Shown here one piece after another: positions 1-64,000 of a stretch of DNA of 64,000 nt. The translations under genes were made by a program, and so were the position numbers. Within the stretch, counting starts at the first letter, position 1; every line of letters begins with the position of its first letter. This DNA comes from Candidatus Magasanikbacteria bacterium CG10_big_fil_rev_8_21_14_0_10_36_32. GTDB lineage: Bacteria; Patescibacteriota; Patescibacteriia; Magasanikbacterales; GWA2-37-8. The notes under the pieces are model-generated. The model made no database searches and was not told the DNA's origin. It saw only the letters and a program-made list of their open reading frames with translations. The DNA is taken from contig PFBV01000003.1 of assembly GCA_002778465.1 (NCBI GenBank), positions 303,766 through 367,765 on the forward strand, written 5' to 3'.

Positions 1-416
1 GCCAAAGGCAGCAGTTCTTCAATTTTTGCGATAACAACCTTACCTTTTTTTGTGTCGGACATGATTATTTCGATATTTTGATTGGAAATTTGTGCCGCTT
101 CAAAAATCATTTGTCGGCAGGCGCCGCAAGGGCCGGTTATTTTTTCCGCCGTTTGTCCGACAATGGCGATTTTTTTAATTAGTCTAATTCCTTCAGCGTT
201 AGCTCTAACCAAAGCGGAACGTTCGGCGCAAATAGTTAAACCGTAAGAAGCGTTTTCCACATTAGAGCCGGTGATGATTTTATTGTTGCTAGACAAAAGC
301 GCTGCCCCAACAGCAAAATGGGAATAAGGATTGTAAGCGGTTGGCAACATTTTTATGGCACTGCACACTAGTTTTTTTTGAATTTGATTTAATTTTTTAT
401 AAACAGTTTTTTTCAT
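1..416 (-). CDS. cdd: cytidine deaminase (about 138 aa from ATG at 416; the stop is not seen before the window edge; absent from the supplied ORF track)
   Basis: Manual minus-strand translation from ATG at 416 gives MKKTVYKKLNQ...NPYSHFAVGAALL...CAERSALVRA...GPCGACRQMIFE. The CAE and PCGxCRQ zinc-ligand motifs match the cytidine/dCMP deaminase family. Confidence 0.7.
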   Translation of the reverse strand, partial: MKKTVYKKLNQIQKKLVCSAIKMLPTAYNPYSHFAVGAALLSSNNKIITGSNVENASYGLTICAERSALVRANAEGIRLIKKIAIVGQTAEKITGPCGACRQMIFEAAQISNQNIEIIMSDTKKGKVVIAKIEELLPL

Positions 417-425
417 AAGATTTAT

Positions 426-1502
426 TTATTCTTCTAAATTTGGTCCATCAATCAGCATTGGTTCTATTTTTTTATCACCATCGGTAATCCTAACCACATC
501 TTTATCAATTTTGTTTAATTCTTTATAAGCGACATTGTAGGATTTTGCGGTTGTTTCAATATTCTTTCCCAGTTTTTTAAAGTACTCATCATAAGCGGAA
601 ATGTGTTTACCAAGCTCCTCTACTCTTTGGCGGATTTCTTTAGCTGACTCCTCTATTTTTAAAGCTCTCAAACCCTGCATAACTGTTTGTAAATAAGCCA
701 AAAATGAGGTTGGTGACACAATAATCACGTGTTTTTGTTTAAAGGCATATTCAATTAAATCATGAGTATTGGTTTTTATTGCTCCAACCTTATTAATTAA
801 TAGATCGTAATAAATTCCTTCAGCCGGAAGAAACATAAACGCAAAATCCATCGTACCTTCCTTCGGCTTTATGTATTTACTGGTTTCATCAATTCGTTTT
901 TTCAGGTCGCTTTTAAAAGCTGCTTCTAATTCTTCTTTTCGTGTTTGATCCTTCTCTTGTATTAGTCGGTTATAATTTTCCAAACTGAATTTGGAGTCAA
1001 TTGGTATGATTTTATCTTTGACTTTTACTACCGCATCAACAATGTCGCCATCGGAAAATTTATATTGCATTTCATAACTGCCCGGCGGCAGAACGTTTTT
1101 TAAAACAGTTTCCAAATAATATTCACCGAGGATGCCACGGTGTTTAGGGTTTTGCAAAGTTTCTTGTAGAATTTGCAGTTGGTTGGTAAAACCCATCACC
1201 TGTTTATTAGTTTCATCCAGTTTGGTTAGTTTTTCCGTTACGTCGGTAATAATTTTTATGCTTTGTCCGAACTGTCCTTGAATAGTTTTATTAATATTGT
1301 CCTGATTATCACTCATTAGTTTGTGTGTGTCGCTCATTTTTTGATCCATTGACTTGTTCAGTTCATTGATTTGATTTTGCAACATCAAGAAAAGGTTTTG
1401 TTCACCATCTTTTGGTTTAGTTTGAATTTTTTTAATCATTATAACCAGTAAAATTATAATGGCAGCCAGACCGGCAATGATGATATAATAAATTGGATTC
1501 AT
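426..1502 (-). CDS. rmuC: DNA recombination protein RmuC (N-terminal TM helix, coiled-coil, RmuC C-domain)
   Basis: 358-aa ORF with N-terminal membrane anchor IIIAGLAAIIILLVIMI, a long coiled-coil middle and a C-terminal region typical of RmuC. Confidence 0.75.
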   Translation of the reverse strand: MNPIYYIIIAGLAAIIILLVIMIKKIQTKPKDGEQNLFLMLQNQINELNKSMDQKMSDTHKLMSDNQDNINKTIQGQFGQSIKIITDVTEKLTKLDETNKQVMGFTNQLQILQETLQNPKHRGILGEYYLETVLKNVLPPGSYEMQYKFSDGDIVDAVVKVKDKIIPIDSKFSLENYNRLIQEKDQTRKEELEAAFKSDLKKRIDETSKYIKPKEGTMDFAFMFLPAEGIYYDLLINKVGAIKTNTHDLIEYAFKQKHVIIVSPTSFLAYLQTVMQGLRALKIEESAKEIRQRVEELGKHISAYDEYFKKLGKNIETTAKSYNVAYKELNKIDKDVVRITDGDKKIEPMLIDGPNLEE

Positions 1503-1684
1503 AAAAAAATTTCAATTGTAATGACGGTATTATATCATTGAAAATCTGAAAGTCAAAGAATAATGAAATTAAAATATAAAAAGTTTTGCTCTTGCCAAAA
1601 GTAAAAAATTAGTATATTGTGTGTGCGGTGGTTAAATGTTTTTAAATAGCGTGCCACGCATGGCTGACACAAGGATATTTGTAT

Positions 1685-1756
1685 GCCCCTGTAGTTCAAT
1701 GGATAGAACAAGACACTCCTAACGTCTAGATCCATGTTCGACTCATGGTGGGGGCA
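1685..1756 (+). tRNA. tRNA-Arg (anticodon CCT)
   Basis: Cloverleaf with acceptor GCCCCTG/TGGGGGC, D-arm GTTC-AATGGATA-GAAC, anticodon loop CTCCTAA and T-arm CCATG-TTCGACT-CATGG. There is one A-C mismatch in the anticodon stem and no encoded CCA. Confidence 0.8.
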
Positions 1757-1826
1757 CAGACGATTAACTGATAAACAGATAAGATATCAATCTAAAAAGT
1801 TTTTGGAGTAATTAGACCGCAAAGAT

Positions 1827-1959
1827 AATTGTTTCACGTGAAACAATTATATGAGAAACAAGGTTTCATGTGAAACAATGTTAGAATAGCGTAATTTATT
1901 AGAGTTATTTACTAAAGAAATAAATTAGGATTAAAAAAGACAAGGTTTCATGTGAAACA
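1827..1959. repeat. Three copies of a 14-bp palindrome GTTTCA(C/T)GTGAAAC at 1831-1844, 1864-1877 and 1946-1959. The first sits inside a perfect 22-bp palindrome AATTGTTTCACGTGAAACAATT
   Basis: Read directly from the sequence. Copies 2 and 3 share the extended ACAAGGTTTCATGTGAAACAAT, and copy 3 ends 8 bp before tRNA-Ala. Confidence 0.6.
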
Positions 1960-1967
1960 ATTCAAAT

Positions 1968-2040
1968 GGGCCTGTAGCTCATCTGGTAGAGCGCAGCATT
2001 CGCATTGCTGAGGTAAGGGGTTCGAGTCCCCTCAGGTCCA
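1968..2040 (+). tRNA. tRNA-Ala (anticodon CGC)
   Basis: Acceptor GGGCCTG/CAGGTCC with the G3:U70 alanine identity pair, D-arm GCTC-ATCTGGTA-GAGC, anticodon loop TTCGCAT, T-arm AGGGG-TTCGAGT-CCCCT and discriminator A. Confidence 0.85.
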
Positions 2041-2189
2041 CTATTTTTTCTTGTTATTGATAGGAAATTTATAAGGCAGGACAATATAAAATTTCGGCGA
2101 AAGTTTATATTTTTAGTTAATATTTCAGATTTGGTTGTAGTTATATTTTTTTAAAAAATATTTTGTCTAATTTTGTTAAAATATTGTCA

Positions 2190-2222
2190 AAACTCCTTTA
2201 AATAAGGAGTTTTTTATTGTTT
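2190..2222 (+). terminator. Rho-independent terminator-like hairpin after the tRNA pair
   Basis: AAAACTCCTT-taaat-AAGGAGTTTT followed by a T-rich tract. Confidence 0.45.
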
Positions 2223-2592
2223 TGAGTAGTTTTTAATAAATGGTGAGGTGTGGATGAATCTGTGCATAACTTGGGCTAAAGGGGGATAGATGTATAGAGC
2301 AGTGTATACAAATCTCACAATTCACATGGTGTTATTAACGGTGTTTTTAGTTTAGTAAAAGTGTTTTTTGTTGTTTTTTATTAAGAAAGTGGTAGAAATA
2401 AACATTGATTCTTATATTTGCGGGGGGGGTAGTGTGGAAAATCAAAGTGGATCAAAATCAGGATGTTTTGAAGGGTTGACAAAATTTCAAAAATATATTA
2501 TACATAATTTATACAATTTAAAATCCTGTTCAGTTTGAACAGGTCTCTGGCCCGGAGTTAGGGCAAAAGGAGCGGGTGATAACAAGCCCGAA

Positions 2593-3324
2593 GTGAATAT
2601 GATGGCGAATCCGTTGGAAGAGTTTAAAGATGTGCCATACGGCCGATGGGCCGCATTGGGACATAAACTTGGAGGTTTGAAGGCAATTGAGGTTATACTC
2701 AAAGACGATGAATTGGCGCGACGAATCAGAAAGCAGATTGCTGATGTTAATGTTACCACTATTATTCTGTCCGACGAGCGGACCCGCTTCTACAAGGAAG
2801 TCTTCGGTCTGACCGTGGATCTCTCCAAGGTGAGGCTCCCGCCCGAAACCGAAGGTTTCGGCTGGACGCTGACCATCGCCAAGGAGCTCGGTGACAAGCC
2901 ACTCGCCACAGTCATGGCCGCCTGTCGGAAGCTGTTCAAGGGCAATGTCTGGCAGTACGCCGACGACCTGGACAATTCCGTCCCGACCAACGACCGCGAC
3001 CCCCGACGCGACGGTTCCTACATCATCCGCGTCAGAGACAGAGTGGAAGCCGACGAGGAGAACAAGAATCTCTCGGCCGACACAGTCAAGTCGCGCAACA
3101 TGGTCACCCTGACACTGTTGGAGCGCATCGTCCTGGAGCTATTCTGCTTCTGGAAGACCGGCAAGCACCTGGACATCCAGAACACCACCCTTTGCTCCGG
3201 TTCGCGCAACTTCGATGGCGGTGTTCCGGGTTGTTGCTTGCGCGGCGGCGAGTTCGAGGTTTGCTGGCGCGGCTCGTCCAGTTGCCGCGGCGCTCTCCGC
3301 GCTCGCGAAGCAGTTTTGACCTAA
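2593..3324 (+). CDS. Conserved hypothetical protein, paralog 1 of 3 in this window. The first ATG is at 2599. The gene lies in a GC-rich island
   Basis: Shares FYKEVFGLTV...GDKPL...NDRDP...GSYIIRVRD..EADEENKNLSAD...TLTLLERIVLELFCFWKTGKHLD...TLCSGSR with ORFs 14464-15051 and 38361-39230. Upstream promoter-like TTGACA (2476-2481), 16-nt spacer, TATATT. GC rises to about 60% from about 2775 onward. Confidence 0.6.
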   Translation: MNMMANPLEEFKDVPYGRWAALGHKLGGLKAIEVILKDDELARRIRKQIADVNVTTIILSDERTRFYKEVFGLTVDLSKVRLPPETEGFGWTLTIAKELGDKPLATVMAACRKLFKGNVWQYADDLDNSVPTNDRDPRRDGSYIIRVRDRVEADEENKNLSADTVKSRNMVTLTLLERIVLELFCFWKTGKHLDIQNTTLCSGSRNFDGGVPGCCLRGGEFEVCWRGSSSCRGALRAREAVLT

Positions 3325-3337
3325 CCCTTTTTCCTTC

Positions 3338-3385
3338 GTTCTTTAATTCTTCGCCCCCTTGCGTCTTGCACAAGGGGGTTTTTTG
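3338..3385 (+). terminator. Rho-independent terminator
   Basis: GCCCCCTTG-cgtcttgc-ACAAGGGGG followed by TTTTTT. Confidence 0.7.
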
Positions 3386-3556
3386 TTGGCTAATTTTAGC
3401 CATCAAAATCATTTATTTTTTGAGGTTTTTAAAAGAGATGAGTTATCCCGAAGTTATACACAGTCTATTGTTCAGAGCATATCAAATTTATGCTATAATA
3501 TAGTATAGTAATTTTTAAAATAAAAATTTATTTAATTTTAATTTAATTTATTCTTT

Positions 3557-5863
3557 ATGTTCAGCAATATCATGGCGAATGTAAACAACCAAAAAATATT
3601 TAAGTTTTTGGATGTTTTTTCTTATGTCATCCTTTTGGTTAATGTGGTGGCAATTCCTCTATTCGTTGATAAAAATTTAATTAATTTTTATATCATACCA
3701 AAGCAGTATGTATTTATTGGTTTGGTTTTGATTAATGTGGTTTTGTTTGCGGTAAAAATTGTTTTATCAAAAAAGTTGACATATCGCCGTTCAGTAATGG
3801 ACTTGCCTATTTTAGGTCTTCTGCTAATTAGTTTGGCGGTTTCTATTTTTTCCGTTAATACTTTTGATTCATTTTTAGGACGAGGAGAATATTTTGTTTT
3901 AAATTTCTTCCTCCTTATATTCTTAGCCACTTTTTATTTTCTGTTGGTTAATATTCTAACAACTCAATCGCGCTGGCTTGGAATGGTTGATGCGTTATTG
4001 TATACCGGTGGAGCGACAGCACTTTTATTTTTGTTAAAAGCGATTTTTAAATTGGATATTATTTCTTATATTGCACCTTCAGCCATGAATACGATTGATA
4101 AGGTAAATATGGGCTTTGGTATTTGGTTAATAATGATTTTCTTGTTAGCTGCCGGAAAATTGATTAAGAAAAATATTACTGTTGGCAAGTCATTATCATA
4201 TTTCTTTGTCGCCTTATTAGCTTTTGTATCATTGGTAATGTTGAGCTTTAATATTTTCTGGTGGATTATATTGGCCGGTTTAGTATTGTTGTTGATGATT
4301 GGCATTAGTTTTGTTAAAGATTCAAGATTGGGTTGGGTTTCCGCTTTGTTTGCCATGACTATTTTAGTAGTGGTATTTATTGCTTTTGGAACACCGCGTT
4401 ATTTGCAGGCGGTGGTACCGGCGGAAGTTTCGTTAGGCTTTAAACCGTCTTGGTCAATTTCTGCGGACACGTTGTTTTCTGGGGCTAAGAATTTTATTTT
4501 AGGCAGTGGTTTAGGCACCTTTAATGTTGATTATTCTAAATTCAGATCAGTTGATTTCAACACAGATTCCATGGCTTGGTCATTAAGATTCAGTCAGCCG
4601 GCCAGTTCATTCTTTTCTTTGTTGGCTGAGGGTGGTATTGTCTTTACTTTGGCTTTGATATTTTTGATTATCTACAGTTTGGGACACGTTTTTAATATCT
4701 GGGTTAAAAAAGGCGCGCCGACTTTGGCACAAAAAGTTGTTGACGGTTTGGGTGATAGTGGAGATTTTAAAATTGATGTTTTCTTGATAACAGTTGCTTG
4801 GTTGGTTTTGAGCGGTGTTATGTGTGTGGTTTATTACGGTTTAGTGTTGTGGTGGTTGTGGTGGCTGTTGCTCGGTTTGATTATTACAGCCGTATCATTT
4901 ATTAATGCTGATGTAATTAAAACTAAAGTTTGGGAAGTTGATGATACCCCGCAGTATAGTTTAACTTTTTCGTTTGTTATGATTGTTGTGACAGCCGGTT
5001 TAGTAATGATTGGTGTTTGGGGAGGACGATTATATATGGCTGAGCGTGCTTACGCCAGCGCTTTAAAAAGTTCTGACTACGAAACAGTTGAAAGTAATTT
5101 AAAAACAGCTCTGTTTCATCGGCAAAATACCGATGTTTATCATGTTGCTTTGGCTCAAGTTTATTTGTTAAGAGCATCTGAAATGGTGCAAGGTGGTTCG
5201 CAAGATGTTCAAACAATTAGTAATTATTTGGCGCAAGCTGTGAATGAGGCTAGAACCGCCACTGATATTTCTCCAAGATCAGTAGCTATTTGGGAAAATT
5301 TAGCTGTGATGTATGAAAATGCCGCGGTCTTAGTTCCTGAGGCCGGAGAGTGGGCAATAAAAACATGGCAAAAAGCTAAAGAGTTGGAACCGACTAATCC
5401 GATATTGTCTTGGCGGTTAGGCAATAACTATGCTGTCGCCGGAAACTGGGAAGAGTCAGTAAAAAATTATCAAGAGGCTATTACATTAAAAAAAGATTAT
5501 CTTGATAGTTATATTAGTTTAGGTCGCGCCTTTGAACAACAAAATAAAGTTGAAGATGCGGTAAATATTTTTAAAGAAGGACTGTCTTACGGTGGAAATA
5601 GTAATTCCGCATTTCTCTTTGATTTTGGACGGTTGTTATACAACAGAAATAAAGGTTCAGATCGCTCTGATGCGGAACAGTTATGGTTGGCAGCTGTTAA
5701 ATTACAACCAAATTATTCCAACGCCCTATATAGTTTAGGTTTGTTGTATGAGAATAAAGACGATAAAGCCGCCGCTTTGCAATATTATTATAAAGTCAAG
5801 GATTTAAATCCGGACAATAAAGACATAACAACAAAAATTAAATCCTTGGTTGGTGGTGAATAA
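3557..5863 (+). CDS. Polytopic membrane protein, O-antigen ligase/polymerase-like domain with C-terminal TPR repeats
   Basis: 768 aa with at least 10 predicted TM helices in the first 470 aa. The C-terminal region has TPR-like helical repeats (YQEAITLKKDYLDSYISLGRAFEQQNK..., ALYSLGLLYENKDDKAAALQYYYKV). Confidence 0.55.
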   Translation: MFSNIMANVNNQKIFKFLDVFSYVILLVNVVAIPLFVDKNLINFYIIPKQYVFIGLVLINVVLFAVKIVLSKKLTYRRSVMDLPILGLLLISLAVSIFSVNTFDSFLGRGEYFVLNFFLLIFLATFYFLLVNILTTQSRWLGMVDALLYTGGATALLFLLKAIFKLDIISYIAPSAMNTIDKVNMGFGIWLIMIFLLAAGKLIKKNITVGKSLSYFFVALLAFVSLVMLSFNIFWWIILAGLVLLLMIGISFVKDSRLGWVSALFAMTILVVVFIAFGTPRYLQAVVPAEVSLGFKPSWSISADTLFSGAKNFILGSGLGTFNVDYSKFRSVDFNTDSMAWSLRFSQPASSFFSLLAEGGIVFTLALIFLIIYSLGHVFNIWVKKGAPTLAQKVVDGLGDSGDFKIDVFLITVAWLVLSGVMCVVYYGLVLWWLWWLLLGLIITAVSFINADVIKTKVWEVDDTPQYSLTFSFVMIVVTAGLVMIGVWGGRLYMAERAYASALKSSDYETVESNLKTALFHRQNTDVYHVALAQVYLLRASEMVQGGSQDVQTISNYLAQAVNEARTATDISPRSVAIWENLAVMYENAAVLVPEAGEWAIKTWQKAKELEPTNPILSWRLGNNYAVAGNWEESVKNYQEAITLKKDYLDSYISLGRAFEQQNKVEDAVNIFKEGLSYGGNSNSAFLFDFGRLLYNRNKGSDRSDAEQLWLAAVKLQPNYSNALYSLGLLYENKDDKAAALQYYYKVKDLNPDNKDITTKIKSLVGGE

Positions 5864-5936
5864 GGAGTAATAAATTTTTGAATAGCCACGGATATCCACT
5901 CTTTAAAAGCGGGCGGTCGTCAGATAAAAAGTTACT

Positions 5937-6563
5937 ATGAAAAAAACCGCCATTGCAGTCATACTTGTTATAAATTTATTTTTTCCTCTAAATTCTTTTG
6001 GGGCGATGTCTTCAACTAATTATTCAATTTACGCCGATGCTATAGATTCGGGCGGTAATTTAAGTACGGGAGGAATTTACAGTTTGGAAGATACGATTGG
6101 AGAATCGCCGGTTGGTTTTACTACTAGTACATGGTATGAAATTCGTGCCGGCTATCAAGCTATGGAGCGAGGTTATATTACTATGACTATTGATAATTCA
6201 ACTTTGAATTTGGGCAGTTTGAGTCAAATTGCTGTTAATTCAGCTTCTGCCAATGTGACAGTCAGCACAGATTCGGCTTCTGGTTATATTCTTTCTATTC
6301 AAAGCGTGAGTGGCACAGGATTGACCGCAGTAAGTGATGGTGAGGTGACGGTCGGGAGCGAAGAGTATGGTGTTTCTACTTCCGGCAGTGAAAGTGTGGT
6401 TAGTGGTGATGTGGGAGTGGAGGGCGGAACTTTTTTGGCAGAATCCATTTCAGCTATTGATAACAGCGTGACACAACTTACTTTTAAAGCTTCAATAAAT
6501 GCCGCTTCAGTTGTTGGAAGTTATAATCAAACAGTTACATTATCTGCTTCGGCAAATTGGTAA
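5937..6563 (+). CDS. Secreted Ser/Thr/Gly-rich hypothetical protein (signal peptide)
   Basis: N-terminal MKKTAIAVILVINLFFPLNSFGA signal. First gene of four tightly packed co-directional genes. Confidence 0.5.
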   Translation: MKKTAIAVILVINLFFPLNSFGAMSSTNYSIYADAIDSGGNLSTGGIYSLEDTIGESPVGFTTSTWYEIRAGYQAMERGYITMTIDNSTLNLGSLSQIAVNSASANVTVSTDSASGYILSIQSVSGTGLTAVSDGEVTVGSEEYGVSTSGSESVVSGDVGVEGGTFLAESISAIDNSVTQLTFKASINAASVVGSYNQTVTLSASANW

Positions 6564-7459
6564 ATTTTATGTTTAAAAAATTTTTATTTGTTTTGTTAAT
6601 TTGTTTTTTATGGGTTGGAAAAGCGGAAGCTTTTTCGATTAGTCCTTTAAAATATGTGGTTACCGTATCTCCGCGATCAAGCGAAGAGGTAGAAATAAAA
6701 ATTAAAAACGACCAATTAGTTAGCCAGAGATATGTTTTAAAGGTATTAGGAACGAAACAGAACAATCAAGGAGAATTAATTTTTTCAGAAGGTGTCAATC
6801 AAGCTGAAAATTGGGTTAAGCCAGAGAAAAATGTTGTACAAATTGATCCTGGCGAAGAAGTCACGGTTAATTTTTTTATAAAAACTGATTCTTTGGCTGA
6901 GTCTGGCTCATATTTTTTAGGTTTAGCAGCGGAGAATGTTGATTTAGGAGAACGGGAGGTTGGATTATCCGGAGAGTTAGTTTGTTTATTGTTATTACAA
7001 GTGTCTGGTCAGGTGCAGGAAAATTTATCGGTAACAAATTGGCAAACGGAAAATATAACTATAAATAAAATTTGGAACTTTGATCTATCAATTAAAAATA
7101 CATCTGCAGTTGAATTGCCAATTCAGTCAGAATTAATTATAAGAAATTGGCGTAATAAAATTATTTATAGAGAGTTGAATGATTTGGGATTATTGTTGCC
7201 ACAGGCAGACAGAATTTTTCAACAAAAAATTGACATGGTCGGACAAACATTTTTTTCAGGAAGTTATTCCGCGACCTTAAATATAATTTATGGACGAACC
7301 AATCAAATAAAAACTTTGGTTAAAAATTTTTGGAGAATATCTCCTGTTTGGATAATAATTTTAAGTGTAGTTGCAGTTGGAATAATAACTTTATTATATA
7401 GAATAAAAAAGAGAATGGTTGTTAAATTAAAAAAATATATTGAAAATTTTCAAGCATAA
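6557..7459 (+). CDS. Secreted hypothetical protein with C-terminal TM anchor
   Basis: Signal peptide LLICFLWVGKAEA; C-terminal WIIILSVVAVGIITLLYRIKKR anchor; overlaps the upstream gene by 7 nt. Confidence 0.5.
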   Translation: MVNFMFKKFLFVLLICFLWVGKAEAFSISPLKYVVTVSPRSSEEVEIKIKNDQLVSQRYVLKVLGTKQNNQGELIFSEGVNQAENWVKPEKNVVQIDPGEEVTVNFFIKTDSLAESGSYFLGLAAENVDLGEREVGLSGELVCLLLLQVSGQVQENLSVTNWQTENITINKIWNFDLSIKNTSAVELPIQSELIIRNWRNKIIYRELNDLGLLLPQADRIFQQKIDMVGQTFFSGSYSATLNIIYGRTNQIKTLVKNFWRISPVWIIILSVVAVGIITLLYRIKKRMVVKLKKYIENFQA

Positions 7460-7462
7460 AGT

Positions 7463-8398
7463 ATGAGAATAGGATTTAAAAAATTAATAATGGTTGTTTT
7501 GTTGATGTTGGGCTTGTTTAGTTTTTCAAATTTTGTTTATGGCAGTAGTGAAAGTAGTAATATAAATATACAAATGACCGTGCCAACGCCAGTGGTGGAA
7601 CCTGGCGATCCTGGCCCCGGAGGCAGTGATTCGGCACCGGTAATTTCAAATGTTGTAACAAGCACTTCGGCCAACAGCGCTGTTATTACTTGGATAGTAA
7701 CCGACGACAAAGGTTTAAGTAGTGTAAATTTTTATTATAGCGCGGACATGTCTTATGGTTTAACAACCACTACTATTGGAGCCTACCAAGTTAATTTAAG
7801 TAATTTGACGGAAGATACAATTTATTATTTTAAAATAGTCGCCACAGATATTGCCTCTAATGTAACTGAATACGCCGGGACACTTAAAACTTCCCTTGAT
7901 TCCGTTAAAAGTTTGAAAATATATGCGAAAGCAGAAAAACGAGTTCCCAAGATCGGAGGAAATCTGGCTTTGTTTACGACGGTCATTTTGTATGATCCAT
8001 CAGGTTTTTATTTGCCTTACAGTTTAAATGTTTCTTTGGATAAAACCGGTTCGTCTACTTTGTATAATGTCATAGTCCCAAACGGAACTAATTTAGAGGC
8101 AGTAATAAAAGGCCAGTCTCATTTAGCCAGGAAAATTATTGGCGTAAATATTCAAAATGGACAAGATATTTTTTTGGATTTTAGTGAAGCTGATTCGGTG
8201 GAATTATTGGCTGGAGATGTGCAAGGAACTGGATTAAAAGATAATTTTGTAGACATTCTCGATGTTTCAGCCGAGAATGTTAATTATAATAATATAGGAT
8301 TGAATGAAGATTTAAATCGTGATGGCGTAGTGGATATTTTGGATATGAGTATTGTATTAACCAATTTTAATTTAGCCGGTGTTCTGATTCCTTCATAA
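7463..8398 (+). CDS. Secreted protein with fibronectin-III-like region and C-terminal dockerin-like Ca-binding repeats
   Basis: Signal peptide; DILDVSAENVNYNNIGLNEDLNRDGVVDILDMSIVLTNFN matches the duplicated D-x-N-x-D-G-x-V-x-x-x-D dockerin type I pattern. Confidence 0.5.
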   Translation: MRIGFKKLIMVVLLMLGLFSFSNFVYGSSESSNINIQMTVPTPVVEPGDPGPGGSDSAPVISNVVTSTSANSAVITWIVTDDKGLSSVNFYYSADMSYGLTTTTIGAYQVNLSNLTEDTIYYFKIVATDIASNVTEYAGTLKTSLDSVKSLKIYAKAEKRVPKIGGNLALFTTVILYDPSGFYLPYSLNVSLDKTGSSTLYNVIVPNGTNLEAVIKGQSHLARKIIGVNIQNGQDIFLDFSEADSVELLAGDVQGTGLKDNFVDILDVSAENVNYNNIGLNEDLNRDGVVDILDMSIVLTNFNLAGVLIPS

Positions 8399-8402
8399 AA
8401 TT

Positions 8403-11288
8403 ATGACTAAAGCATTTCGTACAATTGTATTTTTTTTAGCGGCAGCGGCATTGTTGGCAACAGTCAGCATTGTTCAGGCGGCTACTTTTTCTTTAGAACC
8501 GGCTTCTGGAACTTTAATTAAAGGATGTCCGGCTTCTATTAATGTTAAATTAAATACTGGTAGCCAGTCGTCAAACGGCGCTCAAATTTATGTTGATTAT
8601 ACTGGTGTGAGCAGTGCCAACATGTCAGGCACGGGTTTATTTACGAGTTACGGTTTACCGCCGGGCTTGCCGGCCGGCACAGCTGGTTTGTATGGTTATG
8701 GAGGAGTGGTTTCTGGGGCATCTTTAAATTTTGGTCGCATTAATTTTACTGCTGGCGCACTGGGCACAGTTGGTTTAACTATTCGTTTTGGAGGCACAGA
8801 CAGTCTTGTTAGTAAAGTCGCAGCTTATCCTACCAGTGAAAATATACTTACCAGTGTTGTTTCTGGTTCATATACCATAGTCAATGGTTATTGTGAAACG
8901 GCTCCGCCGTATTTGGTTAATTTGATTCCGGCACCAGGAACGCCGAATCATCCGATTGATGAAAATATAAAGTTTGACATTAAAGATGATGGTTCCGGAG
9001 TGAATATATCTTCGTTGGTGGTTACGGTACAACAAAACGAAACAGATGTTCCTTTTAATATATCCACTGTTTTAAAAAGCACAACACAAGGTTGGTATTC
9101 AGTTGATATTGATCCGATTAATAACTTAATCCCAGAATTAAAAGTGGTTGTGACAGTAAATGTCTCAGATAATGCCGGCAATGCTTTATCCCGTTCCTAT
9201 TATTTTAATGATCTAACTTGCTCACAATTGGGTTGCGCGGTTGGGGGAGCGGTAGCTCAGTGTAATGATGGTATTGATAATGAGGGAGATGGAAGTGTTG
9301 ATTTTCCTAGCGATTCTGGTTGTGATAGTGTTGATGATAATAGTGAATATGTGTTGGGTGACATAGTTTGTACACAAGTTATTTCAACATCCACTTCGCC
9401 GGTTTGTCCATCACCGATTTGTGTTTCCGGCATATCGTCACAATGTAATGATGGTGTAGACAATGACAATGATAATTTGATTGACATGGCCGATCCAGGT
9501 TGTGATAGCGGAGATGATAACAATGAGTATGTTTTCGGTGAAGTTAAATGTCCAATTTGCCCATCTATAATTACCACTCCAACCATTACTCCTCCATTTA
9601 TTTCACCAACCACCACCCAACAGATTTTTGATGTGGGTGATTTAAAATTTTTCTTGGCTAGCCGAACAGTAGAAACAAAAGCCAGTAATTTAAGTGTGGT
9701 TGAAGATTTAGTGGGGATGAGTTTTGCGGTAGGAGCTAACATTAAAGATGTACAAGGTCCAATTACCGGAGTTTATTTAGTTTTGGGCGGAAAAACTTAT
9801 TCAATGTATTTTGATAATGGTTTAAAAATGTATGTCGCGGATGTGTTAGATTTAAACGAGGTGGAAATTTTAAACGGTATTGTTAGTGTTAAACATGGAA
9901 CCAATCAAGAAGATACCGCACAGTTTGTTTTATCTGTTTTAACATCAGGCATTGTTAGCAGTAAAGATCAAGATGGAAAAATCAATCCTTTGCCCGGTGC
10001 AACAGTTGTTTTAGAACAATTATCTTCTGCTAATAAATATATACAAATTAAAACAGCCATAACTAATAATCGCGGAGAATATGGATTTGTTTTGCCAAAT
10101 GGCAGTTATCGATTAAAAATTGATTCTGAAGGATATAAAAATCAAATTACCAGTGGTTTTACAATTACCAACCACATTATTAATCGGTTTTTCGTAATGT
10201 TCCCAAAGGTAGATTTGCTTTCGCCAGATGTTTCTTTGGGTGAGAAAATTACTTATATAGGAGATGTTGCGGGGGAGCAAACGAATAAAATTATTGAGAG
10301 TGTTAATGATCCAATAGTTGAACAAACAGCCAAAACAACCGTTGCCCCAATAGCTTTGGGCGCGGCCGTGGCAGCCACTGTTCCGGCTTTGTCATTTTTA
10401 AATTTAATTTCTTATTTAAGATTTTTATTTTTACAGCCAGTTTTCTTGTTTGGGCGCAAAAAAAGAAAGAAATGGGGAATTGTTTATAATGCGCTTACCA
10501 AAATGCCGATTGATTTGGCGTTGATTAGACTGTTAGATGTTAAGACAAACAAAGTAATTCAATCTCGTGTTACCGACACAGAAGGTCGTTATGCATTTTT
10601 TGTTGATCCCGGTTTGTACCGTCTTGAAGTGGTTAAACAAAGTTTGATGTTCCCGACTAAAATTTTACAGGATTTTAAAGAAGATACGACATTTTTGGAT
10701 ATTTATCATGGTGAGGCGATTCATGTGGATGAAAAATACACTGCCATTGCCGCTAACATCCCCATGGATCCGGTAGGTGTGGAAGAAAAAACACCACGTC
10801 GCATTATTTGGAGTCAGCGTTTGAGAGATTTACAAAGTTTTATTGCTTCATTGAGTATTGTTGCTGGTTTGGTTGCTTTAATAATTTCACCAACTTGGTG
10901 GACAATTGGATTATTTGTTTTCCAAATCGCAATTTATTATTTATTCAAACGTTTATCATCTGCTAAAAAACCAAAGAGTTGGGGTATTGTTTATGAAAAA
11001 ACGAATAATCAACCAGTCGACCGAGCGATGGCAAGATTATTTAGTAAGCAATTTAATAAATTAGTTGCTTCTGAATTGACTGATAATAACGGTCGTTATG
11101 CTTTCATGGTTGGACCAAATGATTATTATATAACTTTTGAAAAAACAGGTTACCAGAAAAAAACTACACCTGATATTAAAATTAAAGAACGGAATGAAAT
11201 TATTAAAGTCAATGTTGCTATGGATCGAGATGAATCATCAAAACCAATTTCAACCACTTCTAATCCTGTTCCGCCGGTTAAAAATTAA
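8403..11288 (+). CDS. Large (961 aa) surface protein. Modules: N-terminal cohesin-like beta domain, two Cys-rich CNDG(I/V)DN-type repeats, three CarboxypepD_reg-like domains, and internal TM segments
   Basis: Signal peptide FFLAAAALLATVSIVQA. Repeats QCNDGIDNEGDGSVDFPSDSGCDSVDDNSEY and QCNDGVDNDNDNLIDMADPGCDSGDDNNEY. Repeated KKWGIVYNALTKMPID...TDTEGRYAF and KSWGIVYEKTNNQPVD...TDNNGRYAF modules. Confidence 0.55.
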   Translation: MTKAFRTIVFFLAAAALLATVSIVQAATFSLEPASGTLIKGCPASINVKLNTGSQSSNGAQIYVDYTGVSSANMSGTGLFTSYGLPPGLPAGTAGLYGYGGVVSGASLNFGRINFTAGALGTVGLTIRFGGTDSLVSKVAAYPTSENILTSVVSGSYTIVNGYCETAPPYLVNLIPAPGTPNHPIDENIKFDIKDDGSGVNISSLVVTVQQNETDVPFNISTVLKSTTQGWYSVDIDPINNLIPELKVVVTVNVSDNAGNALSRSYYFNDLTCSQLGCAVGGAVAQCNDGIDNEGDGSVDFPSDSGCDSVDDNSEYVLGDIVCTQVISTSTSPVCPSPICVSGISSQCNDGVDNDNDNLIDMADPGCDSGDDNNEYVFGEVKCPICPSIITTPTITPPFISPTTTQQIFDVGDLKFFLASRTVETKASNLSVVEDLVGMSFAVGANIKDVQGPITGVYLVLGGKTYSMYFDNGLKMYVADVLDLNEVEILNGIVSVKHGTNQEDTAQFVLSVLTSGIVSSKDQDGKINPLPGATVVLEQLSSANKYIQIKTAITNNRGEYGFVLPNGSYRLKIDSEGYKNQITSGFTITNHIINRFFVMFPKVDLLSPDVSLGEKITYIGDVAGEQTNKIIESVNDPIVEQTAKTTVAPIALGAAVAATVPALSFLNLISYLRFLFLQPVFLFGRKKRKKWGIVYNALTKMPIDLALIRLLDVKTNKVIQSRVTDTEGRYAFFVDPGLYRLEVVKQSLMFPTKILQDFKEDTTFLDIYHGEAIHVDEKYTAIAANIPMDPVGVEEKTPRRIIWSQRLRDLQSFIASLSIVAGLVALIISPTWWTIGLFVFQIAIYYLFKRLSSAKKPKSWGIVYEKTNNQPVDRAMARLFSKQFNKLVASELTDNNGRYAFMVGPNDYYITFEKTGYQKKTTPDIKIKERNEIIKVNVAMDRDESSKPISTTSNPVPPVKN

Positions 11289-11344
11289 ATTTTCTTAGTT
11301 TAAATTTTAAATTGGTTATCTGATTAAAAGATTAAAATTAATTT

Positions 11345-12088
11345 ATGGACATATTGCGGCATCAGCAAGAAATTATTCGCAATCAGGGTTTGTTGGCAAA
11401 AAAACCTATTTTACAGAAAATCTATCGTGATTTTTATGTAGAAATTGCCAAACATGTATCTAATCTGCCGGATAAAAAAATAGTTGAATTAGGTTCTGGA
11501 ATTGGCAATATTAAAGAAATTATTCCAAATTGTCTTCGGACGGATTTGTTTCCTAATCCATGGCTTGATCAAACCGAAAATGCTTATCGGCTTAGTTTTG
11601 ACGATGAAACTGTAAGCGACCTTATTTTATTTGATGTATTTCATCACTTGCGTTATCCGGGCACGGCCTTGAAAGAATTTGAGCGGGTTTTGCGTCCTAA
11701 CGGACGGGTAATTATTTTTGATCCATATATTAGTTTGTTGGGTAGAATTGTTTATGGTTTTTTTCATTCGGAACCGATTGCCTGGAGAAATAAAATCGTT
11801 TGGAATGCATCAGAAAATTGGAATGCCGAACAGATTGATTATTATGCCGCTCAAGGTAATGTTACACGTATTTTTTTTGGAAATAAATTTCAAACATTAT
11901 TACAAAATTGGAGTGTAATTTCTCGGTCGCGTTTGTCAGCCTTTTCTTATGTTGCCAGTGGGGGCTATTCGGGACCTCAAATATATCCGAATTGTTTATA
12001 TCCGTTAGCGCATTCATTTGATAAAGTTTTTGATTTTTTACCGGCTGTATTTGCTACTCGAGCATTAGTTGTTTTGAAGAAAAAATAG
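11345..12088 (+). CDS. Class I SAM-dependent methyltransferase
   Basis: Motif I VELGSGIGN and an acidic motif after a beta strand (LILFDVFHHL). Confidence 0.55.
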   Translation: MDILRHQQEIIRNQGLLAKKPILQKIYRDFYVEIAKHVSNLPDKKIVELGSGIGNIKEIIPNCLRTDLFPNPWLDQTENAYRLSFDDETVSDLILFDVFHHLRYPGTALKEFERVLRPNGRVIIFDPYISLLGRIVYGFFHSEPIAWRNKIVWNASENWNAEQIDYYAAQGNVTRIFFGNKFQTLLQNWSVISRSRLSAFSYVASGGYSGPQIYPNCLYPLAHSFDKVFDFLPAVFATRALVVLKKK

Positions 12089-12160
12089 AAATATTTTTTA
12101 AATTTTAAAAAAGACGCTTGACAATAATTTTTTTTTCAGGCATAATAATTTTTGTTTTAA

Positions 12161-12237
12161 GGGCCTTTAGCTCAGCTGGCTAGAGCGCTTCCATGGCATG
12201 GAAGAGGTCAAGGGTTCAAATCCCTTAAGGTCCACCA
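12161..12237 (+). tRNA. tRNA-Ala (anticodon GGC), CCA encoded
   Basis: GGGCCTT...AAGGTCC acceptor with G3:U70, anticodon loop ATGGCAT, T-arm AGGGTTCAAATCCCT, 3' ACCA. Upstream TTGACA-17-CATAAT promoter. Confidence 0.85.
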
Positions 12238-12345
12238 AAGAATTCTTTAAACAGGAATTCTTTTATTATATATTAGTTCTTGACATTTTTTATAAAAATT
12301 GTTAAGTTTTAAACAGTTCTTTAAACAAAAAAATCAAGGAGATAA

Positions 12346-13066
12346 CATGCCTAAAAAATACTTGGGTTGCGTAGTTTTTGATGGTGACAATACACTTTGG
12401 TATAATAGTCATAAATACAACGAACCAGCGCTCAAATGTGCGGAAATCATTTGTAAAGAATTCAAGGAAGAATCTCCATATTATTTGGATATTCTTAAAA
12501 GGTTTGATGAAATTGATCAGGCCGGTGTCAAACAGTTTGGTTTCGGAAAGGAAAGGTTTCCTTCTAGCTGGGTACAAACCTACCAAGAATTTTGCCAGAA
12601 GGTTGGTAAAATTCCTTTGCGACGGACAGAAAAGCTTCTGTATATAGAAGCAAGTAAATTTTGGCAACCGCCATTTCCGATGAAGAAGAAGGCGCGAATG
12701 GTTTTGCGGAAACTTAAGGCCCTCGGTTTTTATTTGGTACTGCTCACTGGCGGAGACCCAGAAGTTCAGCAAATGAAGATACAAGCCAACGATATTAAGA
12801 AATATTTTAATGAAATAAAAATCGTTGGTACTGATAAGACCAAAGAGTTGGAAAGTCTGGCTTCCCAGTTCGGTTATAACAATGTTTGGATGGTGGGTGA
12901 TTCTAAGAAGTCAGACATATCAAAAGCCATTAAAGCCAAAGTTAAAGCATTTTATATTCCTAGTGTCAACTGGGATTATGAAAATTGGGTTTGTAACGAC
13001 CCCGAGACTTATTGCAGATTTGTTATTGAATTGAAGGACATCAAGGAAATTTTAGCTTATTTTTAG
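12346..13066 (+). CDS. HAD-superfamily hydrolase (start refined to the ATG after AAGGAG)
   Basis: MPKKYLGCVVFDGDNTLW contains the HAD motif I DxDxT. The SD AAGGAG lies 7 nt upstream of the ATG at 12346. Confidence 0.65.
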
Positions 13067-13081
13067 CAAAAAAGTTCATTT

Positions 13082-13112
13082 GCCCCGGCTTTTAGCCGGG
13101 GTTTTTATTTTT
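13082..13112 (+). terminator. Rho-independent terminator
   Basis: GCCCCGGCTTTTAGCCGGGG followed by a T-run. Confidence 0.65.
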
Positions 13113-13217
13113 TTATCAGATTAGCCTTGAAAAAAAAAATTAGATAGGTTAATATTAGATAAATTAAAAAATAAATATTTGTATTCTTATTTTTGATTTT
13201 TGAATTTATTATTTTTT

Positions 13218-14294
13218 ATGTCATTATCAATTGGAATTGTCGGTTTACCAAATGTCGGCAAATCAACATTGTTTAATGCTTTAACCAGAAGCAAGCAAGC
13301 TAATGCGCAGAATTATCCTTTTTGTACTATTGATCCCAATGTTGGTGTGGTTGAAGTCCCCGATGATCGGCTGATAAAGTTAGCCGAGGTTTCAAAGTCA
13401 CAAAAAATTATTCCAACCACAATAAAATTTGTTGATATTGCTGGTTTAGTAGCGGGAGCTTCGAAAGGAGAAGGTTTGGGAAATCAATTTTTGTCCCATA
13501 TTCGTGAAGTAGATGCTATTGTGCAGGTAGTTCGGGCTTTTAAAGATAGTAATGTTATTCACGTCAACAACCGTGTTGATCCAAAAGACGACGCAGCGGT
13601 TATAAATTTAGAATTGGTTTTAGCTGATTTACAAACTGTGACAAAAAGATTAGAAACTGTTAAAAAGAATGCCAAGGGATTGGCGGTCAAAGATTCAAAA
13701 AAAACCATTGAATTATTAGATAAGATTTATAATCAACTGGAATCAGGGCGTCTGGCTAGAAGTTTGGAATATACCCAGGAAGAATTAGTTAATTTGGAAG
13801 ATTTACATTTGTTGACAATGAAGCCAATGTTGTATGTGATTAATGTGGATGAAAAATCGGAAGAAGAAATGTTAGAGCAAGTTTCTCCAGATGCCAGTCA
13901 AATAGTTATTTGCGCCAAATTGGAAGAAGAATTGGCTGAATTATCATCAGAAGAAGCTGTTGCTTATTTAAAAGAATTAGGAATTAAAGAATCAGGATTA
14001 GATAAATTAATTAAATCAGGTTACAAACTTTTAAATTTAATAACTTTTTTAACTAGTGGTGAACCAGAAACACGAGCTTGGACCGTTCGTTGTGGAGCAA
14101 AGGCGCCGGAAGCGGCTGGAGTAATTCATACGGATTTTGTTAAGGGGTTTATCAAGGCTGACGTGGTTAATTGTGAGGATTTTATTACTTGTGGCGGTTG
14201 GAACAAAATAAAAGAAACCGGCAAGATGCGGATGGAAGGAAAAGATTATGTGGTAAGAGACGGGGATGTGGTTTATTTTCATGTTAGTACGTAA
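13218..14294 (+). CDS. ychF: Ribosome-binding ATPase YchF (Obg-like GTPase family)
   Basis: [24 protein letters not shown]1 motif, [11 protein letters not shown]3 motif and a C-terminal TGS domain. Confidence 0.85.
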
Positions 14295-14328
14295 AACAAT
14301 TGTATTTAATTTTTTTAAATTAATCATT

Positions 14329-14351
14329 AAAAGGCCACGTGGCCTTTTTTT
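14329..14351 (+). terminator. Rho-independent terminator
   Basis: AAAAGGCCACGTGGCCTTTTTTT perfect palindromic hairpin plus T-run. Confidence 0.7.
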
Positions 14352-14463
14352 GATTTTATACCCTTGATATTTTGTTTAAAATTTGCTATAGTTTATAGTG
14401 TTCTTTACAAAACAATAAAATTGTATCAATAAGAGAAACAGACCAAACGGACGGAGACATAAA

Positions 14464-15051
14464 ATGTCCCATAATCAAAAATTAAATAAAAATTCTGTCT
14501 GGGTTAAGGAATGGATTAAATTTTATAAAGAAATTTTTGGCTTGGCTATTAATGTTTCAAACATTTTTATTCCGCCCAAAATCAAAGGTTTCAACCGACC
14601 AATGATTATTGCTCGTGAGATTGGTGATTCTCCGTTGGAAATGACAATGGTTACTTGTCAAAGATTATTTTCTTACATCAGTTATATTGGTGATAATCCA
14701 GATGAACTAATTTCAGTTACTAATCGTAACCCGCGATATAAAGGTTCCTATGCCATTCGTGTTCGTGACGGAATAGAAGCTGATGAGGAGAACAAAAATC
14801 TTTCGGCTGATGATATTAGATCTCAAAGTATGATTACAATGACTTTGTTGGAACGCATTATTTTAGAGTTGTTTTATTTTTGGAAGACAGGACAACATCT
14901 AGATAATCAACATTGGACTCTTTGTTCCGGCCCACGCAACAAGGCAGGGCAAATTCCATGCTGTTATTGGTACAAAAATATATTTTGGATATTTTGGTAT
15001 AATTCTGCCAATGCAATTGGCGATTTTCGCGCTCGTTCCGTGATTGTTTAA
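14464..15051 (+). CDS. Conserved hypothetical protein, paralog 2 of 3
   Basis: FYKEIFGLAINVS...GDSPL...NRNPRYKGSYAIRVRDGIEADEENKNLSADDI...TMTLLERIILELFYFWKTGQHLD...TLCSGPRN. Own TTGATA-17-TATAGT promoter upstream. Confidence 0.6.
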   Translation: MSHNQKLNKNSVWVKEWIKFYKEIFGLAINVSNIFIPPKIKGFNRPMIIAREIGDSPLEMTMVTCQRLFSYISYIGDNPDELISVTNRNPRYKGSYAIRVRDGIEADEENKNLSADDIRSQSMITMTLLERIILELFYFWKTGQHLDNQHWTLCSGPRNKAGQIPCCYWYKNIFWIFWYNSANAIGDFRARSVIV

Positions 15052-15072
15052 TTTTCTAATTTGTTCTTTTTT

Positions 15073-15100
15073 CACCCGCCCCAAAGGGCGGGTGTTTTTA
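15073..15100 (+). terminator. Rho-independent terminator
   Basis: CACCCGCCCCAAAGGGCGGGTG followed by TTTTTA. Confidence 0.7.
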
Positions 15101-15110
15101 TTAAAACAAA

Positions 15111-15136
15111 AAAACTCGCAGGAAAGCGAGTTTTTA
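15111..15136 (-). terminator. Terminator hairpin for the minus-strand pil operon
   Basis: AAAAACTCGCaggaaaGCGAGTTTTT reads as a hairpin plus U-run on the minus strand. Confidence 0.55.
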
Positions 15137-15141
15137 TAATT

Positions 15142-16308
15142 TTAATTTTTTTTAAATTTCCAAATTTCTCGACCAAGATGTTGATTGTCGCGCCAATAAA
15201 GCAGAGAGAAATATTTTTCATTTTTAAACTTAATTAATGATTCGGTTGAAAAACCAATTTTTTCAATTTCTTTTTGACAATCAATTTTAATCCATTCATT
15301 TCTAAATTTAAATCGGGGAATGATAAAAATTATTGTTCCGTTTTGTTTTAATATTTTTTTAAAAATTTCAAAAGCTGATAAATATATTTTTTTCAGTTCA
15401 TCCGTTTGTTTTTCTAAAATTTGTTTTACCTCATTTCCTCGAAGAGGTTGTCCCAAGTACGGTTCGGTAACAATTGTGTCTACCGAGGCTGGCTTAATAT
15501 GCTTAGTCAAATCATTAACATCAGCCACAAAGATTTTTGTTTCATTATTTGGTTTTAACCAAGCGATATTTTTATGTGTATCAATTATGGCTTGATTTGA
15601 GATATCTGAGCCGATAATTTTTTTGTAATCCATTAACAACGCCTCAGTAACAATTGTTCCTGAACCGCAAAACGGATCTAGAAGTGTTTTGTTAGCAGAC
15701 ATATTTGATAAATTAATCAGCATCATTGCTAGTTTGGGAGGTAACATTCCACTGCGACTGTTACGACCTGGTCGTCCAAAATCTCGCCGTCCAAGCTCTT
15801 CAAACGGCTGAACCGTTAGGGTTTTAGCAATAGAATAAAGATTGTCGGTATTTTTAATTATCAAAAATTCAGCACCTTTTTCTATTAAATTATTTTTATC
15901 TACTGTTACTGATGATAAAACCGATTCATTTTTAAAGACAAAACGAACGGATCGTCCGACCGCAGTCATTTCTTTTTTTATTTCTTTCGCCCAATTTTTT
16001 ATTTTATTTAAGTCTATGTTGCCGTAAACACTTAGTCCGAAATGAATTTTGCCTGTTTTTTCTAATAATTCTGCGATCGCTGTTTCTAACATTTGTTTTT
16101 CGGTCAGTTTAGATTTTAATTCTTGTCCAATTTTGATTGTACCACCAATTTGTTTAATAATTTTTTTTGCTTCAAAATTTTCCCGTACCTTTAATATGGG
16201 AGTTTCCAATTGCCATTTACTTGTTTGTTCGGACAAAGACAAAACCGCCAAAACCTCGGCGGCTGAAAGAATGGGAAAATTTCCCAAAATAAACCAGTGT
16301 GTCATCAT
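15142..16308 (-). CDS. THUMP-domain class I SAM-dependent RNA (N6-adenine/guanine-N2 type) methyltransferase
   Basis: DPFCGSGT (motif I) followed by TEPYLG (motif IV, DPPY-like); the N-terminal ~160 aa is THUMP-like. Confidence 0.6.
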   Translation of the reverse strand: MMTHWFILGNFPILSAAEVLAVLSLSEQTSKWQLETPILKVRENFEAKKIIKQIGGTIKIGQELKSKLTEKQMLETAIAELLEKTGKIHFGLSVYGNIDLNKIKNWAKEIKKEMTAVGRSVRFVFKNESVLSSVTVDKNNLIEKGAEFLIIKNTDNLYSIAKTLTVQPFEELGRRDFGRPGRNSRSGMLPPKLAMMLINLSNMSANKTLLDPFCGSGTIVTEALLMDYKKIIGSDISNQAIIDTHKNIAWLKPNNETKIFVADVNDLTKHIKPASVDTIVTEPYLGQPLRGNEVKQILEKQTDELKKIYLSAFEIFKKILKQNGTIIFIIPRFKFRNEWIKIDCQKEIEKIGFSTESLIKFKNEKYFSLLYWRDNQHLGREIWKFKKN

Positions 16309-16667
16309 AGTTTTTCTCCTGTTTTAGACTGTATTTGTTCCCCGCCAAGGAAAGCGTTAAACAAGAAAGGGTTGCGCAACGGTTTTGGTAATTGAACAGC
16401 TTTTTGTTTGTAAGTAATAATCATCTCAGCTTTTTGAAAAGATTCAATGTCGACATTATCAATTACAATACCTGTTTTTGTCAACATTATTTCACTGGTG
16501 GTGTTTAAGATTTCACTGGTTTCATCAAATTTCTTTAAGGCATAAATATTAGCCCCAATCAGCATGGCTATCAAAATTATAATAATTATTATTTCCCAAA
16601 TAAAATATTCGCACCGTTTTTTTATCCAGGATCCAATATTAATTTTTAAAAAATTATTGAATTGCAT
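16305..16667 (-). CDS. Small membrane-anchored protein at the pil operon end (PilP-like position)
   Basis: Single N-terminal TM helix IIIIIILIAMLIGANIYAL; translationally coupled to the upstream gene by a 14-nt overlap. Confidence 0.35.
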   Translation of the reverse strand: MQFNNFLKINIGSWIKKRCEYFIWEIIIIIILIAMLIGANIYALKKFDETSEILNTTSEIMLTKTGIVIDNVDIESFQKAEMIITYKQKAVQLPKPLRNPFLFNAFLGGEQIQSKTGEKL

Positions 16668-17196
16668 ATAAATTAATATGTATCCTTAAATTAACAGGTG
16701 AAGACAATCCCATTTCTTTAGTTGGTTCTCCTGTTGGATAAAGTTCAAGATTTTCTACTGATAGAAAATAAGGGTGACGTTCCACGGCCAGAAGATATTT
16801 TAGCGCATTTTCATATGTGCCGCTAATATCCAATGTCATTTGAAGCGAATCGCCGGAAGCGCTGTCTAGGTTTGAATTAATGATGTTTTGTGAGACATTA
16901 TTTTTTAGGGCAATATTTTCTAAATCAGTAATTAATTGAAGTTCATTGCCTTTTTTAAATAAGAACGAATTATATTGTTCTACTTTTTTTTGTGTATCGC
17001 GAATTTTTGCTAGGGCCGAGCGCAAATCCTCATTTCGGCAACTTTTGTTTTCTAAAGATAATAAAAATTCATTAATTTGTTTTTCCGTGTTTTTTATTTT
17101 TAAATTTAGTAAAACTATGCCAATTATTAGTAAGACAACCACTGTCACAAGTGACAAAAGAGTGATTAATATTTTTTTTCTGATATTTGTTTTCAT
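16654..17196 (-). CDS. pilO: Type IV pilus assembly protein PilO-like
   Basis: Bitopic protein with N-terminal TM, a coiled-coil and a C-terminal domain, immediately downstream of a PilN-like gene. Confidence 0.5.
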   Translation of the reverse strand: MKTNIRKKILITLLSLVTVVVLLIIGIVLLNLKIKNTEKQINEFLLSLENKSCRNEDLRSALAKIRDTQKKVEQYNSFLFKKGNELQLITDLENIALKNNVSQNIINSNLDSASGDSLQMTLDISGTYENALKYLLAVERHPYFLSVENLELYPTGEPTKEMGLSSPVNLRIHINLYAIQ

Positions 17197-17198
17197 AT

Positions 17199-17753
17199 TT
17201 ACTGGCAGTTTTCTTCAATTTTTGGCAATGTAATTTTTAATTTGATTTGAAAAGGCACATCCTTTTTTTGTAATAATTGAGATTTGGGTAAGTCAATATT
17301 TTCTACCCAAGTAGTTTTTTTAAGAATTTGTTCATAGTTTAACAGCGCTTCTCTGGTTAGGGCGGTGCCAGGTAATGCTAATTCAGTGCTGGTTAAATTT
17401 AAAGTTATATATTTAAGTTGAATGTCCGGCGGGGTGGTATTGATAATTTCTAAAAGCCGCGGGGTTAGTAAACTGAATTGTCCACCGGCCAAGTTAATGT
17501 TTTTGATTTTTGTATTGATTTCTAAAACGCGATGATTATAAGTTCCGTGTCCACTGCCAATTAATGAGGAATTACCGACTAAATTATTTAGTTGTTCAGA
17601 CAATAGGAGATTAATTAGCGGTAAGAACAATAACAGCAAAATAAGAATTAAGGCGGCATAAATCAAAAGAGTTTTTAAAACACCTAATCGCGCAAAAAGG
17701 CATATTTCTTTTTTTCTGGATTCCGAAAGTAAATTGAGATTTAATATCATCAT
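17199..17753 (-). CDS. pilN: Type IV pilus assembly protein PilN-like
   Basis: N-terminal ILNLNLL (INLLP-like) motif followed by a TM helix, directly after pilM. Confidence 0.55.
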   Translation of the reverse strand: MMILNLNLLSESRKKEICLFARLGVLKTLLIYAALILILLLLFLPLINLLLSEQLNNLVGNSSLIGSGHGTYNHRVLEINTKIKNINLAGGQFSLLTPRLLEIINTTPPDIQLKYITLNLTSTELALPGTALTREALLNYEQILKKTTWVENIDLPKSQLLQKKDVPFQIKLKITLPKIEENCQ

Positions 17754-17759
17754 AATTTT

Positions 17760-18863
17760 TTATCCCTTTTTAAACCAACCGGCTTCGGTGGCGCGTAAGG
17801 CCAATCCGATGGCCGCGGCAAAGGGCAGTCCTTTAACTCGGTCATCTTCATTAAATTTTTTATTAAATAAATTTTTCCAAGCATTGCCGGGCGCCGTCTC
17901 AACCCGTAATTTTTTGCTTAGCAGTTTGTCTAAATTTTTCATAGCGGATAACCCGCCTGACATAGTAATGTGAGTTACCGGGTTAGGATTGTTAAAATGA
18001 TTTTTATAAAAAATTAAAATATTTTTTATTTCTTCAATTAAATTATCAATCGCGTCGTTTACGACTTTTAAATAAAGAGGGTGATTTAAATCATAAGTTA
18101 ATCCATTTTTATCTTTTAGTTTTGTGGCGGTTTCACGATCAATTTTAAGCCGTTGAGTAAGGGTTGTGTCTATTAAGTCACCGCAAACATTAATTAAAGA
18201 GCTGAATTGTATACTACCCTTATCATAAATTATAATGCTGGAACGGGAAGACCCGATGTCTAAAATTGCTCGAGCTTCATTTTGATAAGTTTTTTTTGCG
18301 GTAATCATAGAGCGGGCAATTGATAGATCTTCAATTTCTAGAGCTAAAGGATAAAGTCCAGCGTCTTCAATTACAGACAGATAAGAATCGGCAATATTTT
18401 TTGGTGCGGCACCGATTAATACTTTTGTAAAACCGTTTGGTTTTTCGTTATCAGTAATTATTTGCCAATCAATAGCCACATCTTTTGTGTCAAAAGGCAA
18501 ATGTTTGGCTGCTTCAAAATATACGGCTTCAGTGGTGATTAATTCTGGTTGAGATTTAATGCGAATTAATTTAAGAAAAGTTTTGGAAACAGGTAAATTT
18601 ACCACTACCCAAGGAGATTTGATTGGTTTTTTTCCACCCTCCTTAGAAATTAGCAGTTTAATTTTTTGACTGACTAGCTCTTTTTGTTGAATTTCTCCAT
18701 TAGCAATACAACCGGTCGGCAATGAAGTTTTTCTTATATCAACCACATCAAAATAATCACCATTTTTTGGGTGCCATTTTTTTTGAAGGCGCACCAGTTT
18801 AATTACTGAATCGCACAAATGCAGACCAAAAGCGCCAGAGAATGGATTTTGTAAAAAAGGCAT
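17760..18863 (-). CDS. pilM: Type IV pilus assembly ATPase-fold protein PilM
   Basis: 367 aa with an actin/FtsA-like fold; the PilM position between pilC and pilN. Confidence 0.75.
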   Translation of the reverse strand: MPFLQNPFSGAFGLHLCDSVIKLVRLQKKWHPKNGDYFDVVDIRKTSLPTGCIANGEIQQKELVSQKIKLLISKEGGKKPIKSPWVVVNLPVSKTFLKLIRIKSQPELITTEAVYFEAAKHLPFDTKDVAIDWQIITDNEKPNGFTKVLIGAAPKNIADSYLSVIEDAGLYPLALEIEDLSIARSMITAKKTYQNEARAILDIGSSRSSIIIYDKGSIQFSSLINVCGDLIDTTLTQRLKIDRETATKLKDKNGLTYDLNHPLYLKVVNDAIDNLIEEIKNILIFYKNHFNNPNPVTHITMSGGLSAMKNLDKLLSKKLRVETAPGNAWKNLFNKKFNEDDRVKGLPFAAAIGLALRATEAGWFKKG

Positions 18864-18867
18864 AAAA

Positions 18868-20013
18868 TTAAACGTTTTGTGCCAATGAATACATCGGCAT
18901 TATAACTGCCACAGCGATGCCAGCTACACCTAGACCGAGAGCCAAGATGATTACCGGCTCAATAATGGTAGTGAAATTGTTCATTGTATTTTCCACCTCA
19001 TTATTAAAATATTCAGCTAGTTCGCTTAACATTTTTTCAGTATTTCCCGACTGTTCACCAACCATAATCATTTCAGTTACCATCGGTGGAAAAGTTTCCG
19101 GATAACGCATTAAGATAGTCGACAATGATTCGCCTTGTTTCAGAGATTCAGCAGTTGCCATTACATTTTCTTTAAAGATTACATTGCCGAGAACTTGTGC
19201 GGCAATGCGGGTGGCTTCAATGATTGGAATAGTACTAGCCAACAAAGAAGACAGGGTCAAGGTAAATCTTGCTAAGTTTATTTTTTTAGCCACTGGTCCA
19301 AAAATTGGAATTTTTAAATTTAAAGAATGAATAAATTTTTTAAATTTAGCAAGCTTCATTAAACGGTTGCCCAAAATAATTAATCCAGCAATAATTATAA
19401 TTACCAACCACCAATAATGTTGACCAAATTTTGTTACTCCCATTAAAACTCTGGTGGAAAGCGGCAGATCAACTTTAACTTCTTCAAACATTACCATGAT
19501 TTTTGGTAAAATATAAAAAACCACAAAGATGGCGATACCTACCATAGCGGTTAAAATCACCGATGGATAAATCATGGCACCGCGGATTTTTGAAGTTAAG
19601 CGCTGACTTTTGTTCATTTGATTAGCTACTTGTGTGAGCGCATCCTCCATTTTACCAGCCGATTCACCGGCAGCAATCATACTGACATAAATTGGTGGAA
19701 AAATACTTGGATATTTTGCTAAAACATCGCTAAATTGTTGACCGGACTCAATATCATTTTTTACTTGTTCAATGACATTTCGTAATTTTTTATTTTCTAC
19801 TTCATGAGCTAAAATATTCAGAGACGCAACAATAGACAAGCCGGCCTTAGTCATTATTTGTAAATGATGAATGAAAAGATATTTTTGCATGAAAGGCACC
19901 CTGGTTAGGTGATTTTCTATCCAAGTATTTAGTTTTTGTATAGAACTAACAGAAGCGGCTGGTGCCGTTGTTGGTTCTGTTGTGGTGGAAATTGTATTTT
20001 GTTCATCGGGCAT
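18868..20013 (-). CDS. pilC: Type IV pilus inner-membrane platform protein PilC (GspF family)
   Basis: Duplicated GspF domain architecture (KAGLSIVASL..., EATRIAAQVLGN...) with 3 TM helices. Confidence 0.85.
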   Translation of the reverse strand: MPDEQNTISTTTEPTTAPAASVSSIQKLNTWIENHLTRVPFMQKYLFIHHLQIMTKAGLSIVASLNILAHEVENKKLRNVIEQVKNDIESGQQFSDVLAKYPSIFPPIYVSMIAAGESAGKMEDALTQVANQMNKSQRLTSKIRGAMIYPSVILTAMVGIAIFVVFYILPKIMVMFEEVKVDLPLSTRVLMGVTKFGQHYWWLVIIIIAGLIILGNRLMKLAKFKKFIHSLNLKIPIFGPVAKKINLARFTLTLSSLLASTIPIIEATRIAAQVLGNVIFKENVMATAESLKQGESLSTILMRYPETFPPMVTEMIMVGEQSGNTEKMLSELAEYFNNEVENTMNNFTTIIEPVIILALGLGVAGIAVAVIMPMYSLAQNV

Positions 20014-20015
20014 AA

Positions 20016-21746
20016 CTAATCTTTAGTTACTCTTAGAATCTCACTAATAGAAGTGATACCCATTTTGGCTTTTATTAAACCATCTTCTGACATTGTCAGC
20101 ATGCCTTTTGAGCGAGCGTGAGCTTTGATATCGTTGGCAGTTGCATGTTCGTTAACTTTTTTGATTAATTCTTGGTCCATTTCTAAAACCTCATAAATAC
20201 CCATACGGCCTTTAAATCCAGTTTGTTTACATTGTGAACAACCTTCGCCTTTATAAAAGGTAATTTGGTCAAACTTTTTTTCTTTGACACTTAAATTCGC
20301 ATATTGTTTAAACAGTGGCAATATTTTTTCAATATCAAAAACTTTGGCCAACTCATCAGCTGAAGCTTTGTCTAAATTAAACTCTTTTTTGCAGTTTTGA
20401 CAGATTTTTCTGACGAGACGCTGAGCAATAATGATATTTACTGTATAAGCAACTAAAAATGGCGGTACACCCATATCAGTTAAACGCGGCAGAGTAGTTG
20501 GTGCGTCGTTGGTGTGAAGAGTGGAAAGTACCAAGTGTCCAGTCATGGCGGCATGGATGGCAATTTCAGCGGTTTCTTGATCGCGGATTTCTCCGACCAT
20601 GATAATATTTGGATCTTGGCGTAGAAAAGCGCGCAGTCCGGAAGCAAAAGTAAATCCAACTTTTGGATTAATTTGGCTTTGATTGATGCCGGCAATATGA
20701 TATTCAATTGGATCTTCAATGGTTGAAATATTTACACCCGGCTGGTTAACCATACCCAAAATTGAATATAAGGTAGTGGTTTTACCTGAACCGGTCGGAC
20801 CAGTAACAAGAATCATTCCTGTTGGTTTTTTAATAGCTGATTCAATAATTGGTTGAACAGCCGGTTGGAAACCCAGTTGTTCTAAAGTTAAAGGTTTTGC
20901 CCCTTCTGGCAAAAGACGCATAACTATTTTTTCTCCATCAAATACAGGGATAATAGAGACACGGAAAGCCACTTTGTCTTCCTGAACTTGGATTTTAAAG
21001 CGTCCGTCTTGGGGAATCATATGTTCATCAAGTTTTAGGTTGGACAAGACTTTGATTCTGGCCACAATGCCGTTTTGTAGATTTTTTGGCAGAGTCATTA
21101 CTGGTCGTAAAATTCCATCAATTCGGTATCGAATATTTAATTCTTTTTCTACGGGTTCAATATGAATATCAGAAGCGCCTTCAAAAATCGCGTGTTCTAA
21201 AATACTGTTAACCACATTAACAATTGGTAATTCTTCAGCAACTTTTTTTAAATCATCACCGCCGCTTCCGCCGGATTTTTCTTGAATTATTTTTAATTCT
21301 TCTTCTAAACCGACACGGTAATGATGAAGGGTGTCGCTTAAATCAGCCGGAGTAGTAATAAAAATTTTTGGTTCTAAACCGGTTTTACGTCGGATAAATT
21401 CAGTTGTTTCCATATCGGTCGGATCAATCATGGCCAACATTATTTCTGAGTTATTTTTATCAAAAGCTACCACATTATGAGTAACTGCCACCGGGTTGGG
21501 GATTAAATCAAAAATATCATGACGGATATCCTTTCCTTTTAAAGCCACAAATTCAGTATCTAGAAATTCGCCGATTTTTTGATAAAGCGATGTTTCGTCA
21601 ATAATGTTTTTATTTATTAGCAATTGAGATAAATTGACGCCAGTTTTTTGTACTTCGTCTTGAATAGCCTTCCATTTTTCCGCATCTGGGCAAATTTTAA
21701 ATTTTGTGACTATTTTTTCCAGTATTTTATTCGGAATCATACGCAA
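20016..21746 (-). CDS. pilB: Type IV pilus assembly ATPase PilB (GspE family)
   Basis: Walker A GPTGSGKTTTLYS, Asp box, Walker B, His box, and a tetracysteine motif CQNC...CSQC. Confidence 0.9.
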   Translation of the reverse strand: MRMIPNKILEKIVTKFKICPDAEKWKAIQDEVQKTGVNLSQLLINKNIIDETSLYQKIGEFLDTEFVALKGKDIRHDIFDLIPNPVAVTHNVVAFDKNNSEIMLAMIDPTDMETTEFIRRKTGLEPKIFITTPADLSDTLHHYRVGLEEELKIIQEKSGGSGGDDLKKVAEELPIVNVVNSILEHAIFEGASDIHIEPVEKELNIRYRIDGILRPVMTLPKNLQNGIVARIKVLSNLKLDEHMIPQDGRFKIQVQEDKVAFRVSIIPVFDGEKIVMRLLPEGAKPLTLEQLGFQPAVQPIIESAIKKPTGMILVTGPTGSGKTTTLYSILGMVNQPGVNISTIEDPIEYHIAGINQSQINPKVGFTFASGLRAFLRQDPNIIMVGEIRDQETAEIAIHAAMTGHLVLSTLHTNDAPTTLPRLTDMGVPPFLVAYTVNIIIAQRLVRKICQNCKKEFNLDKASADELAKVFDIEKILPLFKQYANLSVKEKKFDQITFYKGEGCSQCKQTGFKGRMGIYEVLEMDQELIKKVNEHATANDIKAHARSKGMLTMSEDGLIKAKMGITSISEILRVTKD

Positions 21747-21904
21747 AAAATTGACTTAGGGATTATTAAGACTCTTACTATAATTATATCATAACCTTAG
21801 GTTTTTGGCGACAATAGCGGATTAAATGGCCTTGACTTATTTTTACTTTGTGCTATTATATGCATATCTTAAATAATAATAACCAAAAGTAATTAAATTT
21901 ATCT

Positions 21905-22474
21905 ATGAAGAAATACGAATTATTGCTTATTTTACCGGGCACTTTTGATGAACAAGAGGCCAAAAATAAGGTTGAAGAAATTGTTAATATGTTAAAAGAA
22001 TATGCTCAAGATGTGGAAATTAATTCTTTGGGCAAGAATCGTTTAGCTTATCCAATTAGACAAATTAGGTATGGATATTTTTATACCGCGATTTTTAATG
22101 CTGAAATTGATAAATTGTCGGTTATTTATGAAAAATTAAATTTAATGAGAGAATTGTTGCGAGCAATGGTGACACATTTTAATACTAAAGCGGTTGGTAA
22201 TCAAAAAATCACTTATTTTATGGAAGAGGGTGGAATAACTCGCCGTGACGATGAAGAAAGAAAACCAAGAGTTATTATGGATAGAGCAGTAGCATTGGAA
22301 CAGGTCGAAGAACAGGTTGTTGTTCCGACAAAAGAAGAAAATACCGCTCAAGAAGTTGTTGTGGAAGAAGTGAAATTTCCAAAGGTTGCGGCCAACGAAA
22401 AACAAGTTGATTTAAAAGAAATTGATAAAAAATTGGACGAAATTTTATCAGATTCCAGTTCGTTGGATATTTAA
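21905..22474 (+). CDS. rpsF: 30S ribosomal protein S6 with C-terminal extension
   Basis: MKKYELLLILPG...GKNRLAYPIRQIRYGYFY matches the S6 N-terminal domain; followed by ssb and rpsR in canonical order. Confidence 0.8.
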   Translation: MKKYELLLILPGTFDEQEAKNKVEEIVNMLKEYAQDVEINSLGKNRLAYPIRQIRYGYFYTAIFNAEIDKLSVIYEKLNLMRELLRAMVTHFNTKAVGNQKITYFMEEGGITRRDDEERKPRVIMDRAVALEQVEEQVVVPTKEENTAQEVVVEEVKFPKVAANEKQVDLKEIDKKLDEILSDSSSLDI

Positions 22475-22495
22475 TTAAAAAAATAATTTTTATCT

Positions 22496-22945
22496 ATGGA
22501 TTTAAATCGTATCACAATAATTGGCAACATGACACGTGACCCGGAAGTTCGTACCACTCCAAATGGAAAATCTGTTGCTTCTTTTTCTGTCGCCACCAAT
22601 CGTTATTGGACAGACCAAAATGGACAAAAACAAAAAGAAACCGAATTTCACAATGTCGTGTTATGGACTAAGTTGGCTGATGTAGCAGGACAATATTTAC
22701 ACAAAGGCAATAAAATTTATATTGAAGGACGCTTAAGAACTCGTGAATGGACGGCGCAAGACGGAACCAAAAGAACACGAACTGAAATTATCGGAGAAAA
22801 TATGATTATGTTGGGCGGTCGCCCGAGTGGTGCGGTCGGTTCCACTGTCGATTCAAACGGACAAATTCAATCTGCCACCACAAGTGAAAGTGGCCCACAG
22901 GAAGTGATTGAAGAAGAAATAAAAGTTGAAGATATACCTTTTTAA
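22496..22945 (+). CDS. ssb: Single-stranded DNA-binding protein
   Basis: OB-fold MDLNRITIIGNMTRDPEVRTTPNGKSVASFSVATNRYW and a C-terminal acidic tail EEEIKVEDIPF. Confidence 0.85.
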   Translation: MDLNRITIIGNMTRDPEVRTTPNGKSVASFSVATNRYWTDQNGQKQKETEFHNVVLWTKLADVAGQYLHKGNKIYIEGRLRTREWTAQDGTKRTRTEIIGENMIMLGGRPSGAVGSTVDSNGQIQSATTSESGPQEVIEEEIKVEDIPF

Positions 22946-22959
22946 AAAAATAATTATCT

Positions 22960-23187
22960 ATGTTAAACAAAACAAAAAATACAAAAGCAAAAGGCTGTCA
23001 TTATTGCATTAATAATAAAGTGGCAGTTGATTATAAAGACATTAATAGTTTGCGTCGATTTGTTTCTTCATATATGAAGATTGCGCCGCGTCGCCGCAGC
23101 GGCTTGTGTGCCAAACATCAACGTCAAGTGTCTTCGGCCATTAAACGAGCCAGACAAGCGGCTTTAATGCCATTTATACCAAAGTAA
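22960..23187 (+). CDS. rpsR: 30S ribosomal protein S18
   Basis: [50 protein letters not shown]. Confidence 0.85.
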
Positions 23188-23265
23188 TTTGTGGTTTAAT
23201 TGCAAATAAAATCAAACGCGGTACACCGAAAGGTGTATCGTGTGTTGTTTAAACAAGGAATTTAT

Positions 23266-24306
23266 ATGTCTCAATGGTTGGATTTTAAAAAAAATTCACG
23301 CTTGCGTGAGATTTATGAAAAAAGATTGCAAATAACGCGTTTAATTCGCGAATTTTTTTGGGCGCAAAATTTTCAAGAAGTGGAAACTCCAATTGCTCTT
23401 AAAAAACCGGGTCAGGAGCCATATTTAAATCCTATTACAACTTTATTTCATAATCCGCTCGGCAAAAAGCATAAGTTTTATTTACAAACTTCACCAGAGT
23501 TTGCTATGAAAAAATTATTAGCGGCCGGTTGGACAAAAATTTTTCAAATCTGTAAATGTTTTCGTGATTTTGAATCTTTTGGCGGAATTCATAATACCGA
23601 GTTTACTATGATTGAATGGTATAGGTCGCCAGGGAAATTAGAAGATATTATGAATGACATTGAAAAACTTTTTAAATTTATTGCCGGTCAATTGAATATA
23701 CAAGAAGTTGAATATAAAAATAAAAAAATAAATGTAATTGGCGAATGGGAGAGATTGTCTATGCGCGAAGTTTGGCAAAAATTTTTAAATGTGGAATTAA
23801 ATAATTATTTAACCATTGAATCAATTTTAAAATTGGTTCAAAGTCGAGATTGGCAAATTTCTGAAAATGACGCATATGAAGATTTGTTTTATAAAATATT
23901 TTTAAATGAAATTGAACCAAAGTTGGGTTTTGAAAAACCGGTAATGATTTATGATTATCCGGAACAGATGACTTCACTTTCTTGTTTATCAGAAGAAGAT
24001 TCGCGTTATGCCGAGCGTTTTGAATTATATATTGGCGGATTGGAATTGGCCAATGCTTTTGGCGAGTTAACTGATGCTGCTGAACAAAAGAAGCGTTTAG
24101 AAGCCGATAAAGAAAAAAGAAAACAATTGAATAAAGAAATTTGGCCAGTTGATTCTGATTTTATTTTTGCTTTAGAATCTGGAATTCCAAAAGCCGGAGG
24201 AATAGCTTTGGGTGTTGATCGTTTAGTAATGCTTTTTACCGGCGCAAAAGATATTAATGAGGTGATTTTTCAGGCAGTCGGGGACCAGCTTGACCCTATA
24301 AAGTAG
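23266..24306 (+). CDS. epmA: EF-P-lysine lysyltransferase EpmA (PoxA/GenX, truncated class II LysRS paralog). Start chosen at the ATG after AAGGAA; the ORF track extends to 23200
   Basis: Class II aaRS motifs: FQICKCFRDFE (motif 2 region), TEFTMIEWY, GGLELANAFGELTD and GIALGVDRLVML (motif 3). No anticodon-binding domain. Confidence 0.75.
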   Translation: MSQWLDFKKNSRLREIYEKRLQITRLIREFFWAQNFQEVETPIALKKPGQEPYLNPITTLFHNPLGKKHKFYLQTSPEFAMKKLLAAGWTKIFQICKCFRDFESFGGIHNTEFTMIEWYRSPGKLEDIMNDIEKLFKFIAGQLNIQEVEYKNKKINVIGEWERLSMREVWQKFLNVELNNYLTIESILKLVQSRDWQISENDAYEDLFYKIFLNEIEPKLGFEKPVMIYDYPEQMTSLSCLSEEDSRYAERFELYIGGLELANAFGELTDAAEQKKRLEADKEKRKQLNKEIWPVDSDFIFALESGIPKAGGIALGVDRLVMLFTGAKDINEVIFQAVGDQLDPIK

Positions 24307-24377
24307 AACTTCGTTCATTTCAGCGTTGACAGAATCATTAAAAAATGTTATCTATTAAACATAGTTCATTAAAATAT

Positions 24378-24430
24378 ATTCCCGGCCTTCGTTGGGTTTT
24401 GTTAGAAACAGATTCCAACGAAGGCCGGGA
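24378..24430. repeat. 17-bp perfect inverted repeat (GC-rich hairpin) at the left edge of GC-rich island 2
   Basis: TTCCCGGCCTTCGTTGG, 19-nt loop, CCAACGAAGGCCGGGAA. Confidence 0.6.
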
Positions 24431-24462
24431 ATTGTCCCGTCTTCCTTCTGTCCGCGGAGCGG

Positions 24463-25107
24463 TTGGAAGTACTCCCTTTTTGGGAGAAGGACTTTGTGGC
24501 CGGTTTGGTTCGCGCGGCCGTGGAGAACACGTTTTTCACCGCCATCTCGGACAAGGACGCTCCGGCTCGTTTCGCCGACGCAGTCGCCAAGTGGCGCAAG
24601 CTCGCCAGCGACCTCGGCTACACCGGCCCGGTGCTCTGGCAGGTGAAGGCAGGATTCACTCTGAAGAAGCACGCCCCGCTTGCCGGTCCTTGCTATAAGC
24701 GGTTCGGCTATCTGCAGAACTGCTGGTCGCTTCAGAACGACGAGCCGACGGTTGGCTCTATGGTATTCTATATCCCGCGCATCGTCGCGACGGAGAAGAA
24801 CACCGAAGAACAGAAGCAGGCGCTGGCTAAGCTTCGCAAGAAGTACGGCCTGCCCGAGAGCCATCTGTCCTCGTTCGGTTCGGCTGCCTTGGTTTCCGGT
24901 CTTATTCTGGCGCATTTCAAGCGCACGGGCGAGCGCGCTCCGTTCAACAGAAATTGGGTTCGCACCGATACCCTGCGCACGGATGACTACCGGCTCGGTC
25001 TCGGCGACTTTGATGAGGACGGGCTCTACTGCGACCACTGCCGCTGGGGTGACGGCTGCGGCGTTAGTCTCGGGGTCTTTCCTTTGGGGGTGGAGCTGGG
25101 TTTCTAG
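24463..25107 (+). CDS. GC-rich (about 60% GC, high GC3) foreign ORF of unknown function. It has no in-frame ATG start (TTG at 24463) and is possibly a gene remnant
   Basis: Coherent high-GC3 codon usage in this frame only. The minus-strand 227-aa ORF is Arg/Leu/Ala-rich antisense noise. The first in-frame ATG is near 24760. Confidence 0.4.
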   Translation: MEVLPFWEKDFVAGLVRAAVENTFFTAISDKDAPARFADAVAKWRKLASDLGYTGPVLWQVKAGFTLKKHAPLAGPCYKRFGYLQNCWSLQNDEPTVGSMVFYIPRIVATEKNTEEQKQALAKLRKKYGLPESHLSSFGSAALVSGLILAHFKRTGERAPFNRNWVRTDTLRTDDYRLGLGDFDEDGLYCDHCRWGDGCGVSLGVFPLGVELGF

Positions 25108-25278
25108 GTCGCTTAGTTCTTTTTGTTAGTTCTTGGGTCCTTGGCGTTTTGGCGCTTAGGATCCTTTTTTATTTCATTTTTGCGGAGTATAATAGCAGTC
25201 TGTTCATTAATTTTATCTATGGTAAATTTGCGCGAAAAAATCAGCGGGCTTAATTTGTCCGTTGTGGAAGAAGGAGTT

Positions 25279-25752
25279 ATGTATTTTTTTATTTACGGTT
25301 TAATCGGCTGGCTGATTGACACTGTTTTTGAATCAATGATTTTTGACCAATTGTTACCCGGTGGAATGTTCCAAAGTTTCCGGCTGCCGATTCCATTTGC
25401 CCCGATTTACGGCTTTGGTGCTTTGGCAATTATTTATCTGACCAAGCGGTTATGGAATAAATCTTTAATATTATCCGTTCCGTTGGCCGGGATTATAGCG
25501 ACGGCGGTAGAATATTTTGGAGGAATAATAACGGTTGCTTTATTTGGACATCGCGCATGGGATTACAGCGGGAGTTTTTTAAATTTACACGGGCACACTA
25601 ATTTATTTTATGCTATTGCCTGGACATTTCTTGGCTGGAGTTTTATTAAGTTCATTCATCCGCCGGTAGAAAAAATAGTAAAAGTTTTTTTAATGCGTCT
25701 GCGTAAAAATATTGATACGGATATTCTTGACAAGGAAATTAAAATTCGTTAA
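25279..25752 (+). CDS. Small polytopic membrane protein, 'putative ABC-transporter type IV' (CmpB-like) family. Start refined to the ATG after GAAGGAG
   Basis: MYFFIYGLIGWLIDTVFE...RLPIPFAPIYGFGALAI is the characteristic motif of this family. A strong SD lies 7 nt upstream of 25279. Confidence 0.5.
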   Translation: MYFFIYGLIGWLIDTVFESMIFDQLLPGGMFQSFRLPIPFAPIYGFGALAIIYLTKRLWNKSLILSVPLAGIIATAVEYFGGIITVALFGHRAWDYSGSFLNLHGHTNLFYAIAWTFLGWSFIKFIHPPVEKIVKVFLMRLRKNIDTDILDKEIKIR

Positions 25753-25786
25753 AATCATATTGCTTTATTATTTAAAATTTTTATTT

Positions 25787-26347
25787 ATGGCTTCTACATC
25801 TGATATCCGCAAAGGAGCGGTGATAAAAAATCAAAATGATTTATATGTAGTGGTTGATTTTCAACATGTAAATCCGGGCAAGGGCGCGGCTTTTGTTCGT
25901 ACTCGTATGAAATCTTTAGCCAATGGAAAAGTAATTGAAAATACTTATAAAAGCGGAGAAAGTTTAGATATTGTTAGTGTTCAGTTTCAGACTATGCAAT
26001 ATTTATACAAAACCGATGGACGCTATGCTTTTATGAATAACCAAACCTATGAACAGATTGAAATGGATGCCGATTTAATTGGTGATGATGCAAAATATTT
26101 AAAAGAAGGGTTAGAATTGGTTGTTGGTTTATATGGAGAACGTCCAGTCAGTGTGCAATTACCGAAAAAAATTCAGTATAAAGTAGTGGAAGCTCCACCG
26201 GCCGTAAAAGGTGACAGCGCTTCCGGCAATGTAACCAAGGAAATTGTTTTAGAAAATGGGTTGCATATTCAAGCACCGATATTTATTAAAGAAGGAGAAG
26301 AAATCTTGGTTAATACGGAAACGGGAGATTATTCCACTAGAGCGTAA
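25787..26347 (+). CDS. efp: Translation elongation factor P (start refined to MASTSDIRKG)
   Basis: MASTSDIRKGAVI...HVNPGKGAAFVRTRMKSL with the conserved lysine in the PGKG loop (the EpmA-type modification site). Confidence 0.9.
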   Translation: MASTSDIRKGAVIKNQNDLYVVVDFQHVNPGKGAAFVRTRMKSLANGKVIENTYKSGESLDIVSVQFQTMQYLYKTDGRYAFMNNQTYEQIEMDADLIGDDAKYLKEGLELVVGLYGERPVSVQLPKKIQYKVVEAPPAVKGDSASGNVTKEIVLENGLHIQAPIFIKEGEEILVNTETGDYSTRA

Positions 26348-26378
26348 AAAAATCCCGACTTTGTGTCGGGATTTTTTT
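26346..26378 (+). terminator. Rho-independent terminator
   Basis: AAAAAATCCCGACtttgtGTCGGGATTTTTTT. Confidence 0.75.
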
Positions 26379-26503
26379 ATTCATCCTCAGAATTGTCTTT
26401 GTCAGGATTTTCTTCCTCATCGTTAACCAAATGAAAACCTTCCATTTCATTTTCTTCTTCTTTTTCATCTTCAAAGTTATCGTTGGAATTCGTTGGGTCA
26501 TCA

Positions 26504-26806
26504 TTAAATTGCATAATGTGTGATTAAAAAATATACTAAAGTTATTTGTAAAATTAAAATTATCGCCAGCCAAGCCAAAAAACTATTCTTTTGTGTTTTG
26601 TGCCGAAAAAGTTTGATTCCAGTCATGGCGCCGATTGATCCTCCGACCAAAGCCATTATCAAAAGTGTTCGTTCGCTAATTCGCCAAGCTTTGGCGGCAG
26701 ATTTTGCTTTATCCACACCGTAAAAAAAGAAAGTCAGAAAATTAATTACTAGCAAATACCAAGCCAAAACGATGTGTTGTTGATATAACTCTTTAAGATA
26801 TTCCAT
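26504..26806 (-). CDS. DUF1294-family small membrane protein
   Basis: 100 aa with two TM helices and FFFYGVDKAKSAAKAWRISERTLL typical of DUF1294. Confidence 0.5.
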   Translation of the reverse strand: MEYLKELYQQHIVLAWYLLVINFLTFFFYGVDKAKSAAKAWRISERTLLIMALVGGSIGAMTGIKLFRHKTQKNSFLAWLAIILILQITLVYFLITHYAI

Positions 26807-26989
26807 ATAGATTAAGTATACTAAAATACAAAATAAATCTCAACAGCCATTGACTTTTTTATAAAAACCTATTACAATGTTTATTGTTTTGTGGATATCA
26901 TATATTCAATTACGGGTATTACATATGGCATGGCATATAATACCCCTCGTTCGGAAAAGTGATAGTTTTACTCTCCCTTTTCGCTCACT

Positions 26990-27061
26990 GCGGGTATCAT
27001 ATAACGGCTATTATCCCAGTTTTCCAAACTGGTGACACGGGTTCGACTCCCGTTACCCGCT
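26990..27061 (+). tRNA. tRNA-Gly (anticodon TCC)
   Basis: Acceptor GCGGGTA/TACCCGC, anticodon stem-loop CCAGT-TTTCCAA-ACTGG and T-arm ACGGG-TTCGACT-CCCGT. It overlaps the artefactual 5' part of ORF 27032-27493. Confidence 0.8.
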
Positions 27062-27181
27062 CAAGTTTTAAAAGCAGAGTTCATACTCTGTTTTTTGTAT
27101 TTTAGATTAACGAAGATATATCCGCAGATAAATGATAATTTGACAAGATATAGTTATGGGTGTATACTCATAACAGGTAAT

Positions 27182-27493
27182 ATGAAAAAGGTCGGATTAC
27201 CAGTTATTATTAAAATAATGATGAATAAATATATGCCGAGTATGAATAAAACAGGTCCAATGGGGCGGGGTGCTATGACTGGTCGTGGTTTAGGTCCCTG
27301 CGGCGGAGGAATGACTTGTGTCCGTCGGAGAAGTGGCTGTGGATTAGGCTGGAGAAAATTTTGGGGATATGATTTTACTCCGATTCTTTCCAAAAAAGAT
27401 GAAACTGAAATGCTTTCAGAAGAAACGAAAATATTGGAAGAAGAACTGAAGAATATCAAATCTCGCTTAGCCGAAATTAAGGATCAAAAATAA
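27182..27493 (+). CDS. DUF5320-family protein (Gly-rich N-terminus with Cys pair, C-terminal coiled-coil). Start placed after the tRNA
   Basis: MNKTGPMGRGAMTGRGLGPCGGGMTC plus C-terminal EETKILEEELKNIKSRLAEIKDQK. The family often co-occurs with DUF134/NifX-like genes. Confidence 0.45.
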   Translation: MKKVGLPVIIKIMMNKYMPSMNKTGPMGRGAMTGRGLGPCGGGMTCVRRRSGCGLGWRKFWGYDFTPILSKKDETEMLSEETKILEEELKNIKSRLAEIKDQK

Positions 27494-27561
27494 AAAGTTA
27501 AGTGTCACTCGTATCATTTGGTATAAGTGATATTTAATTTAATATTAATAAAAATAATAAT

Positions 27562-27846
27562 ATGTTGTCAAAAATACCAATAAATTTAGATGGTATTGAT
27601 AAAAAAATTTTAGACATAGAAATATTAAGAGTTGGAATAATAGCGGAATTAGATGCAATAAATTTGTATGAGCAAATGGCTGTAATGGCGCAAGATAAAA
27701 ATATTAAAATAATGCTTTTGAATATTGCTAAAGAGGAAAAAACTCATGTAGGAGAGTTTCAGACATTGTTGTTGAATAGAGACAAAGAACAAACCATTGA
27801 AATGGAAACCGGTAAAGAGGAAGTTAAAAAAGAGGTTGGTGAATAA
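27562..27846 (+). CDS. Encapsulated-ferritin-like (EncFtn/half-ferritin) protein
   Basis: ELDAINLYEQM...D...LLNIAKEEKTHVGEFQTLLLNRD aligns with the EncFtn E-x-x-A-x-D-x-Y..EEKEH..L...D signature. Confidence 0.5.
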   Translation: MLSKIPINLDGIDKKILDIEILRVGIIAELDAINLYEQMAVMAQDKNIKIMLLNIAKEEKTHVGEFQTLLLNRDKEQTIEMETGKEEVKKEVGE

Positions 27847-27887
27847 ATTAAAATATATTTTTTATAATTAAAATTTAATAATAAATT

Positions 27888-28613
27888 ATGAGTTTAAATA
27901 ACAAAGTTGTTATTGTAACCGGATCGACATTGGGTATTGGCAAAGGAATTGCCGAAAAATTTATTGATGCCGGCGCAAAAGTTGTTTTTTCCGATATAAA
28001 TGGCGATGATTCTTTAGTTTCAAAATTTGGGAAAAATGCCATATTTGTAAAATGCGACGTATCCAAAAAAGAAGAAGTTGATAATTTAATCAATCAAGCC
28101 GTTACACATTTTGGACAGTTGGATATATTAGTTAATAATGCTGGTATTTATCCCTTTGTTTCTTTTGTGAAAATGACTGAAGTTGATTGGGATCGGGTCA
28201 TGTCTGTTAATTTAAAAAGCATTTTTTTATGTTCTCAAGCCGCAATTAAAGCAATGCCGGAAGGTGGAAGAATAATTAATATTTCTTCAATTGCGTCCTT
28301 TGTTGGTTTTGCCGGTTTAGTTCATTACTGCGCTTCAAAAGGCGGAATCAGTGCTATGATTAGAGCATTAGCTTTGGAGTTGGCAGATAGAAGAATTACG
28401 GTTAATGCCGTTGCTCCAGGCGCGATTGAAACTCCGGGTGCCAGTCAATTCATAACTGATGAATCAAAAAAACAAACCATAGCTATGATACCGTTATTGC
28501 GCATGGGACAGCCGGAAGACATTGTTGGAGCAGTTATTTTTTTGGCTTCTGATCAAGCTGGTTATATTACCGGCCAGACTATCATAGTTGATGGCGGATG
28601 GACATTAAGATAA
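27888..28613 (+). CDS. SDR-family oxidoreductase (3-oxoacyl-ACP reductase-like)
   Basis: TGSTLGIGKGIA Rossmann motif, NNAG, catalytic S...YCASKGG (YxxxK) and PGAIETP. Confidence 0.85.
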   Translation: MSLNNKVVIVTGSTLGIGKGIAEKFIDAGAKVVFSDINGDDSLVSKFGKNAIFVKCDVSKKEEVDNLINQAVTHFGQLDILVNNAGIYPFVSFVKMTEVDWDRVMSVNLKSIFLCSQAAIKAMPEGGRIINISSIASFVGFAGLVHYCASKGGISAMIRALALELADRRITVNAVAPGAIETPGASQFITDESKKQTIAMIPLLRMGQPEDIVGAVIFLASDQAGYITGQTIIVDGGWTLR

Positions 28614-28649
28614 TCTTGATTTTTTTAATTTAAAATAATTAATAAAAAT

Positions 28650-28982
28650 ATGAAAATAGCAATAAGTTCTACCGGAAAAAATATTGATAGCAATATTTCA
28701 GATATTTTTGGCAGATGCCCATATTTTATTATTGTTGAAATTAAAAACGGAAAAACAGGAAAGGTTGAGGTAATAAAAAATAATAACGCTGATCATGTAA
28801 GTGGAGCCGGTATTTTTGTCGCGCAATTATTGGCGGAAAAAAATGTTAATGCGGTAATAACAGGTAATGTAGGGCCGAGAGCTGTGGATATTTTAAAACA
28901 GTTTAATATTGATGTGTATAATGAAAAAGGTGTGGTCAAAAGTATTTTGCAAGAATTTATTAATAAAAAATTTAAACAATAA
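28650..28982 (+). CDS. NifX/NifB-C-type 'dinitrogenase FeMo-cofactor biosynthesis' family small protein (copy 1)
   Basis: MKIAISSTGKNIDSNISDIFGRCPYFIIVE...AVITGNVGPRAVDILKQFNIDVY matches the FGRAPYF...GGIG..A...L...GI.V pattern. Confidence 0.75.
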   Translation: MKIAISSTGKNIDSNISDIFGRCPYFIIVEIKNGKTGKVEVIKNNNADHVSGAGIFVAQLLAEKNVNAVITGNVGPRAVDILKQFNIDVYNEKGVVKSILQEFINKKFKQ

Positions 28983-28987
28983 ATTAT

Positions 28988-29347
28988 ATGAAAATAGTTA
29001 TTCCAACAAATGATAAAAAGGGATTGGAAGATAAAGTTGCAGAACATTTTGGCCGTTGTTTGACTTATACCTTTCTTAATGAAAAAGGCGAAGTTATTGA
29101 AATTATAGATAATATCAGTGAACATATGGGTGGTATAGGTTTACCCCCGGAATTAATGAAGAAACATGAAGCGAATGTTTTGCTTTGTAAAGGTCTTGGT
29201 CCAAGAGCTCTTAATTTGTGTAAAGAATTGGGAATAGAAATATATGTTTGTCAAACGGAAACAGTTAAAGAGATTTTTGAGATGTGGAAAAATAATAAAA
29301 TTAAAAAAGCAGATTTGAAAGATGTCTGTGAAGAACATAAAATATGA
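28988..29347 (+). CDS. NifX/NifB-C-type FeMo-co family small protein (copy 2)
   Basis: MKIVIPTNDKKGLEDKVAEHFGRCLTYTF...LLCKGLGPRALNLCKELGIEIY. Confidence 0.7.
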   Translation: MKIVIPTNDKKGLEDKVAEHFGRCLTYTFLNEKGEVIEIIDNISEHMGGIGLPPELMKKHEANVLLCKGLGPRALNLCKELGIEIYVCQTETVKEIFEMWKNNKIKKADLKDVCEEHKI

Positions 29348-30240
29348 AACAGATAAATTGTTCAAAATTAAAAATAGCAATTACCGGCGGTAAGGGCGGT
29401 ACAGGTAAATCAATGGTGGCAACTTCGTTGGCTGTTGAATTTGCTCGAAACAAAAAAACACTTTTGATTGATGTTGATACTGAATGTCCCAATGATCATC
29501 TTTTGCTTTCCGTTATAATAAAAAAATCTTCAATAGTTACCCAATCAATTCCTAAATGGAATTTTAGGAAATGTGTTAAATGTGGTCAATGTGCTTTGGT
29601 TTGTCAGAAAAATGCTATTATTTTCGTCAAAGGCAAATATCCTGTTTTTGTAAAAGATATTTGTATTGGCTGTAAAGCATGTGTTGCCACTTGTCCTGTG
29701 GGGGCAATATCTGAAGATAAAAAAGAAATTGGTAAAATTTATACCGGAAAAAATTATCAAGTTAATTTAATTTCTGGAGAACTTAAACTCGGAGAATTGG
29801 CATCTGGCGAGGTGGTGACTGAGGTAAGAAAATATGCGGAAAAAATTAATGCGCGGTTAAAGGCGGATATAATCTTGATAGATTCCGCAGCTGGAGTTGG
29901 TTGTCCTGTAATAGCTTCATTGGTAGGGACTGATTATGTTGTAGCTGTAACCGAACCAACACCCGCTGCTTTGCATGATTTAAAACGAGTATTATATTTG
30001 GCGAATCATTTTAAAATAAAACATGGTATTATCATTAATAAATATGATTTGTCGAAAAATTTTTGTTTAAAAATAGAAAAATTTGCTAAGAAAAATAATA
30101 TTTTAATTATTGGCAAGATTCCTTATAAAAAAGAGTTTGTTGATTCAAACATAAAGATGAAGCCGGTAGTTGAAATAAATCCAATTTATCAGGAAGTGTT
30201 TCAAAAAATTATTAAACAGATAAAAATTGCAATAAAATAA
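29344..30240 (+). CDS. ParA/MinD/Mrp-like P-loop ATPase with inserted 2x[4Fe-4S] ferredoxin domain
   Basis: Deviant Walker A ITGGKGGTGKS plus CVKCGQCALVC and CIGCKACVATCP. The ATGA start overlaps the upstream stop. Confidence 0.8.
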   Translation: MKQINCSKLKIAITGGKGGTGKSMVATSLAVEFARNKKTLLIDVDTECPNDHLLLSVIIKKSSIVTQSIPKWNFRKCVKCGQCALVCQKNAIIFVKGKYPVFVKDICIGCKACVATCPVGAISEDKKEIGKIYTGKNYQVNLISGELKLGELASGEVVTEVRKYAEKINARLKADIILIDSAAGVGCPVIASLVGTDYVVAVTEPTPAALHDLKRVLYLANHFKIKHGIIINKYDLSKNFCLKIEKFAKKNNILIIGKIPYKKEFVDSNIKMKPVVEINPIYQEVFQKIIKQIKIAIK

Positions 30241-30352
30241 AAAAAGATTGTAATATTTTTAATATTAGTCAATATAATTTTTGGATTGAACATAAAATTA
30301 TTACCACTATCTTAATGTTTAAACTGTAAAATTAATTTAAATATAAAATAAT

Positions 30353-30631
30353 ATGCCAAGACCAAAACTTTGTAGAAAAATTAGAATTAATCCAAATATA
30401 ACATATTTTAAACCGCAGGGTGTGCCGATGTCTGTTTTAGAAATTGTAAATTTAACAATTGAAGAATTAGAAGCGTTGCGACTCCATAATATTAAAGATT
30501 TAGACCAAAGCAAATGTGCGAAAATGATGAATACTTCTCAGAGTACACTTCAAAGGATTTTGGAGTCAGCTTATAAAAAAATAACTGATGCGCTGGTAAA
30601 CGGTAAAGCCATTGAAATAATTAAACAGTAA
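30353..30631 (+). CDS. DUF134 (UPF0251) family predicted DNA-binding protein
   Basis: MPRPKLCRKIRINPNITYFKPQGVP...LTIEELEALRLHNIKDLDQSKCAKMMNTSQSTLQRILESAYKKITDALVNGKAIEI follows the DUF134 consensus closely. Confidence 0.75.
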   Translation: MPRPKLCRKIRINPNITYFKPQGVPMSVLEIVNLTIEELEALRLHNIKDLDQSKCAKMMNTSQSTLQRILESAYKKITDALVNGKAIEIIKQ

Positions 30632-30695
30632 AATTATATTATTTAATTCTTTTGGAAATAAACACACTTATTTATTTTTTTTATTCGTTCTAATT

Positions 30696-30965
30696 ATGAA
30701 AGTATTAAAGTTTGGCGCTGTTTGGTGTCCGGGTTGCTTAATTATGAAACCAAGGTGGGAAGAAATTGAAACAGAAAATTCATGGTTGCAAACCGAATAT
30801 CATGATTTTGACAATGAAAAAGAAATTGTAAATAAATATCAAATTGACAACATTTTGCCAGTTTTTATTTTTTTAGATAAAGATGATAAAGAATTTTTGC
30901 GTTTTAATGGCGAAATGTCCAAAGAAGAATTACTTAAAATTATTAATGAAAATAAAGATAAATAA
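30696..30965 (+). CDS. Small thioredoxin-fold protein
   Basis: FGAVWCPGCLIMKP contains the W-C-x-x-C active site. Confidence 0.65.
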   Translation: MKVLKFGAVWCPGCLIMKPRWEEIETENSWLQTEYHDFDNEKEIVNKYQIDNILPVFIFLDKDDKEFLRFNGEMSKEELLKIINENKDK

Positions 30966-30971
30966 AGTTTT

Positions 30972-32171
30972 GTGACTAAAATAAATTTTTTTATTATTTT
31001 TTTATTCTCTGCTTGTTTTTTATTTTTCTATCCAGTGCAAGCGGAAAATAAGATAAATGTGTATTTTTTCTGGGGTGAAGGATGTCCTCATTGTGCCAAG
31101 GAAAAAGAACTTTTGGATTACTACACCAGTAAATATCCATATGTTCAGATTTTTGATTTTGAATTGTATCATAATTATTCAAATGGTCAAATTTTGTCAG
31201 AGGTGGCTTCAATTTTAAATATTAGAGTGGATGGTATTCCCTTTACAGTTATTGGAGATAAATATTTTTCTGGATATTCAGAAGCTGTATCACCTGATCA
31301 AATTTTGGAAAGGATAGAGTATTGTTATAAAAATAATTGTTCTGATAGTTTATCTCAATTTTTTCAAATTGGATTAAATAATCCTGTTGTAGATGTCTCA
31401 AAATTAAAAGAATCAGAAGAAAATAAAAAAATTATCAAGATTCCAGGTTTGGGAGAAATTAATGCTGTTAATGTTTCCCTCCCCTTAGTTGCAACTGTCA
31501 TGGGAATTTTGGACGGATTTAATCCGTGTGCTTTGTGGACGCTTTTGTTTTTGATTAGTTTGCTTTTGGGAATGAAAAACAAAAAACGGATGTGGATTTT
31601 AGGCAGTGCTTTTATTGTTGCTTCCGCTTCTATTTATTTTCTATTCATGGCTGCTTGGTTAAATTTTATTTTATTTATTGGTTTTGTAATTTGGGTTAGG
31701 TTTTTAATTGGCGGCATCGCTTTTTTGGGCGGCTCGTATAATTTGAAAGAATTTTTCTTTAATCCAAATAGTGGATGCAAAGTAGCTAATGATGAAAAAA
31801 GACAAAAAGTATTTGCTCGTTTAAAACAAATAATCCAAAGAAAGAGTTTCTTAATTTCTTTTTTGGGAATTATTCTTTTAGCTTTTGCGATAAATTTAGT
31901 TGAATTAGTTTGTAGTGCTGGGTTGCCGGCCGTTTATGTACAAATATTGGCACTTAATAATCTTAGTGGTTGGCAATACTACATGTATATTTTGCTTTAC
32001 ATTCTTTTCTTTATGATTGATGATTTGTTTATATTTTTTGTTGCAATGCTTACATTGCAAATGACTGGAATTTCCACTAAGTATTCTCGTTATTCCAAAT
32101 TGATCGGCGGAATAATAATGGTAATAGTTAGTATTTTACTCATTTTTAAACCGGAGTGGTTGATGTTTTGA
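30972..32171 (+). CDS. Thiol:disulfide interchange protein: periplasmic thioredoxin domain (CPHC) fused to a DsbD/CcdA-like membrane domain. GTG start
   Basis: Signal peptide, then FFWGEGCPHCAKEKELL. The membrane part has GFNPCALWTLLFLISLLLG (CcdA/DsbD-type Cys in TM). Confidence 0.6.
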   Translation: MTKINFFIIFLFSACFLFFYPVQAENKINVYFFWGEGCPHCAKEKELLDYYTSKYPYVQIFDFELYHNYSNGQILSEVASILNIRVDGIPFTVIGDKYFSGYSEAVSPDQILERIEYCYKNNCSDSLSQFFQIGLNNPVVDVSKLKESEENKKIIKIPGLGEINAVNVSLPLVATVMGILDGFNPCALWTLLFLISLLLGMKNKKRMWILGSAFIVASASIYFLFMAAWLNFILFIGFVIWVRFLIGGIAFLGGSYNLKEFFFNPNSGCKVANDEKRQKVFARLKQIIQRKSFLISFLGIILLAFAINLVELVCSAGLPAVYVQILALNNLSGWQYYMYILLYILFFMIDDLFIFFVAMLTLQMTGISTKYSRYSKLIGGIIMVIVSILLIFKPEWLMF

Positions 32172-32258
32172 TAATTGATTTATGTAAAGAAATAGTTTGT
32201 TTGATTCAGTCTATGACACATCCCCAATAATTTTTAGTTTATATTTATTATATTAAGT

Positions 32259-33383
32259 ATGATAAAAAAAACAATAATAACAGTTTTTTCTTTGTTGCTG
32301 TTTTTTCCAATTTTAGTTTGTGCTCAAGAAGATATCAATTTGCAGCCAAACAATGATCGTGTTTTTAAGGCCAAAGTAATACAGGTTATAGAAGAAAAAA
32401 TAATAGAAAGAGAAAATGGTTCAGAAGCTTTGCAGCAGGATTTGCGTTTACTTGGTTTAGAAAAAGAATGGAAAAACAAAGAATTTGAACACAAAGGAAT
32501 CTCTGAAATTGATGTGGCCAGTGCTAATACTTATAAAGTTGGTGATAAGGTTTTAGTTAGTGAGGTAAAAAATATTGATGGTGTAATTGATTATTATGTA
32601 ATTGATTTAGTCCGTAGCGGTTATTTATTTTGGTTAGCATTAATTTTTGCCACTGTCACTATAATTATTGGAAAAAAGAAAGGCATTAAGTCCTTAATAA
32701 GTTTAATGGTGAGTTTTTTTGTAATCATTAAATTCATTGTTCCTAAAATAATAAGTGGTAGTAGTCCATTATTTGTTGGGGTATTAGGTGCATTGATAAT
32801 TTTGGCAATTATTATCTATTTAACTGAGGGTTGGAATAGAAAATCACATATTGCCGTAGTTAGCGTTTTTCTTTCTTTGGTTGCCACTTTTATTTTATCT
32901 TGGATTTTTACTCATTTAACTCGTCTCACTGGTTTGGCACAAGAAGAAACGACTTTTTTGCTTAGTGCGAATAACGGCGCAATAGATTTTAGAGGCCTAC
33001 TTTTAACTGGAATTTTAATCGGCACGATTGGTGTTTTAGACGATGTCGTTGTTGGACAAGTAGAATCAGTTAGACAAATCAGAAAAGCTAATCCACATCT
33101 TACTAATGTTCAGGTGTATAAAGCAGTCTACGAAGTAGGAAATTCTCATTTGGGCGCGATAGTAAATACTTTGTTTTTGACTTATACCGGTGCCAGCTTG
33201 CCACTTCTTTTACTTTTTTATTTCAATCCGATGGGAGTAATAAGTTTTACTCAAGTTATAAATAATGAAATAATCGCCACAGAAATTGTACGCGCGCTTG
33301 TTGGTAGTATTGGTGTGGCTTTATCTATGCCCATATCAACTTTTTTAGCTACGATTTGGTTAAGAAATAATAGGAACATATGA
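32259..33383 (+). CDS. YibE/F-family membrane protein
   Basis: Signal peptide plus a soluble about 110-aa domain, then 8 TM helices. Overall YibE/F-like organisation. Confidence 0.55.
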   Translation: MIKKTIITVFSLLLFFPILVCAQEDINLQPNNDRVFKAKVIQVIEEKIIERENGSEALQQDLRLLGLEKEWKNKEFEHKGISEIDVASANTYKVGDKVLVSEVKNIDGVIDYYVIDLVRSGYLFWLALIFATVTIIIGKKKGIKSLISLMVSFFVIIKFIVPKIISGSSPLFVGVLGALIILAIIIYLTEGWNRKSHIAVVSVFLSLVATFILSWIFTHLTRLTGLAQEETTFLLSANNGAIDFRGLLLTGILIGTIGVLDDVVVGQVESVRQIRKANPHLTNVQVYKAVYEVGNSHLGAIVNTLFLTYTGASLPLLLLFYFNPMGVISFTQVINNEIIATEIVRALVGSIGVALSMPISTFLATIWLRNNRNI

Positions 33384-33837
33384 TATTGGTTTTGTTTTAA
33401 GAGCAGGATTATTTATTATTGTTTGTGTGGATTAAAGTTGTCAATAAAGGACGAATTTAAAACTTTTTTTAGTATTCATCACCAAAGAGGATAAATTATT
33501 AATGTAGTAATTTTTTAAAAATCGTTTCATTAAAAAATTAACGGTTTTTGATTCAAGTATTTGTCAAATATAAAAAATATACTACTTATCACATAGTAAT
33601 ATTATTTTGTACACCTTTACCGATTTTTCTATGTTGCTGCGGACAATTAAATTTTTTGTTCGCCCTGTGTCCAAAAAGTGATAAAAATTGAGTAAAATTG
33701 ATAATAGATGATAACGAATGAGAAACTACCGCTCTATGAATTTTTTTCTATACTGAGCTATGATGAGCACATTATGTGGCGTTTATTAAAATGGTTTGAT
33801 AAACACCTTGGTGTCTTTGGTTCCTATTATTCGCTCT

Positions 33838-33868
33838 AAATCCAGACTATATATAGTCTGGATTTTTT
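33838..33868. terminator. Perfect palindromic hairpin plus T-run in a 600-bp non-coding region
   Basis: AATCCAGACTATA-TATAGTCTGGATT followed by TTTTT. Confidence 0.5.
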
Positions 33869-33907
33869 GGTAAGACAAAAGTGTATTTGATTAAAAAATT
33901 AAAATTA

Positions 33908-33936
33908 TTTGATAACCTTGACAAAATTTTAATTTT
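33908..33936 (+). promoter_or_regulatory. Consensus sigma-70-type promoter for the small acidic protein gene
   Basis: TTGACA (33908-33913), 17-nt spacer, TATACT (33931-33936). Confidence 0.55.
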
Positions 33937-33988
33937 GTGATATACTGCAACACAATGTCGGCTACCCATAGTTGGCAACTATTCTTAA

Positions 33989-34204
33989 ATGTTAGACACT
34001 ATGATGTCCAACGATTTAACAGGGGATCAGAACGCCACACAGATTCCTGCTACCGATGAAAACGTGGTAATCCCAGCCGAGGGCAACGAAGTCGCTCCTC
34101 AAGAAGAAGCTGCTACAGAAGCTCCTACAGAAGAAGCCACACAAGAAGAGGCTCCTACAGAAGCTGCTACAGAAGCTCCTGCAGAAGAAGCTCCTCAAGC
34201 CTAA
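33989..34204 (+). CDS. Small acidic low-complexity protein (71 aa) with EEA(P/A)TEA repeats
   Basis: The ORF is bracketed by a consensus promoter and a terminator. Nucleotide repeats GAAGCTCCTACAGAAGAAG encode the peptide repeats. Confidence 0.45.
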   Translation: MLDTMMSNDLTGDQNATQIPATDENVVIPAEGNEVAPQEEAATEAPTEEATQEEAPTEAATEAPAEEAPQA

Positions 34205-34214
34205 ACTGTTTGAA

Positions 34215-34251
34215 ATTCATCCGCCACAATGTGTGGTGGGTGAATTTTTTT
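34215..34251 (+). terminator. Rho-independent terminator (with G-U pairs)
   Basis: ATTCATCCGCCACA-atgt-GTGGTGGGTGAAT followed by TTTTTTT. Confidence 0.6.
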
Positions 34252-34382
34252 ATCTAAAAATTAAAGGGATTTATTAAACAATCACACTGGGTTGACAAAA
34301 ATCAAATTTATCCTTATTCTAACAATAATTGTTCTTTAACAACTTTCCGGAATTTATATTCCATAATACAAGGAAAAAATAG

Positions 34383-35177
34383 ATGAAAAAGGTAGTTTGT
34401 TATTGTTTGGTCTTTATCTCGTTTATGTTTATGTTTGGTTGCGGAAACATTGTTTTTCTACCTGGTTTTTCTCCGTTAACACCTCAAATTCAATTGGAAA
34501 AGGACTTAATGTCCGCCACAGTAGTTATTTATGGTGTTCGAGTTAAAGATATACAAAACAAATATGAAGTAGAAGGTTACGATGTCTGTACAGCCACCGC
34601 CTTTGAACGTAGAGGCGATGATTATTTTTTTGTTACCGCTGCCCATTGTTTCAATCCTGACTATGCCAATGTTTGGTGTTTGTCTTTGGACGAAATGGCG
34701 CCACTGAAAAAGCCTGACGAAAAAAAATTGTTTACCGTTACGCCGTTGGTGGTGGGTAATCAATATTTGGGACAAGATTTAGCTGTAGTTGCGTCAAAAT
34801 TAATCGGGGTAAATTTACCTACTATGCCGTTGGCATCTTCTGACCCAACAGTCGGCGACAATGTGATTAATGTTGCTGCCCCTAAATTTAGGGATAAGCA
34901 ATTATATCGCGGTGTAATTAAAACAACTAACTTTTATCGGACGATTTTTTCTACCAGAGGCGCAAATTGGCAAAGTGCGACATTAATCGCATTAAGTGAA
35001 GGGTCTGCACAAAAAGGATCATCCGGTTCGTCTGTGGTCAGTGGAAGTGCGGGCGGTATTGTGGCAATTTTGGTTGGTAATTCTTATTGGGAAAAAGCGG
35101 CAATTACTTTGCCAATCAGCCAATTTAAAAAGTTTTGGAAAGATTTTTTATCAGATATGGATAATTGTGATTCGTGA
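34383..35177 (+). CDS. Trypsin-like (S1 family) serine protease, probable lipoprotein
   Basis: Lipobox MFMFGCGN; histidine motif FFVTAAHCF; Asp region; serine motif KGSSGSSVV (GDSGGP-like). Confidence 0.65.
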   Translation: MKKVVCYCLVFISFMFMFGCGNIVFLPGFSPLTPQIQLEKDLMSATVVIYGVRVKDIQNKYEVEGYDVCTATAFERRGDDYFFVTAAHCFNPDYANVWCLSLDEMAPLKKPDEKKLFTVTPLVVGNQYLGQDLAVVASKLIGVNLPTMPLASSDPTVGDNVINVAAPKFRDKQLYRGVIKTTNFYRTIFSTRGANWQSATLIALSEGSAQKGSSGSSVVSGSAGGIVAILVGNSYWEKAAITLPISQFKKFWKDFLSDMDNCDS

Positions 35178-35268
35178 AGATAAATTTTACCCTCGCTGTA
35201 TGCGGGGGTTTTTAACAATATAAACTTGACAGCCTCTGACGGTTTTGATACAATGAGTGCTGTAAATT

Positions 35269-35342
35269 GCGGTAGTAGTTCAGTTGGCTAGAACGTCTCC
35301 TTGCCAAGGAGAAGGTCGCCGGTTCGAATCCGGTCTACCGCT
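35269..35342 (+). tRNA. tRNA-Gly (anticodon GCC)
   Basis: Acceptor GCGGTAG/CTACCGC, anticodon loop TTGCCAA and T-arm CGCCGGTTCGAATCCGGT. Confidence 0.85.
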
Positions 35343-35367
35343 CTGTTTAGTCTTCTGATTGTATATA

Positions 35368-35439
35368 GCGGGGTAGAGCAATTGGCAGCTCGCCAGGCCC
35401 ATAACCTGGAGGTTCTCGGTTCAAGTCCGAGCCCCGCAA
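35368..35439 (+). tRNA. tRNA-Met (anticodon CAT). Initiator versus elongator versus Ile-lysidine not resolved
   Basis: Anticodon stem-loop CCAGG-CCCATAA-CCTGG, D-arm GAGC-AATTGGCA-GCTC and T-arm CTCGG-TTCAAGT-CCGAG. The acceptor end pairing is ambiguous by 1 nt. Confidence 0.7.
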
Positions 35440-35533
35440 CAAAGTTGAAAAGGACGGCCAAAGTGGTCGTTTTTTTCTTTTGTCATGAGAGTAATTATTT
35501 TTTATAAAAAAGACAATTGATTGAAAATAATTT

Positions 35534-35562
35534 AAAACCCCCCGATTAAATCGGGGGGTTTT
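35534..35562. terminator. Bidirectional terminator hairpin between the tRNAs and the AI-2E transporter
   Basis: AAAACCCCCCGATTAAATCGGGGGGTTTT. Confidence 0.6.
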
Positions 35563-35575
35563 AAATTTGATTTGT

Positions 35576-36631
35576 TTATTCATTATGTTCCAATTCGGTT
35601 TGGTAATACTGATCATACATTTCCCAAAAGGAAACAAGAAGAGCGGAAATAATGGGGCCGATGATAAATCCTGAAATTCCAAATAAAATAAAACCACCAA
35701 GCATTGAAAATAAAATTAACAGTGGATGGAGTTGGGTATCATTTCCGATGATAATTGGTCTAAGAAAATTATCAATTGTACTGATTAAAATTAAACCAAC
35801 TAAAATTATTACAATACCTTGCCAAATATGTCCTGTGACCAACATAATAATGCCGGTTGGAAACCAAACAATAGCCGAGCTGAAACTGGGAATGACACTT
35901 AAAACCAACATTACCACACCCCAAATTAAAGCGCCTTGCACACCAGTTAAGAGAAAAAGAATTGTGCCCAAACTGGCTTGGATTGCCCCAATAATTAAAA
36001 TTCCTTTCAGTGTAGCGTAAGTTGTTTTTGTAAATTTATTATAAAGAGTTTTTTCTTTTTGGTCGCCTAACGGACAAAGGTGCATTAATTTTTTTAAAAG
36101 TTTTTCTCCGTCTCTGATAAAATAGAATAGTGTGTAAAGCATGATGATAAACATCACTACGAAAGTTAAAGAGTTTTGAGTAACGGATTTGATTCCTTTA
36201 AAAACAAAACCGGATACAGACTGTGTAACCTCAGAAATTTTTGCCGTCCAAAAAGCTTCGTCTATATTTAATTTTACTACAACTGAATTATGTTTAATCC
36301 AGTCGGAAGTTTGGCGTACCGCTTCTCCGATTTTAGTTTGGTTATTGTCTAAGGAAGAGTACAAGTCAACTGATTGTTTAACCAACAATGTTCCAATTAA
36401 GCCTATCGGAATAATAATACAAATAACCACACCAATCAGCACAATTAAAGAGCTGAGATTGCGTGATTTAAGTTTTTGATTCAGCCATTTATAAATCGGG
36501 TAACAGATGCCAGCAATTACCGCTGCCCAAAAGATTGGATACGCGAACGGTTTAATAACATAAAAAAACCCGATTGTTACAATGGCTAATAGGGCAAAGA
36601 AAAGTATATAGCGAATTTTTGCAAAATCCAT
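35576..36631 (-). CDS. AI-2E (PerM/YhhT) family transporter
   Basis: 351 aa with 8 TM helices; the N-terminal region IFWAAVIAGICYPIYKWL and overall pattern fit AI-2E. Confidence 0.7.
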   Translation of the reverse strand: MDFAKIRYILFFALLAIVTIGFFYVIKPFAYPIFWAAVIAGICYPIYKWLNQKLKSRNLSSLIVLIGVVICIIIPIGLIGTLLVKQSVDLYSSLDNNQTKIGEAVRQTSDWIKHNSVVVKLNIDEAFWTAKISEVTQSVSGFVFKGIKSVTQNSLTFVVMFIIMLYTLFYFIRDGEKLLKKLMHLCPLGDQKEKTLYNKFTKTTYATLKGILIIGAIQASLGTILFLLTGVQGALIWGVVMLVLSVIPSFSSAIVWFPTGIIMLVTGHIWQGIVIILVGLILISTIDNFLRPIIIGNDTQLHPLLILFSMLGGFILFGISGFIIGPIISALLVSFWEMYDQYYQTELEHNE

Positions 36632-36670
36632 ATATTAATAGATTAATAAATATTGATTATGAATATTATA

Positions 36671-38110
36671 TCAGTTTTGCCGGTTTTCAGCAATTTTGTT
36701 TTTGTTTGATGAAAAAATTTCTTTTAAAGTTTGAGGAGAAAAAAACCGTAAAACAATGGCTAAAATGGCATAAATAAAAGTACCGACAAAAATAGACAAA
36801 ATAATATTAAGCGGTTGTAACCAATAAACAACTAAAGCCATAACCAAACTTGATATTAATATTTTAAACAGTGTAAACAATTGCGGGCGAAACCCGGAAT
36901 AGTGTATAACCAGCCATGCCAGAAAAAAACCAGCGTAAAGTTCAGAAAAAATTGTTACATAAGCTGCGCCATAAATTCCGTAACGGGGAATGAAAATTAA
37001 ATAGCCGGCTAAACTTAAAATAGCATCGGTAATATAAATCCACAGAGCATTTTTTTGTCGGTCAATAGACAAAGCCATGTGTCCGAATACCATACCGAAA
37101 CTGACTCCGATAACGGAGATAATTAAAATACGCAGGATATTTCCGGATATGGCAAAATTTTCTCCGGCAATGAAATTCATAAGTGGTACAGCTAAAACAA
37201 AAATACCGGCAATCATTGGGATTAAAAGAAGTGACATTAAATCAAAACTGCGTTGGCATTGTTTTTCAAATTCTGGTTTAAGATTTCTTGACCAGCCAAA
37301 AGTAATCAGAGGCATCATAATACCCATAATCATAGCCGCTACTTGAATAGCAATATCTAATACACGATAAGCTGCGCCATAAAAACCGACATCGGTTTGA
37401 GAAACAAAAAGAGGTAAAATAAAGCGGTCACCTTGTAAATAAATACAATTAAAAATTACTGCCAAAGCCGTTGGCCATATTTTTTTTAAAATAGCGAAAG
37501 TAATATCCTTGTTAGTTTGTAAACGAATTGGTTCACTTTTCCACCATAAGTATCCGGTATTAAAAAATGCCGCTAAAGCGACAGCCCCCATTATTGGTAA
37601 AAATCCTAAATGTCCGACTGACATTAAAGCAATACCTGTCACTAATACCATCCGACTGATAACTTCAGCGATAGCTTGGATATGTGTTTGTAGTCGAGTT
37701 TGATAAAAAGCGATAAAAATCTGATTAAGAGAAGCGCTGATATAAGATATGGATAAAATAGCCACCGCTAATTTAATTTGCGGCGGATAAGGAAAAAGTA
37801 AAATAGTAAGAGGTCCAATTCCTTGAAATATTATAGTGGTAACAAACCGCCAAGTAAATAAATTGTTCAAAAGTTTTTTTTTATCAAAAGCCGGCTCAGA
37901 AAGCATTTTGGCTGAAGTGACAGTAAAACCAAAATCGCTTAAGATTCCAATGAATTGTAAAAAACCAATAGCAGTGGCATACCAGCCGAATTGTTCAACA
38001 CCGAGTGAGCGGGTCATTATAGCTATGGCCACTAAACCCAAAATTGTACTGATGGCTTTGCCAGCAATTTGAGCAAAAGTATTGTGAGCGATTTGTTTAG
38101 TTTGAGACAT
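36671..38110 (-). CDS. MOP-superfamily polysaccharide/oligosaccharide flippase (Wzx-like)
   Basis: 479 aa with 12-14 TM helices; N-terminal MSQTKQIAHNTFAQIAGKAISTILGLVAIAIMTRSLGVEQFG is typical of Wzx/polysaccharide biosynthesis protein. Confidence 0.65.
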   Translation of the reverse strand: MSQTKQIAHNTFAQIAGKAISTILGLVAIAIMTRSLGVEQFGWYATAIGFLQFIGILSDFGFTVTSAKMLSEPAFDKKKLLNNLFTWRFVTTIIFQGIGPLTILLFPYPPQIKLAVAILSISYISASLNQIFIAFYQTRLQTHIQAIAEVISRMVLVTGIALMSVGHLGFLPIMGAVALAAFFNTGYLWWKSEPIRLQTNKDITFAILKKIWPTALAVIFNCIYLQGDRFILPLFVSQTDVGFYGAAYRVLDIAIQVAAMIMGIMMPLITFGWSRNLKPEFEKQCQRSFDLMSLLLIPMIAGIFVLAVPLMNFIAGENFAISGNILRILIISVIGVSFGMVFGHMALSIDRQKNALWIYITDAILSLAGYLIFIPRYGIYGAAYVTIFSELYAGFFLAWLVIHYSGFRPQLFTLFKILISSLVMALVVYWLQPLNIILSIFVGTFIYAILAIVLRFFSPQTLKEIFSSNKNKIAENRQN

Positions 38111-38235
38111 AAAAAAGTCAGCCGATACCTGTAATCAAAATTAAACAGATATAGGCGAATTATATCATATTTTTATAAATTCAGACAAAACAGTAAGGTT
38201 TGACAAATCAGGTAAAATGTGTTATTTCTATTATT

Positions 38236-38293
38236 AAGCGAAGTGAGTGAAATAAAAACTTGTTTTTATTTCCGAACGAGCGCAGATAAAGTG
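38236..38293 (+). promoter_or_regulatory. Conserved 5' leader element, copy A (hairpin 38249-38272), upstream of paralog 3
   Basis: AAGCGAAGTGAGTGAAATAAAAACttGTTTTTATTTCCGAACGAGCGCAGATAAAGTG. The same element with compensatory changes occurs at 63579-63640 before rpsO. Confidence 0.5.
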
Positions 38294-38360
38294 GACTCGC
38301 CTTTTATTATTGTTCTTTAACAAGATTTCCATTTTTAATGGATAAAACAAAAGAGGAAAA

Positions 38361-39230
38361 ATGGCAGCGGAAGATTATTTGGATATTGTTGAATTTGCGA
38401 CTTTAAAAAAGTTGTTGTTAAAAATCGGTTGTGAACTTAGGGCATTTGGAGTAGTTAAGCGAGTTGGACCGGGAGCAAAAATAACTCAAGCGGAATTGAT
38501 GAAGTTGAGAAGTTTGGCTTCCGCCTGTGGAATTATGGCCAATGTTCAAAAGGCACTTTTAACACCGTGGCCGGGACAAAACAATGTTATTCCAAATATT
38601 GAAATTCCACCAGCGATTAATTCGGCTAATAAACCTAACAGTCAGACGAATTTACCGTTTGTTCCAATCGGTTTGATTAATATTTGGAGCAGATTTTATA
38701 AAGAAGTGTTTGGTTTGACAGTTAATATGTCAAAAGTTAAGTTTCCGGTTAGAGTGGAACATTTCGGCTGGACAGTGGTGGTGGCCGAAGAGCTTGGTGA
38801 TAAAACGCTTAATACGGTTATTGAAGTCTGTAAAAAAATGTTTTTGGTTCGGACCTATATTCGTAATGATAATTTGCAGTCAGTTGTAACTTTTAATGAT
38901 CGTGACCCGCAAGTTATTGGTTCTTACGCTGTTTATCCGCGCGCCAATCTCATGGCAGATATTGAAAATCTTAATCTTTCAGCCAATGAAATTAAATTAC
39001 GCAGTATTATAACCATGACTCTTTTGGAACGTTTGATTGTGGAAGTTTTTATTTTTTGGAGCCGCAATAAACATTTGGATGAAAAGACATTTACTTTGTG
39101 TTGCGGTTCACGCGATCTGTGGGATGATGTCCCTGTTTGCGGTTATTTGTCTGGTGCGGTATTTCAAATTACAAGCCGTGTTGCAGGTAATTATGATACT
39201 TATTATCGCGCTCGGACTGTAATTTTTTAA
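38361..39230 (+). CDS. Conserved hypothetical protein, paralog 3 of 3 (longer N-terminal extension)
   Basis: RFYKEVFGLTVNMSKV...GDKTLNTVIEVCKKMF...NDRDPQVIGSYAVYPRA...NLNLSANEI...TMTLLERLIVEVFIFWSRNKHLDE...TLCCGSRD. Confidence 0.6.
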   Translation: MAAEDYLDIVEFATLKKLLLKIGCELRAFGVVKRVGPGAKITQAELMKLRSLASACGIMANVQKALLTPWPGQNNVIPNIEIPPAINSANKPNSQTNLPFVPIGLINIWSRFYKEVFGLTVNMSKVKFPVRVEHFGWTVVVAEELGDKTLNTVIEVCKKMFLVRTYIRNDNLQSVVTFNDRDPQVIGSYAVYPRANLMADIENLNLSANEIKLRSIITMTLLERLIVEVFIFWSRNKHLDEKTFTLCCGSRDLWDDVPVCGYLSGAVFQITSRVAGNYDTYYRARTVIF

Positions 39231-39266
39231 ATTTGTTATTTAAATCTTCGTGTTCCTTTGACTTTT

Positions 39267-39295
39267 CGACCCCGCATAAATGCGGGGTCTTTTTT
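39267..39295 (+). terminator. Rho-independent terminator
   Basis: GACCCCGCAtaaaTGCGGGGTC followed by TTTTTTATTTT. Confidence 0.7.
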
Positions 39296-39328
39296 ATTTT
39301 ATGTGATATAATATAAACAATACTATTT

Positions 39329-41485
39329 ATGATAAAATTTTGCAGGTATTCTAAAATTATTTCATTTTTCGCCATTATTGGCGGTGTTTTGTTTTTTTTA
39401 ATGCCGGTAAAAGCGTTGGATTTTACCATTCCTCCATTTCGTGATTTAAATTATCTTGGATCTTACGTTTCCCAATCAGTTAACGATCCAATTACTATTA
39501 AAGTCGGTGAAACCAAAGAAGTAATTGTTAAAATAAAAAATACGGGTAAGACAATTTGGTATCCGACCGGTGTTAATTTTGTTTCCGCTTACACGGTTGA
39601 TCCGAATTATCGCGAAAGTGTTTTTGTTTCCGCTAATTGGATTAAAAAAAATCAACCGGCAAAAATTACGGCTGTAACTAAGCCAAGTGATATTGCAGAA
39701 ATAAAAATTAATTTGACCGCTCCAAGCAAAACCGGTGATTATGTTGAAAAATTTTATTTGGCAGCGGAAAATTTAACTTGGATTAAATCCAGTTATTTTT
39801 ATTTAAAAATTAAAGTGATTGATGTTGGTGTTTCTGTTGTTCAAGCGCAGCCCAGTGTTTATAAATTTACTCGAGATCTTGAAGCGGGCATCGTAGGAAA
39901 CGATGTTAAAGAATTACAAAAATACCTGAATAATAATGGATTTATTGTTTCCGTTTCCGGTGTAGGTTCGGTCGGTAAAGAAACAACTTTGTTTGGTGCT
40001 CTAACTAAAAATGCTCTCATAAAATTTCAAATAGCTAATAAAATTTCTCCAGCTATTGGATATTTTGGTCCCCTAACAAGAAACATGGTTAACAAAAAAA
40101 TAGCCACTCCCGTAACAGTTGTGTCGGAAAGTGAAGAAAATCCAGTCGGCAATTCAGCTTTGGGCGGTCAGGATGTGGCTCAAGAAATTAATACTGAATA
40201 TCAAGCTAATTTAGCAGTAATGTCGGCACGTAATATACAAACAAATGGTGGTGATTTAATACGTTTTTCTGTTCGTTATATCAATGATGGTACAGAAACT
40301 TGGAATAATTATTTGTGGCAAGAAGCCGGTAGTTCCAAAGATGATAGTTCAACTTCTTCTGAAAAAATAATTGTGGCTGATCCATCTTGGTTAACTGAAA
40401 ATAAAATTTTTACAAAAAATGAAGCAGTGTTACCGAAACAACCCATGCAAGTTGATTTTTATTTTCGCGCGCCGATTACAAAAGGAAAGTATACAGTTAG
40501 ATTTCAGTTGACTGCTAACGGACATACTTTGGATGGCGGTACATTAGAATTGCCGGTAGAGGTTTTAATTGATGCGCCTGCCGGTTATCAAATGCCGATT
40601 TTTTCTTCAGCTCGAAAATTAATTGATGAACCGAGAATACGCGTCGGTTTATATAAAGCGGATGTTCCTGTGGAGTTCCGATCATCCTTTGCTTATCAGG
40701 TTTATGCCGGTGAAATTTTAAAAGGGGTTTTGTTTCCAAATGAATTAGTAACTCTTCAATACGCTGATGGTCTCTATGCTTTTTTAGGAGGTAATTTGGA
40801 TTTTAATGTTCGTGAAGCTATTCGGATGGTTCCTTTAGAAACTGATAATTATTTTGAATTGGTTAATTACAGTCGAAAGGTTAGTTGGAAAGGCAGTAAA
40901 AATTTTAATTTATATCGCGGTGTGATGGAGTATAAATATTCTCCCAAAAGCGACGTGCCGTGGGTGGTAAATGAATTACAACTGGATGATTATATTGCTG
41001 GCATTGGTGAAACTTCAAATGGGGCAGCTATGGAATATATTAAAGCAATTTTAGTGGCGGCTCGTTCTTATGCTTATTATCATATTAATAATGGTGTTCC
41101 AGCCGATCAGAGAACTTTTGATGTTTATGCCACTACCGCTGACCAACTTTATTTGGGATATAATTCTGAAGTAATCGGTCCGCGGATTGTACAGGCAGAA
41201 CGGGCAACTCGCGGTGAAATGGTAACTTATAATAATCAACCAGTGGTGACACCTTATTTTGGACATTCTGATGGTAGGACAAGAATATGGAGTCAGGTTT
41301 GGGGAGGGGCGGATAAGCCTTGGCTACAAAGTGTTGTTTGTAAATATGATTCTGGCGCAATGTTTGGACACGGAGTTGGTATGAGTGCTGGGGACGCGGC
41401 CAGTCGAGCTGACAAAGACGGTTGGACATATGATCAATTATTAAAATATTATTATACTGGAGTGCAAGTTGATAAAATTTATTAG
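39329..41485 (+). CDS. SpoIID/LytB-domain protein with a peptidoglycan-binding (PG_binding_1-like) domain
   Basis: The C-terminal 300 aa has YIAGIGETSNGAAMEYIKAILVAARSYAYYH...GHGVGMSAGDA typical of SpoIID/LytB. The middle has GNDVKELQKYLNNNGF...TKNALIKFQ, which is PG-binding-like. Signal/TM at the N-terminus. Confidence 0.65.
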   Translation: MIKFCRYSKIISFFAIIGGVLFFLMPVKALDFTIPPFRDLNYLGSYVSQSVNDPITIKVGETKEVIVKIKNTGKTIWYPTGVNFVSAYTVDPNYRESVFVSANWIKKNQPAKITAVTKPSDIAEIKINLTAPSKTGDYVEKFYLAAENLTWIKSSYFYLKIKVIDVGVSVVQAQPSVYKFTRDLEAGIVGNDVKELQKYLNNNGFIVSVSGVGSVGKETTLFGALTKNALIKFQIANKISPAIGYFGPLTRNMVNKKIATPVTVVSESEENPVGNSALGGQDVAQEINTEYQANLAVMSARNIQTNGGDLIRFSVRYINDGTETWNNYLWQEAGSSKDDSSTSSEKIIVADPSWLTENKIFTKNEAVLPKQPMQVDFYFRAPITKGKYTVRFQLTANGHTLDGGTLELPVEVLIDAPAGYQMPIFSSARKLIDEPRIRVGLYKADVPVEFRSSFAYQVYAGEILKGVLFPNELVTLQYADGLYAFLGGNLDFNVREAIRMVPLETDNYFELVNYSRKVSWKGSKNFNLYRGVMEYKYSPKSDVPWVVNELQLDDYIAGIGETSNGAAMEYIKAILVAARSYAYYHINNGVPADQRTFDVYATTADQLYLGYNSEVIGPRIVQAERATRGEMVTYNNQPVVTPYFGHSDGRTRIWSQVWGGADKPWLQSVVCKYDSGAMFGHGVGMSAGDAASRADKDGWTYDQLLKYYYTGVQVDKIY

Positions 41486-41646
41486 TTTGAAAAGTAATAT
41501 AAAAAAAGGCCTGGCGGCTTTTTTTTATTATTTAAGAGATGGTCAAAATGATTTTCTTGACAAATCACACTAAACATGTTAAAATGTTGTGTTCTTTGAA
41601 AAAATGAGTGGATGCTAAGCGTCCCCCCTAAAAAAGGAGAAGAGAA

Positions 41647-42246
41647 ATGAGTAAGATGATTTTGCCGATTTTTTTTACCACCGTATCAGGCATAGTTGTT
41701 TTTGGATGGACAGTGACATTGATAGATGTGGTTGTGGTGTTAAGTTGGTTATCCTATGTGTTGTTTTGGGTGGTTTTGACTTTGATTCGTCTTTATACAG
41801 AGCGTGTTGACCAAGAGAAGTTTGTAGCCTTTGTCAATTTTCGGACAGATAATTCCAAAGTGAAATTTTCTTGCATTAGCGAAAAATTCAAAACATGGTT
41901 TTATGGTAAAATTGAGAAAGTGAAAGATGCGACGATTCCGCAATCTTACCACGATTTGCGCCAGGAAGCGTCGGACAATGAAATTATTACTAATCTTGGT
42001 AATAAAATCCAAGTTGAAACAACTCTGGTCGGCATATATAAACTGATGAGAAACCAGAGAAAAGGCGAAGAGGGTATTTTGCTTGTAGATGGTTTTGCGA
42101 ATATTTTTTATATTCGTGACATTAGCGGTGTTTTGCGTGCGGTAAGCCTCAGCTGGTGTCGGTATGGTTGGGCGGTAGTTGCCAGTCAGACCGATTATCC
42201 GATTAGATGGAACGTTGGCAGTCGTGTTTTTTTTCTTGATTCTTAG
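41647..42246 (+). CDS. Hypothetical membrane protein
   Basis: Two N-terminal TM helices; no recognisable motifs. Confidence 0.4.
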   Translation: MSKMILPIFFTTVSGIVVFGWTVTLIDVVVVLSWLSYVLFWVVLTLIRLYTERVDQEKFVAFVNFRTDNSKVKFSCISEKFKTWFYGKIEKVKDATIPQSYHDLRQEASDNEIITNLGNKIQVETTLVGIYKLMRNQRKGEEGILLVDGFANIFYIRDISGVLRAVSLSWCRYGWAVVASQTDYPIRWNVGSRVFFLDS

Positions 42247-42404
42247 ATAATTATTTTTTTGATATTAATGTGTCCGACCGTTTTTGGCGGCAGGATATGT
42301 GATGTTTATCAAATTATTTTGTAAGGAATTAGCTATATTTTTTTTACTCCTTTATTTATTGGGCCCTTCTGTTTTTCTTTTTGAATGCGTTGGGCCTTTT
42401 TTAT

Positions 42405-42944
42405 TTAATTTTTTTCATGATATTTTCTGTCTTCAAGCGCTAAATCCAAAAGTTTTTTTCTTAGTTCATGAGGGTGAGCCACATTGTGAAGCGTACAGCG
42501 TGGCATAGACCCAGCTGTTTGCACCATCACATTTCCATAGTCAAATATTGAAGGAAAAAACCCTTTTATTTCAGATGTGGCATCTTGTATTAAATATAAG
42601 TCTACCTCAGCGATAGTGCGAGAAAATAATCCATTTTGATTAATATCAACCAATCGGTCGTTGGTAATTATAGTTAAATTTAAATAAAATGTGACAAAAT
42701 AAGTATAAAAATATAAAACTACAAATAAGTAGTAGATGCTGGCAAAAAGAATTAACAAAGGTAAACCAACCGGACTTTCCAACCATGGTGTAAAATTTCT
42801 ATTGATGATCCAATATAATCCCAATGGCAATGTCATAACAAAAAACATCAAAATCAATGCGGGAACAAAAGTAAAAGGATGTTGTCTTAATTTATAAACA
42901 ACCCTTTCATAAATTTTTTGGCGGATTAATTTAATAATACCCAT
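42405..42944 (-). CDS. Membrane protein with bacterial PH (bPH_2/YdbT-like) domain
   Basis: Two TM helices followed by about 80 aa resembling DUF304/bPH_2 (IITNDRLVDINQNGLFSRTIAEVDLYLIQD). Confidence 0.4.
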   Translation of the reverse strand: MGIIKLIRQKIYERVVYKLRQHPFTFVPALILMFFVMTLPLGLYWIINRNFTPWLESPVGLPLLILFASIYYLFVVLYFYTYFVTFYLNLTIITNDRLVDINQNGLFSRTIAEVDLYLIQDATSEIKGFFPSIFDYGNVMVQTAGSMPRCTLHNVAHPHELRKKLLDLALEDRKYHEKN

Positions 42945-42945
42945 A

Positions 42946-43218
42946 TTACATTAATTGTCTTGGAATAAATAAACCAACAAACCATTCTTTATTAAAAATA
43001 ATAACTTCGTATTGCCATTGTGTTCCTTCTAATAAATTCATGGTGGCGTAGATTAAAAGCGTAACCGAAGCAAAGAAAATAAAAGTAACTACAAAACTGA
43101 CAAAAGTTAATGAACTCGTTTGTACCAAGTGAGCGATATTAATAATAAAAAATAATGTAAAAATTCCTAACAAGAGCAGGTAAAGTCCGAGAAATGTATA
43201 TAAAGGAATAGCTATCAT
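42946..43218 (-). CDS. Small membrane protein (start trimmed to avoid the ruvB overlap)
   Basis: Three hydrophobic helices; internal Met at 43218 chosen. Confidence 0.3.
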   Translation of the reverse strand: MIAIPLYTFLGLYLLLLGIFTLFFIINIAHLVQTSSLTFVSFVVTFIFFASVTLLIYATMNLLEGTQWQYEVIIFNKEWFVGLFIPRQLM

Positions 43219-43225
43219 AAAAACA

Positions 43226-44263
43226 TTATAATAATGTTTGATCTTTTGGTTTTTCAAAACCAAGATGCAGATAAGCGTTATTGGTGGCACGTCGGCCTCG
43301 CGGAGTGCGTTCTAAAAATCCAGTTTGCATTAAAAATGGTTCGTAAATTGTTTCTATTGTGTCCATTTCCTCTGAAATAGCTGCCGCTAGAGTATTTAAA
43401 CCGACTGGTCCGCCATTGAATTTAGTAATCATTGTTTCTAATAATCGGCGGTCAATATCGTCTAATCCGAATTCATCAATCATTAACATTGATAAAGCCT
43501 GTTTTGCAACTGATGTATCAATTTGTCCGCCATGATGCACTTCCGCAAAATCACGAACCCGCTTTAATAATCGGTTGGCGATGCGCGGCGTTCGGCGTGC
43601 TCGTTGTGCAATAATTGAACCCGCCTCCTGGTGAAATTGAACACCAAGAATTTTTGCGCTTCGCGCTAAAATTTTTTCAATGTCTTCGTTTTCGTAAAAG
43701 TTTAAATGGAAACTGTGCCCAAAACGATCACGTAACGGTCCTGATAATAAGCTCATTTTAGTGGTGGCGCCGATCAAAGTAAATTTATTAAGTGGCATAC
43801 GGATAGTTCGAGCGGCTGGACCACTGCCAATAATAATATCTAAAGAATAATCTTCCAGTGCTGGATACAAAATTTCCTCAATACTTTTATTTAACCGATG
43901 AATTTCATCAATGAAGAGAACCTCGTTTTCTTCCAAGTTGGAAAGAATAGCCGCCAAATCACCAATTTTTTCCAACGCTGGACCCGAAGTAATTTTAATA
44001 TTAGCGTTCATTTCTTTAGCAATGATGTGTGCCAGAGTAGTTTTGCCCAAACCCGGGTTACCATACAACAAAACATGTTCTAATGGTTCAGAACGTTGTT
44101 TGGCCGCCTTAATGGAAATATTTAGATTTTGTTTTAGCGGTTCTTGTCCAACAAAATCAGACAGTTGCTGTGGACGCAGAGTATTTTCTAAAACCGCTTC
44201 CTCAACCATGTTTTCATTTTCCGGCGCAGTTAAACGTTGATTTTTTAGTGTATTCTTAGCCAT
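43226..44263 (-). CDS. ruvB: Holliday junction branch migration ATPase RuvB
   Basis: Walker [12 protein letters not shown]; Walker [10 protein letters not shown]; sensor motifs; winged-helix C-terminus. Confidence 0.9.
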
Positions 44264-44516
44264 ATGCTTATATTTTACTATAAATAAGCGTTAAAGTCCA
44301 TTGATATTTAGACAATTAAATTATTAGTTGGGATTAAGTTGTGGATAAGGTTTTTAAAAGCTGTTATTTAAGGCAAAATAATGACTGTTGGCGAGGACTT
44401 GGTTAAATGGTATAATATAAATAGTTATAATACAAGATATTGTGGCTTGATAAGAATTGCATAACTACTGGTTGTATTATTTGCTAAAACAATAATTTAT
44501 TAATTTTTTATATTTT

Positions 44517-46652
44517 ATGTTCAAAAAAATAAAAAAGCGTGATGGTAAAATAGTTAAATTTGATTTGGAAAAAATTTGCCAAGCCATAACTAAGGCTGGG
44601 CAAGCTACCGGTGAATTTGATGATAAAATGGCTAAAAAATTAGCTAGCAAAGTATTGATGTTGGCAGAAAATATTTTGGGAAATAAAGTTCCGGAAGTGG
44701 AAGAAATTCAAGATATTGTTGAAGATGTTTTACTAAATTCAATGTATAAAAAAACCGCCAAAGCTTTTGTTGTTTATCGTGATCAGCATAATCAAATTCG
44801 TGATTTGAATGACACGGCCAACGTGGGTTTAATGGATCAATATTTAGATAAGTTGGATTGGCAAGTGAATGAAAATAGCAATATGACTTTTTCTTTGCAA
44901 GGATTGAATCATTATGTTTCATCAGAAATCAGCAAAGTATATTGGTTGAATAAAATTTATCCAAAAGATATTCGCCAAGCTTATTTGGAAGGTGATTTTC
45001 ACATTCATGATTTATTTAGTTTGTCGGTTTATTGTGTTGGTTGGGATTTACAGGATTTACTAACTGTCGGCTGGGGCGGTGTATCCAGTAAAATAGAAAG
45101 TCGTCCGCCAAAACGATTTCGTAGCGCTTTGGGACAAATTACAAACTTTTTTTATACAATGGCAGGCGAAGCGGCCGGTGCCCAAGCTTTTTCTAATTTT
45201 GATACATTGTTGGCGCCATTTATCAGATATTCAAAATTAACTTACGAAGAAGTAAAATTGGCGCTTCAGGAATTTATGTTTAATATGAATGTGCCGACTC
45301 GAGTTGGTTTTCAAACTCCGTTTACCAACGTTACTTTTGATTTAATGGTGCCCAGCACTTTTAAAGATCAGCCGGTGATAATTGGCGGTAAACAACAAAA
45401 AGAAACATACGGCGAGTTTCAGAAAGAAATGGATATATTAAATAAAGCGTTTTTTGAAGTGGTGACTGAAGGAGACGCAAAGGGAAGAGTTTTTTCTTGG
45501 CCGATTCCGACTTATAATATCTATAAAGGTTTTGATTGGAACAATAAACGATTTGATGGAATTTGGGAAATGGCGGCTAAATATGGTATTCCTTATTTTT
45601 CTAATTTTATAAATTCTGACATGAAACCGGAAGACGCTCGATCTATGTGTTGCCGGTTACGGATTGATAATCGTCAATTGGAAAAACGTGGTGGCGGTTT
45701 ATTTGGCGCAAATCCATTGACTGGTTCAGTGGGGGTGGTGACAATTAATTTGCCAAGAATTGGTTATTTAGCCAAAAATGAAAAAGATTTTTTTGCTCGA
45801 TTAGAAAATTTGATGGTGTTGGCAAAAAATAGTTTGGAAATAAAACGTAAAGTGTTAGAAAAATTTACTGATAAAAATTTATATCCTTACGCTAAATATT
45901 ATTTGCGCAACATGAAAGCGCGGCATGGTCAATATTGGAAAAATCATTTTGCCACCGTTGGCATTGTTGGAATGAATGAAGCGTTGTTAAATTTATTGGG
46001 TGAAGATATTGGAAGTAAAAAAGGCCGAGAGTTTTCTTTGAAAGTTATGGATTTTATGCGTGATAAATTAGTAAAATTTCAAAAGGAAACAGGAAATAAT
46101 TATAATTTGGAAGCAACACCGGCTGAAGGTACTGCTTACCGCCTGGCTTTGAAAGATAAGGAATTATATCCGAAGATTATTTGTGCCAATGAAAAAGATT
46201 ATAAAAAATTAAAAGCCGCGCCTTATTATACAAATTCCACGCAATTACCGGTTAATTATACCGATGATATGTTTGAAGCGCTTGATTTACAAGAGGAGTT
46301 ACAAGTTAAATATACGGGCGGTACCGTGGTGCACTTATTTTTAGGAGAACGAATAGATAATCCACAATCGGCTAAACAAATGGTTAAAAAAATTTGTGAA
46401 GGATATCGTTTGCCATATTTTACTTTTTCTCCGACATTTAGCGTTTGCCGAACGCATGGATATTTATCAGGTGAACATTTTGAGTGTCCCAAGTGTGGTG
46501 ATCAATGTGAAGTTTACGCTCGGGTGGTTGGTTATTTAAGTCCGGTTAGACAGTGGCACAAAGGAAAACGCGAGGAGTTTAATAATCGCAAGATGTTTAA
46601 TTTGCCAAATCTGCAAGCGTGTTCTGGAGATAAAATTTCCAAGAAAAAATAA
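44517..46652 (+). CDS. nrdD: Anaerobic ribonucleoside-triphosphate reductase (class III RNR)
   Basis: N-terminal ATP-cone; C-terminal CPKCGDQCEVYARVVGYLSP (Zn-ribbon plus glycyl radical RVxGY). Confidence 0.9.
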   Translation: MFKKIKKRDGKIVKFDLEKICQAITKAGQATGEFDDKMAKKLASKVLMLAENILGNKVPEVEEIQDIVEDVLLNSMYKKTAKAFVVYRDQHNQIRDLNDTANVGLMDQYLDKLDWQVNENSNMTFSLQGLNHYVSSEISKVYWLNKIYPKDIRQAYLEGDFHIHDLFSLSVYCVGWDLQDLLTVGWGGVSSKIESRPPKRFRSALGQITNFFYTMAGEAAGAQAFSNFDTLLAPFIRYSKLTYEEVKLALQEFMFNMNVPTRVGFQTPFTNVTFDLMVPSTFKDQPVIIGGKQQKETYGEFQKEMDILNKAFFEVVTEGDAKGRVFSWPIPTYNIYKGFDWNNKRFDGIWEMAAKYGIPYFSNFINSDMKPEDARSMCCRLRIDNRQLEKRGGGLFGANPLTGSVGVVTINLPRIGYLAKNEKDFFARLENLMVLAKNSLEIKRKVLEKFTDKNLYPYAKYYLRNMKARHGQYWKNHFATVGIVGMNEALLNLLGEDIGSKKGREFSLKVMDFMRDKLVKFQKETGNNYNLEATPAEGTAYRLALKDKELYPKIICANEKDYKKLKAAPYYTNSTQLPVNYTDDMFEALDLQEELQVKYTGGTVVHLFLGERIDNPQSAKQMVKKICEGYRLPYFTFSPTFSVCRTHGYLSGEHFECPKCGDQCEVYARVVGYLSPVRQWHKGKREEFNNRKMFNLPNLQACSGDKISKKK

Positions 46653-46674
46653 AATAAATTTATTTTTACGAGAT

Positions 46675-47364
46675 ATGATAATAGGCGGTTGGCAAAAATT
46701 TTCTCTAATTGATTATCCGGGCAAAGTTAGCGCTGTAATTTTTACTCAGGGCTGCCGGTTTCGTTGTCCATTTTGTCATAATCCGGAATTAGTTGTGCCG
46801 GAAAAATTTACCGAGTCGGTTTCAATTGAAGAAGTTTTAAATTTTCTTAATTCAAGAAAAAATCAGTTAGATGGAATTGTAATTAGTGGGGGTGAACCGA
46901 CAGTACATTCGGATTTGCCGGATTTTATTAGTCAAATAAAAAAATTAGGTTTTTTGGTTAAAATAGACACCAATGGAAGTTGTCCGGATAATTTAGAATA
47001 TTTGATTAAGCATCATTTGGTTGATTATGTAGCAATGGATATTAAATCACCGCTGTTTAAGTACAAGGCTCATACCAATTCAAACATAAATGAAGAACAT
47101 ATAAAAAAAAGTATTGAAATGGTGAAAAATTCCGGATTGGATTATGAATTCCGCACCACGGTGGTCAAAGAACAATTGTCGCCGGAAGATTTGTTTGCCA
47201 TCGGTCAAACTTTGTCCGGTTCAAAAAGATATATTTTGCAAAAATTTATTCCCAGAAAAACTTTGAATGAAGATTTTATGAAAGCGGAAACTTATACCGA
47301 CGAAGAATTTGATGATTTTTGTTTGAAGTTAAAAACATTGGTGGAAGAATGTTTTTGGCGATGA
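46675..47364 (+). CDS. nrdG: Anaerobic RNR activating enzyme (radical SAM)
   Basis: GCRFRCPFCHN (CxxxCxxC) near the N-terminus, then GGEPT. Confidence 0.85.
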   Translation: MIIGGWQKFSLIDYPGKVSAVIFTQGCRFRCPFCHNPELVVPEKFTESVSIEEVLNFLNSRKNQLDGIVISGGEPTVHSDLPDFISQIKKLGFLVKIDTNGSCPDNLEYLIKHHLVDYVAMDIKSPLFKYKAHTNSNINEEHIKKSIEMVKNSGLDYEFRTTVVKEQLSPEDLFAIGQTLSGSKRYILQKFIPRKTLNEDFMKAETYTDEEFDDFCLKLKTLVEECFWR

Positions 47365-47493
47365 TAATTGATTGAAAAATAATTTACACAGATAAAATAA
47401 AAATTGCCTTGACAATAAGGCTTTTTTGTTTTTTAATATCAAATAGATCCTTAAAATCAAAAGTATTTTAGCAAATACAGAAGGGACACGGTC

Positions 47494-48156
47494 ATGGGAA
47501 TTTCACGTCGGAAAAGGGGTTCGCATATTAATCCCCAATCCACACCTCAAATTGGCAAAGGTTCATTAATTTGTACGTTAAATAAAAATTGGATTGATCC
47601 CGAGTGGGACGATTGGGCGGTACACCCAAATGGTAATGTTATTTTGCGGCGTGGTCGGTTGTTTACTTTGAATGGTGTGACAAAATTATACCATGGTTAT
47701 TACGACGATTGGCGTCCGCATTATGAACATTCGTTGGTAATTCGCATTGGTAATTATTTTTTCCTTCCTAACGCTCGGCGAGTATTTTATAATGGTCCAT
47801 GGGACGATTGGCGTCCGCATCCAAATGGCGTGGTAATTCGTCTGAATAACCAATTTCTTTTGAATGGAAAAGATGAACTTTACAGAGGTCTTTGGGATGA
47901 GTGGGATGTACAACCCTACACAGGTAATATATATATCCGTTTGGGATTTCGGTTTTTTAATGACGAAGATGAAATTTACGCTGGTCCATGGGACGGCTGG
48001 GATGTGTCTCGCAGGGGATTGGTAATTCGTTGTGATGATTATTTTCGTTTAGACGGAAACAAACTGCTTTACTGTGGGCAGTGGGATGGTTGGCGCGCTC
48101 ACGTCAAAGGCGTTATTATTCGACGAAATAATAATTGGCGTGCCTACACCGGCTAA
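47494..48156 (+). CDS. Tandem-repeat protein with about six copies of a roughly 30-aa W-D-x-W...G-x-V-I-R...F-x-L-x-G...L-Y-x-G motif
   Basis: Repeats include WDDWRPHPNGVVIRLNNQFLLNGKDELYRGL, WDEWDVQPYTGNIYIRLGFRFFNDEDEIYAGP and WDGWDVSRRGLVIRCDDYFRLDGNKLLYCGQ. Confidence 0.5.
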   Translation: MGISRRKRGSHINPQSTPQIGKGSLICTLNKNWIDPEWDDWAVHPNGNVILRRGRLFTLNGVTKLYHGYYDDWRPHYEHSLVIRIGNYFFLPNARRVFYNGPWDDWRPHPNGVVIRLNNQFLLNGKDELYRGLWDEWDVQPYTGNIYIRLGFRFFNDEDEIYAGPWDGWDVSRRGLVIRCDDYFRLDGNKLLYCGQWDGWRAHVKGVIIRRNNNWRAYTG

Positions 48157-48177
48157 AATTATTTTTTGTTATTTTTT

Positions 48178-48204
48178 ACCCCGACTTCGGTCGGGGTTTT
48201 TTTA
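48178..48204 (+). terminator. Rho-independent terminator
   Basis: ACCCCGACttcgGTCGGGGT followed by TTTTTTT. Confidence 0.7.
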
Positions 48205-48281
48205 TTGTTCGCACAAGACTGTTCAGAAAATATAAATTAGGATAAAATACAAAGTGTAGAAAATAAAATTTAAAATAATTT

Positions 48282-48854
48282 ATGACTGAAATAAATAAAG
48301 TGAATGATAAAAACGGTTTTGTTCCAAAAGCATTTTGTGATGGAACAGAAGTATTTTTTTCATTTAAAAAGAAAACAGTGGAGCATACTGTCGGTTATTT
48401 TATTTTAGCGCCGTCAGGAGCGGGTAAAACACATTTTGTAAAAAACCAAAAAGAAAATCATTGGATTGACGGCGATCATCTTTGGATAGCGACAAACGCG
48501 CATCCGGATAGAGAATGGTGGCTTGAAAGCACAGTTTCCATGGACGAGATAGATCAGATGAGTGATATTATAACCATGCAAGCCAAAAAAATTGGATTAT
48601 GGGTTACCGGAGCTTCAAATAATTGGCTTCCACCAGATGCTGTTGTTTTACCGGATTGGAGAACGCACAAATCTTTCATTGTTAAACGCGAAAAAGAAAA
48701 TTATGACGGGGGAGCTAAAAGCAGTGATTTTAAGCAGGTTTTAGGTCACAGGGCTTATATTAAAAAAATAGCCCGGAAACACAAAACTCCGATTTTTAAA
48801 TCTATGGAAGACGCCGCAAATTATTTACAAAATAAATATAAAGAAAAACTATAG
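48282..48854 (+). CDS. Hypothetical P-loop NTPase (kinase-like)
   Basis: Walker A LAPSGAGKTHF about 40 aa from the N-terminus. Confidence 0.4.
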   Translation: MTEINKVNDKNGFVPKAFCDGTEVFFSFKKKTVEHTVGYFILAPSGAGKTHFVKNQKENHWIDGDHLWIATNAHPDREWWLESTVSMDEIDQMSDIITMQAKKIGLWVTGASNNWLPPDAVVLPDWRTHKSFIVKREKENYDGGAKSSDFKQVLGHRAYIKKIARKHKTPIFKSMEDAANYLQNKYKEKL

Positions 48855-49700
48855 TTCCAGTTTGAATTCTTTTCCTTCAGTATTAACAGTTGCATTTCCA
48901 TCCGAATCTAAGTCTATAGATAATCCCGCTCCGTATTCCACGGGCAGATATGTTTCCGGTAAAGACTTATTCAAAACATATTTTTTTGTCCAGGGACTTA
49001 TCGTATCATAATGAGAAACACACCAAATAGCCAGTCGGCTGTTTGGTTTTTCTTTGTGAAACAAAGAGGAATATCTTTTTAAAACTTCAAGAAATTTTTC
49101 TATTCGGTCAGCCATTTCTTCCGGTCCTTCAGCGCCCATTTTTTCTCTGGTTTCTTTTTCAGTCTCAGTTTCAAAAGCTACCCAAAAATCCTTAAAATCA
49201 GGATACTTTTCTTTTAAAAATTTAACGAAATCAGGAGATTGTTCAAACATATGAGGTTCACGAAGTTTTACAACAGGTTTGGGTCCGCCTTTTTCCGCTC
49301 CGCGATAATCTCTGGAGAGATTAAGTAAGTTTTTTTCGCTGATGCCGTTTTCTACCAATAATTTTTTAATTTTTTTGGCTATTATATCTGCTGTTTCCAT
49401 TGACCTTGCCCCATTGCCATTGTAGACAGTATCGCTCGCCAAAACCAGAAAGAATAAATTATTTCGTTCTTGGGGTGGAACTCGTTCAATTAAATTTTTG
49501 ATTCGTTGTTCACTTTCTTTGGTACCAGTTTCTTTCCCTTTGGCTGTTAAATGACCTGCCTCTGTAGAATTTGTATCTCTGACAAATTCTTCATGTCTCT
49601 GTAATAATATTCTAGTTTCTCCCATATCCAACGGTCCGGCTTCAATACTTTTATTTGTTATTTTTTCGATAGATGTGTTGAAAGTTTCGTGTTGTTTCAT
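48849..49700 (-). CDS. Histidine-phosphatase-superfamily (PGAM-like) protein
   Basis: LLQRHEE (RHG-like) near the N-terminus and CVSHYDTI (second catalytic His) near the C-terminus. Confidence 0.4.
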   Translation of the reverse strand: MKQHETFNTSIEKITNKSIEAGPLDMGETRILLQRHEEFVRDTNSTEAGHLTAKGKETGTKESEQRIKNLIERVPPQERNNLFFLVLASDTVYNGNGARSMETADIIAKKIKKLLVENGISEKNLLNLSRDYRGAEKGGPKPVVKLREPHMFEQSPDFVKFLKEKYPDFKDFWVAFETETEKETREKMGAEGPEEMADRIEKFLEVLKRYSSLFHKEKPNSRLAIWCVSHYDTISPWTKKYVLNKSLPETYLPVEYGAGLSIDLDSDGNATVNTEGKEFKLEL

Positions 49701-49825
49701 ATAATTTAAATTTATTTTTTTAAGATAAGTAGATTATAAAGTATAATTCAATTTTATTCCAGATAGCTCGGAATTGCAAGATGATTTTATATAAACAAAA
49801 CGACACAAATTATTGTGTCGTTTTG

Positions 49826-49847
49826 TTTTTGTGCCGCGAGTGGGAAT
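49826..49847. repeat. 22-bp direct repeat of the tRNA-Leu 3' end (second copy 50042-50063): att-site-like duplication
   Basis: TTTTTGTGCCGCGAGTGGGAAT is identical at both positions. The intervening roughly 195 bp are GC-rich. Confidence 0.6.
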
Positions 49848-49896
49848 TCCTCGTCGTCTCGCCGACCGCAACCGGCTCAACTCCTTGACCTGGGCA

Positions 49897-49928
49897 GCGT
49901 CGGACTTTCACTGAAAGTCCTCCGACGC
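49897..49928. repeat. Long GC-rich hairpin inside the GC-rich fragment next to tRNA-Leu
   Basis: GCGTCGGA-CTTTCAcTGAAAG-TCCTCCGACGC, nested inverted repeats. Confidence 0.5.
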
Positions 49929-50047
49929 TCCTCGCCTCATTTTTTCTTCCGAAAAAACTTCGGGCGTCGTTTCTGCCCGTTCGATTCCTTCTGTTCATGA
50001 TATATAAATAAAAACACCCCACGTATTGTGGAGTATTTTTATTTTTG

Positions 50048-50129
50048 TGCCGCGAGTGGGAATCGAACCCACACGACCGAAGCCGCAGGATTTTAAGTCC
50101 TGTGCGTCTACCAATTCCGCCATCGCGGC
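50048..50129 (-). tRNA. tRNA-Leu (anticodon TAA), class II with long variable arm
   Basis: Reverse complement GCCGCGATGGCGGAATTGGTAGACGCACAGGACTTAAAATCCTG-CGGCTTCGGTCGTG-TGGGTTCGATTCCCACTCGCGGCA. Confidence 0.85.
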
Positions 50130-50221
50130 TTAAAACAAAAAAATAATATCATAATTCCAATAAAAAATCAAGAGCTTATTATATTATATATAGATAGCAG
50201 AGGAGGTTGATTCGTGGTATA

Positions 50222-52015
50222 ATGATTTATATGAGACCAATAAATAATCAAATGGTTGGTTTTACGTTAATTGAAGTTATTGTCGCGATAGCTATTTTTG
50301 CGTTATTTTCTTTTGGGGTTTTTGAAGGAGTGAGATTTATTTATAAAGTAGTTTATGTTTCACGTATTAGAATTTTGGAAACAGCCTTATTAAGTGAAGA
50401 ATTAGAAATAGTTCGCAATGTATCATATGGTGATGTTGGTATTTCAGGTGGTGTACCGTCTGGAATTTTAGAACATGAAAAAACTGTTACTAAAAATGGT
50501 ATTAATTTTAATTTAATAACGACCGTAAGAAATATTGATGATAGTTTTGATGGTACGATTGGTGGTGAACCCAATGATGTTTCTCCGGCTGATTATAAGT
50601 TGGTTGAAATTTCAGCTATTTGTTCAAACTGTGAGCAGAAAGAACCTGTCATTGTCAGTGCCAGAGTTTCCCCCAAACAACTTGAAGGTGCCAGTGATAA
50701 TGGTGCTTTATTTATTCAAGTATTTGATGCTAATGGTTTACCCGTTGAAGGAGCCAATGTTTATGTAATAAACACTTCAACTTCGCCGGATACTATTATA
50801 GATGACACAACCGATTCAACTGGTTTTCTTCGTATTATTGATACGCCAACAGGTACTTTAAGTTATAATATTTTAGTTACCAAAGATGGTTATTCTTCTG
50901 ATTATACGGTTACATCTTCAGTTGCCAATCCTAATCCTATAATACCCCCAGCCACTGTGATTAGTCAGTCTATTACTGATGTTAGTTTTTCAATTGATAG
51001 GTTGAGTTCAATGGATATTTCAACAGTCAATCAAGGTTGTGCAGCTGTTGGCAGTGTAAAGGTTTTTATGTATGGTGATAAAATTTTAGGAACCGATCCG
51101 TCAATTTATAAATATTCAAGTGGTTTCTATACTGATGGTAGCGGTAACTATAGTTTTCCATCATTGGAATGGGATAAGTATTTTATTGTGGTTACCACCA
51201 CCTATGATGTGGCCGGTTCAATTCCTCTTTTACCTGTTAATTTGACACCAGGTTTACATCAAGAAGCAACATTGGTTTTGCGAACCCACACAACCAATTC
51301 TTTGTTGGTGCAAGTTAAAGATGCTGGTACCGGATTGCCGCTGTCTGACACTAGTGTGCGTTTATATAAAACCGGGTATGATTCAACATTGGTTACGGGT
51401 TTTGGTTATGTTAGACAGACTGATTGGGGCGGTGGCAGCGGACAAACTTTGTTTATTAATGAAACAAAATATTGGACTGACAATGGAAATATTTCAGCTT
51501 CTTCTGGAGATGTTAAGTTAAAAAAATCAGGCAGTCATTACGCGACCAGCGGTTGGTTAGAATCGTCAACTTTTGATTTGGGAACAGTGGTTGATTTTAG
51601 TAATATAGTTATTTCCGGCAATCAACCGGCGCAAACCGGAGTTAATTCATTAAAATTTTATATTGCTACCAGTAATTCAAGTACACCGGTCAGTTGGAAT
51701 TTTGTTGGTCCCGATGGTACGGCAGGAACTTATTATACGGTGACCAGTACATTGATTAATAGCATGCATGATGACCAGCGTTATTTGCGTTATCGCGCGT
51801 TTTTAACTACTACTGACAACCATTATACGCCGACATTGTCTGAATTGGCTTTTACTTTTACTACCGGTTGTACGCCGCCGGGTCAAGTATTTTTTTATTC
51901 TTTATCCGCCGATGATTATGTTTGCGAACTAACTCGTAGTGGTTATGCTTCGTCCAGTAGCACAATAACTATTTCGGGCAACAATACTTTAACCGCTTTT
52001 ATGTCACCAGAATAA
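50222..52015 (+). CDS. Large (about 600 aa) protein with type IV prepilin N-terminal cleavage/methylation motif. Start uncertain (ORF track 50207 TTG; ATG at 50222 or 50231)
   Basis: ...NNQMVG|FTLIEVIVAIAIFALFSF is the classic G/FTLIE prepilin signature plus hydrophobic helix. AGGAGG at 50201-50206. Confidence 0.6.
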   Translation: MIYMRPINNQMVGFTLIEVIVAIAIFALFSFGVFEGVRFIYKVVYVSRIRILETALLSEELEIVRNVSYGDVGISGGVPSGILEHEKTVTKNGINFNLITTVRNIDDSFDGTIGGEPNDVSPADYKLVEISAICSNCEQKEPVIVSARVSPKQLEGASDNGALFIQVFDANGLPVEGANVYVINTSTSPDTIIDDTTDSTGFLRIIDTPTGTLSYNILVTKDGYSSDYTVTSSVANPNPIIPPATVISQSITDVSFSIDRLSSMDISTVNQGCAAVGSVKVFMYGDKILGTDPSIYKYSSGFYTDGSGNYSFPSLEWDKYFIVVTTTYDVAGSIPLLPVNLTPGLHQEATLVLRTHTTNSLLVQVKDAGTGLPLSDTSVRLYKTGYDSTLVTGFGYVRQTDWGGGSGQTLFINETKYWTDNGNISASSGDVKLKKSGSHYATSGWLESSTFDLGTVVDFSNIVISGNQPAQTGVNSLKFYIATSNSSTPVSWNFVGPDGTAGTYYTVTSTLINSMHDDQRYLRYRAFLTTTDNHYTPTLSELAFTFTTGCTPPGQVFFYSLSADDYVCELTRSGYASSSSTITISGNNTLTAFMSPE

Positions 52016-52017
52016 TT

Positions 52018-52635
52018 ATGAAATTATTTTGTCAAGACAAACGAGGATTAACTTTGATAGAACTTTTAGTTAGTATTGGTATTTTTGTTTTGGTATCTGC
52101 CGCTCTAGCTTCTATTTTAAGTGTTGTGTTTCAAGCCAGAACAATTATTTGGGAACAATTATCTACTCAAAAAGAAGGTCGTCAGATTGTGCAAGATTTT
52201 ACCAATGAATTGCGTAGTGCGACTGCGTCGTCAATCGGTGCTTATTCTTTGGAATCAGCACAAAATGATGAAATTATTTTTTACAGCAATATAGACAGCG
52301 ATAGTTGGAGAGAACGAATTAGATATTTTTTGTCAGATGGAATATTACAAAAAGGAATTACAAAACCTAGTGGCACCCCTTTGGGTTACTCTACCTCAAC
52401 CGACGAAGTTATTACGGAGATGATACATGATGTTATTAATGGAACCACTACGCCAGTTTTTTATTACTATGATGAAAACTACACTGGTTCGGAGAACCCG
52501 ATGACGTTGCCAATTGTATTGTCAGAGGTTAGGGTGGTCGGTATAAAATTAATTTTGGAGGAAAATCCGCGGATGTCGCCAGCGCCATTGCAAGTTGAAA
52601 CTAAAGCGCAAATTAGAAATCTAAAAAGCAATTGA
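52018..52635 (+). CDS. Type IV pilin/pseudopilin-like protein
   Basis: KRG|LTLIELLVSIGIFVLVSAALASIL prepilin motif. Confidence 0.6.
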   Translation: MKLFCQDKRGLTLIELLVSIGIFVLVSAALASILSVVFQARTIIWEQLSTQKEGRQIVQDFTNELRSATASSIGAYSLESAQNDEIIFYSNIDSDSWRERIRYFLSDGILQKGITKPSGTPLGYSTSTDEVITEMIHDVINGTTTPVFYYYDENYTGSENPMTLPIVLSEVRVVGIKLILEENPRMSPAPLQVETKAQIRNLKSN

Positions 52636-52645
52636 TTGTATTGTT

Positions 52646-54037
52646 ATGATTAAAATTAGTTTTTTTAAAAATTCGTTTAAATTTGATTGTCGTGGCAATA
52701 TTATGATATTTGCAGTAATTTTTGGTGTAATTGCCACATCAGTTGTGACCATAGCCATCTCTAGTTATGCAATTTTTGAAAATCGTGCTTCTCTTAGTAA
52801 ACATAATCGCGAACAAGCCTTTCAAATTGCTGAGGCGGGAATTGATTATTACCGTTGGCATTTAGCTCACGATAAAGCCGATTATTATGATGGTAATAGT
52901 AGTTCTACACCCGGACCGTATGTTCATGAATATCAGGATAAAGATGGTAATCCAATAGGATATTTTTCTCTAGTTATTACTCCGCCAGTATCAACCTCAA
53001 CTATTATTTTAATAGAATCAACCGGTTGGGTGAATGATCAGCCGAATAGTCGCAGAACCATAAAAGCACGGTTGGGTTTTCCGGCCATGACTGATTATTC
53101 TTTTTTAACTAAAACAGATGTTTGGATTGGCGATACGGAAGTGACTCACGGAAAGTTTCATGCTAATGGCGGTATTAGATTTGATGGAACCGGTGATGCG
53201 CCAATTACCAGTGCTGTGGAAACCTATATTTGTAAAGCTCATCATGGTTGCGGTTGGGTATCAAAACCTGGAATTTGGGGAACGGGTGGTCCGACATTGT
53301 ATTGGGAATACCCTGTGCCGGCAGTCGATTTTAATATTGTCACTGCTAAGTTGGCCAATATTAAGTATACAGCCGATTCAGATGAAGGATTGTATTTAAC
53401 TTCATCCGGACAACAGGGTTATCGTTTACAATTTACTGCCGATGGTCAAATTAATGTTAATAAAGTTTTAACCACTGATTGTCATGATGGTTATGATGTA
53501 GACGCCAGTCATAAGACACTTTTTTGCATTGATGCCAAAACTTTTGACACCACCACAACTTATAATATGCCGACTAATGGTTATATATATGTTGATGATA
53601 CAGTTTGGGTTAATGGAATAGTTAATGGGCGAGCTACCATAGGCACAGCCGAAGACAAAGATATTATCATTAATGATGATATTATTTATGTTGCCAAAGA
53701 CGGTAATCATGTTTTGGGTTTAATTTCAGAACAAAATATTTTATTACCTTATCATTCCCCGGAAGATTTAGAAGTTGATGCGGCAATTTTGGCGCAAAAT
53801 GGCGCGGCTAAACGTTATTATTATTCAGGTAATACAAAAGACAGTTTGTTGATTTATGGTTGTGTTATTTCTAACGGAACATGGACTTGGAGTTGGGTGT
53901 CTGGTGGCGGTTCAATTGTTTCCGGTTATGAATATACCAATTCTACTTATGATGCTAATCTAACTTATAGCCCGCCACCCGGTTTTCCGGTAGGTTCGGA
54001 ATACAATATTATCAGCTGGGAAGAAATCAAGCCTTAA
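52646..54037 (+). CDS. PilX-N-like minor pilin / pilus-associated protein
   Basis: N-terminal hydrophobic helix then NREQAFQIAEAGIDYYRWHL resembling the PilX N-terminal domain (QAFYAAEAG). Confidence 0.4.
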   Translation: MIKISFFKNSFKFDCRGNIMIFAVIFGVIATSVVTIAISSYAIFENRASLSKHNREQAFQIAEAGIDYYRWHLAHDKADYYDGNSSSTPGPYVHEYQDKDGNPIGYFSLVITPPVSTSTIILIESTGWVNDQPNSRRTIKARLGFPAMTDYSFLTKTDVWIGDTEVTHGKFHANGGIRFDGTGDAPITSAVETYICKAHHGCGWVSKPGIWGTGGPTLYWEYPVPAVDFNIVTAKLANIKYTADSDEGLYLTSSGQQGYRLQFTADGQINVNKVLTTDCHDGYDVDASHKTLFCIDAKTFDTTTTYNMPTNGYIYVDDTVWVNGIVNGRATIGTAEDKDIIINDDIIYVAKDGNHVLGLISEQNILLPYHSPEDLEVDAAILAQNGAAKRYYYSGNTKDSLLIYGCVISNGTWTWSWVSGGGSIVSGYEYTNSTYDANLTYSPPPGFPVGSEYNIISWEEIKP

Positions 54038-54120
54038 TTAAAAATCTTGCTGAATGTTGCGAAAAAAAAGGCGGTTTGATATACTATTTTTAAAATAAGG
54101 CAGTTAATTTTTTAATTTTT

Positions 54121-54969
54121 ATGACAAAACAAATAGTTACAAAAGGAGTTATTACTGTCGCGGGTTTGGGAACGAGATTTTTACCGGTCACAAAAGCTAT
54201 GCCGAAAGAAATGTTGCCGGTTTTAGACAAACCAGTTGTACAGTATATTGTGGAAGAAATGGCTGCCAGTGGTATAAAAGAAATTATTTTTGTTACCAGC
54301 TCGCAGAAACGTGCCATTGAAGATCATTTTGATCATGATAGACAGTTAGAAAGTGTTTTAAAAGAAAAAGGTAAATACGACAGTATTAAACCGCTAGTGG
54401 AATTAATTGATAAATTACGTTTTTTTTATACTCGTCAATCAGAACCTTTGGGAAACGGGCACGCTTTATTGTGTGCCAAAGAATTTATTGGCGATGAACC
54501 GTTTGTTTTTTCAGATGGCGACAGTATTATTGACAGTCAGGTGCCGGTTATTAAACAACTATTAGATATTTATTATAAAAAAAACGCATCGGTCATTGGA
54601 GTACAAAGTATAGATAATAAAACGGATATGACTAAGTATGGCAATGTGTATGGTACAAAAACCGATGAGCCAAAAATTTATAAAGTAGAAAAATTTTTAG
54701 AAAAACCTTCAATTGAGGAGGTTTCCCCGCTTGGTTTGATTGTGGGTGGCATGAGATATGTTTTTACCAAGGATATTTGGCCTTTATTAGAAAAACAAGG
54801 CAGAGGAAGCGGTGGAGAAATTTGGTTGGCTGACGCAGCTAATCAGTTGTCTCAAGAAAAACCTTTTTATGCTTGTGAATATGAAGGAAAATATTTTGAT
54901 ACAGGTAATAAGTTGGCATTACTTAAAACAGCTATGTATTTTGCCAAGAAGGAAGGTTTGTTAGATTAA
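54121..54969 (+). CDS. galU: UTP--glucose-1-phosphate uridylyltransferase
   Basis: VITVAGLGTRFLPVTKAMPKEMLPVLDKPVVQYIVEE signature. Confidence 0.85.
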   Translation: MTKQIVTKGVITVAGLGTRFLPVTKAMPKEMLPVLDKPVVQYIVEEMAASGIKEIIFVTSSQKRAIEDHFDHDRQLESVLKEKGKYDSIKPLVELIDKLRFFYTRQSEPLGNGHALLCAKEFIGDEPFVFSDGDSIIDSQVPVIKQLLDIYYKKNASVIGVQSIDNKTDMTKYGNVYGTKTDEPKIYKVEKFLEKPSIEEVSPLGLIVGGMRYVFTKDIWPLLEKQGRGSGGEIWLADAANQLSQEKPFYACEYEGKYFDTGNKLALLKTAMYFAKKEGLLD

Positions 54970-55022
54970 TGATATTTTTTGTGTTATAATACTTCGGCAT
55001 TAAGATACAATTATCAAATCGT

Positions 55023-56423
55023 ATGATTAAAATTACAAAGAAATTTTATCCCCTATTTTTAGTAGTGGTTTTTTTATTATTTTCAGGTTTTGGCTGTAAA
55101 GGATTATCACAAACTGAATTGCAAGCTACAAAATCTGTGGAATTGGAATACTGGACAGTTTATGATGATGTTGATGCAATGCAAGCTCAAATTAATAATT
55201 ATCGAGCGCAAAGACCGTATTTGACTGTAACAATAAGACAATTGCGAGCTGATGAGTTATATCCGCGTTTGATTGAAGCTTTAGCGGAAGATAAGGGTCC
55301 TGATATTGTTTCGGTTCAGGCAAAAAATATTCGCAGTTTTCAAAGTAAATTGGCAACCATGCCATCCAGTGTAAAAGACACTACAATTACAGTTCAAAAA
55401 AATGTGGTTGGTACAGAAACAATAGTTAATACCGCTTCAATAAATTTACCCTCGGTTAGTCAGATTGACAGAGAATATGTTCAAACAGTTAAAAAGGATG
55501 TAATTGTTGATAACAAAATTTATGGTTTGCCAATGTCTTTAGATACTATGGCAATTTATTATAATAAAGATCTATTAGATCGTTCCGGCGTGCCGGAACC
55601 GCCAACAAATTGGAACGATTTTCAGGCGGCGGTTAGAAAGATTACAAAATACAACAAAGAAACAGGACAACTTATTCAGTCCGGTGCGGCTTTGGGCAGT
55701 AGTGCGAATATAGAAAATTTTGATGATATTTTATATATTCTTTTTAAACAAAGCGATGTGGATTTTATAGATAGAAATGGCCGGGTCGCCTTTCATGTTG
55801 TGCCAAGTAATTTAAAAAGTTCCGAGTCACCGTCTACAGGAGTGATGAGTTTTTATACCGATTTTGCTAATTCTGCTCGCGATACATATACTTGGAATTC
55901 CCAAATGGAAAATTCTTTAGACAGTTTTACCAAAGGGAAAGTCGCTTTCTTTTTTGGGTATAGTTATCATAATGGTATAATTAAGACTCGCGCTCCGCAA
56001 CTTAATTATGGCGTTACTCCGATGATTCAGCTTAATGCTGAAAAACCAGTTAACGCGGCGGATTATTGGATTCAAGCGGTGGTGCAGAAATCAAAAAAAC
56101 AAAATGAAGCATGGGGTTTGATAAATTATTTAACTCACAGTTCAAAAGCGGTTGAAGAATATTTAACTGCCACCAAGCGACCTGCCGCTATGCGTTCATT
56201 AATTAATAAACAAAAAGAAGATGTTGATTTGTCTCCATTTGCCGGGCAATTACTTATCGCTGAAAATTGGTATCGTGGTAAAAATTATGATGGTGCCTCG
56301 CAAGCTCTTGGCGCTATGGTTGAAGAATGGTTAAATACACCGATTACCGATGCCAGTCGAGTAGCTCAGTGGCAACAAGATGTTTTGAATCGCGCCGCTT
56401 CGAAAGTTAATCAAACTTTTTAG
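55023..56423 (+). CDS. Extracellular solute-binding lipoprotein (ABC transporter SBP family 1-like)
   Basis: Lipobox LFSGFGC; size and pattern are consistent with a sugar-type SBP. Confidence 0.45.
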   Translation: MIKITKKFYPLFLVVVFLLFSGFGCKGLSQTELQATKSVELEYWTVYDDVDAMQAQINNYRAQRPYLTVTIRQLRADELYPRLIEALAEDKGPDIVSVQAKNIRSFQSKLATMPSSVKDTTITVQKNVVGTETIVNTASINLPSVSQIDREYVQTVKKDVIVDNKIYGLPMSLDTMAIYYNKDLLDRSGVPEPPTNWNDFQAAVRKITKYNKETGQLIQSGAALGSSANIENFDDILYILFKQSDVDFIDRNGRVAFHVVPSNLKSSESPSTGVMSFYTDFANSARDTYTWNSQMENSLDSFTKGKVAFFFGYSYHNGIIKTRAPQLNYGVTPMIQLNAEKPVNAADYWIQAVVQKSKKQNEAWGLINYLTHSSKAVEEYLTATKRPAAMRSLINKQKEDVDLSPFAGQLLIAENWYRGKNYDGASQALGAMVEEWLNTPITDASRVAQWQQDVLNRAASKVNQTF

Positions 56424-56424
56424 T

Positions 56425-56865
56425 ATGAAATCCATTTTAAAATTAATTGTTATTTTAATTTGTTTACAGTTTTTATTGTTACCGTCGGATGCGGTTTTTG
56501 CTCAAGAAACAAGCGCTCAGTCGTCTGGTTTTCTTCCGGAATGTATATTAAACGGGGATATTAGCGGGGGACAATGCGGTGACAGTGCGGATATATTTTT
56601 ATGGTTAGCAATTAATGTTGGACGCTATTTGTTTTCGTTTATTGGAGCTTTGGCTTTATTATTTTTTGTTTATGGTGGTGTAATTTTAATTACCTCTCAA
56701 GGTAATCGTGAAAATGTCAGCAAGGGAACCAAAGCAATGGTGGCCGCCGTTACAGGTTTGGTGATTGCTTTTAGTGGTTATGCTTTAATTACTTTCCTTA
56801 GTCAATCGGTTGGAGTTAAATCTGAATTTTTATTAACTCCACAAAATACTGCTACTAAAAAATAA
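56425..56865 (+). CDS. Pilin-like array member 1: secreted two-helix protein (VirB2/TrbC-like topology)
   Basis: Signal peptide ...DAVFA|QE. Helix 1 LFSFIGALALLFFVYGGVILITSQGNRENVSKGTK, then helix 2 AMVAAVTGLVIAFSGYALITF. Confidence 0.5.
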   Translation: MKSILKLIVILICLQFLLLPSDAVFAQETSAQSSGFLPECILNGDISGGQCGDSADIFLWLAINVGRYLFSFIGALALLFFVYGGVILITSQGNRENVSKGTKAMVAAVTGLVIAFSGYALITFLSQSVGVKSEFLLTPQNTATKK

Positions 56866-56869
56866 ATTT

Positions 56870-57346
56870 ATGAAATTTTTAAGAGTTAAAATTTTAATTT
56901 GTTTGTTGGTTAGTTTATTTTTGGTTGCCAGTGTAAAAGCTGAAGAATGTGACCCTCTTTATCAATCATGTGAAGGACAGTCAGTTGAATCTGCTGAACA
57001 AGAATTGCAAGATATTTTGGGTGAATCACAATCGGTTCAAGAACCAAGCACTCAAGCAGAAGTGTATGAATTTAAAAATATTAAAAAACAAGCGGCCAGT
57101 TTGAATCCGTTGAATATTTCTGGTCCGTCTGATTTGTTTGCTAATGCTATAAATTTAATGATGGCCTTTATTGGTTCAATCGCCATCCTTTTATATATTT
57201 ACGCTGGATTTTTGTGGATGTCTGCCGCTGGTAATTCTGAACGGGTCGGTAAAGCTAAAACTATTCTTATTTGGACTACTTTAGGTGCGGTTGCTATGGG
57301 TGCCAGTTATATGATAGTTAAAACCGTGCTTGAGAAAGTGGGTTAA
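56870..57346 (+). CDS. Pilin-like array member 2
   Basis: Signal ...VKA|EE; IAILLYIYAGFLWMSAAGNSERVGKAKTILIWTTLGAVAMGASYMIV. Confidence 0.55.
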   Translation: MKFLRVKILICLLVSLFLVASVKAEECDPLYQSCEGQSVESAEQELQDILGESQSVQEPSTQAEVYEFKNIKKQAASLNPLNISGPSDLFANAINLMMAFIGSIAILLYIYAGFLWMSAAGNSERVGKAKTILIWTTLGAVAMGASYMIVKTVLEKVG

Positions 57347-57356
57347 TTATTATTTT

Positions 57357-57719
57357 ATGAAAAAAATAATATTATTTTTGACAATAGTTAGCTGTATATG
57401 GACAGCGATGCCTTTGAGCACAACCACAGTTAATGCGGCTGAACCAGAAACCGTGAAATTAGAAAATCCTTTAACAGTTGATGCTAATCCGTCGTCAATA
57501 ATTGGTTTGTTTATCAAAGCAATCTTAGGAATAGTTGGTGGGTTGGCTTTGGTTATGGCTGTGTATGGCGGTTTTCAATGGCTGACGGCCGCAGGCAACA
57601 AAGAAAAGATAGATAGTGGTAGTAAAACTATGCTTTGGGCGGTGGTTGGTTTGATACTTACTCTAAGCAGTTATTTATTGGTGGATACTTTCTTGAATTT
57701 TTTAAAGGGTGGCAGATAA
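57357..57719 (+). CDS. Pilin-like array member 3 (start refined)
   Basis: Signal ...VNA|AE; ILGIVGGLALVMAVYGGFQWLTAAGNKEKIDSGSKTMLWAVVGLILTLSSYLLV. Confidence 0.55.
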   Translation: MKKIILFLTIVSCIWTAMPLSTTTVNAAEPETVKLENPLTVDANPSSIIGLFIKAILGIVGGLALVMAVYGGFQWLTAAGNKEKIDSGSKTMLWAVVGLILTLSSYLLVDTFLNFLKGGR

Positions 57720-57805
57720 AAATTAAGATTGTGCGATGTTTCGTTTATTGTTATAATAAATATAAGTTAAAATATGATAAATTTTACTGGAAAGGGGGTG
57801 ACAAT

Positions 57806-58195
57806 ATGAGCAAATTATCAGTATATATAGCGTTTATTTTGGTTGCAGCTTGTGCTATGTTTGTTTTGACGCCAGTTTTAGCCGCTGATCCTATTACTGC
57901 AGGAGATCTTGGTTTAAGTTATGGCGCGGAAACAGGTTTGGGTACCAAAGATATCCGTACCACCGTTGCGCAGGTAATCAAAGTGGCGATGGGTTTATTG
58001 GGTATCGTGGCTGTCGTTATAATTTTAATCGGCGGTTTCACTTGGATGACTGCCGGTGGTAATGAAGATAAGGTCTCCGAAGCGAAGAAATGGATTTTCT
58101 CCGGTGTTATCGGTTTGGCTATTATCTTGTCGGCTTATGCTTTAACCAGCTTTATTATCAATCAGTTGGTCAACGCTACTACTAGTACGATATAA
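57806..58195 (+). CDS. Pilin-like array member 4 (start refined to the ATG after the AAAGGGGGTG SD)
   Basis: Signal ...VLA|ADP; GLLGIVAVVIILIGGFTWMTAGGNEDKVSEAKKWIFSGVIGLAIILSAYALTSF. Confidence 0.6.
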   Translation: MSKLSVYIAFILVAACAMFVLTPVLAADPITAGDLGLSYGAETGLGTKDIRTTVAQVIKVAMGLLGIVAVVIILIGGFTWMTAGGNEDKVSEAKKWIFSGVIGLAIILSAYALTSFIINQLVNATTSTI

Positions 58196-58204
58196 ACTTT
58201 TTTT

Positions 58205-58235
58205 ATCAGGGGGTTCGCGCGCGCAACCCCCTGAT
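58205..58235. terminator. Palindromic GC hairpin flanked by a T-run and an A-run (bidirectional terminator-like) splitting the array
   Basis: ATCAGGGGGTTGCGCGCGCAACCCCCTGAT-type palindrome (ATCAGGGGGTTCGCGCGCGCAACCCCCTGAT) with TTTTTTTT before and AAAAAA after. Confidence 0.5.
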
Positions 58236-58289
58236 AAAAAATTGGATTATGAACTTTTTAATGAAGATTTCATAATCCAGTTAAATCCT

Positions 58290-58712
58290 ATGAGTTTAAA
58301 CCGGAAAATTTTTTTATTCATTATTGTGACGGCCATCAGTGTCGGTTTTTTGTTGAATGTCAGAATGGTAAGGGGAGCGGATGATTATGGATTTGAACAA
58401 ACCGCACAAGGAACTGACTTGCCGGCTTTATCAATCAGTAAAGGTACACCAGAATCATTGGCTGAAATAATTGTAAAGCGAGTTTTATTTTTTGTTGGAA
58501 CAATTTTCTTTTTATTGATTCTTTATGCGGGAATAAGTTGGATGACTGCTGCTGGTTCCACTGAAAAAGTTAATACTGCTAAAACTATTTTAGAAACAGC
58601 TATTATTGGTTTGTTGGTTATTACCGCTTCCTATGCGATTTCTAATTATATTTTTGAAAAATTTACCGGTGTAAACAAAACTTCTACAGATATTCCCACT
58701 GCCACAGAATAA
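58290..58712 (+). CDS. Pilin-like array member 5 (start refined)
   Basis: Signal ...VRGA|DD; FFVGTIFFLLILYAGISWMTAAGSTEKVNTAKTILETAIIGLLVITASYAISNY. Confidence 0.55.
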   Translation: MSLNRKIFLFIIVTAISVGFLLNVRMVRGADDYGFEQTAQGTDLPALSISKGTPESLAEIIVKRVLFFVGTIFFLLILYAGISWMTAAGSTEKVNTAKTILETAIIGLLVITASYAISNYIFEKFTGVNKTSTDIPTATE

Positions 58713-58727
58713 TAATCATTAAAATTT

Positions 58728-59753
58728 ATGAGTTTTGGTTTTAAAGTTAAATTAACGATGTTGTTGGCAGCTGTTGGTATAATGACAGCTTCTGTTTTTT
58801 GTTATGCTGCAGATTTTGGTTTAGGAGAAGCCGGTTCTGTTTCTGGGCTGACAAAAAATAAAATTACCGAAGCTGGCAGTATTCCCGCTGTTTTGGGTGA
58901 TTTGGTTGGTATAGCGCTTTCATTATTAGGAATTTTTTTCTTTATTTTAGTTTTGTATGCCGGTTTTATTTGGATGACCGCCGCCGGTTCTGGTGAACAG
59001 GTTGATAAAGCAAAAAAGATTTTAATGTCTGGCGCTATTGGTTTGGTAATAGTTTTATCAGCTTATACAATTACCAGTTATGTTTTTACGGAATTTTTAG
59101 CTGGCGCGCCGACCGGACAAACAGGTGGTGATGTTTGCAAAACAGGGGCAGATGGACAAGATTGTGGTGATAATTCTCTTTGTTTGAATAAAAAATGTGT
59201 TTCGGAGTGTGTCTATACATATGGAACAAATGCTAAATGCAAAGCGGCAGGCAGTTGTGCGGGTGTGGAATTAACTGGTTTTTGTCCGGGCGGAACTAAT
59301 AATAAATGTTGCGTGCCTCAGTATGATTATGATTTTGTGCACAAAGTTAGTGGAGGAACATCTGATACCGGATCAGTAATGATATTTGAATCATGTTCAA
59401 CTAAAGGTGGTTATTGTATTAAGCAAGGTGATGCTGGTTGTGGAACATATCCTGGTTATAGTGAAATTCCTGGAAATTTTTCTGATTGTTCAGGTGAAAC
59501 TTCATCTTGTTGTGTTAACAGTTGTCGCACAAAAGGCGGTATGTGTCTCAGTGCCAATGAATGCAGTAATGCGTCAGGAAAAGAAGAGGCTGAATCTTGT
59601 GGAGATGGACAAGTTTGTTGTGTAACCTGCGTATCTCAAGGTGGAAGTTGTTTTTTTTCTGGTAGTGAATCTTGCAGTGGCAAAGTATTGAGTGGTTCTA
59701 AAAATGGTTGTGGTACCGGTTTAAGTTGTTGTATAGGCGGATTTTTACAATAA
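58728..59753 (+). CDS. Pilin-like array member 6 with long Cys-rich C-terminal extension (about 3.5 tandem roughly 38-aa CC-containing repeats)
   Basis: ILVLYAGFIWMTAAGSGEQVDKAKKILMSGAIGLVIVLSAYTITSY, then CCVPQ...KGGYCIKQGDAGCG, SSCCVNSCRTKGGMCLSANECSNASG, CCVTCVSQGGSCFFSGSESCSG and CCIGG. Confidence 0.6.
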   Translation: MSFGFKVKLTMLLAAVGIMTASVFCYAADFGLGEAGSVSGLTKNKITEAGSIPAVLGDLVGIALSLLGIFFFILVLYAGFIWMTAAGSGEQVDKAKKILMSGAIGLVIVLSAYTITSYVFTEFLAGAPTGQTGGDVCKTGADGQDCGDNSLCLNKKCVSECVYTYGTNAKCKAAGSCAGVELTGFCPGGTNNKCCVPQYDYDFVHKVSGGTSDTGSVMIFESCSTKGGYCIKQGDAGCGTYPGYSEIPGNFSDCSGETSSCCVNSCRTKGGMCLSANECSNASGKEEAESCGDGQVCCVTCVSQGGSCFFSGSESCSGKVLSGSKNGCGTGLSCCIGGFLQ

Positions 59754-59781
59754 TGTTTTTAAACTTCTTTTTAAATAATTT

Positions 59782-60276
59782 ATGAAAAAACTTTTTGTTC
59801 AATTACTCATTGTCACTTGTTTATTTATACCGACCATGGCATTAGCTGATACTTTTGGTTCAGGCTTATTAAGTCAATCGGTTCAAGGTGTTGGTTTAGA
59901 ACAGAATTTAGAAAATAGCGTGGCCAATGTCATTAGTACAGTTTCAACCGTGGTCGGCACGATATTTTTAATCTTGACTGTGGTGGCAGGAATTATGTGG
60001 ATGACCGCCGCTGGCAATGAAGATAAAATTTCTAAAGCTAAACAAATGTTGGCCGCCGCCGCCGTCGGTTTATTTATTGTTATGTCGGCTTACACAATTA
60101 CTTATTTTGTCACCAAAAAAGTTGGTAATGCTTCTGGTGGTGGCACAGGAGAAACGACTTGTAGTTGCGCCGGATGTTATTGTTCCACAGTGACAGCGTG
60201 TACAAGTGATGTGGGTACAGCATTGACAGGTACTACTTGTTCAGGAGTGTGTTGTCAACCAACTTTTGCTGATTAA
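59782..60276 (+). CDS. Pilin-like array member 7 with short Cys-rich tail
   Basis: Signal ...ALA|DT; IFLILTVVAGIMWMTAAGNEDKISKAKQMLAAAAVGLFIVMSAYTITYF, then TCSCAGCYCSTVTACTSD...CSGVCCQP. Confidence 0.6.
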   Translation: MKKLFVQLLIVTCLFIPTMALADTFGSGLLSQSVQGVGLEQNLENSVANVISTVSTVVGTIFLILTVVAGIMWMTAAGNEDKISKAKQMLAAAAVGLFIVMSAYTITYFVTKKVGNASGGGTGETTCSCAGCYCSTVTACTSDVGTALTGTTCSGVCCQPTFAD

Positions 60277-60283
60277 ATTTTTT

Positions 60284-60652
60284 ATGAAGAAATTTATTGT
60301 TTTATTTATCGCTATATTGTTACTGTTGTCGCCGGCTATGTCGGCTGCTGAGGGTTTGGGTGATGCCGCAGGAAAACTTGGTTCGTTTCAGACAGGTGGA
60401 TTAAGCAGTGATTTGGGTGGCACGGCGCAAAATGTGGTTAAGGCCATATTTTGGGTGGTTGGCACAACTTTTCTTTTATTATCAGTTTATGGTGGTATTG
60501 TTTGGATTAAAGCGGCTGGCCGAGAGGAAGAAGTAAATCGCGCTAAAAAAATTATTGTTGCTGCTGTTATAGGATTAGTCGTTGTTTTTGCGTCTTATGC
60601 AATAACAAATTTTGTAATGAACAGGGTACAAGGAATTGAAACTACAGAATAA
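60284..60652 (+). CDS. Pilin-like array member 8 (start refined)
   Basis: Signal ...MSA|AEG; FLLLSVYGGIVWIKAAGREEEVNRAKKIIVAAVIGLVVVFASYAITNF. Confidence 0.55.
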   Translation: MKKFIVLFIAILLLLSPAMSAAEGLGDAAGKLGSFQTGGLSSDLGGTAQNVVKAIFWVVGTTFLLLSVYGGIVWIKAAGREEEVNRAKKIIVAAVIGLVVVFASYAITNFVMNRVQGIETTE

Positions 60653-60681
60653 AATTTTTTAAAGTAATTAAATTTATTTTT

Positions 60682-61095
60682 ATGAAAAAAGTTTTGATTT
60701 TATTGGCTATGTGGCTGATTAGCGGAATACTATGTTGTAATATGACAATGGCGGCAGATGGAGGAATGGCGGAGCGTATAGCGGAAAAAGCTGGTTATAC
60801 TACCGAAGGAATAACTGAATATAGTTTATCTCAAAACATTGGTGTGATAATTCGGAGTGTTTTGTCAGTTCTCGGTGTAATATTTTTAGTTTTGACTATA
60901 TATGCCGGAATTTTATGGGGAACAGCTGCTGGTAATGAAGATAAGGTTGATAAAGCCAAAAAAATTCTGATTTCCGCATTTATTGGTTTGGTAATTGTTG
61001 GAGCCGCTTACGGAATTACCTCTTTAGTCTTTTATTTTCTTGGAGTTGGTTCGGCGCCGTCAACCGATGTTGATGTACCGTGGTCTCAACAATAA
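60682..61095 (+). CDS. Pilin-like array member 9
   Basis: Signal ...TMA|AD; IFLVLTIYAGILWGTAAGNEDKVDKAKKILISAFIGLVIVGAAYGITSL. Confidence 0.55.
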   Translation: MKKVLILLAMWLISGILCCNMTMAADGGMAERIAEKAGYTTEGITEYSLSQNIGVIIRSVLSVLGVIFLVLTIYAGILWGTAAGNEDKVDKAKKILISAFIGLVIVGAAYGITSLVFYFLGVGSAPSTDVDVPWSQQ

Positions 61096-61107
61096 TTATT
61101 ATAAAAT

Positions 61108-61566
61108 ATGAAAAATATTTCTAAGACAAAGTTTATTTTAACCGTAATAAGCATACTGACTATAACAGGAACTATTTTAGCGTTTGTTCCTGATTTTGCG
61201 AGTTCGGCCAATTTAAGTACGGAAATGGAAGCTCAATTAAAATCCGCGGCGGAAAGTGGTGCTGGTTATGGCGCGCCGACAGATCCTCGCACTACAGCCA
61301 GTGTGATCATTCGTTCATTACTTGGAGTGGTAGGAATAGTGATGGTTTGTTTGATGATTTATGCCGGTTTTATTTGGATGACCGCTGCCGGCAATGAAGA
61401 TAAAGTGGCGACGGCAAAAAAAATAATTGCCTCGGCGGCAATTGGTTTTATTATTGTGCTGACAGCATATTCAATTACTTGGTTCCTGACATATACGGCT
61501 TTTGGCGGCAGAAGTACACAATTTCCTCAAGATACATCAGAAGACCCATGGGGAAGCACTGATTAA
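61108..61566 (+). CDS. Pilin-like array member 10
   Basis: VMVCLMIYAGFIWMTAAGNEDKVATAKKIIASAAIGFIIVLTAYSITWF. Confidence 0.55.
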   Translation: MKNISKTKFILTVISILTITGTILAFVPDFASSANLSTEMEAQLKSAAESGAGYGAPTDPRTTASVIIRSLLGVVGIVMVCLMIYAGFIWMTAAGNEDKVATAKKIIASAAIGFIIVLTAYSITWFLTYTAFGGRSTQFPQDTSEDPWGSTD

Positions 61567-62645
61567 GAAAAAATTTGTTTCAGAATTTTTTCATTAACCA
61601 ATTTTGAAAGATTGGGTTTGGTAAAAATATCAGGCCGACGGATTATTTCTTGTAATGCGTCGGTTATTTTGTTTAATTCTGGAATTTGCCGTCCATAATT
61701 ATTTTTTTCGACAAATCGTACATTGGCTTCTTCTTGTCCGGGAATAGGCATAGACAGAAGAGCTGGTTTTTGAAGGAATAAAGTTTCAGTAACACTTAAT
61801 CCGCCTGGTTTGGTTAGAATCACGTCAGCCAAACGCATTAGTTCATCTATTTTGGTAGTATAGGTAATTACTCGATAATTTATTGAATTTAATTGAAATT
61901 TATTTAATTCTTTAAATATTTTTTTATTATTTTTTCCTACCACTATAATTAAGTTTATATTTTTAAAATCATTTATTATTTCTTTGACAAATGGGACAGG
62001 ATCAATCAAACCAATGCCACCGGTTAAAATTAGAATTGTCGGCCAGTCATTGTTAATGCGCCATTTATTTTTTAATTCATTTATATTTTTTTCTTTTAGA
62101 AATTCAGGATGTATCGGAATGCCGGTATAAAAAGCTTGCCGACCCATTTGTTTCAGTTCATCGCAAATATCATTACTCGGAGTAAAAAAATAACGAATTT
62201 GCGGAGCTAAACAAACTTTGTTGATTTCATAATCGGTAATCAAAAAATCAATAGGTATTTTGTCGGCGTATTGATTAGCAAAAGCTGAGGCAAGAAAATG
62301 GGTGCAAAATATTTGATCTGGTTGATATTCTTTAATAAATTTATTAAATTTCCGCAAATTTATTTTTAAGAGCAAACTTATTTTGTTTAAAACATCCGGA
62401 CTTTTTGAAAAATCAAACATTTGATAAAGCAGCCCGTAAATATTAGGCAGATGGCGTGCTAAAAAATGATACGATGAAGTAATGCTTTTTCCGAATAAGC
62501 CGCCAGAATAATCCATAATATCAATATGCGCGGATTTGATTTGAGGATATTTCGTCCGACAAGTTAGATATAACGCTTCAGCAGCACGGACATGTCCGGT
62601 GCCGGCTGAGCAGGAAAGAAATAATATTTTTTTTGGTTGAGACAT
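61563..62645 (-). CDS. GT28-family glycosyltransferase (MGDG synthase / processive diacylglycerol glycosyltransferase-like)
   Basis: N-terminal ILFLSCSAGTGHVRAAEAL (G-rich loop with His); C-terminal LTKPGGLSVTE motif of the GT-B MurG/MGD family. Confidence 0.55.
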   Translation of the reverse strand: MSQPKKILFLSCSAGTGHVRAAEALYLTCRTKYPQIKSAHIDIMDYSGGLFGKSITSSYHFLARHLPNIYGLLYQMFDFSKSPDVLNKISLLLKINLRKFNKFIKEYQPDQIFCTHFLASAFANQYADKIPIDFLITDYEINKVCLAPQIRYFFTPSNDICDELKQMGRQAFYTGIPIHPEFLKEKNINELKNKWRINNDWPTILILTGGIGLIDPVPFVKEIINDFKNINLIIVVGKNNKKIFKELNKFQLNSINYRVITYTTKIDELMRLADVILTKPGGLSVTETLFLQKPALLSMPIPGQEEANVRFVEKNNYGRQIPELNKITDALQEIIRRPDIFTKPNLSKLVNEKILKQIFS

Positions 62646-62708
62646 AAAATGTTATTATTTAAATAATAACAATAAAGAGTATTTTTGACAATAAAAAAAG
62701 CACAAAGG

Positions 62709-62780
62709 GGTGACCAGAGGGAGTTGAACCCTCGCTAGCGGGACCACAACCCGCTGTTCTACCGTTGAACTATGGCCACC
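62709..62780 (-). tRNA. tRNA-His (anticodon GTG) with encoded G-1
   Basis: Reverse complement G-GTGGCCATAGTTCAACGGTAGAACAGCGGGTTGTGGTCCCGCTAGCGAGGGTTCAACTCCCTCTGGTCACC-C; extra 5' G pairing with the discriminator C. Confidence 0.85.
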
Positions 62781-62847
62781 CTTTTATGCTCTTAAATATG
62801 AGAAATTGTAACAGGTTTGAAAGAAAAAATCAAGTTGAAGTATCTTT

Positions 62848-62922
62848 TGGTGACCTCGCTAGGAATCGAACCTAGGTCCAGAGCTTAGAAGGCTCTTGTT
62901 CTATCCATTGAACTACGAGGCC
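62848..62922 (-). tRNA. tRNA-Arg (anticodon TCT), CCA encoded
   Basis: Reverse complement GGCCTCGTAGTTCAATGGATAGAACAAGAGCCTTCTAAGCTCTGGACCTAGGTTCGATTCCTAGCGAGGTCACCA. Confidence 0.85.
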
Positions 62923-63019
62923 GCTTAGAAAATGACAATTTACATTCTATCATATTTTGTTGGAAAAATCAAGGTGTGATATAATATATATAATAAACCT
63001 TAAAATCTTAATTTTTAAT

Positions 63020-63505
63020 ATGCGTAAAATTTTAATAGTTTTTATTTTGATGTTTTCAATATTGTTTATCGCCACCCCGGCTCAAGCTGCTTTTGGTTTG
63101 GAACAAACTGCGCAAAAAGCTGGTTATAATTTAGGCGCTACCAGCCCGGCCACCACGGTTAAAACAGTGGTGACAGTAGTTTTAGGATTTGTTGCTTTGA
63201 TATTTTTTGCTTTAACATTATATGCCGGCATAATTTGGATGACTGCCCGCGGAAAAGAAGACAAAGTGGAATCAGCCAAAAATATTATAGAATCGGCGAT
63301 ACTTGGTTTAATAATTGTTGGAGCCGCTTATGCCATTACGACTTTTGTTTTAAGCCGATTGGGGAGTAGTGGAACAACCGAAGGTTGTTGTATTCAATAT
63401 AATGAAGACTCTACCACAAAAGGTTCGGTTGAAGGGGTGCTTAATGATGAATGTTTGAATGAGGGTGGTGTTTGGTTTGAGGGAAAATGTCCATCAATAC
63501 AATAA
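63020..63505 (+). CDS. Pilin-like array member 11 (detached copy) with Cys-rich tail (start refined)
   Basis: Signal ...AQA|AFG; IFFALTLYAGIIWMTARGKEDKVESAKNIIESAILGLIIVGAAYAITTF, then GCCIQYNEDSTTKGSVEGVLNDECLNEGGVWFEGKCP. Confidence 0.6.
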   Translation: MRKILIVFILMFSILFIATPAQAAFGLEQTAQKAGYNLGATSPATTVKTVVTVVLGFVALIFFALTLYAGIIWMTARGKEDKVESAKNIIESAILGLIIVGAAYAITTFVLSRLGSSGTTEGCCIQYNEDSTTKGSVEGVLNDECLNEGGVWFEGKCPSIQ

Positions 63506-63545
63506 CTATAAATTTATAGAATTTAAAAGGTTTTTTGCATTACCC

Positions 63546-63577
63546 TTGACATAAAAGCCTTTTTTTGATACTATTAT
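63546..63577 (+). promoter_or_regulatory. Sigma-70-type promoter for rpsO
   Basis: TTGACA (63546-63551), 17-nt spacer, TACTAT/TATTAT. Confidence 0.5.
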
Positions 63578-63578
63578 C

Positions 63579-63640
63579 AAGCGAAGTGAGTGAAATGAAA
63601 ATTTATTTTCATTTCCAAACGAAACGCAGATAAAATGAGT
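63579..63640 (+). promoter_or_regulatory. Conserved 5' leader element, copy B (hairpin 63592-63615), upstream of rpsO
   Basis: AAGCGAAGTGAGTGAAATGAAAATttATTTTCATTTCCAAACGAAACGCAGATAAAATG. The hairpin arms differ from copy A at two positions with compensatory changes. Confidence 0.5.
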
Positions 63641-63741
63641 TTACTCTCTTTTAGGCACTTAATTTAATAAGCAAACATAAAGGTTTGTCCCGAACTGTCA
63701 GGAACATGCTCTTGATTAGCTCGGTAAAATATAAGGCATGT

Positions 63742-64000
63742 ATGTTAGACATAAAAAAGAAGCAGCAAATTATTAAAAAATTTGCTATTCACGCCGGCGA
63801 TACCGGTTCCAGCGAAGTTCAAATTGCTATTTTGACCGCTGAGATTGACGAATTAATTCAACACCTCAAACAGCATCCGAAGGATCATTCTTCACGTCGC
63901 GGTTTGCTCCGCAAAGTCAGCGGGCGTCGTCGTTTAATGCGTTATTTGAAGAAAGAAAATGAAAAGTCTTATGAGGAGTTGATGAAAAAATTAAAAATCA
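63742..64000 (+). CDS. rpsO: 30S ribosomal protein S15 (3' end truncated by the window edge)
   Basis: MLDIKKKQQIIKKFAIHAGDTGSSEVQIAILTAEIDELIQHLKQHPKDHSSRRGLLRKVSGRRRLMRYLKK... Confidence 0.85.
   Translation, partial: MLDIKKKQQIIKKFAIHAGDTGSSEVQIAILTAEIDELIQHLKQHPKDHSSRRGLLRKVSGRRRLMRYLKKENEKSYEELMKKLKI

Follow-up and report, generated by a model that had tools for sequence, protein, structure and literature searches.

The window, by which we mean the whole 64-kb stretch of DNA analysed here, has an overall GC content of 0.355. In a 400-nt scan (mean 0.354, sd 0.051) two peaks rise far above this level: island 1 reaches 0.618 and a second island, around position 24541, reaches 0.613, while the third-ranked peak is only 0.458. 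The GC-rich island 1 reported in the initial annotation is thus real, and in 200-nt windows its profile runs from about 0.30 at 2001-2500 to 0.54-0.63 at 2701-3400, then down to 0.21 at 3401-3600. Each island holds one gene, and two AT-rich paralogues of the island-1 gene (P1) lie elsewhere in the window. The features are as follows:

1685-1757, plus strand: tRNA-Arg(CCT) gene (ARAGORN, Rfam; context only)
1968-2041, plus strand: tRNA-Ala(CGC) gene (ARAGORN, Rfam; context only), about 550 nt 5′ of the P1 ORF
2525-2543, no strand assigned: leader hairpin of 8 bp, CCTGTTCA..TGAACAGG, terminator-like on the minus strand in the scan
2593-3324, plus strand: P1 (NCBI COU29_02230), homologue of the family-1 variable proteins, targets of diversity-generating retroelements (DGRs), 243 aa from a GTG start (NCBI alternative: ATG at 2599, giving 241 aa)
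2593-2775, plus strand: N-terminal helical module of P1, third-codon-position GC (GC3) 0.44, absent from the closest relatives
2776-3198, plus strand: family-1 conserved core of P1, GC3 0.84, with nucleotide homology to the relatives' loci L149 and L150
3199-3315, plus strand: 3′ end of P1 resembling a variable repeat (VR), 8% A, as seen in a codon comparison with 12 pairs of template repeat (TR) and VR
3353-3379, plus strand: post-stop hairpin GCCCCCTTG...CAAGGGGG with T-run, dG -17.9, 29 nt after the P1 stop
14464-15051, plus strand: P2, AT-rich family-1 paralogue, 195 aa, with a decayed VR equivalent
24463-25107, plus strand: island-2 gene, homologue of a second DGR variable-protein family, GC 0.60, GC3 0.76
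about 24980-25093, plus strand: VR-like part of the island-2 gene
25135-25164, plus strand: hairpin with T-run after the island-2 gene, dG -18.3
38361-39230, plus strand: P3, AT-rich family-1 paralogue, 289 aa, with a decayed VR equivalent

The two tRNA genes and the GC-rich terminator at the gene's end, both noted initially, were recovered at these positions, and in an Rfam search of the whole window nine tRNAs alone reached gathering scores, with no other structured RNA. One relative (L042) has this tRNA pair too, 3.7 kb 5′ of a full family-1 DGR; apart from the pair and the target gene, L042 and the window showed no synteny.

The abrupt in-frame change of composition at about 2775 was confirmed as well, with GC3 going from 0.44 to 0.84 inside the ORF at 2593-3324. 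The N-terminal section (2593-2775) has a GC content of 0.443 and a GC3 of 0.443, and the core (2776-3321) has 0.615 and 0.808, its GC3 being 0.84 when the final 123 nt are left out; counted from the stop codon backwards in bins of 20 codons, GC3 stays between 0.70 and 0.90 for nine bins, followed by 0.45, 0.35, and 0.55. For comparison, GC3 is 0.268 ± 0.029 (range 0.21-0.33) in the 23 long ORFs (300 aa or more) of the window.

P1 was rightly called a paralogue: it is one of three family-1 copies in the window, and tblastn matches it to 14509-15048 (49% identity, GC3 0.29) and 38688-39227 (47%, GC3 0.31). Seven overlapping ORFs are listed in island 1, as expected of GC-rich DNA, which yields long ORFs in several frames; among them only the P1 ORF shows conservation at the protein level. 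These overlapping frames could speak for a structured RNA with chance ORFs, or for an assembly chimera, in place of a gene, but we give either a negligible probability. The paralogues keep the protein at the above identities despite completely different codon usage, the coding claim is borne out by 403 homologues with 19 invariant residues and by a confident AF2 model (pLDDT 88), and Rfam has no match to island 1. As for chimerism, contigs of four different samples (ENA and JGI assemblies) span both GC junctions with 100% identity over about 5-13 kb.

DGR cassettes in relatives and the footprint in P1

All source-named members among the 403 family-1 homologues come from the Patescibacteria group or from an unclassified “bacterium”, and all are hypothetical proteins; Pfam and PHROG searches with four proteins of the window matched no family. 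What the genes are is indicated by their surroundings. Some 250-300 nt further downstream, 37 of the 86 homologues have a second copy of the gene's final ∼120 nt, the TR, and mismatches between TR and VR fall almost exclusively at template adenines (for example, 20/20 in L011, 28/28 in L080, and 24/24 in L024); the closest relatives of P1 carry TRs too, with 16/16 (L149) and 20/20 (L150) of the mismatches at TR adenines. The cassettes are ordered as target gene, hairpin, ∼120-nt TR, divergently oriented bAvd gene, and reverse transcriptase (RT) gene. Pfam identified RVT_1 and bAvd in L011 and L042, and RVT_1 in L001 and L080; L150 has bAvd and RVT_1 besides its TR, and bAvd was found altogether in L011, L042, L085, L150, and L153-L155. 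The RVT_1 RT, adjacent to the target, bears the YxDD and [ILVM]GxxxSQ signatures. A post-stop hairpin is present family-wide, ∼20-35 nt after the stop codon, with a mean dG of -21.5 in TR-bearing loci vs. -11.1 ± 3.4 in random windows. Syntenic loci occur both with and without RT and Avd. In L085, which has two targets, these are 89% identical over the last 290 nt, including 30 nt beyond the stop codon, which demonstrates conversion between targets.

In a DGR, the RT-Avd complex makes a cDNA from the TR RNA, error-prone at adenines of the template, and this product takes the place of the VR. In family 1, such a replacement would re-randomise about 15-25 codons (AAC/AAT to NNC/NNT) in the C-terminal β-hairpin region of the protein.

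P1 has the codon design expected of such a VR, that is, NNC/NNT codons (GGT, TGC, CGC, GGC, AGT, etc.) where the TRs of the family have AAC or AAT, as judged from 12 TR/VR pairs. Its VR contains 8% A, with an A3 of 0.05. Compared with the TR of L149, it differs at 25 of 33 A positions vs. 22 of 86 non-A positions (Fisher test, 8e-7); a Fisher value of 2e-5 was also obtained for this adenine footprint against heterologous TRs. The hairpin 3′ of the VR lies at the offset typical of the family, and its shape also fits an intrinsic terminator, hence it is not specific to DGRs; it may serve as a terminator, correspond to the inverted repeat found 3′ of the VR in targets of DGRs, or both.

We searched for the machinery in the 64-kb window and 7.4 kb upstream (L081), out of a contig of 513 kb. 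No TR for P1 was found there, either by low-stringency blastn or with a pattern in IUPAC code that tolerates adenines (G to R, C to M, T to W; at most 3 mismatches). In the same regions, tblastn with 33 family RT ORFs and the L085 RT detected no RT, and no bAvd homologue was found. The only YxDD ORF was rejected as an RT; it is a PilX-like pilin. With a relative's RT as the query, the best 120 of at least 8,000 matches include none from this genome (prefix COU29_). By exact-sequence look-up in consensus assemblies, 8 contigs, from at least four samples, encode an identical P1 protein, and its 90% cluster is single-member; no variants of the P1 VR are visible among the consensus contigs (at least four samples) or above 90% in the protein collection. 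With consensus sequences and exact matching, this counts only weakly against P1 being a DGR target.

Taken at the level of sequence, P1 is very probably a gene of a Patescibacteria-specific DGR target family and has none of the machinery of its own nearby, and its GC-richness is very probably a trait of that family with no foreign source. Homology and the adenine footprint suggest that P1 itself has been targeted by a DGR, and since its VR carries this footprint, P1 appears to have been diversified in the past. At present it may be served from a distance by a DGR at another chromosomal site, or it may be an orphan that is now frozen. The identity of the island-1 gene as a DGR target had not been recognised in the initial annotation.

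GC content of DGR target genes across Patescibacteria

The GC content of the family-1 gene exceeds that of its flanks in 78 of 80 loci from other Patescibacteria (mean +0.114), and in 68 of 75 loci an excess is seen with the VR removed. The excess is bounded by the ORF, beginning at the start codon and ending at the stop codon, and the GC of the gene covaries with that of the host (r = 0.48); target genes typically exceed the GC3 of their genome by 0.2-0.5. In the RT and Avd genes that accompany them, GC content is at or below that of the flanks (below in 28 of 30 loci for the RT), and the body of the variable protein gene exceeds the RT of its own cassette by 0.14 in GC and 0.28 in GC3 (n = 30). 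Copies with a TR in cis are marginally GC-richer than TR-less copies (+0.097 vs. +0.064, p = 0.05).

The gene of island 2 has the same trait. Its family is GC-richer than the flanks in 42 of 42 loci (mean +0.138), and profile-profile comparison detected no relation between the two island families. In L085, a gene of this second family is followed by a TR, bAvd, and RVT_1, and the VR footprint of the island-2 gene differs from the L085 TR at 16 of 26 A positions vs. 18 of 85 non-A positions. By these sequence comparisons, the island-2 gene is a homologue of a second, unrelated DGR target family. Three further cassettes, picked by their RT and having unrelated targets, again show a GC-rich target (3/3). 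The contrast between a GC-rich target and AT-rich RT and Avd genes is seen in 68/75 loci of family 1, 42/42 of family 2, and 3/3 further cassettes. P2 and P3, which have no recognisable VR, are at genome level in composition.

High GC very probably belongs to the DGR target genes of Patescibacteria as a lasting trait and gives no sign of foreign origin. A broader reading, which we put forward tentatively and hold to be slightly less probable than its negation, is that DGR target genes, and they alone, are kept as ORF-delimited GC islands across Patescibacteria, with a force that has gone unrecognised acting on the targets. This reading takes in at least five unrelated target families, with the TR in cis or not, and includes decay after loss of the VR.

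Origin and upkeep of the GC-rich sequence

The initial annotation suggested that P1 was acquired recently from a high-GC donor (for example, an actinobacterial host), near tRNA genes as likely integration targets. A donor of this kind, outside Patescibacteria, might have supplied the whole gene or the 3′ two-thirds only. A GC3 of 0.84 in a genome at 0.27, the sharp boundary, and two tRNA genes ∼550 nt upstream would fit such an event, which we nonetheless consider highly improbable. The relatives contradict it, since the whole family proved to be GC-rich in them, in nearly all of the 80 loci and in step with host GC. Moreover, no named homologue occurs in a high-GC or any other non-Patescibacteria phylum; the nucleotide search for a near-identical donor gave a best relative of only 77% identity; nothing similar to the GC-rich segment was found among phages and plasmids (nucleotide search) or viral contigs (protein-pattern scan); and homologous cassettes have AT-rich RT and Avd genes. 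Integration at a tRNA gene is likewise not borne out: no integrase is called among the neighbouring genes, neither side of the island has a repeat of a tRNA end, and a tRNA or tmRNA gene lies within ∼1.7 kb upstream in only about 8 of 55 related loci. The other proposal made initially, replacement of the 3′ two-thirds of a resident copy, is plausible, given the extreme step and the point where homology starts, but with a Patescibacteria DGR target as the donor and not a high-GC organism. We would read the step at ∼2775 as a putative recombination junction, at which the GC-rich core of the family was joined to a different N-terminal module. Of 78 family genes, P1 differs most strongly in GC3 between N-terminal part and core (-0.40, against a family minimum of -0.24), and L149 (77%) and L150 (74%) are homologous to it at the nucleotide level from ∼2766-2771 onwards, at the GC3 step. 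Close relatives differ in their N-terminal modules, conversion between targets is evident in L085, and syntenic loci with and without RT and Avd occur. On the other side, the closest known donor is only 77% identical, so the event would not be recent or its donor would be unsampled, and unequal compositional decay of the two parts of P1 is an alternative. That the core came from another Patescibacteria DGR target and was recombined onto a different 5′ module at its start therefore has, in our judgement, not quite an even chance. It covers the step and leaves the family-wide GC-richness aside, and is compatible with the preferred reading of P1 as a DGR target gene of a GC-rich family.

Two processes that might by themselves account for the GC-richness of the targets are both unlikely, to about the same degree, if a little less so than import. 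One is spill-over of DGR adenine mutagenesis, in which long cDNAs made from transcripts that contain the gene would erode adenines gene-wide and raise GC. The strong depletion of A in the VR (A3 0.046) and the position of the target gene directly upstream of the TR in complete cassettes are in its favour, but in the gene body A3 and T3 are equally depleted (from 0.252 to 0.168, and from 0.299 to 0.217, respectively), C/(C+T) and G/(G+A) climb alike, GC3 keeps one level throughout the ORF and shows no trend with distance from the VR, and a strong hairpin with a T-run separates the gene from the TR; the adenine fraction of the VR was also uncorrelated with the GC excess of the body (rho = -0.03). 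The other is selection on transcript or translation, either codon optimisation for high expression or a selected RNA structure, and it would agree with a GC excess delimited by the ORF and with the strongest enrichment being in C-ending codons. Against it, rpsT, rpoB, adk, pgk, and polA of the same genomes are not GC3-rich (rpsT 0.31 vs. P1 0.72), the remaining genes of the window all have a GC of at most 0.46 per 400 nt, GC3 is only 0.44 in the N-terminal part of this very ORF of P1, and the P1 core folds no better than dinucleotide shuffles (z = -0.41). As to what maintains target genes as GC islands, we suggest, tentatively and with low confidence, that changes towards GC are fixed preferentially in a gene that recombines readily, or that GC-rich target DNA is itself selected. 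The candidate forces would be GC-biased repair or conversion at a habitual substrate of recombination, or retrohoming that needs GC-rich target DNA. The effects of GC-biased conversion reported for bacteria are modest, and the GC effect in the target genes is far larger.

Relation to known systems and significance

DGRs of CPR bacteria were reportedly treated by Paul et al. in 2017. The nearest known relatives of P1 are the DGR targets of Patescibacteria, the group to which one DGR lineage, “DGR clade 2”, is restricted (Roux et al., 2021, PMC8144416). P1 shares the protein family, VR architecture, and the hairpin after the VR with its relatives, which have the full cassette, and differs from them in that the window and the 7.4 kb 5′ of it contain neither a TR nor Avd and RT genes; the family-1 protein has no Pfam family and no significant match to a solved fold. 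In a Foldseek search of the P1 model against PDB, the best E-value was 0.33, and the C-type-lectin and TaqVP matches had E-values of 1.9-6 and TM below 0.4 (TaqVP, 5vf4: 42 aligned columns, E 1.9; C-type lectins: E > 4); Foldseek against BFVD and a PDB sequence profile search with P1 gave nothing significant.

Compared with Mtd of Bordetella phage BPP-1, TvpA of Treponema, and TaqVP of Thermus, family 1 likewise has its VR at the extreme C-terminus, alternates scaffold residues with variable codons derived from AAC, and has a GC-rich inverted repeat downstream (general features: Wu et al., 2018, PMC5758913). The family-1 protein has no detectable sequence similarity and no significant structural similarity to these proteins, and P1 differs from them as a small single-domain protein with a variable helical N-terminus, which is cellular and not phage-borne. 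As a VR-bearing gene with no adjacent RT, P1 is like the remote or orphan DGR targets, whose VRs are missed by cassette-based searches (Roux et al., 2021, PMC8144416). It also resembles tRNA-linked GC islands in its atypical composition beside tRNA genes, and differs from them in that it consists of one gene, lacks both an integrase and a tRNA-end repeat at its flanks, and has homologues that share its atypical GC whatever their proximity to tRNAs.

The two GC islands and the two AT-rich paralogues of the window come together in one picture, as copies of DGR target genes in different states, and all four copies sit in a stretch of the genome that has no DGR machinery. Atypical GC content of DGRs has been taken to indicate horizontal transfer (Wu et al., 2018, PMC5758913); in the literature searched, where atypical GC is given this meaning only, we found no report of a GC signature specific to the target gene. 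If the contrast between targets and machinery holds in a corrected survey, it would constrain how DGR targets evolve or are recognised. If true, it also means that composition alone could detect the remote or orphan targets that cassette-based searches miss, a class that large surveys admit missing (Roux et al., 2021, PMC8144416).

GC-rich gene P1 and its family

GC content along the P1 island rises from about 0.30 to 0.54-0.63 over 2701-3400 and then falls to 0.21 (whole window, 0.355); the GC-rich region is occupied by the P1 ORF, and the coding island described in the initial annotation is confirmed. The features discussed here are as follows.

Features of the window and of contig L042 (another Patescibacteria contig)
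1826-1847, 1858-1879, 1940-1961: 22-nt element with the palindrome GTTTCAYGTGAAAC; two of the three copies exact
2593-3324, forward strand: P1, ORF of the GC-rich island
2596-2610 and 3566-3580: 15-nt match (14/15)
3353-3379: hairpin and T-run downstream of P1
14464-15051: P2, family-1 paralogue
24378-24432: hairpin with a 17-bp stem
24463-25107: ORF of the second GC island
38361-39230: P3, family-1 paralogue
L042, 464-691, 4191-7554, 9190-9265: complete family-1 diversity-generating retroelement (DGR) with two targets, between a tRNA-Arg(CCT)/tRNA-Ala(CGC) pair and tRNA-Ala(GGC), as in the window

The paralogues claimed for the gene exist as well: P2 and P3 share 49% and 47% identity with P1 across the core and use AT-rich codons (GC at third codon positions, GC3, 0.29 and 0.31); conservation of the core in such codons shows P1 to be a genuine gene rather than a side effect of GC-rich DNA. 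The terminator and the two nearby tRNA genes are as described, and so is the sudden in-frame switch in composition, from a GC3 of 0.44 in the first 61 codons to 0.84 in the core (minus the last 123 nt), which is sharp in 20-codon bins; for comparison, GC3 averages 0.268 +/- 0.029 over the window's 23 longest ORFs. Both GC junctions are identical among contigs of four different samples, and thus the island is not an assembly chimera, as had been considered.

P1 has 403 homologous proteins, and all those with a source name are hypothetical proteins from the Patescibacteria group or an unclassified "bacterium"; family-1 proteins have no match in Pfam. We compared gene and flank GC in 80 loci taken from different species: the gene is GC-richer in 78 of them (mean 0.533 vs 0.419; GC3 0.634), the excess starts at the ORF start and stops at the stop codon in the gene-anchored profile, and the top 400-nt GC window of the locus lies inside the gene in 35 of 48 loci (about 7% expected). 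GC-richness is a property of the family, not of the P1 copy, an outcome that the initial annotation itself had listed as evidence against an import; the island is real, and its favored interpretation as a recent import from a high-GC donor is wrong.

Two families of DGR targets

The C-terminal stretch of the family-1 alignment alternates fixed residues with positions holding C, Y, D, S, G, R, H, F, L, N, A, and V, the amino acids that NNC codons specify. Each locus was searched for a repeat of its gene's 3′ end, and such a repeat was called a template repeat (TR) when at least 75% of the mismatches fell at adenines of the downstream copy. The last ∼120 nt of the genes are repeated about 250-300 nt 3′ of the stop at 76-90% identity, and 37 of 86 family-1 genes have a TR so defined; in many pairs every mismatch is at an adenine (for example, 20/20 in L011, 28/28 in L080, 24/24 in L024, and 22/22 in L054, all loci on other Patescibacteria contigs), and AAC/AAT codons in the downstream copy face mixed NNC/NNT codons in the gene. 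Beyond the TR, relatives carry a divergent bAvd gene and then an RVT_1 reverse transcriptase (RT) with a DGR-type motif. A variable protein with a variable repeat (VR), together with TR, Avd, and RT, is the canonical DGR signature (general features are summarized in Wu et al., 2018, PMC5758913); a DGR clade restricted to Patescibacteria has been described (Roux et al., 2021, PMC8144416). P1's nearest two relatives (69 and 65% protein identity) carry TRs with adenine-specific differences (16/16 and 20/20), and Avd and RT are present on the short contig of one of them.

The 3′ end of P1 (3199-3315) has the VR layout of the family, with 8% A and with G/T/C-substituted codons at the AAC/AAT positions of the relatives' TRs. 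In an ungapped comparison with the closest relative's TR, it has mismatches at 25 of the 33 adenines vs 22 of the 86 other positions (Fisher 8e-7), and the P1 VR therefore carries the footprint of adenine mutagenesis. The window contains no TR for P1 (blastn, and an adenine-tolerant pattern allowing up to three mismatches), and neither the window nor the 7.4 kb upstream contains an RT or Avd (tblastn queries: the RT and Avd of L085 and 33 RT ORFs from the family); the sole YxDD ORF in the window is a pilin. P1 is thus most likely a DGR variable-protein gene without cis machinery in the DNA searched, and would be a target served from a distance or else an orphan. Its consensus sequences are the same in several samples and the protein collection holds no variants above 90% identity, which counts weakly against current diversification. 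The VR equivalents of P2 and P3 do not align to any TR, and the two genes therefore look like long-decayed former targets; their ORFs are intact and their terminator hairpins strong. One MAG (bin-329; L041, L061, L063, and L019) carries family-1 copies in tandem, as many as three on a contig, without TR and with GC near or slightly under that of the flanks, an expansion of non-diversified copies.

The gene of the second GC island (GC 0.60, GC3 0.76) is a member of a different family, likewise confined to Patescibacteria, with no detectable relation to family 1. In the related locus L085, an AAC-rich TR, bAvd, and RVT_1 come after the gene, and the single TR serves two VRs (17 of 18 and 15 of 16 mismatches at adenines). 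All 42 of the 42 loci with sufficient flanking sequence have a gene body richer in GC than the flank (+0.138; GC3 0.70 vs flank GC 0.43); a TR is present in 16 loci of this family. Against the L085 TR the window copy shows an adenine footprint (p = 2e-4). Each of the window's two GC islands is thus most likely a DGR target gene. The window copy lacks about 30 N-terminal residues found in homologues (MNRKASF...) and has the 17-bp-stem hairpin where these would be encoded, so it may be 5′-truncated. Loss of machinery is seen at syntenic loci, where TR, Avd, and RT lie beside the target gene in L085 and are missing beside the same gene in L086 and L087 (shared genes: AI-2E transporter, polysaccharide synthase, SpoIID, variable protein, RuvB, NrdD); the target is equally GC-rich in all three.

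The P1 junction and the tRNA neighborhood

N-terminal modules of family 1 average a GC3 just 0.045 under that of the core; the difference in P1 (-0.40) is the most extreme among 78 family genes. Nucleotide homology of P1 with its nearest relatives begins at 2766-2771, and the N-terminal module of the closest relatives is a different one, itself GC-rich. The simplest reading of these comparisons is that the step at 2775 would be a recombination junction where the conserved core begins. The suggestion that conversion replaced the 3′ two-thirds of the gene is therefore plausible as to the junction; the source would instead be a Patescibacteria DGR target.

Integration at the tRNA genes, also proposed in the initial annotation, finds no such support: a tRNA or tmRNA gene lies within about 1.7 kb upstream in about 8 of 55 related loci, no repeat of a tRNA end flanks the island, and the tRNA proximity of P1 is no evidence of integration. 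L042 has the same tRNA pair upstream of a complete DGR, and otherwise shares no synteny or genes with the window. The copies of the GTTTCAYGTGAAAC element, between tRNA-Arg and tRNA-Ala and immediately ahead of tRNA-Ala, could be an operator or processing signal. The 15-nt match joins the start region of P1 (AATATGATGGCGAAT) and that of the downstream gene for a 768-aa TPR membrane protein (AATATCATGGCGAAT); its significance is borderline, and it may mark a duplication from the placement of P1 at the locus.

Target-specific GC enrichment

The enrichment is confined to the target: RT GC in family-1 cassettes is at or under that of the flank (below in 28 of 30), and the target body is richer than the RT of its own cassette (+0.14 for GC, +0.28 for GC3). 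Three additional cassettes, picked solely by RT and with targets outside both families, have target GC3 of 0.83, 0.67, and 0.86 vs RT values of 0.31, 0.39, and 0.46.

A spill-over of adenine mutagenesis is rejected, as A3 and T3 fall alike and C/(C+T) and G/(G+A) rise to a similar degree in the gene body; A-depletion is confined to the VR in family-1 genes. Nor does a tract spread out from the VR, since GC3 is flat over the ORF and the profile does not depend on the presence of a cis TR. Ordinary translational selection fails because GC3 is not high in housekeeping and highly expressed genes (rpoB, rpsT, adk, pgk, polA), and within the P1 ORF itself the N-terminal part reaches a GC3 of only 0.44. 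Selected RNA structure in the P1 core (z = -0.41) and carriage on a phage or plasmid (P1 has no relatives in the phage and plasmid collections) are likewise rejected, and a donor of fixed composition disagrees with family-1 gene GC tracking that of the host (r = 0.48, slope 0.56). Co-resident target conversion (L085), the presence or absence of machinery at syntenic sites (L085 vs L086/L087), and the apparently chimeric P1 are the evidence for recombination at target genes. A GC-favoring fixation bias at an often-recombining gene, or direct selection for GC-rich target DNA, is tentatively, and with low confidence, the most likely class of explanation, the two taken jointly.

In L153, a further Patescibacteria contig, the database gene call at 4491-5175 is on the minus strand (4491-5123), and the VR and a GC3 of 0.83 are in a plus-strand frame; GC-rich DGR targets may therefore be called on the wrong strand. 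Target-specific GC islands are unreported in the literature searched, with priority uncertain; their occurrence throughout Patescibacteria DGRs is an interesting by-product of the analysis of P1.

Follow-up and report, generated by a model that had tools for sequence, protein, structure and literature searches.

Three paralogs of a putative Patescibacterial DGR target family, probably orphaned, in a 64-kb window of a Candidatus Magasanikbacteria genome

The canonical variable proteins of diversity-generating retroelements (DGRs) have a C-type-lectin fold and are exemplified by Mtd (Bordetella phage BPP-1), TvpA (Treponema denticola) and the archaeal protein AvpA. They carry a C-terminal variable region (VR) which corresponds to a template (TR) with AAC (Asn) codons, they go together with a reverse transcriptase (RT) and Avd, and a GC hairpin is found on the 3' side; the protein family described in this work resembles them in these last three respects. 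CPR DGRs form a clade of their own (DGR clade 2), and their targets lack recognisable domains, according to the sections of Roux et al. 2021 (PMC8144416) cited here. Most CPR VR classes were left unassigned as UVR1-6 in the corresponding sections of Wu et al. 2018 (PMC5758913). The same sections describe remote targets in other lineages, with seven non-adjacent targets in Treponema as an example, and DGR parts that work in trans.

The window analysed here, i.e. the whole stretch of 64 kb of DNA, contains three paralogous ORFs. Most probably these are Patescibacterial DGR targets which are now orphaned, with VRs that became fixed once the DGR had been lost or separated from them. As far as CPR DGR targets are described in the cited parts of PMC8144416 and PMC5758913, the window copies resemble them in host phylum, in size (about 240 aa) and in the lack of a Pfam domain. 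The family as a whole shares with these targets the lack of a signal peptide or transmembrane segment, a VR made up of the C-terminal 40 or so amino acids, adenine-specific mismatches and, in homologs, the cassette order given below. What sets the window copies apart from CPR DGR targets is that RT, Avd and TR are all absent within about 80 kb and that no variation is seen. The scattering of paralogous target genes away from an RT is a feature that they have in common with remote targets such as those of Treponema; however, the latter share the DNA backbone of one TR, whereas the window VRs are about 50% identical and match none of the collected TRs.

All three ORFs are located on the plus strand. 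Copy 1 (2593-3324) encodes 243 aa when read from GTG at 2593, while public gene calls start at ATG 2599 (241 aa; PIT88573.1). Copy 2 (14464-15051; 195 aa) consists of nearly the core alone and has the GC content of its host (0.35). Copy 3 (38361-39230; 289 aa) has the longest N-terminal extension and is the most divergent of the three. An alignment revealed a C-terminal core of approximately 180 aa with 42-47% identity among the three ORFs and 57 invariant columns. The earlier note had reported these coordinates, a shared core with a list of motifs, and N-terminal extensions of different length. The homology was confirmed, every listed motif was found in the alignment, and the extensions are indeed about 60 aa (copy 1), 15 aa (copy 2) and 110 aa (copy 3) long. 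Its statement that the copies are no assembly duplicates likewise stands: their DNA differs substantially, and the only DNA repeat between copies is 82 nt long at 73% identity. The description of the copies as separate transcription-unit-like genes was also right. When a profile HMM of the family was run against the six-frame translation of the window, it matched these three copies only (E 1e-87, 4e-79 and 8e-66; next match E>1). With these E-values, each ORF is homologous to proteins for which a C-terminal VR has been demonstrated (see below).

A Pfam or profile search of the core, as suggested in the earlier note, was done, and Pfam, NCBIfam, PHROGs, PADLOC and PDB sequences gave no significant match to the family. 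Below threshold, Pfam PF22656 scored E 0.22 (11.8 bits, cutoff 27) and PDB entry 3r4q, a glyoxalase-like protein, E 1.6. These two weak glyoxalase/VOC matches align at the same two motifs, FYKEVFGL and GSYAIRVRD. Membership of the VOC/glyoxalase group thus has sub-threshold matches behind it and no significant profile match. A word-indexed search retrieved only 64 relatives, all of them Patescibacterial and annotated as 'hypothetical'. An exhaustive profile search yielded 2283 cluster representatives at 50% identity, and the named matches all came from Patescibacteria or an unclassified MAG. In IMG/VR, partial matches (residues ~100-241) were obtained in only 3 of 2.9 million viral contigs (L079-L081). 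None of the three contigs contains an RT or Avd homolog, and on this basis the family is not evidently phage-borne.

For a census of neighbourhoods in related genomes, which the earlier note had also proposed, 66 loci were fetched from species-representative genomes. In 30 of the 66, an RT lies 0.7-1.3 kb downstream of the target, with distance and orientation conserved. A bAvd gene of opposite orientation is usually present between target and RT, and an Avd match was found in most of the 30 RT loci. The order of the cassette in these homologs is target, TR, Avd (opposite strand) and RT. An example is homolog P0006. Downstream of it come a bAvd gene in opposite orientation and then an RVT_1 reverse transcriptase, and its last 124 nt recur about 400 bp downstream as a TR that has AAC codons at the sites of variation in the gene.

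Over 28 alignable VR/TR pairs, 523 of 579 mismatches were at TR adenines. In many of the pairs the mismatches were wholly at adenines (for instance 20/20 in L008, 19/19 in L011, 24/24 in L016 and 20/20 in L022). The templates encode approximately GSRNSDGNVPNVNWNSDxKFKVNWYNPDNANDNLRARSEV, in which Asn codons mark the sites of variation in the genes. At one locus (L006) two flanking targets share a single TR, from which they differ at A in 18/20 and 20/21 mismatches, and the two co-templated VRs are about 82% identical to each other. Because of the adenine bias of the mismatches and the RT/bAvd context in relatives, the family is identified as the variable (target) protein of Patescibacterial DGRs. 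Its VR is the last 42 or so residues, from SGSR to LRARxxV. The earlier note had been unable to assign the core to a known family; this still holds in that no curated library recognises it, but the context of the relatives identifies a Patescibacterial DGR target family.

The corresponding VR equivalents in the window were located at 3196-3319 in copy 1 (S202 to V241, the stretch that is copied by TRs in DGR-linked homologs), at 14926-15046 in copy 2 (AT-rich; DNA about 51% identical to the copy 1 VR) and at 39102-39225 in copy 3, all on the plus strand. The VR of copy 1 is rich in NNC codons where templates encode Asn.

Loci lacking a DGR nearby accounted for 29 of the 59 that were evaluable, i.e. 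had enough flanking sequence. Some of them contain decay products: a 42-aa RT fragment directly downstream of a stand-alone copy (L017), a frameshifted RT at a distance of 4 kb (L035) and an Avd fragment (L018). That about half of the members are without a retroelement at their locus, some of them beside a decayed RT or Avd, suggests that DGR targets are often kept after loss of the mutator.

One might alternatively regard the family as primarily enzymatic or housekeeping, for example a VOC/glyoxalase-like module, in which case DGR linkage would be secondary and the window copies would perform a conserved, non-variable function. The extreme conservation outside the VR (RVEADEENKNLSA, TLLER, HLD and TLCSGSR) would fit such a function, as would the weak glyoxalase-like similarities at FYxxVFGL and GSYAIRVRD and the lack of a nearby DGR for half of the family members. 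Those similarities are far below significance, however, and no curated family matches. Moreover, the conserved gene-TR-Avd-RT synteny and the near-pure adenine mutagenesis of the C-terminus show a family that is built around a diversifiable end, which makes the enzyme reading highly improbable.

The search for DGR parts was then applied to the window itself. No RT or Avd was found in the 64 kb by tblastn, and profile HMMs derived from 23 RT and 20 Avd sequences detected no remnant of either in the six-frame translation of the window; with both methods nothing scored below E 0.09. The window contains no TR, and its VRs match none of the 28 collected TRs. In contigs which extend the window by about 7 kb to the left and about 8 kb to the right, RT, Avd and TR were likewise absent. 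The source contig (513,182 bp) was not among the best 120 of more than 7494 RT homolog matches. The earlier note had considered three copies notable for a reduced genome; the point remains valid in a modified form, namely as three DGR-type targets, plus one of a second family (see below), in about 80 kb that lack a DGR.

The VRs of the window copies differ strongly from one another. Any two of them are 50-53% identical in DNA, and in an alignment of the set 88 of 135 columns are not uniform. As a consequence one template cannot serve all three, and at most one VR could match any given TR. The pattern expected of a DGR with multiple targets, in which VRs are about 80% identical and differ only at TR-A columns, is not seen in the window VRs.

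Comparison of independent assemblies revealed complete (100%) DNA identity for copy 1 across 1201 nt (4 assemblies) and for copy 2 across 851 nt (6 assemblies). At the consensus level, copies 1 and 2 do not show variation concentrated in the VR between samples. Among some 15 billion proteins, the protein of each copy is the lone member of its 90%-identity cluster. Given the identity between assemblies and the single-member clusters, the window VRs are fixed at the consensus level.

These results bear on the alternative that a DGR more than 60 kb away in the same genome still uses one copy, most likely copy 1, as a remote target and diversifies it occasionally in trans. Such an arrangement has precedents in the non-adjacent targets and trans-acting DGR parts documented in the cited parts of PMC5758913. 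Copy 1 would be suited for it: its VR is GC-rich and has NNC codons where templates encode Asn, and the canonical TAACCCTT spacer with its hairpin is retained. Another GC-rich target of DGR type is located 21 kb from copy 1, and the scans covered the window and flanks of about 7-8 kb. Nevertheless, identical DNA in 4-6 independent assemblies, the lack of any variant among 15 billion proteins and the fact that a given TR could match one of the three VRs at most make continued diversification unlikely. The reading as orphaned targets with fixed VRs is therefore preferred.

The three copies differ in base composition (GC 0.57, 0.35 and 0.38 for copies 1, 2 and 3, respectively; window 0.35). In copy 1, GC values of 0.54-0.62 extend from about 2760 to about 3390, and the rise begins near the start of the core. 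About 70 family genes were compared with their loci; with two exceptions they proved richer in GC, typically by 0.10-0.20, in hosts with a GC content of 0.31-0.52. Examples of gene versus locus GC are 0.57 vs 0.36 and 0.66 vs 0.41. This enrichment could reflect mobility of the cassette, avoidance of adenine or a biased repair process. Since the GC excess over host loci is family-wide, copy 1 is compositionally typical, and it is copies 2 and 3, with their high AT content, that stand out. The observation that one copy sits on a GC-rich island was hence real with respect to the numbers but does not describe a peculiarity of this copy, as it is the norm of the family. Few members examined are as rich in AT as copies 2 and 3, and this points to amelioration during a long residence.

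A GC-rich gene of another kind is located on the plus strand at 24463-25107. It belongs to a second, unrelated Patescibacterial DGR-target family and is stand-alone in the window. It has no Pfam domain, and its N-terminus is seemingly about 30 aa shorter than that of its homologs. The region 24420-25110 forms a single-gene GC-rich island (about 0.6 vs 0.35), and a 26-bp inverted repeat (24378-24432) lies ahead of the gene. At the locus of its homologs P0331 and P0340 (L082), bAvd and RVT_1 genes are present downstream, and a single TR matches two VRs with adenine mismatches of 17/18 and 15/16. Gene GC is elevated there as well (0.65 vs 0.50 for the locus). The second family is similar to the three-paralog family in protein size (about 240 aa), lack of a Pfam domain, GC above that of the host, an adenine-biased C-terminal VR and downstream bAvd/RVT_1. 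The two differ in that no sequence homology between them is detectable (hhalign probability 1%). By these assignments, DGR-type targets of two families, four in all, are present in a window that lacks a DGR.

The composition of copy 1 and gene 24463-25107 raises the possibility that both are recent horizontal imports on a small mobile island beside tRNA-Ala. Their GC content (0.57-0.62 vs 0.35) with sharp edges is in line with import, and so are the position of tRNA-Ala(cgc) 550 bp upstream of copy 1 and the fact that the closest homologs of copy 1 are only 57% identical. Traces of a mobile element were not found: between 1650 and 3600 there is neither an integrase ORF nor an att-like repeat derived from the tRNA end, and no direct repeats flank copy 1. 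The GC excess, being family-wide, is by itself no mark of recent transfer, and the locus is identical in every assembly compared. Recent import is thus conceivable but rather doubtful.

Structure prediction, a further check named in the earlier note, was done with AF2 on the basis of a 60-sequence alignment. The models were confident for copy 1 (pLDDT 89, about 97 in the core) and copy 2 (pLDDT 94.8, pTM 0.92). They predict the core to be a compact alpha/beta domain in which the VR forms the last beta-strands, preceded by a helical N-terminal extension of lower confidence. Foldseek found no significant PDB match. Its best matches were C-type lectins (MCL, DCIR2, BDCA2 and rhodocetin) and EgtB, with E values of at least 1 and TM scores of 0.2-0.36, which are non-significant. 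Mtd, TvpA and AvpA were absent among the 50 Foldseek matches listed for either model. The family is likened to the Mtd/TvpA/AvpA type by the predicted display of its VR on terminal beta-strands of a compact alpha/beta domain, but it differs from that type in having no sequence match to any PDB chain and in giving only non-significant Foldseek matches to C-type lectins.

No signal peptide or transmembrane segment was found in the proteins. Apart from the conserved core helix they lack hydrophobic segments and hence look soluble and possibly intracellular, as has been noted for CPR targets in the cited part of PMC8144416.

The N-terminal modules fall into several classes across the family and appear to be exchangeable. 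One stand-alone locus (L017) contains two paralogs 4 kb apart (6198-6812 and 10001-10606; = L002), whose core and VR are 100% identical over 150 nt while their N-terminal modules are unrelated. The RT fragment of 42 aa mentioned above lies directly downstream of the second paralog. This pair suggests module shuffling or gene conversion, plus decay of a DGR.

Taken together with the orphan state of the window copies, the following course of events is proposed. In DGR-linked relatives the TR of about 120 nt, situated 300-400 bp downstream of the gene, would be reverse-transcribed by the adjacent RT together with Avd, with errors at adenines, and the cDNA would overwrite the last 42 or so codons. 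Some 12-14 Asn-templated positions would thereby be randomised, on the predicted C-terminal beta-strands of the compact alpha/beta domain. The core domain presumably served as a ligand-binding surface that was once written by the DGR. The variable helical N-terminal modules may be exchangeable adaptors which couple the core to different partners. The window copies would represent orphaned targets whose VRs became fixed after the DGR was lost or separated; they would now be ordinary soluble binding proteins with three frozen specificities. Copy 1 appears compositionally fresh (GC-rich, NNC codons, canonical 3' flank). Copies 2 and 3 are probably old and have drifted to host composition. In copy 3, in which several near-invariant core residues have been lost (IRVRDRVEADEENKNL -> VYPRANLMADIENLNL), drift may be continuing, and this copy may be diverging in function.

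Losses of this kind could also indicate that the copies are decaying, pseudogene-like relics without current function. Besides the residues lost in copy 3, the missing N-terminal module of copy 2 and the seemingly 5'-truncated gene 24463-25107 would speak for decay. On the other hand, the three ORFs are intact and all 13 family-invariant residues are kept in copies 1-3; promoter-like and terminator-like signals are present at each copy, and the AF2 models are highly confident. A state of general decay is therefore very improbable, and maintenance as orphaned but functional targets remains the preferred explanation.

A broader proposal goes beyond this explanation. The scaffold that displays the VR might be recognisable neither as a C-type-lectin nor as an Ig fold, which would make it a new VR-presenting fold. 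About half of the members, the window's three included, would then be DGR-less, 'frozen' intracellular binders of fixed specificity, and new specificities would arise by swaps of N-terminal modules and by import of GC-rich core cassettes, not by ongoing retrohoming. We regard this proposal as speculative and rather unlikely to hold as a whole.

The flanks of the three genes were inspected for signals of expression. A promoter-like element, TTGACA-17-TATACA, was read by eye upstream of copy 1 (2476-2504, plus strand); as its last base is not T, it was not listed by the hexamer scan. Ahead of copy 2 the scan did report TTGATA-17-TATAGT (14364-14392, plus strand), which has an extended TG. The earlier claim that each copy has its own promoter can be maintained in the sense of consensus-like hexamers only: the element of copy 2 is convincing, that of copy 1 is readable but non-canonical, and that of copy 3 is poorly spaced.

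On the 3' side of each of the three copies, and of most relatives, a pyrimidine-rich spacer leads into a GC hairpin with 8-12 bp. In copy 1 the GC hairpin and T-run (3354-3384, plus strand) come after a spacer which begins with TAACCCTTTTTCC..., and the order of TAACCCTT pyrimidine-rich spacer, GC hairpin and T-run is canonical for the family. Copies 2 and 3 are followed on the plus strand by terminator-like hairpins at 15073-15104 and 39268-39299, respectively, each with a 9 bp stem, a 4-nt loop and a T-run. A GC hairpin or IMH-like element 3' of the VR is therefore present, but it is non-specific, as it is also a plausible intrinsic terminator; the hairpin of copy 1 could serve as a terminator, as a DGR target hairpin or in both roles. 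A recurrent form of the spacer (TAACCCTTGT.CCTT...) between stop codon and GC hairpin/T-run was noticed at 3322-3384 in the window and in five further loci (L006, L012, L022, L029 and L036). The pyrimidine-rich 3' spacer occurs in DGR-linked and stand-alone members alike, and it may be part of DGR target recognition.

Copy 3 has a 5' leader segment (38228-38295, plus strand) that is about 88% identical to the leader of rpsO (S15) at 63571-63640, in agreement with the earlier note, according to which one copy shares a leader with rpsO. The common part comprises about 65 nt from the -10 region onward and is present twice in the window. Both leaders can form the same hairpin, with one compensatory change from A-U to G-C. 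Rfam gave no match for this leader, which could be S15-responsive or otherwise a shared regulatory leader.

With these assignments, three 'hypothetical' genes and a fourth one nearby can be labelled as DGR-type variable proteins, and an uncharacterised Patescibacterial family of more than 2000 clusters receives a testable handle. Retention of targets after loss of the mutator bears on how CPR bacteria with tiny genomes may acquire and then fix binding specificities. Given the confident models that lack a significant PDB match, the family is a candidate through which one of the CPR VR classes without assignment might be defined. While CPR DGR targets as a class were already known and the current understanding of DGRs is not overturned, there is modest novelty in the fixed and apparently orphaned state of several paralogs, in the GC enrichment throughout the family and in the confident model without a PDB match.

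Two further features of the window were recorded. Between approximately 56400 and 63500, about ten small paralogous genes that match PF18895 (T4SS_pilin) are arranged in a tandem array. The array is visible as a repeat family of 118 nt (D1), and its genes are annotated in L084/L085. Finally, the stretch between tRNA-Arg(cct) and tRNA-Ala(cgc) contains, at 1826-1961, three instances of the palindrome GTTTCA(C/T)GTGAAAC, which looks like an operator.

What the first reader, a model, noticed from the sequence alone, without database searches (positions are those of the whole stretch)
24378..25135. GC-rich island 2 inserted between epmA and efp. It carries a start-less high-GC ORF bounded by a 17-bp GC hairpin
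Between epmA (ends 24306) and the membrane-protein/efp genes (from 25279) lies a 750-bp segment of about 60% GC. It opens with the perfect inverted repeat TTCCCGGCCTTCGTTGG...CCAACGAAGGCCGGGAA. It contains one coherent high-GC3 reading frame (24463-25107, 214 aa, ending ...DGLYCDHCRWGDGCGVSLGVFPLGVELGF). That frame has no in-frame ATG or convincing RBS until about 24760, so it may be a decaying remnant of foreign origin. Its position splits the functionally linked epmA-efp pair.
Basis: partly seen in the sequence, partly recalled or inferred. Interest (0 to 1): 0.55.

Follow-up and report, generated by a model that had tools for sequence, protein, structure and literature searches.

The report
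Acquired DGR variable-protein gene cassette
The GC-rich island between epmA and efp is an intact, horizontally acquired gene of the kind that diversity-generating retroelements hypermutate in candidate-phyla-radiation (CPR) bacteria, and its "boundary hairpin" is the main stem of a conserved structured mRNA leader, so it is a known kind of element with some undescribed details, not a decaying remnant.

Summary
The GC island, the 17-bp hairpin and the reading frame are all real.

**What the ORF is.** It belongs to a Patescibacteria-only family of 349 clusters at 50% identity. In 12 other loci its last ~40 codons are a DGR variable region (VR): a template repeat, Avd and reverse transcriptase lie next to it, and mismatches fall on template adenines.

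**The window copy is not start-less.** GTG 24496, with a Shine-Dalgarno site, sits where homologues have their ATG. About 35 N-terminal codons were deleted, and many natural family members lack them too.

**It is under purifying selection.**
- dN/dS is 0.13 outside the VR and 2.1 inside it.
- The window's own branch has 20 synonymous and 6 nonsynonymous changes.
- Substitutions drift towards AT (20 GC>AT, 4 AT>GC).

**It is an insertion.** Three relatives have epmA directly followed by efp.

**The hairpin and the repeat.** The hairpin is stem P1 of a conserved, covarying 5' leader that matches no Rfam family. The proposed target-site duplication lies inside that conserved leader, so it is not a duplication.

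**Status of diversification.** No template repeat, Avd or reverse transcriptase occurs in about 82 kb. The VR is identical in five assemblies. The copy is therefore a remote or orphaned target.

The parts
24326..24354 (+). Cassette promoter: -35 TTGACA (24326-24331), 17-nt spacer, TG-extended -10 TATCTA (24349-24354). The -10 box is weaker than the TATAAT of homologues.
   Evidence: Read from the sequence. It aligns with TTGACA-N17-TGnTATAAT in homologous loci. The strict sigma-70 scan does not call it, because the -10 box ends in A.
24352..24489 (+). Conserved structured 5' leader of the variable-protein mRNA.
   Evidence: nhmmer with a 4-locus leader profile gives E 1.6e-8. The 18-locus alignment is A5. 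Folding gives -65 kcal/mol, z = -7.1. No Rfam family matches.
24378..24432 (+). Leader helix P1.
   Evidence: P1 is conserved in 16 of 18 leaders, with 94.8% of cells paired and 10 of 20 pairs changed on both sides; 0 of 500 shuffles reach these values. Covariance model R1 scores 66.7 bits on + and 45.6 on -, and gives a single site in the window.
24445..24486 (+). Leader helices P3 (24445-24469) and P4 (24472-24486), just upstream of the Shine-Dalgarno site.
   Evidence: MFE fold. In P3 all 9 pairs show changes on both sides across loci. P4 changes from UUCCCA/UGGGAA in homologues to CUCCC/GGGAG in the window.
24496..25107 (+). Variable-protein gene, 203 aa, GTG start with SD GGAGAAGGA at 24483-24491. 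It lacks about 35 N-terminal codons present in its closest homologues.
   Evidence: Identical to the JGI gene call P0001. More than 148 homologues exist, all Patescibacteria hypothetical proteins, in 349 clusters at 50% identity. dN/dS outside the VR is 0.126. AF2 pLDDT is 90.2. No Pfam, NCBIfam or PHROG match.
24970..25086 (+). Variable region (VR), the stretch that matches the DGR template repeat in homologous loci.
   Evidence: It aligns with the L004 TR/VR block. dN/dS is 2.13 over 37 codons against L007. Against the heterologous TR, mismatches are 17/28 at TR-adenine columns and 20/86 elsewhere, p = 4e-4.
25087..25134 (+). IMH-like segment (GGGGTGGAGCTGGG...) running across the stop codon (25105-25107) into a 3' UTR with CTYGG/CTTAG repeats.
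   Evidence: TR-VR homology ends at this point in L004. CTYGG occurs 61 times against 9.2 +/- 3 expected in the 90 nt after the stop of 37 loci; the reverse-complement motif occurs 4 times. It occurs 35 times in VR flanks and 0 times in TR flanks of 11 DGR loci.
25135..25170 (+). Intrinsic terminator: a 12-bp stem with one mismatch (25135-25164), then TTTTTT (25165-25170).
   Evidence: RNA fold. The same hairpin plus T-run ends the cassette in L006, L001 and L004, and the window-L007 alignment runs into it as far as the 1,076-bp L007 contig reaches.
23266..24306 (+). Left flank: epmA (EF-P lysyl-transferase-type class II aaRS paralogue).
   Evidence: Pfam tRNA-synt_2, E 7.8e-54. In relatives it is directly followed by efp.
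25219..26347 (+). Right flank: CmpB-type membrane-protein gene (25219-25752, native-like GC), efp promoter TTGACA-17-TAAAAT (25727-25755) and efp (25787-26347).
   Evidence: Pfam and gene calls. The efp promoter is conserved with L054 and L055. The CmpB gene is absent from this site in the relatives.

Best explanation
Window 24326-25170 is a self-contained transcription unit. It consists of a promoter, a structured 5' leader, a 203-codon gene and an intrinsic terminator. The gene belongs to a candidate-phyla-radiation (Patescibacteria) family of target genes of diversity-generating retroelements (DGRs).

**How the family works (shown in homologous loci).** An Avd/reverse-transcriptase pair copies a ~120-nt template repeat (TR) into cDNA, misreading template adenines. 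That cDNA overwrites the last ~40 codons of the gene, the variable region (VR). This rewrites a patch near the C-terminus of the protein.

**History of the window copy (inferred).**
- It entered this AT-rich Magasanikbacteria-like genome by horizontal transfer, between epmA and the efp promoter.
- It has since been kept under purifying selection while its codons drift towards AT.
- It lost about 35 dispensable N-terminal codons, through a deletion between two AAGGAnT sites. This placed a GTG directly behind the original ribosome-binding site.

**The hairpin (structure shown, function inferred).** It is helix P1 of the conserved mRNA leader. Most likely it is a post-transcriptional control or stability element for the variable-protein mRNA.

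**Present state (partly shown).** No TR, Avd or RT lies within about 82 kb, and the VR is invariant across assemblies. The copy is therefore either a remote target of a DGR elsewhere in the genome or an orphaned, now fixed variant. I lean towards the second (about 55:45).
For: **Family membership**
- 148 homologues at E <= 0.01, 47-84% identical among those listed, all from Patescibacteria or CPR sources.
- 349 clusters at 50% identity in 1.84 billion representatives.

**The family is a DGR target**
- L004 carries bAvd + RVT_1 beside the gene, with a TR at 7107-7227 matching two VRs.
- In 12 loci, TR-VR mismatches number 13-21 at TR adenines, 0 at C or G, and 0-3 at T.
- Avd and/or RT lie within 2.5 kb of the gene in 14 loci.

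**DGR signature in the window copy**
- dN/dS is 2.13 in the VR and 0.126 in the rest, against L007.
- Mismatches to the L004 TR are 61% at TR-adenine columns and 23% elsewhere, p = 4e-4.
- The VR codons are rich in C, G, D, Y, H, R and S.

**The gene is functional**
- The ORF is intact.
- The window's branch has 20 synonymous and 6 nonsynonymous changes.
- AF2 pLDDT is 90.2.
- Many family members start at profile positions 41-47, as this copy does.

**Start codon**
- Leader homology runs to 24489, with P3 and P4 retained through compensatory changes.
- The SD and GTG align with the SD and ATG of homologues.

**Acquisition**
- The site is empty in L054, L055 and L056.
- GC3 is 0.77 against about 0.3.
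- 20 GC>AT against 4 AT>GC changes.
- Closely related cassettes sit in unrelated contexts: SpoIID/RuvB in L001 and L004, UvrD/S12 in L006.

**Leader**
- P1 is 94.8% paired, with 10 of 20 pairs changed on both sides and many G-U pairs.
- 0 of 500 shuffles reach the observed values, and slid controls reach at most 60% paired against 87.8%.
- The covariance model hits only upstream of family genes and scores 20-40 bits higher on the + strand.
Against: - No cognate TR, Avd or RT was found in the 64-kb window, in 10 kb upstream, or in 8.6 kb downstream to the contig end.
- The island, including the VR, is base-for-base identical in four other assemblies from different samples. There is therefore no sign of ongoing diversification.
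- The -10 box (TATCTA) violates TAnnnT.
- The window copy has a Cys-codon insertion in the otherwise conserved YLQDW motif.
- The predicted fold has no significant neighbour in the PDB or BFVD, so the C-type-lectin fold typical of DGR targets is not demonstrated.
- The family is GC-richer than its host in almost every locus. High GC alone therefore does not prove recent transfer.
- The function of the leader is inferred from structure conservation only.
Confidence: 0.9

Rival explanations
1. Active remote target. A DGR (TR + Avd + RT) elsewhere in the same genome, more than about 35-48 kb away, still rewrites this VR. The identical assemblies would then reflect one dominant clone.
For: - Non-adjacent and remote (>100 kb) targets are documented for cellular DGRs (PMC5758913). 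Metagenome surveys miss them (PMC8144416).
- Many family copies with at least 6 kb of flank have no RT nearby.
- The IMH-like segment, part of the CTYGG array and the terminator hairpin are retained.
- The gene is under purifying selection.
Against: - The VR is identical in five assemblies from four to five samples.
- No TR was found in about 82 kb.
- Several CTYGG units are degraded to CTTAG.
Confidence: 0.4
2. One reading: a start-less, decaying remnant (pseudogene) of a foreign gene.
For: - About 35 N-terminal codons are missing relative to the closest homologues.
- The -10 box is weak.
- There is a Cys insertion in a conserved motif.
- No DGR lies nearby, and the VR is static.
Against: - The 203-codon frame is intact, with an SD and a GTG at the ancestral start position.
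- The window's branch has 20 synonymous and 6 nonsynonymous changes, roughly dN/dS 0.1.
- All family-invariant residues are kept.
- Short-N-terminus members are common in the family.
- Leader helices are maintained by compensatory changes.
Confidence: 0.07
3. The island is a small mobile element whose ends are marked by the hairpin and by a 9-bp target-site duplication, GTTCATTAA. It would have been inserted by a transposase or integrase-like mechanism, in the manner of a MITE or an attC cassette.
For: - The site is empty in relatives.
- The same cassette occurs in different contexts in different genomes.
- The 9-mer lies on both sides.
- An imperfect 21-nt direct repeat lies at 24299-24319 and 25188-25208.
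Against: - The left GTTCATTAA lies inside the leader that is homologous across loci, not outside the element.
- The 9-mer is over-represented in the window, and a chance match between the flanks is about 5%.
- By my own estimate (not a tool result), the 15/21 repeat is at chance level once all position pairs are counted.
- The hairpin has G-U pairs and a strand-specific covariance-model score, sits downstream of a promoter, and has no partner at the other end.
- No transposase or integrase lies adjacent.
Confidence: 0.05
4. The hairpin acts at the DNA level, or serves the upstream gene. It might be a terminator of epmA, a cruciform, or a protein-binding palindrome, and not a leader of the variable-protein mRNA.
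For: - It lies 72 nt after the epmA stop codon.
- In the window it is a perfect palindrome, so it folds on both strands: -65 kcal/mol on + and -57.9 on -.
- The simple terminator scan lists parts of it.
Against: - No T-run follows it on either strand.
- In other loci it sits upstream of the same gene family whatever the upstream neighbour is.
- In those loci it relies on G-U pairs that exist only on the + strand.
- It lies about 25 nt downstream of a conserved -10 box.
Confidence: 0.08

Closest known systems
DGR variable (target) proteins of CPR bacteria: 'clade 2' DGR targets of Roux et al. 2021 (PMC8144416) and the unclassified 'UVR' VR classes of Wu et al. 2018 (PMC5758913)
   Same: - Patescibacteria only; about 240 aa; no recognisable domain, TM segment or Pfam hit.
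- The VR occupies the last ~40 codons.
- In homologous loci the gene is followed by TR, Avd and RT, with adenine-specific TR/VR mismatches.
   Different: - The window copy has no TR, Avd or RT within about 82 kb, and its VR is static across assemblies.
- It is N-terminally shortened.
- I could not map it onto a named UVR class or target cluster in those papers.
Bordetella phage BPP-1 Mtd, Treponema TvpA, Thermus TaqVP and archaeal AvpA (C-type-lectin-fold DGR variable proteins)
   Same: - C-terminal VR diversified from AAC-type template codons.
- An IMH-type boundary where VR/TR homology ends, beginning with a G-rich run.
   Different: - No sequence match to the PDB.
- No significant Foldseek match: best E is 0.29 and 1.6. 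CLec-fold proteins, including Mtd, appear only among insignificant hits.
- The VR ends LG(V/C)FPLGVE.
Non-adjacent or remote DGR target genes, e.g. the Treponema denticola DGR with seven non-adjacent targets (as cited in PMC5758913)
   Same: A target-type gene located far from any RT, and a family in which adjacent and non-adjacent copies coexist.
   Different: No cognate TR has been identified at all, so 'remote' cannot be told apart from 'orphan'.
Structured bacterial 5' UTR elements: riboswitches, protein-binding leaders and 5' stabiliser hairpins such as the ompA leader (named from my own knowledge, not tested here)
   Same: - A promoter-proximal, strand-specific, covarying multi-helix leader directly upstream of the SD.
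- The invariant purine strand AAGAAGGCYGGGAA can pair with either an upstream or a downstream pyrimidine strand, read by eye from the sequences.
   Different: - No Rfam family matches.
- No ligand, binding protein or terminator/antiterminator logic is identified.
- P1 is an unusually long (20-26 bp) near-perfect helix.

Membership tests
DGR target (variable-protein) gene | A VR at the 3' end of the ORF, matched by a TR that differs from it at template adenines only | tested here: inconclusive
   - Met for the family: in 12 loci, 13-21 mismatches at TR adenines, 0 at C or G, 0-3 at T.
- For the window copy no TR exists in about 82 kb.
- Only an indirect signature is available: 61% against 23% mismatch to a heterologous TR, p = 4e-4.
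DGR target (variable-protein) gene | A DGR reverse transcriptase (and usually Avd) encoded in the same genome | tested here: inconclusive
   - tblastn with the L004 RT and Avd found no hit in the window, L058/L059 or L064/L065.
- About 57 kb of the contig and the rest of the genome could not be read. The contig is not in the scannable metagenome collection.
DGR target (variable-protein) gene | Hypervariability confined to the VR, with a conserved scaffold | tested here: met
   Against the closest homologue, L007, dN/dS is 2.13 over 37 VR codons and 0.126 over 167 other codons. The family alignment shows the same pattern.
DGR target (variable-protein) gene | An IMH at the 3' end of the VR (G/C-rich start, differing from IMH* of the TR). 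A GC-rich inverted repeat downstream is found in only about 34% of DGRs. | tested here: inconclusive
   - The window has GGGGTGGAGCTGGG at the point where L004 VR/TR homology ends. The TR there reads GATGGTGGGAAAAT.
- The only downstream inverted repeat in the window is the terminator hairpin at 25135-25164.
- The additional GC-rich hairpin of L001 and L004 is absent.
- Feature definitions come from PMC5758913.
DGR target (variable-protein) gene | The VR is displayed on a C-type-lectin (or Ig-like) fold | tested here: inconclusive
   - The AF2 models are confident (pLDDT 90.2 and 93.6).
- Foldseek against the PDB and BFVD gives nothing at E <= 0.001. CLec proteins appear only among hits at E 0.1-8.
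- The profile search against PDB sequences gives nothing.
Pseudogene / decaying gene remnant | A disrupted frame or relaxed constraint (dN/dS near 1) on the lineage | tested here: not met
   The 203-codon frame is intact. The window's branch has 20 synonymous and 6 nonsynonymous changes, and family-invariant residues are retained.
Transposable or insertion element with a target-site duplication | Direct repeats that immediately flank the element and lie outside the sequence shared with other copies | tested here: not met
   The left GTTCATTAA (24364) lies within the leader shared with other loci. The 9-mer is common in the window. No transposase is adjacent.
Horizontally acquired genomic islet | Absent from the syntenic site in relatives, and compositionally deviant | tested here: met
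   - The site is empty in L054, L055 and L056.
- GC3 is 0.77 against 0.25-0.37.
- There is a GC>AT substitution bias on the window's branch.
- Caveat: the family is GC-richer than its host almost everywhere.
Any Rfam RNA family (for the leader hairpin) | A score at or above the family's gathering threshold | tested here: not met
   The only matches are sub-threshold microRNA-precursor models: 33 bits against a gathering score of 90. Nothing was found in homologous loci except tRNAs.

The most novel reading that the evidence does not exclude
CPR DGR target cassettes of this family may carry two cis-elements that I found described neither in the DGR papers I read nor in Rfam.

1. A roughly 140-nt structured 5' leader. 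It has a 20-26-bp helix P1, built around the invariant strand AAGAAGGCYGGGAA, plus helices P3 and P4. It could be a new riboswitch-like or protein-bound regulator of variable-protein expression.
2. A strand-specific array of CTYGG repeats. [quoted passage not shown] It could be the signal that marks a gene as a DGR recipient, including remote ones.

In addition, the protein scaffold has no structural neighbour in the PDB. It may therefore be a DGR display fold other than the C-type lectin or Ig folds.
Probability: 0.35. Interest if true: 0.6.

Novelty: new member of a known kind. Interest (0 to 1): 0.4.

Why it matters
**What is explained.** A striking compositional anomaly inside a conserved translation-factor locus turns out to be an acquired DGR target gene, which is a known class. 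The case shows that such GC-rich islets in CPR genomes can be intact genes even when standard gene callers pick the wrong frame. Two of the other assemblies annotate a 117-aa or an antisense 227-aa ORF here.

**What may be new.** Three leads are cheap to test.
- A conserved structured leader specific to this target family.
- A CTYGG repeat array that distinguishes VR flanks from TR flanks.
- A confidently predicted scaffold without a known structural neighbour.

If the CTYGG array is the recipient signal, it would help to find remote DGR targets that current surveys miss (PMC8144416).

**Also useful.** The locus is a natural example of a DGR target that may have been 'frozen' after losing its retroelement.

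Tried and rejected
**Searches that found nothing**
- A TR in the window: blastn-short and an IUPAC pattern allowing A at every non-A VR position found only the VR itself.
With 23 fixed bases it found nothing, not even the VR. The source contig is therefore not in that collection and the scan is uninformative.
- RT/Avd tblastn on the window and on the flanking loci L058, L059, L064 and L065 gave nothing.
- Pfam, NCBIfam and PHROGs, a profile search against PDB sequences and three Foldseek searches gave no significant match.
- Rfam gave only sub-threshold microRNA-hairpin matches.
- Literature searches for a described leader or riboswitch on DGR targets found nothing relevant.

**Ideas tested and dropped**
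- Homology between island 1 and island 2 proteins, suggested by a similar Cys/Gly-rich tail: BLASTP E = 1.8 and hhalign probability 0.07. Rejected.
- Adenine avoidance as the cause of the high GC: A and T are both depleted and AT skew is small. Not supported.
- A shared AAGAAGGC hairpin between the leader and TR-flank hairpins: seen in only some loci and looks like generic terminator composition. Dropped.
- The 21-nt imperfect direct repeat at 24299-24319 and 25188-25208 as an old duplication: 15 of 21 matches is what chance gives once all flank positions are considered (plus my own estimate).
- The MAFFT alignment A3 of the 5' ends mis-aligned the window. It was replaced by the nhmmer result and the leader alignment.

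**Limit of the tools**
- Walking further along the source contig was not possible, because only window-encoded proteins may be looked up.
Full report
**1. The observation**

The composition step is real. In 200-nt windows GC is 0.58-0.64 from 24400 to 25100, against 0.25-0.45 on either side. Only one other stretch of the 64-kb window behaves this way, at 2501-3500. The perfect 17-nt inverted repeat lies at 24379-24395 and 24415-24431, extends to 26 nt at 88% complementarity, and is unique in the window. The frame 24463-25107 is open. Pfam confirms epmA upstream and a CmpB-type membrane protein and efp downstream. GC3 of the ORF is 0.77, against 0.25-0.37 in its neighbours.

**2. What the ORF is**

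A search of 5.8 billion proteins returned 148 homologues at E <= 0.01. The 120 listed reach 47-84% identity. Those that carry a source name are 'hypothetical proteins', and every organism named is Patescibacteria, a CPR lineage or simply 'bacterium'. None has a Pfam domain. An exhaustive profile search found 349 clusters at 50% identity. The alignment shows a conserved scaffold, then a ~30-residue hypervariable patch rich in C, G, D, Y, H, R and S, then a conserved LG(V/C)FPLGVE tail.

The locus of homologue P0007 (L004, GCA_028688375.1) has bAvd and an RVT_1 reverse transcriptase immediately downstream. It also has a three-copy 121-nt repeat: the ends of two paralogous genes and one intergenic copy next to Avd. 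Aligning them shows 16/28 and 14/28 mismatches at adenines of the intergenic copy and 0/86 elsewhere. This is the defining signature of a diversity-generating retroelement (DGR), with its template repeat (TR) and variable regions (VR).

The same pattern holds in 12 loci: 13-21 mismatches at TR adenines, none at C or G, and 0-3 at T. Avd and/or RT lie within 2.5 kb of the gene in 14 loci. Other copies with at least 6 kb of flank have none. The family is therefore a genuine DGR target family, with both adjacent and non-adjacent copies.

This fits published surveys. CPR DGRs form their own clade, and their targets lack recognisable domains (PMC8144416). Their VRs were left as unclassified 'UVR' classes, and non-adjacent or remote targets are known (PMC5758913).

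**3. The window copy is an intact gene**

The region upstream of the homologues' ATG is conserved at the DNA level across loci. A profile of four leaders matches the window at 24352-24489 (E 1.6e-8). In the 18-locus leader alignment, the window's GGAGAAGGACTTTGTG lines up with the homologues' GGGAAAGGAG-N6-ATG. GTG 24496 therefore occupies the ancestral start position behind the ancestral Shine-Dalgarno site. It is also the start the JGI annotation chose (P0001, 203 aa).

Relative to the closest homologue, the window lacks about 105 nt that encode residues 2-36. That homologue is L007: 87% nucleotide identity over the aligned 823 columns, and 84% amino-acid identity. The sequence AAGGAnT occurs both at the ribosome-binding site and at codon ~33 in L007, which suggests a deletion between these short repeats (inference).

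The missing residues form two to three N-terminal helices in the full-length AF2 model (pLDDT 93.6). Many natural family members begin at profile positions 41-47, as the window copy does. The truncated protein is still predicted confidently (pLDDT 90.2).

Against L007, dN/dS is 0.126 over the 167 codons outside the VR and 2.13 over the 37 VR codons. Polarised with three outgroups, the window's own branch carries 20 synonymous and 6 nonsynonymous substitutions. It also carries 20 GC>AT against 4 AT>GC changes. The gene has thus been kept by selection while drifting towards the host's AT-rich composition.

Three things count against full health. The -10 box, TATCTA, violates TAnnnT. A Cys codon is inserted in the conserved YLQDW motif. 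Some 3' repeat units are degraded.

**4. It is an insertion, but there is no target-site duplication**

Three relatives were found through EpmA. Two are Magasanikbacteria-type MAGs (metagenome-assembled genomes), at 73% and 71% identity. The third, at 57%, is a MAG whose record title reads 'uncultured Gammaproteobacteria bacterium', which may be a mislabel. All three keep the order S6-SSB-S18-EpmA-EFP-DUF1294. Only about 116, 500 and 28 bp separate epmA from efp, with neither the variable-protein gene nor the CmpB gene between them. The efp promoter (TTGACA-17-TAAAAT, 25727-25755) is conserved with L054 and L055. Everything from 24307 to about 25726 is therefore extra in the window lineage. 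Whether the cassette and the CmpB gene arrived together is unknown.

Closely related cassettes lie in unrelated contexts elsewhere.

The proposed duplication fails. The left GTTCATTAA is part of the AGTTCWTTT motif conserved in most leaders. The 9-mer occurs four times on the + strand of the window against 0.74 expected, and a chance match between the flanks is about 5%.

The family gene is GC-richer than its flanks in almost every locus with enough flank to measure, by 0.09-0.26; one locus shows no difference. High GC is therefore a family trait, and I cannot explain it. Both A and T are depleted, so adenine avoidance is not the cause.

**5. The hairpin**

RNAalifold predicts it as the consensus structure. 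Single-sequence folding recovers it in 16 of 18 loci.

On the 18-locus alignment:
- 94.8% of P1 cells pair.
- 10 of 20 P1 pairs show changes on both sides.
- Several positions are predominantly G-U.
- No shuffle out of 500 reaches the observed values.
- Sliding the partners drops pairing from 87.8% to 60% or less.

P3 (all 9 pairs with double changes) and P4 are also supported. In the window both are kept through compensatory changes.

A covariance model of P1 hits only upstream of family genes. It always scores 20-40 bits higher on the sense strand, and it gives a single site in the window. The element lies about 25 nt downstream of a conserved TG-extended -10 box, so it belongs to the 5' UTR. 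No Rfam family matches, and I found no paper describing it.

By eye, the invariant purine strand AAGAAGGCYGGGAA can pair either with the upstream pyrimidine strand (P1) or with a downstream one. The downstream pairing is the only option in L012 and L017, which lack the upstream arm. This hints at a switch, but the function is inferred, not shown.

**6. The 3' end**

VR/TR homology ends at the G-rich GGGGTGGAG, which is IMH-like. From there, CTYGG units recur across the stop codon and into the 3' UTR.
- There are 61 in the first 90 nt after the stop of 37 loci, against 9.2 +/- 3 expected. The reverse-complement motif occurs 4 times.
- There are 35 beside VRs and 0 beside TRs in 11 DGR loci.

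The cassette ends in an intrinsic terminator at 25135-25170. The same terminator is conserved in the closest homologues whose contigs extend that far.

**7. Is this VR still being diversified?**

No RT, Avd or TR occurs in the window, in 10 kb upstream (L058), or in 8.6 kb downstream to the contig end (L065). Four other assemblies of the same organism are identical to the window at every base over 4-8.5 kb: JGI 3300004208, ENA ERZ27293400, ENA ERZ27293414 and Logan SRR6240784. Three of them span the whole island; the ERZ27293414 contig begins only 248 nt upstream of efp.

The VR nevertheless carries the historical signature. It mismatches the heterologous L004 TR at 61% of TR-adenine columns against 23% of other columns (p = 4e-4), and its dN/dS is 2.1. 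The copy is either a remote target of an unseen DGR or an orphaned, frozen variant. The data at hand lean slightly towards the latter.

**8. Fold**

Both AF2 models are confident, yet neither has a significant neighbour in the PDB or BFVD. The best E-values are 0.29 and 1.6 (PDB) and 0.05 (BFVD). C-type-lectin proteins, including Mtd, appear only among insignificant hits. The profile search against PDB sequences is empty. Membership of the C-type-lectin fold is therefore undecided.

**9. Verdict**

The island is a new member of a known kind: a DGR variable-protein gene cassette of CPR bacteria, horizontally acquired and now remote or orphaned. The idea of foreign origin is supported. The ideas of a remnant, a missing start and a target-site duplication are not.

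The parts that may be new are the structured leader, the VR-specific CTYGG array and a scaffold without known structural relatives.

Noticed in passing
window 2540-3400 (ORF 2593-3324); paralogues at 14464-15051 and 38361-39230: 'Island 1' is a second GC-rich ORF (GC3 0.71) with a Cys/Gly/Ser/Arg-rich tail. It has two AT-rich paralogues (GC3 about 0.3, 47-49% identical) in the same window, and none of the three is annotated. It shows no detectable homology to the island-2 family (hhalign probability 0.07), and no TR-like repeat was found in the window.
   Followed up: partly
window 25087-25134; 3' flanks of the family in L001-L051: [quoted passage not shown] There are 61 against 9.2 expected in 37 loci, and 35 beside VRs against 0 beside TRs. 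This is a possible recipient-marking signal for DGR homing. In the window several units are degraded to CTTAG.
   Followed up: partly
L014:789-1832: The family ORF ends with the TR-type sequence (cctctgATGGTttgtaaaaa) and is followed at once by Avd. Most likely the assembler collapsed VR and TR. This is a caution for DGR loci on short metagenome contigs.
   Followed up: no
all family loci: The variable-protein gene is GC-richer than its flanks in almost every locus with measurable flank, by 0.09-0.26 whatever the host GC (0.28-0.55); L018 is the one exception, at 0.53 for both. A and T are both depleted, so adenine avoidance does not explain it. The cause is unexplained.
   Followed up: partly
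window 24720-24731: The window copy reads YLQNCW where all close homologues read YLQDW. This is an in-frame Cys-codon insertion in a nearly invariant motif.
   Followed up: no
L060:2559-2912, L063:1426-1779 and L061:2569-3252 (same DNA as window 24345-25038): Gene callers in other assemblies annotate a 117-aa out-of-frame ORF or the antisense 227-aa ORF in place of the real gene. High-GC islets in low-GC genomes mislead ORF calling.
   Followed up: yes
window about 56400-62000 (L065:7739-14819): A tandem array of about ten small genes with T4SS_pilin (PF18895) hits.
   Followed up: no
window 24364, 25202, 47561, 56194 (+) and 43115 (-): GTTCATTAA occurs four times on the + strand (0.74 expected), and GTTCATT occurs 15 times on + against 2 on -. 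It may be a common motif near transcription starts in this organism.
   Followed up: partly
L055:6040-6520: One relative has a 500-bp epmA-efp spacer holding a small ORF (about 60 aa, hydrophobic N-terminus, Cys-rich C-terminus). The epmA-efp junction therefore seems to be a recurrent landing site for small genes.
   Followed up: no
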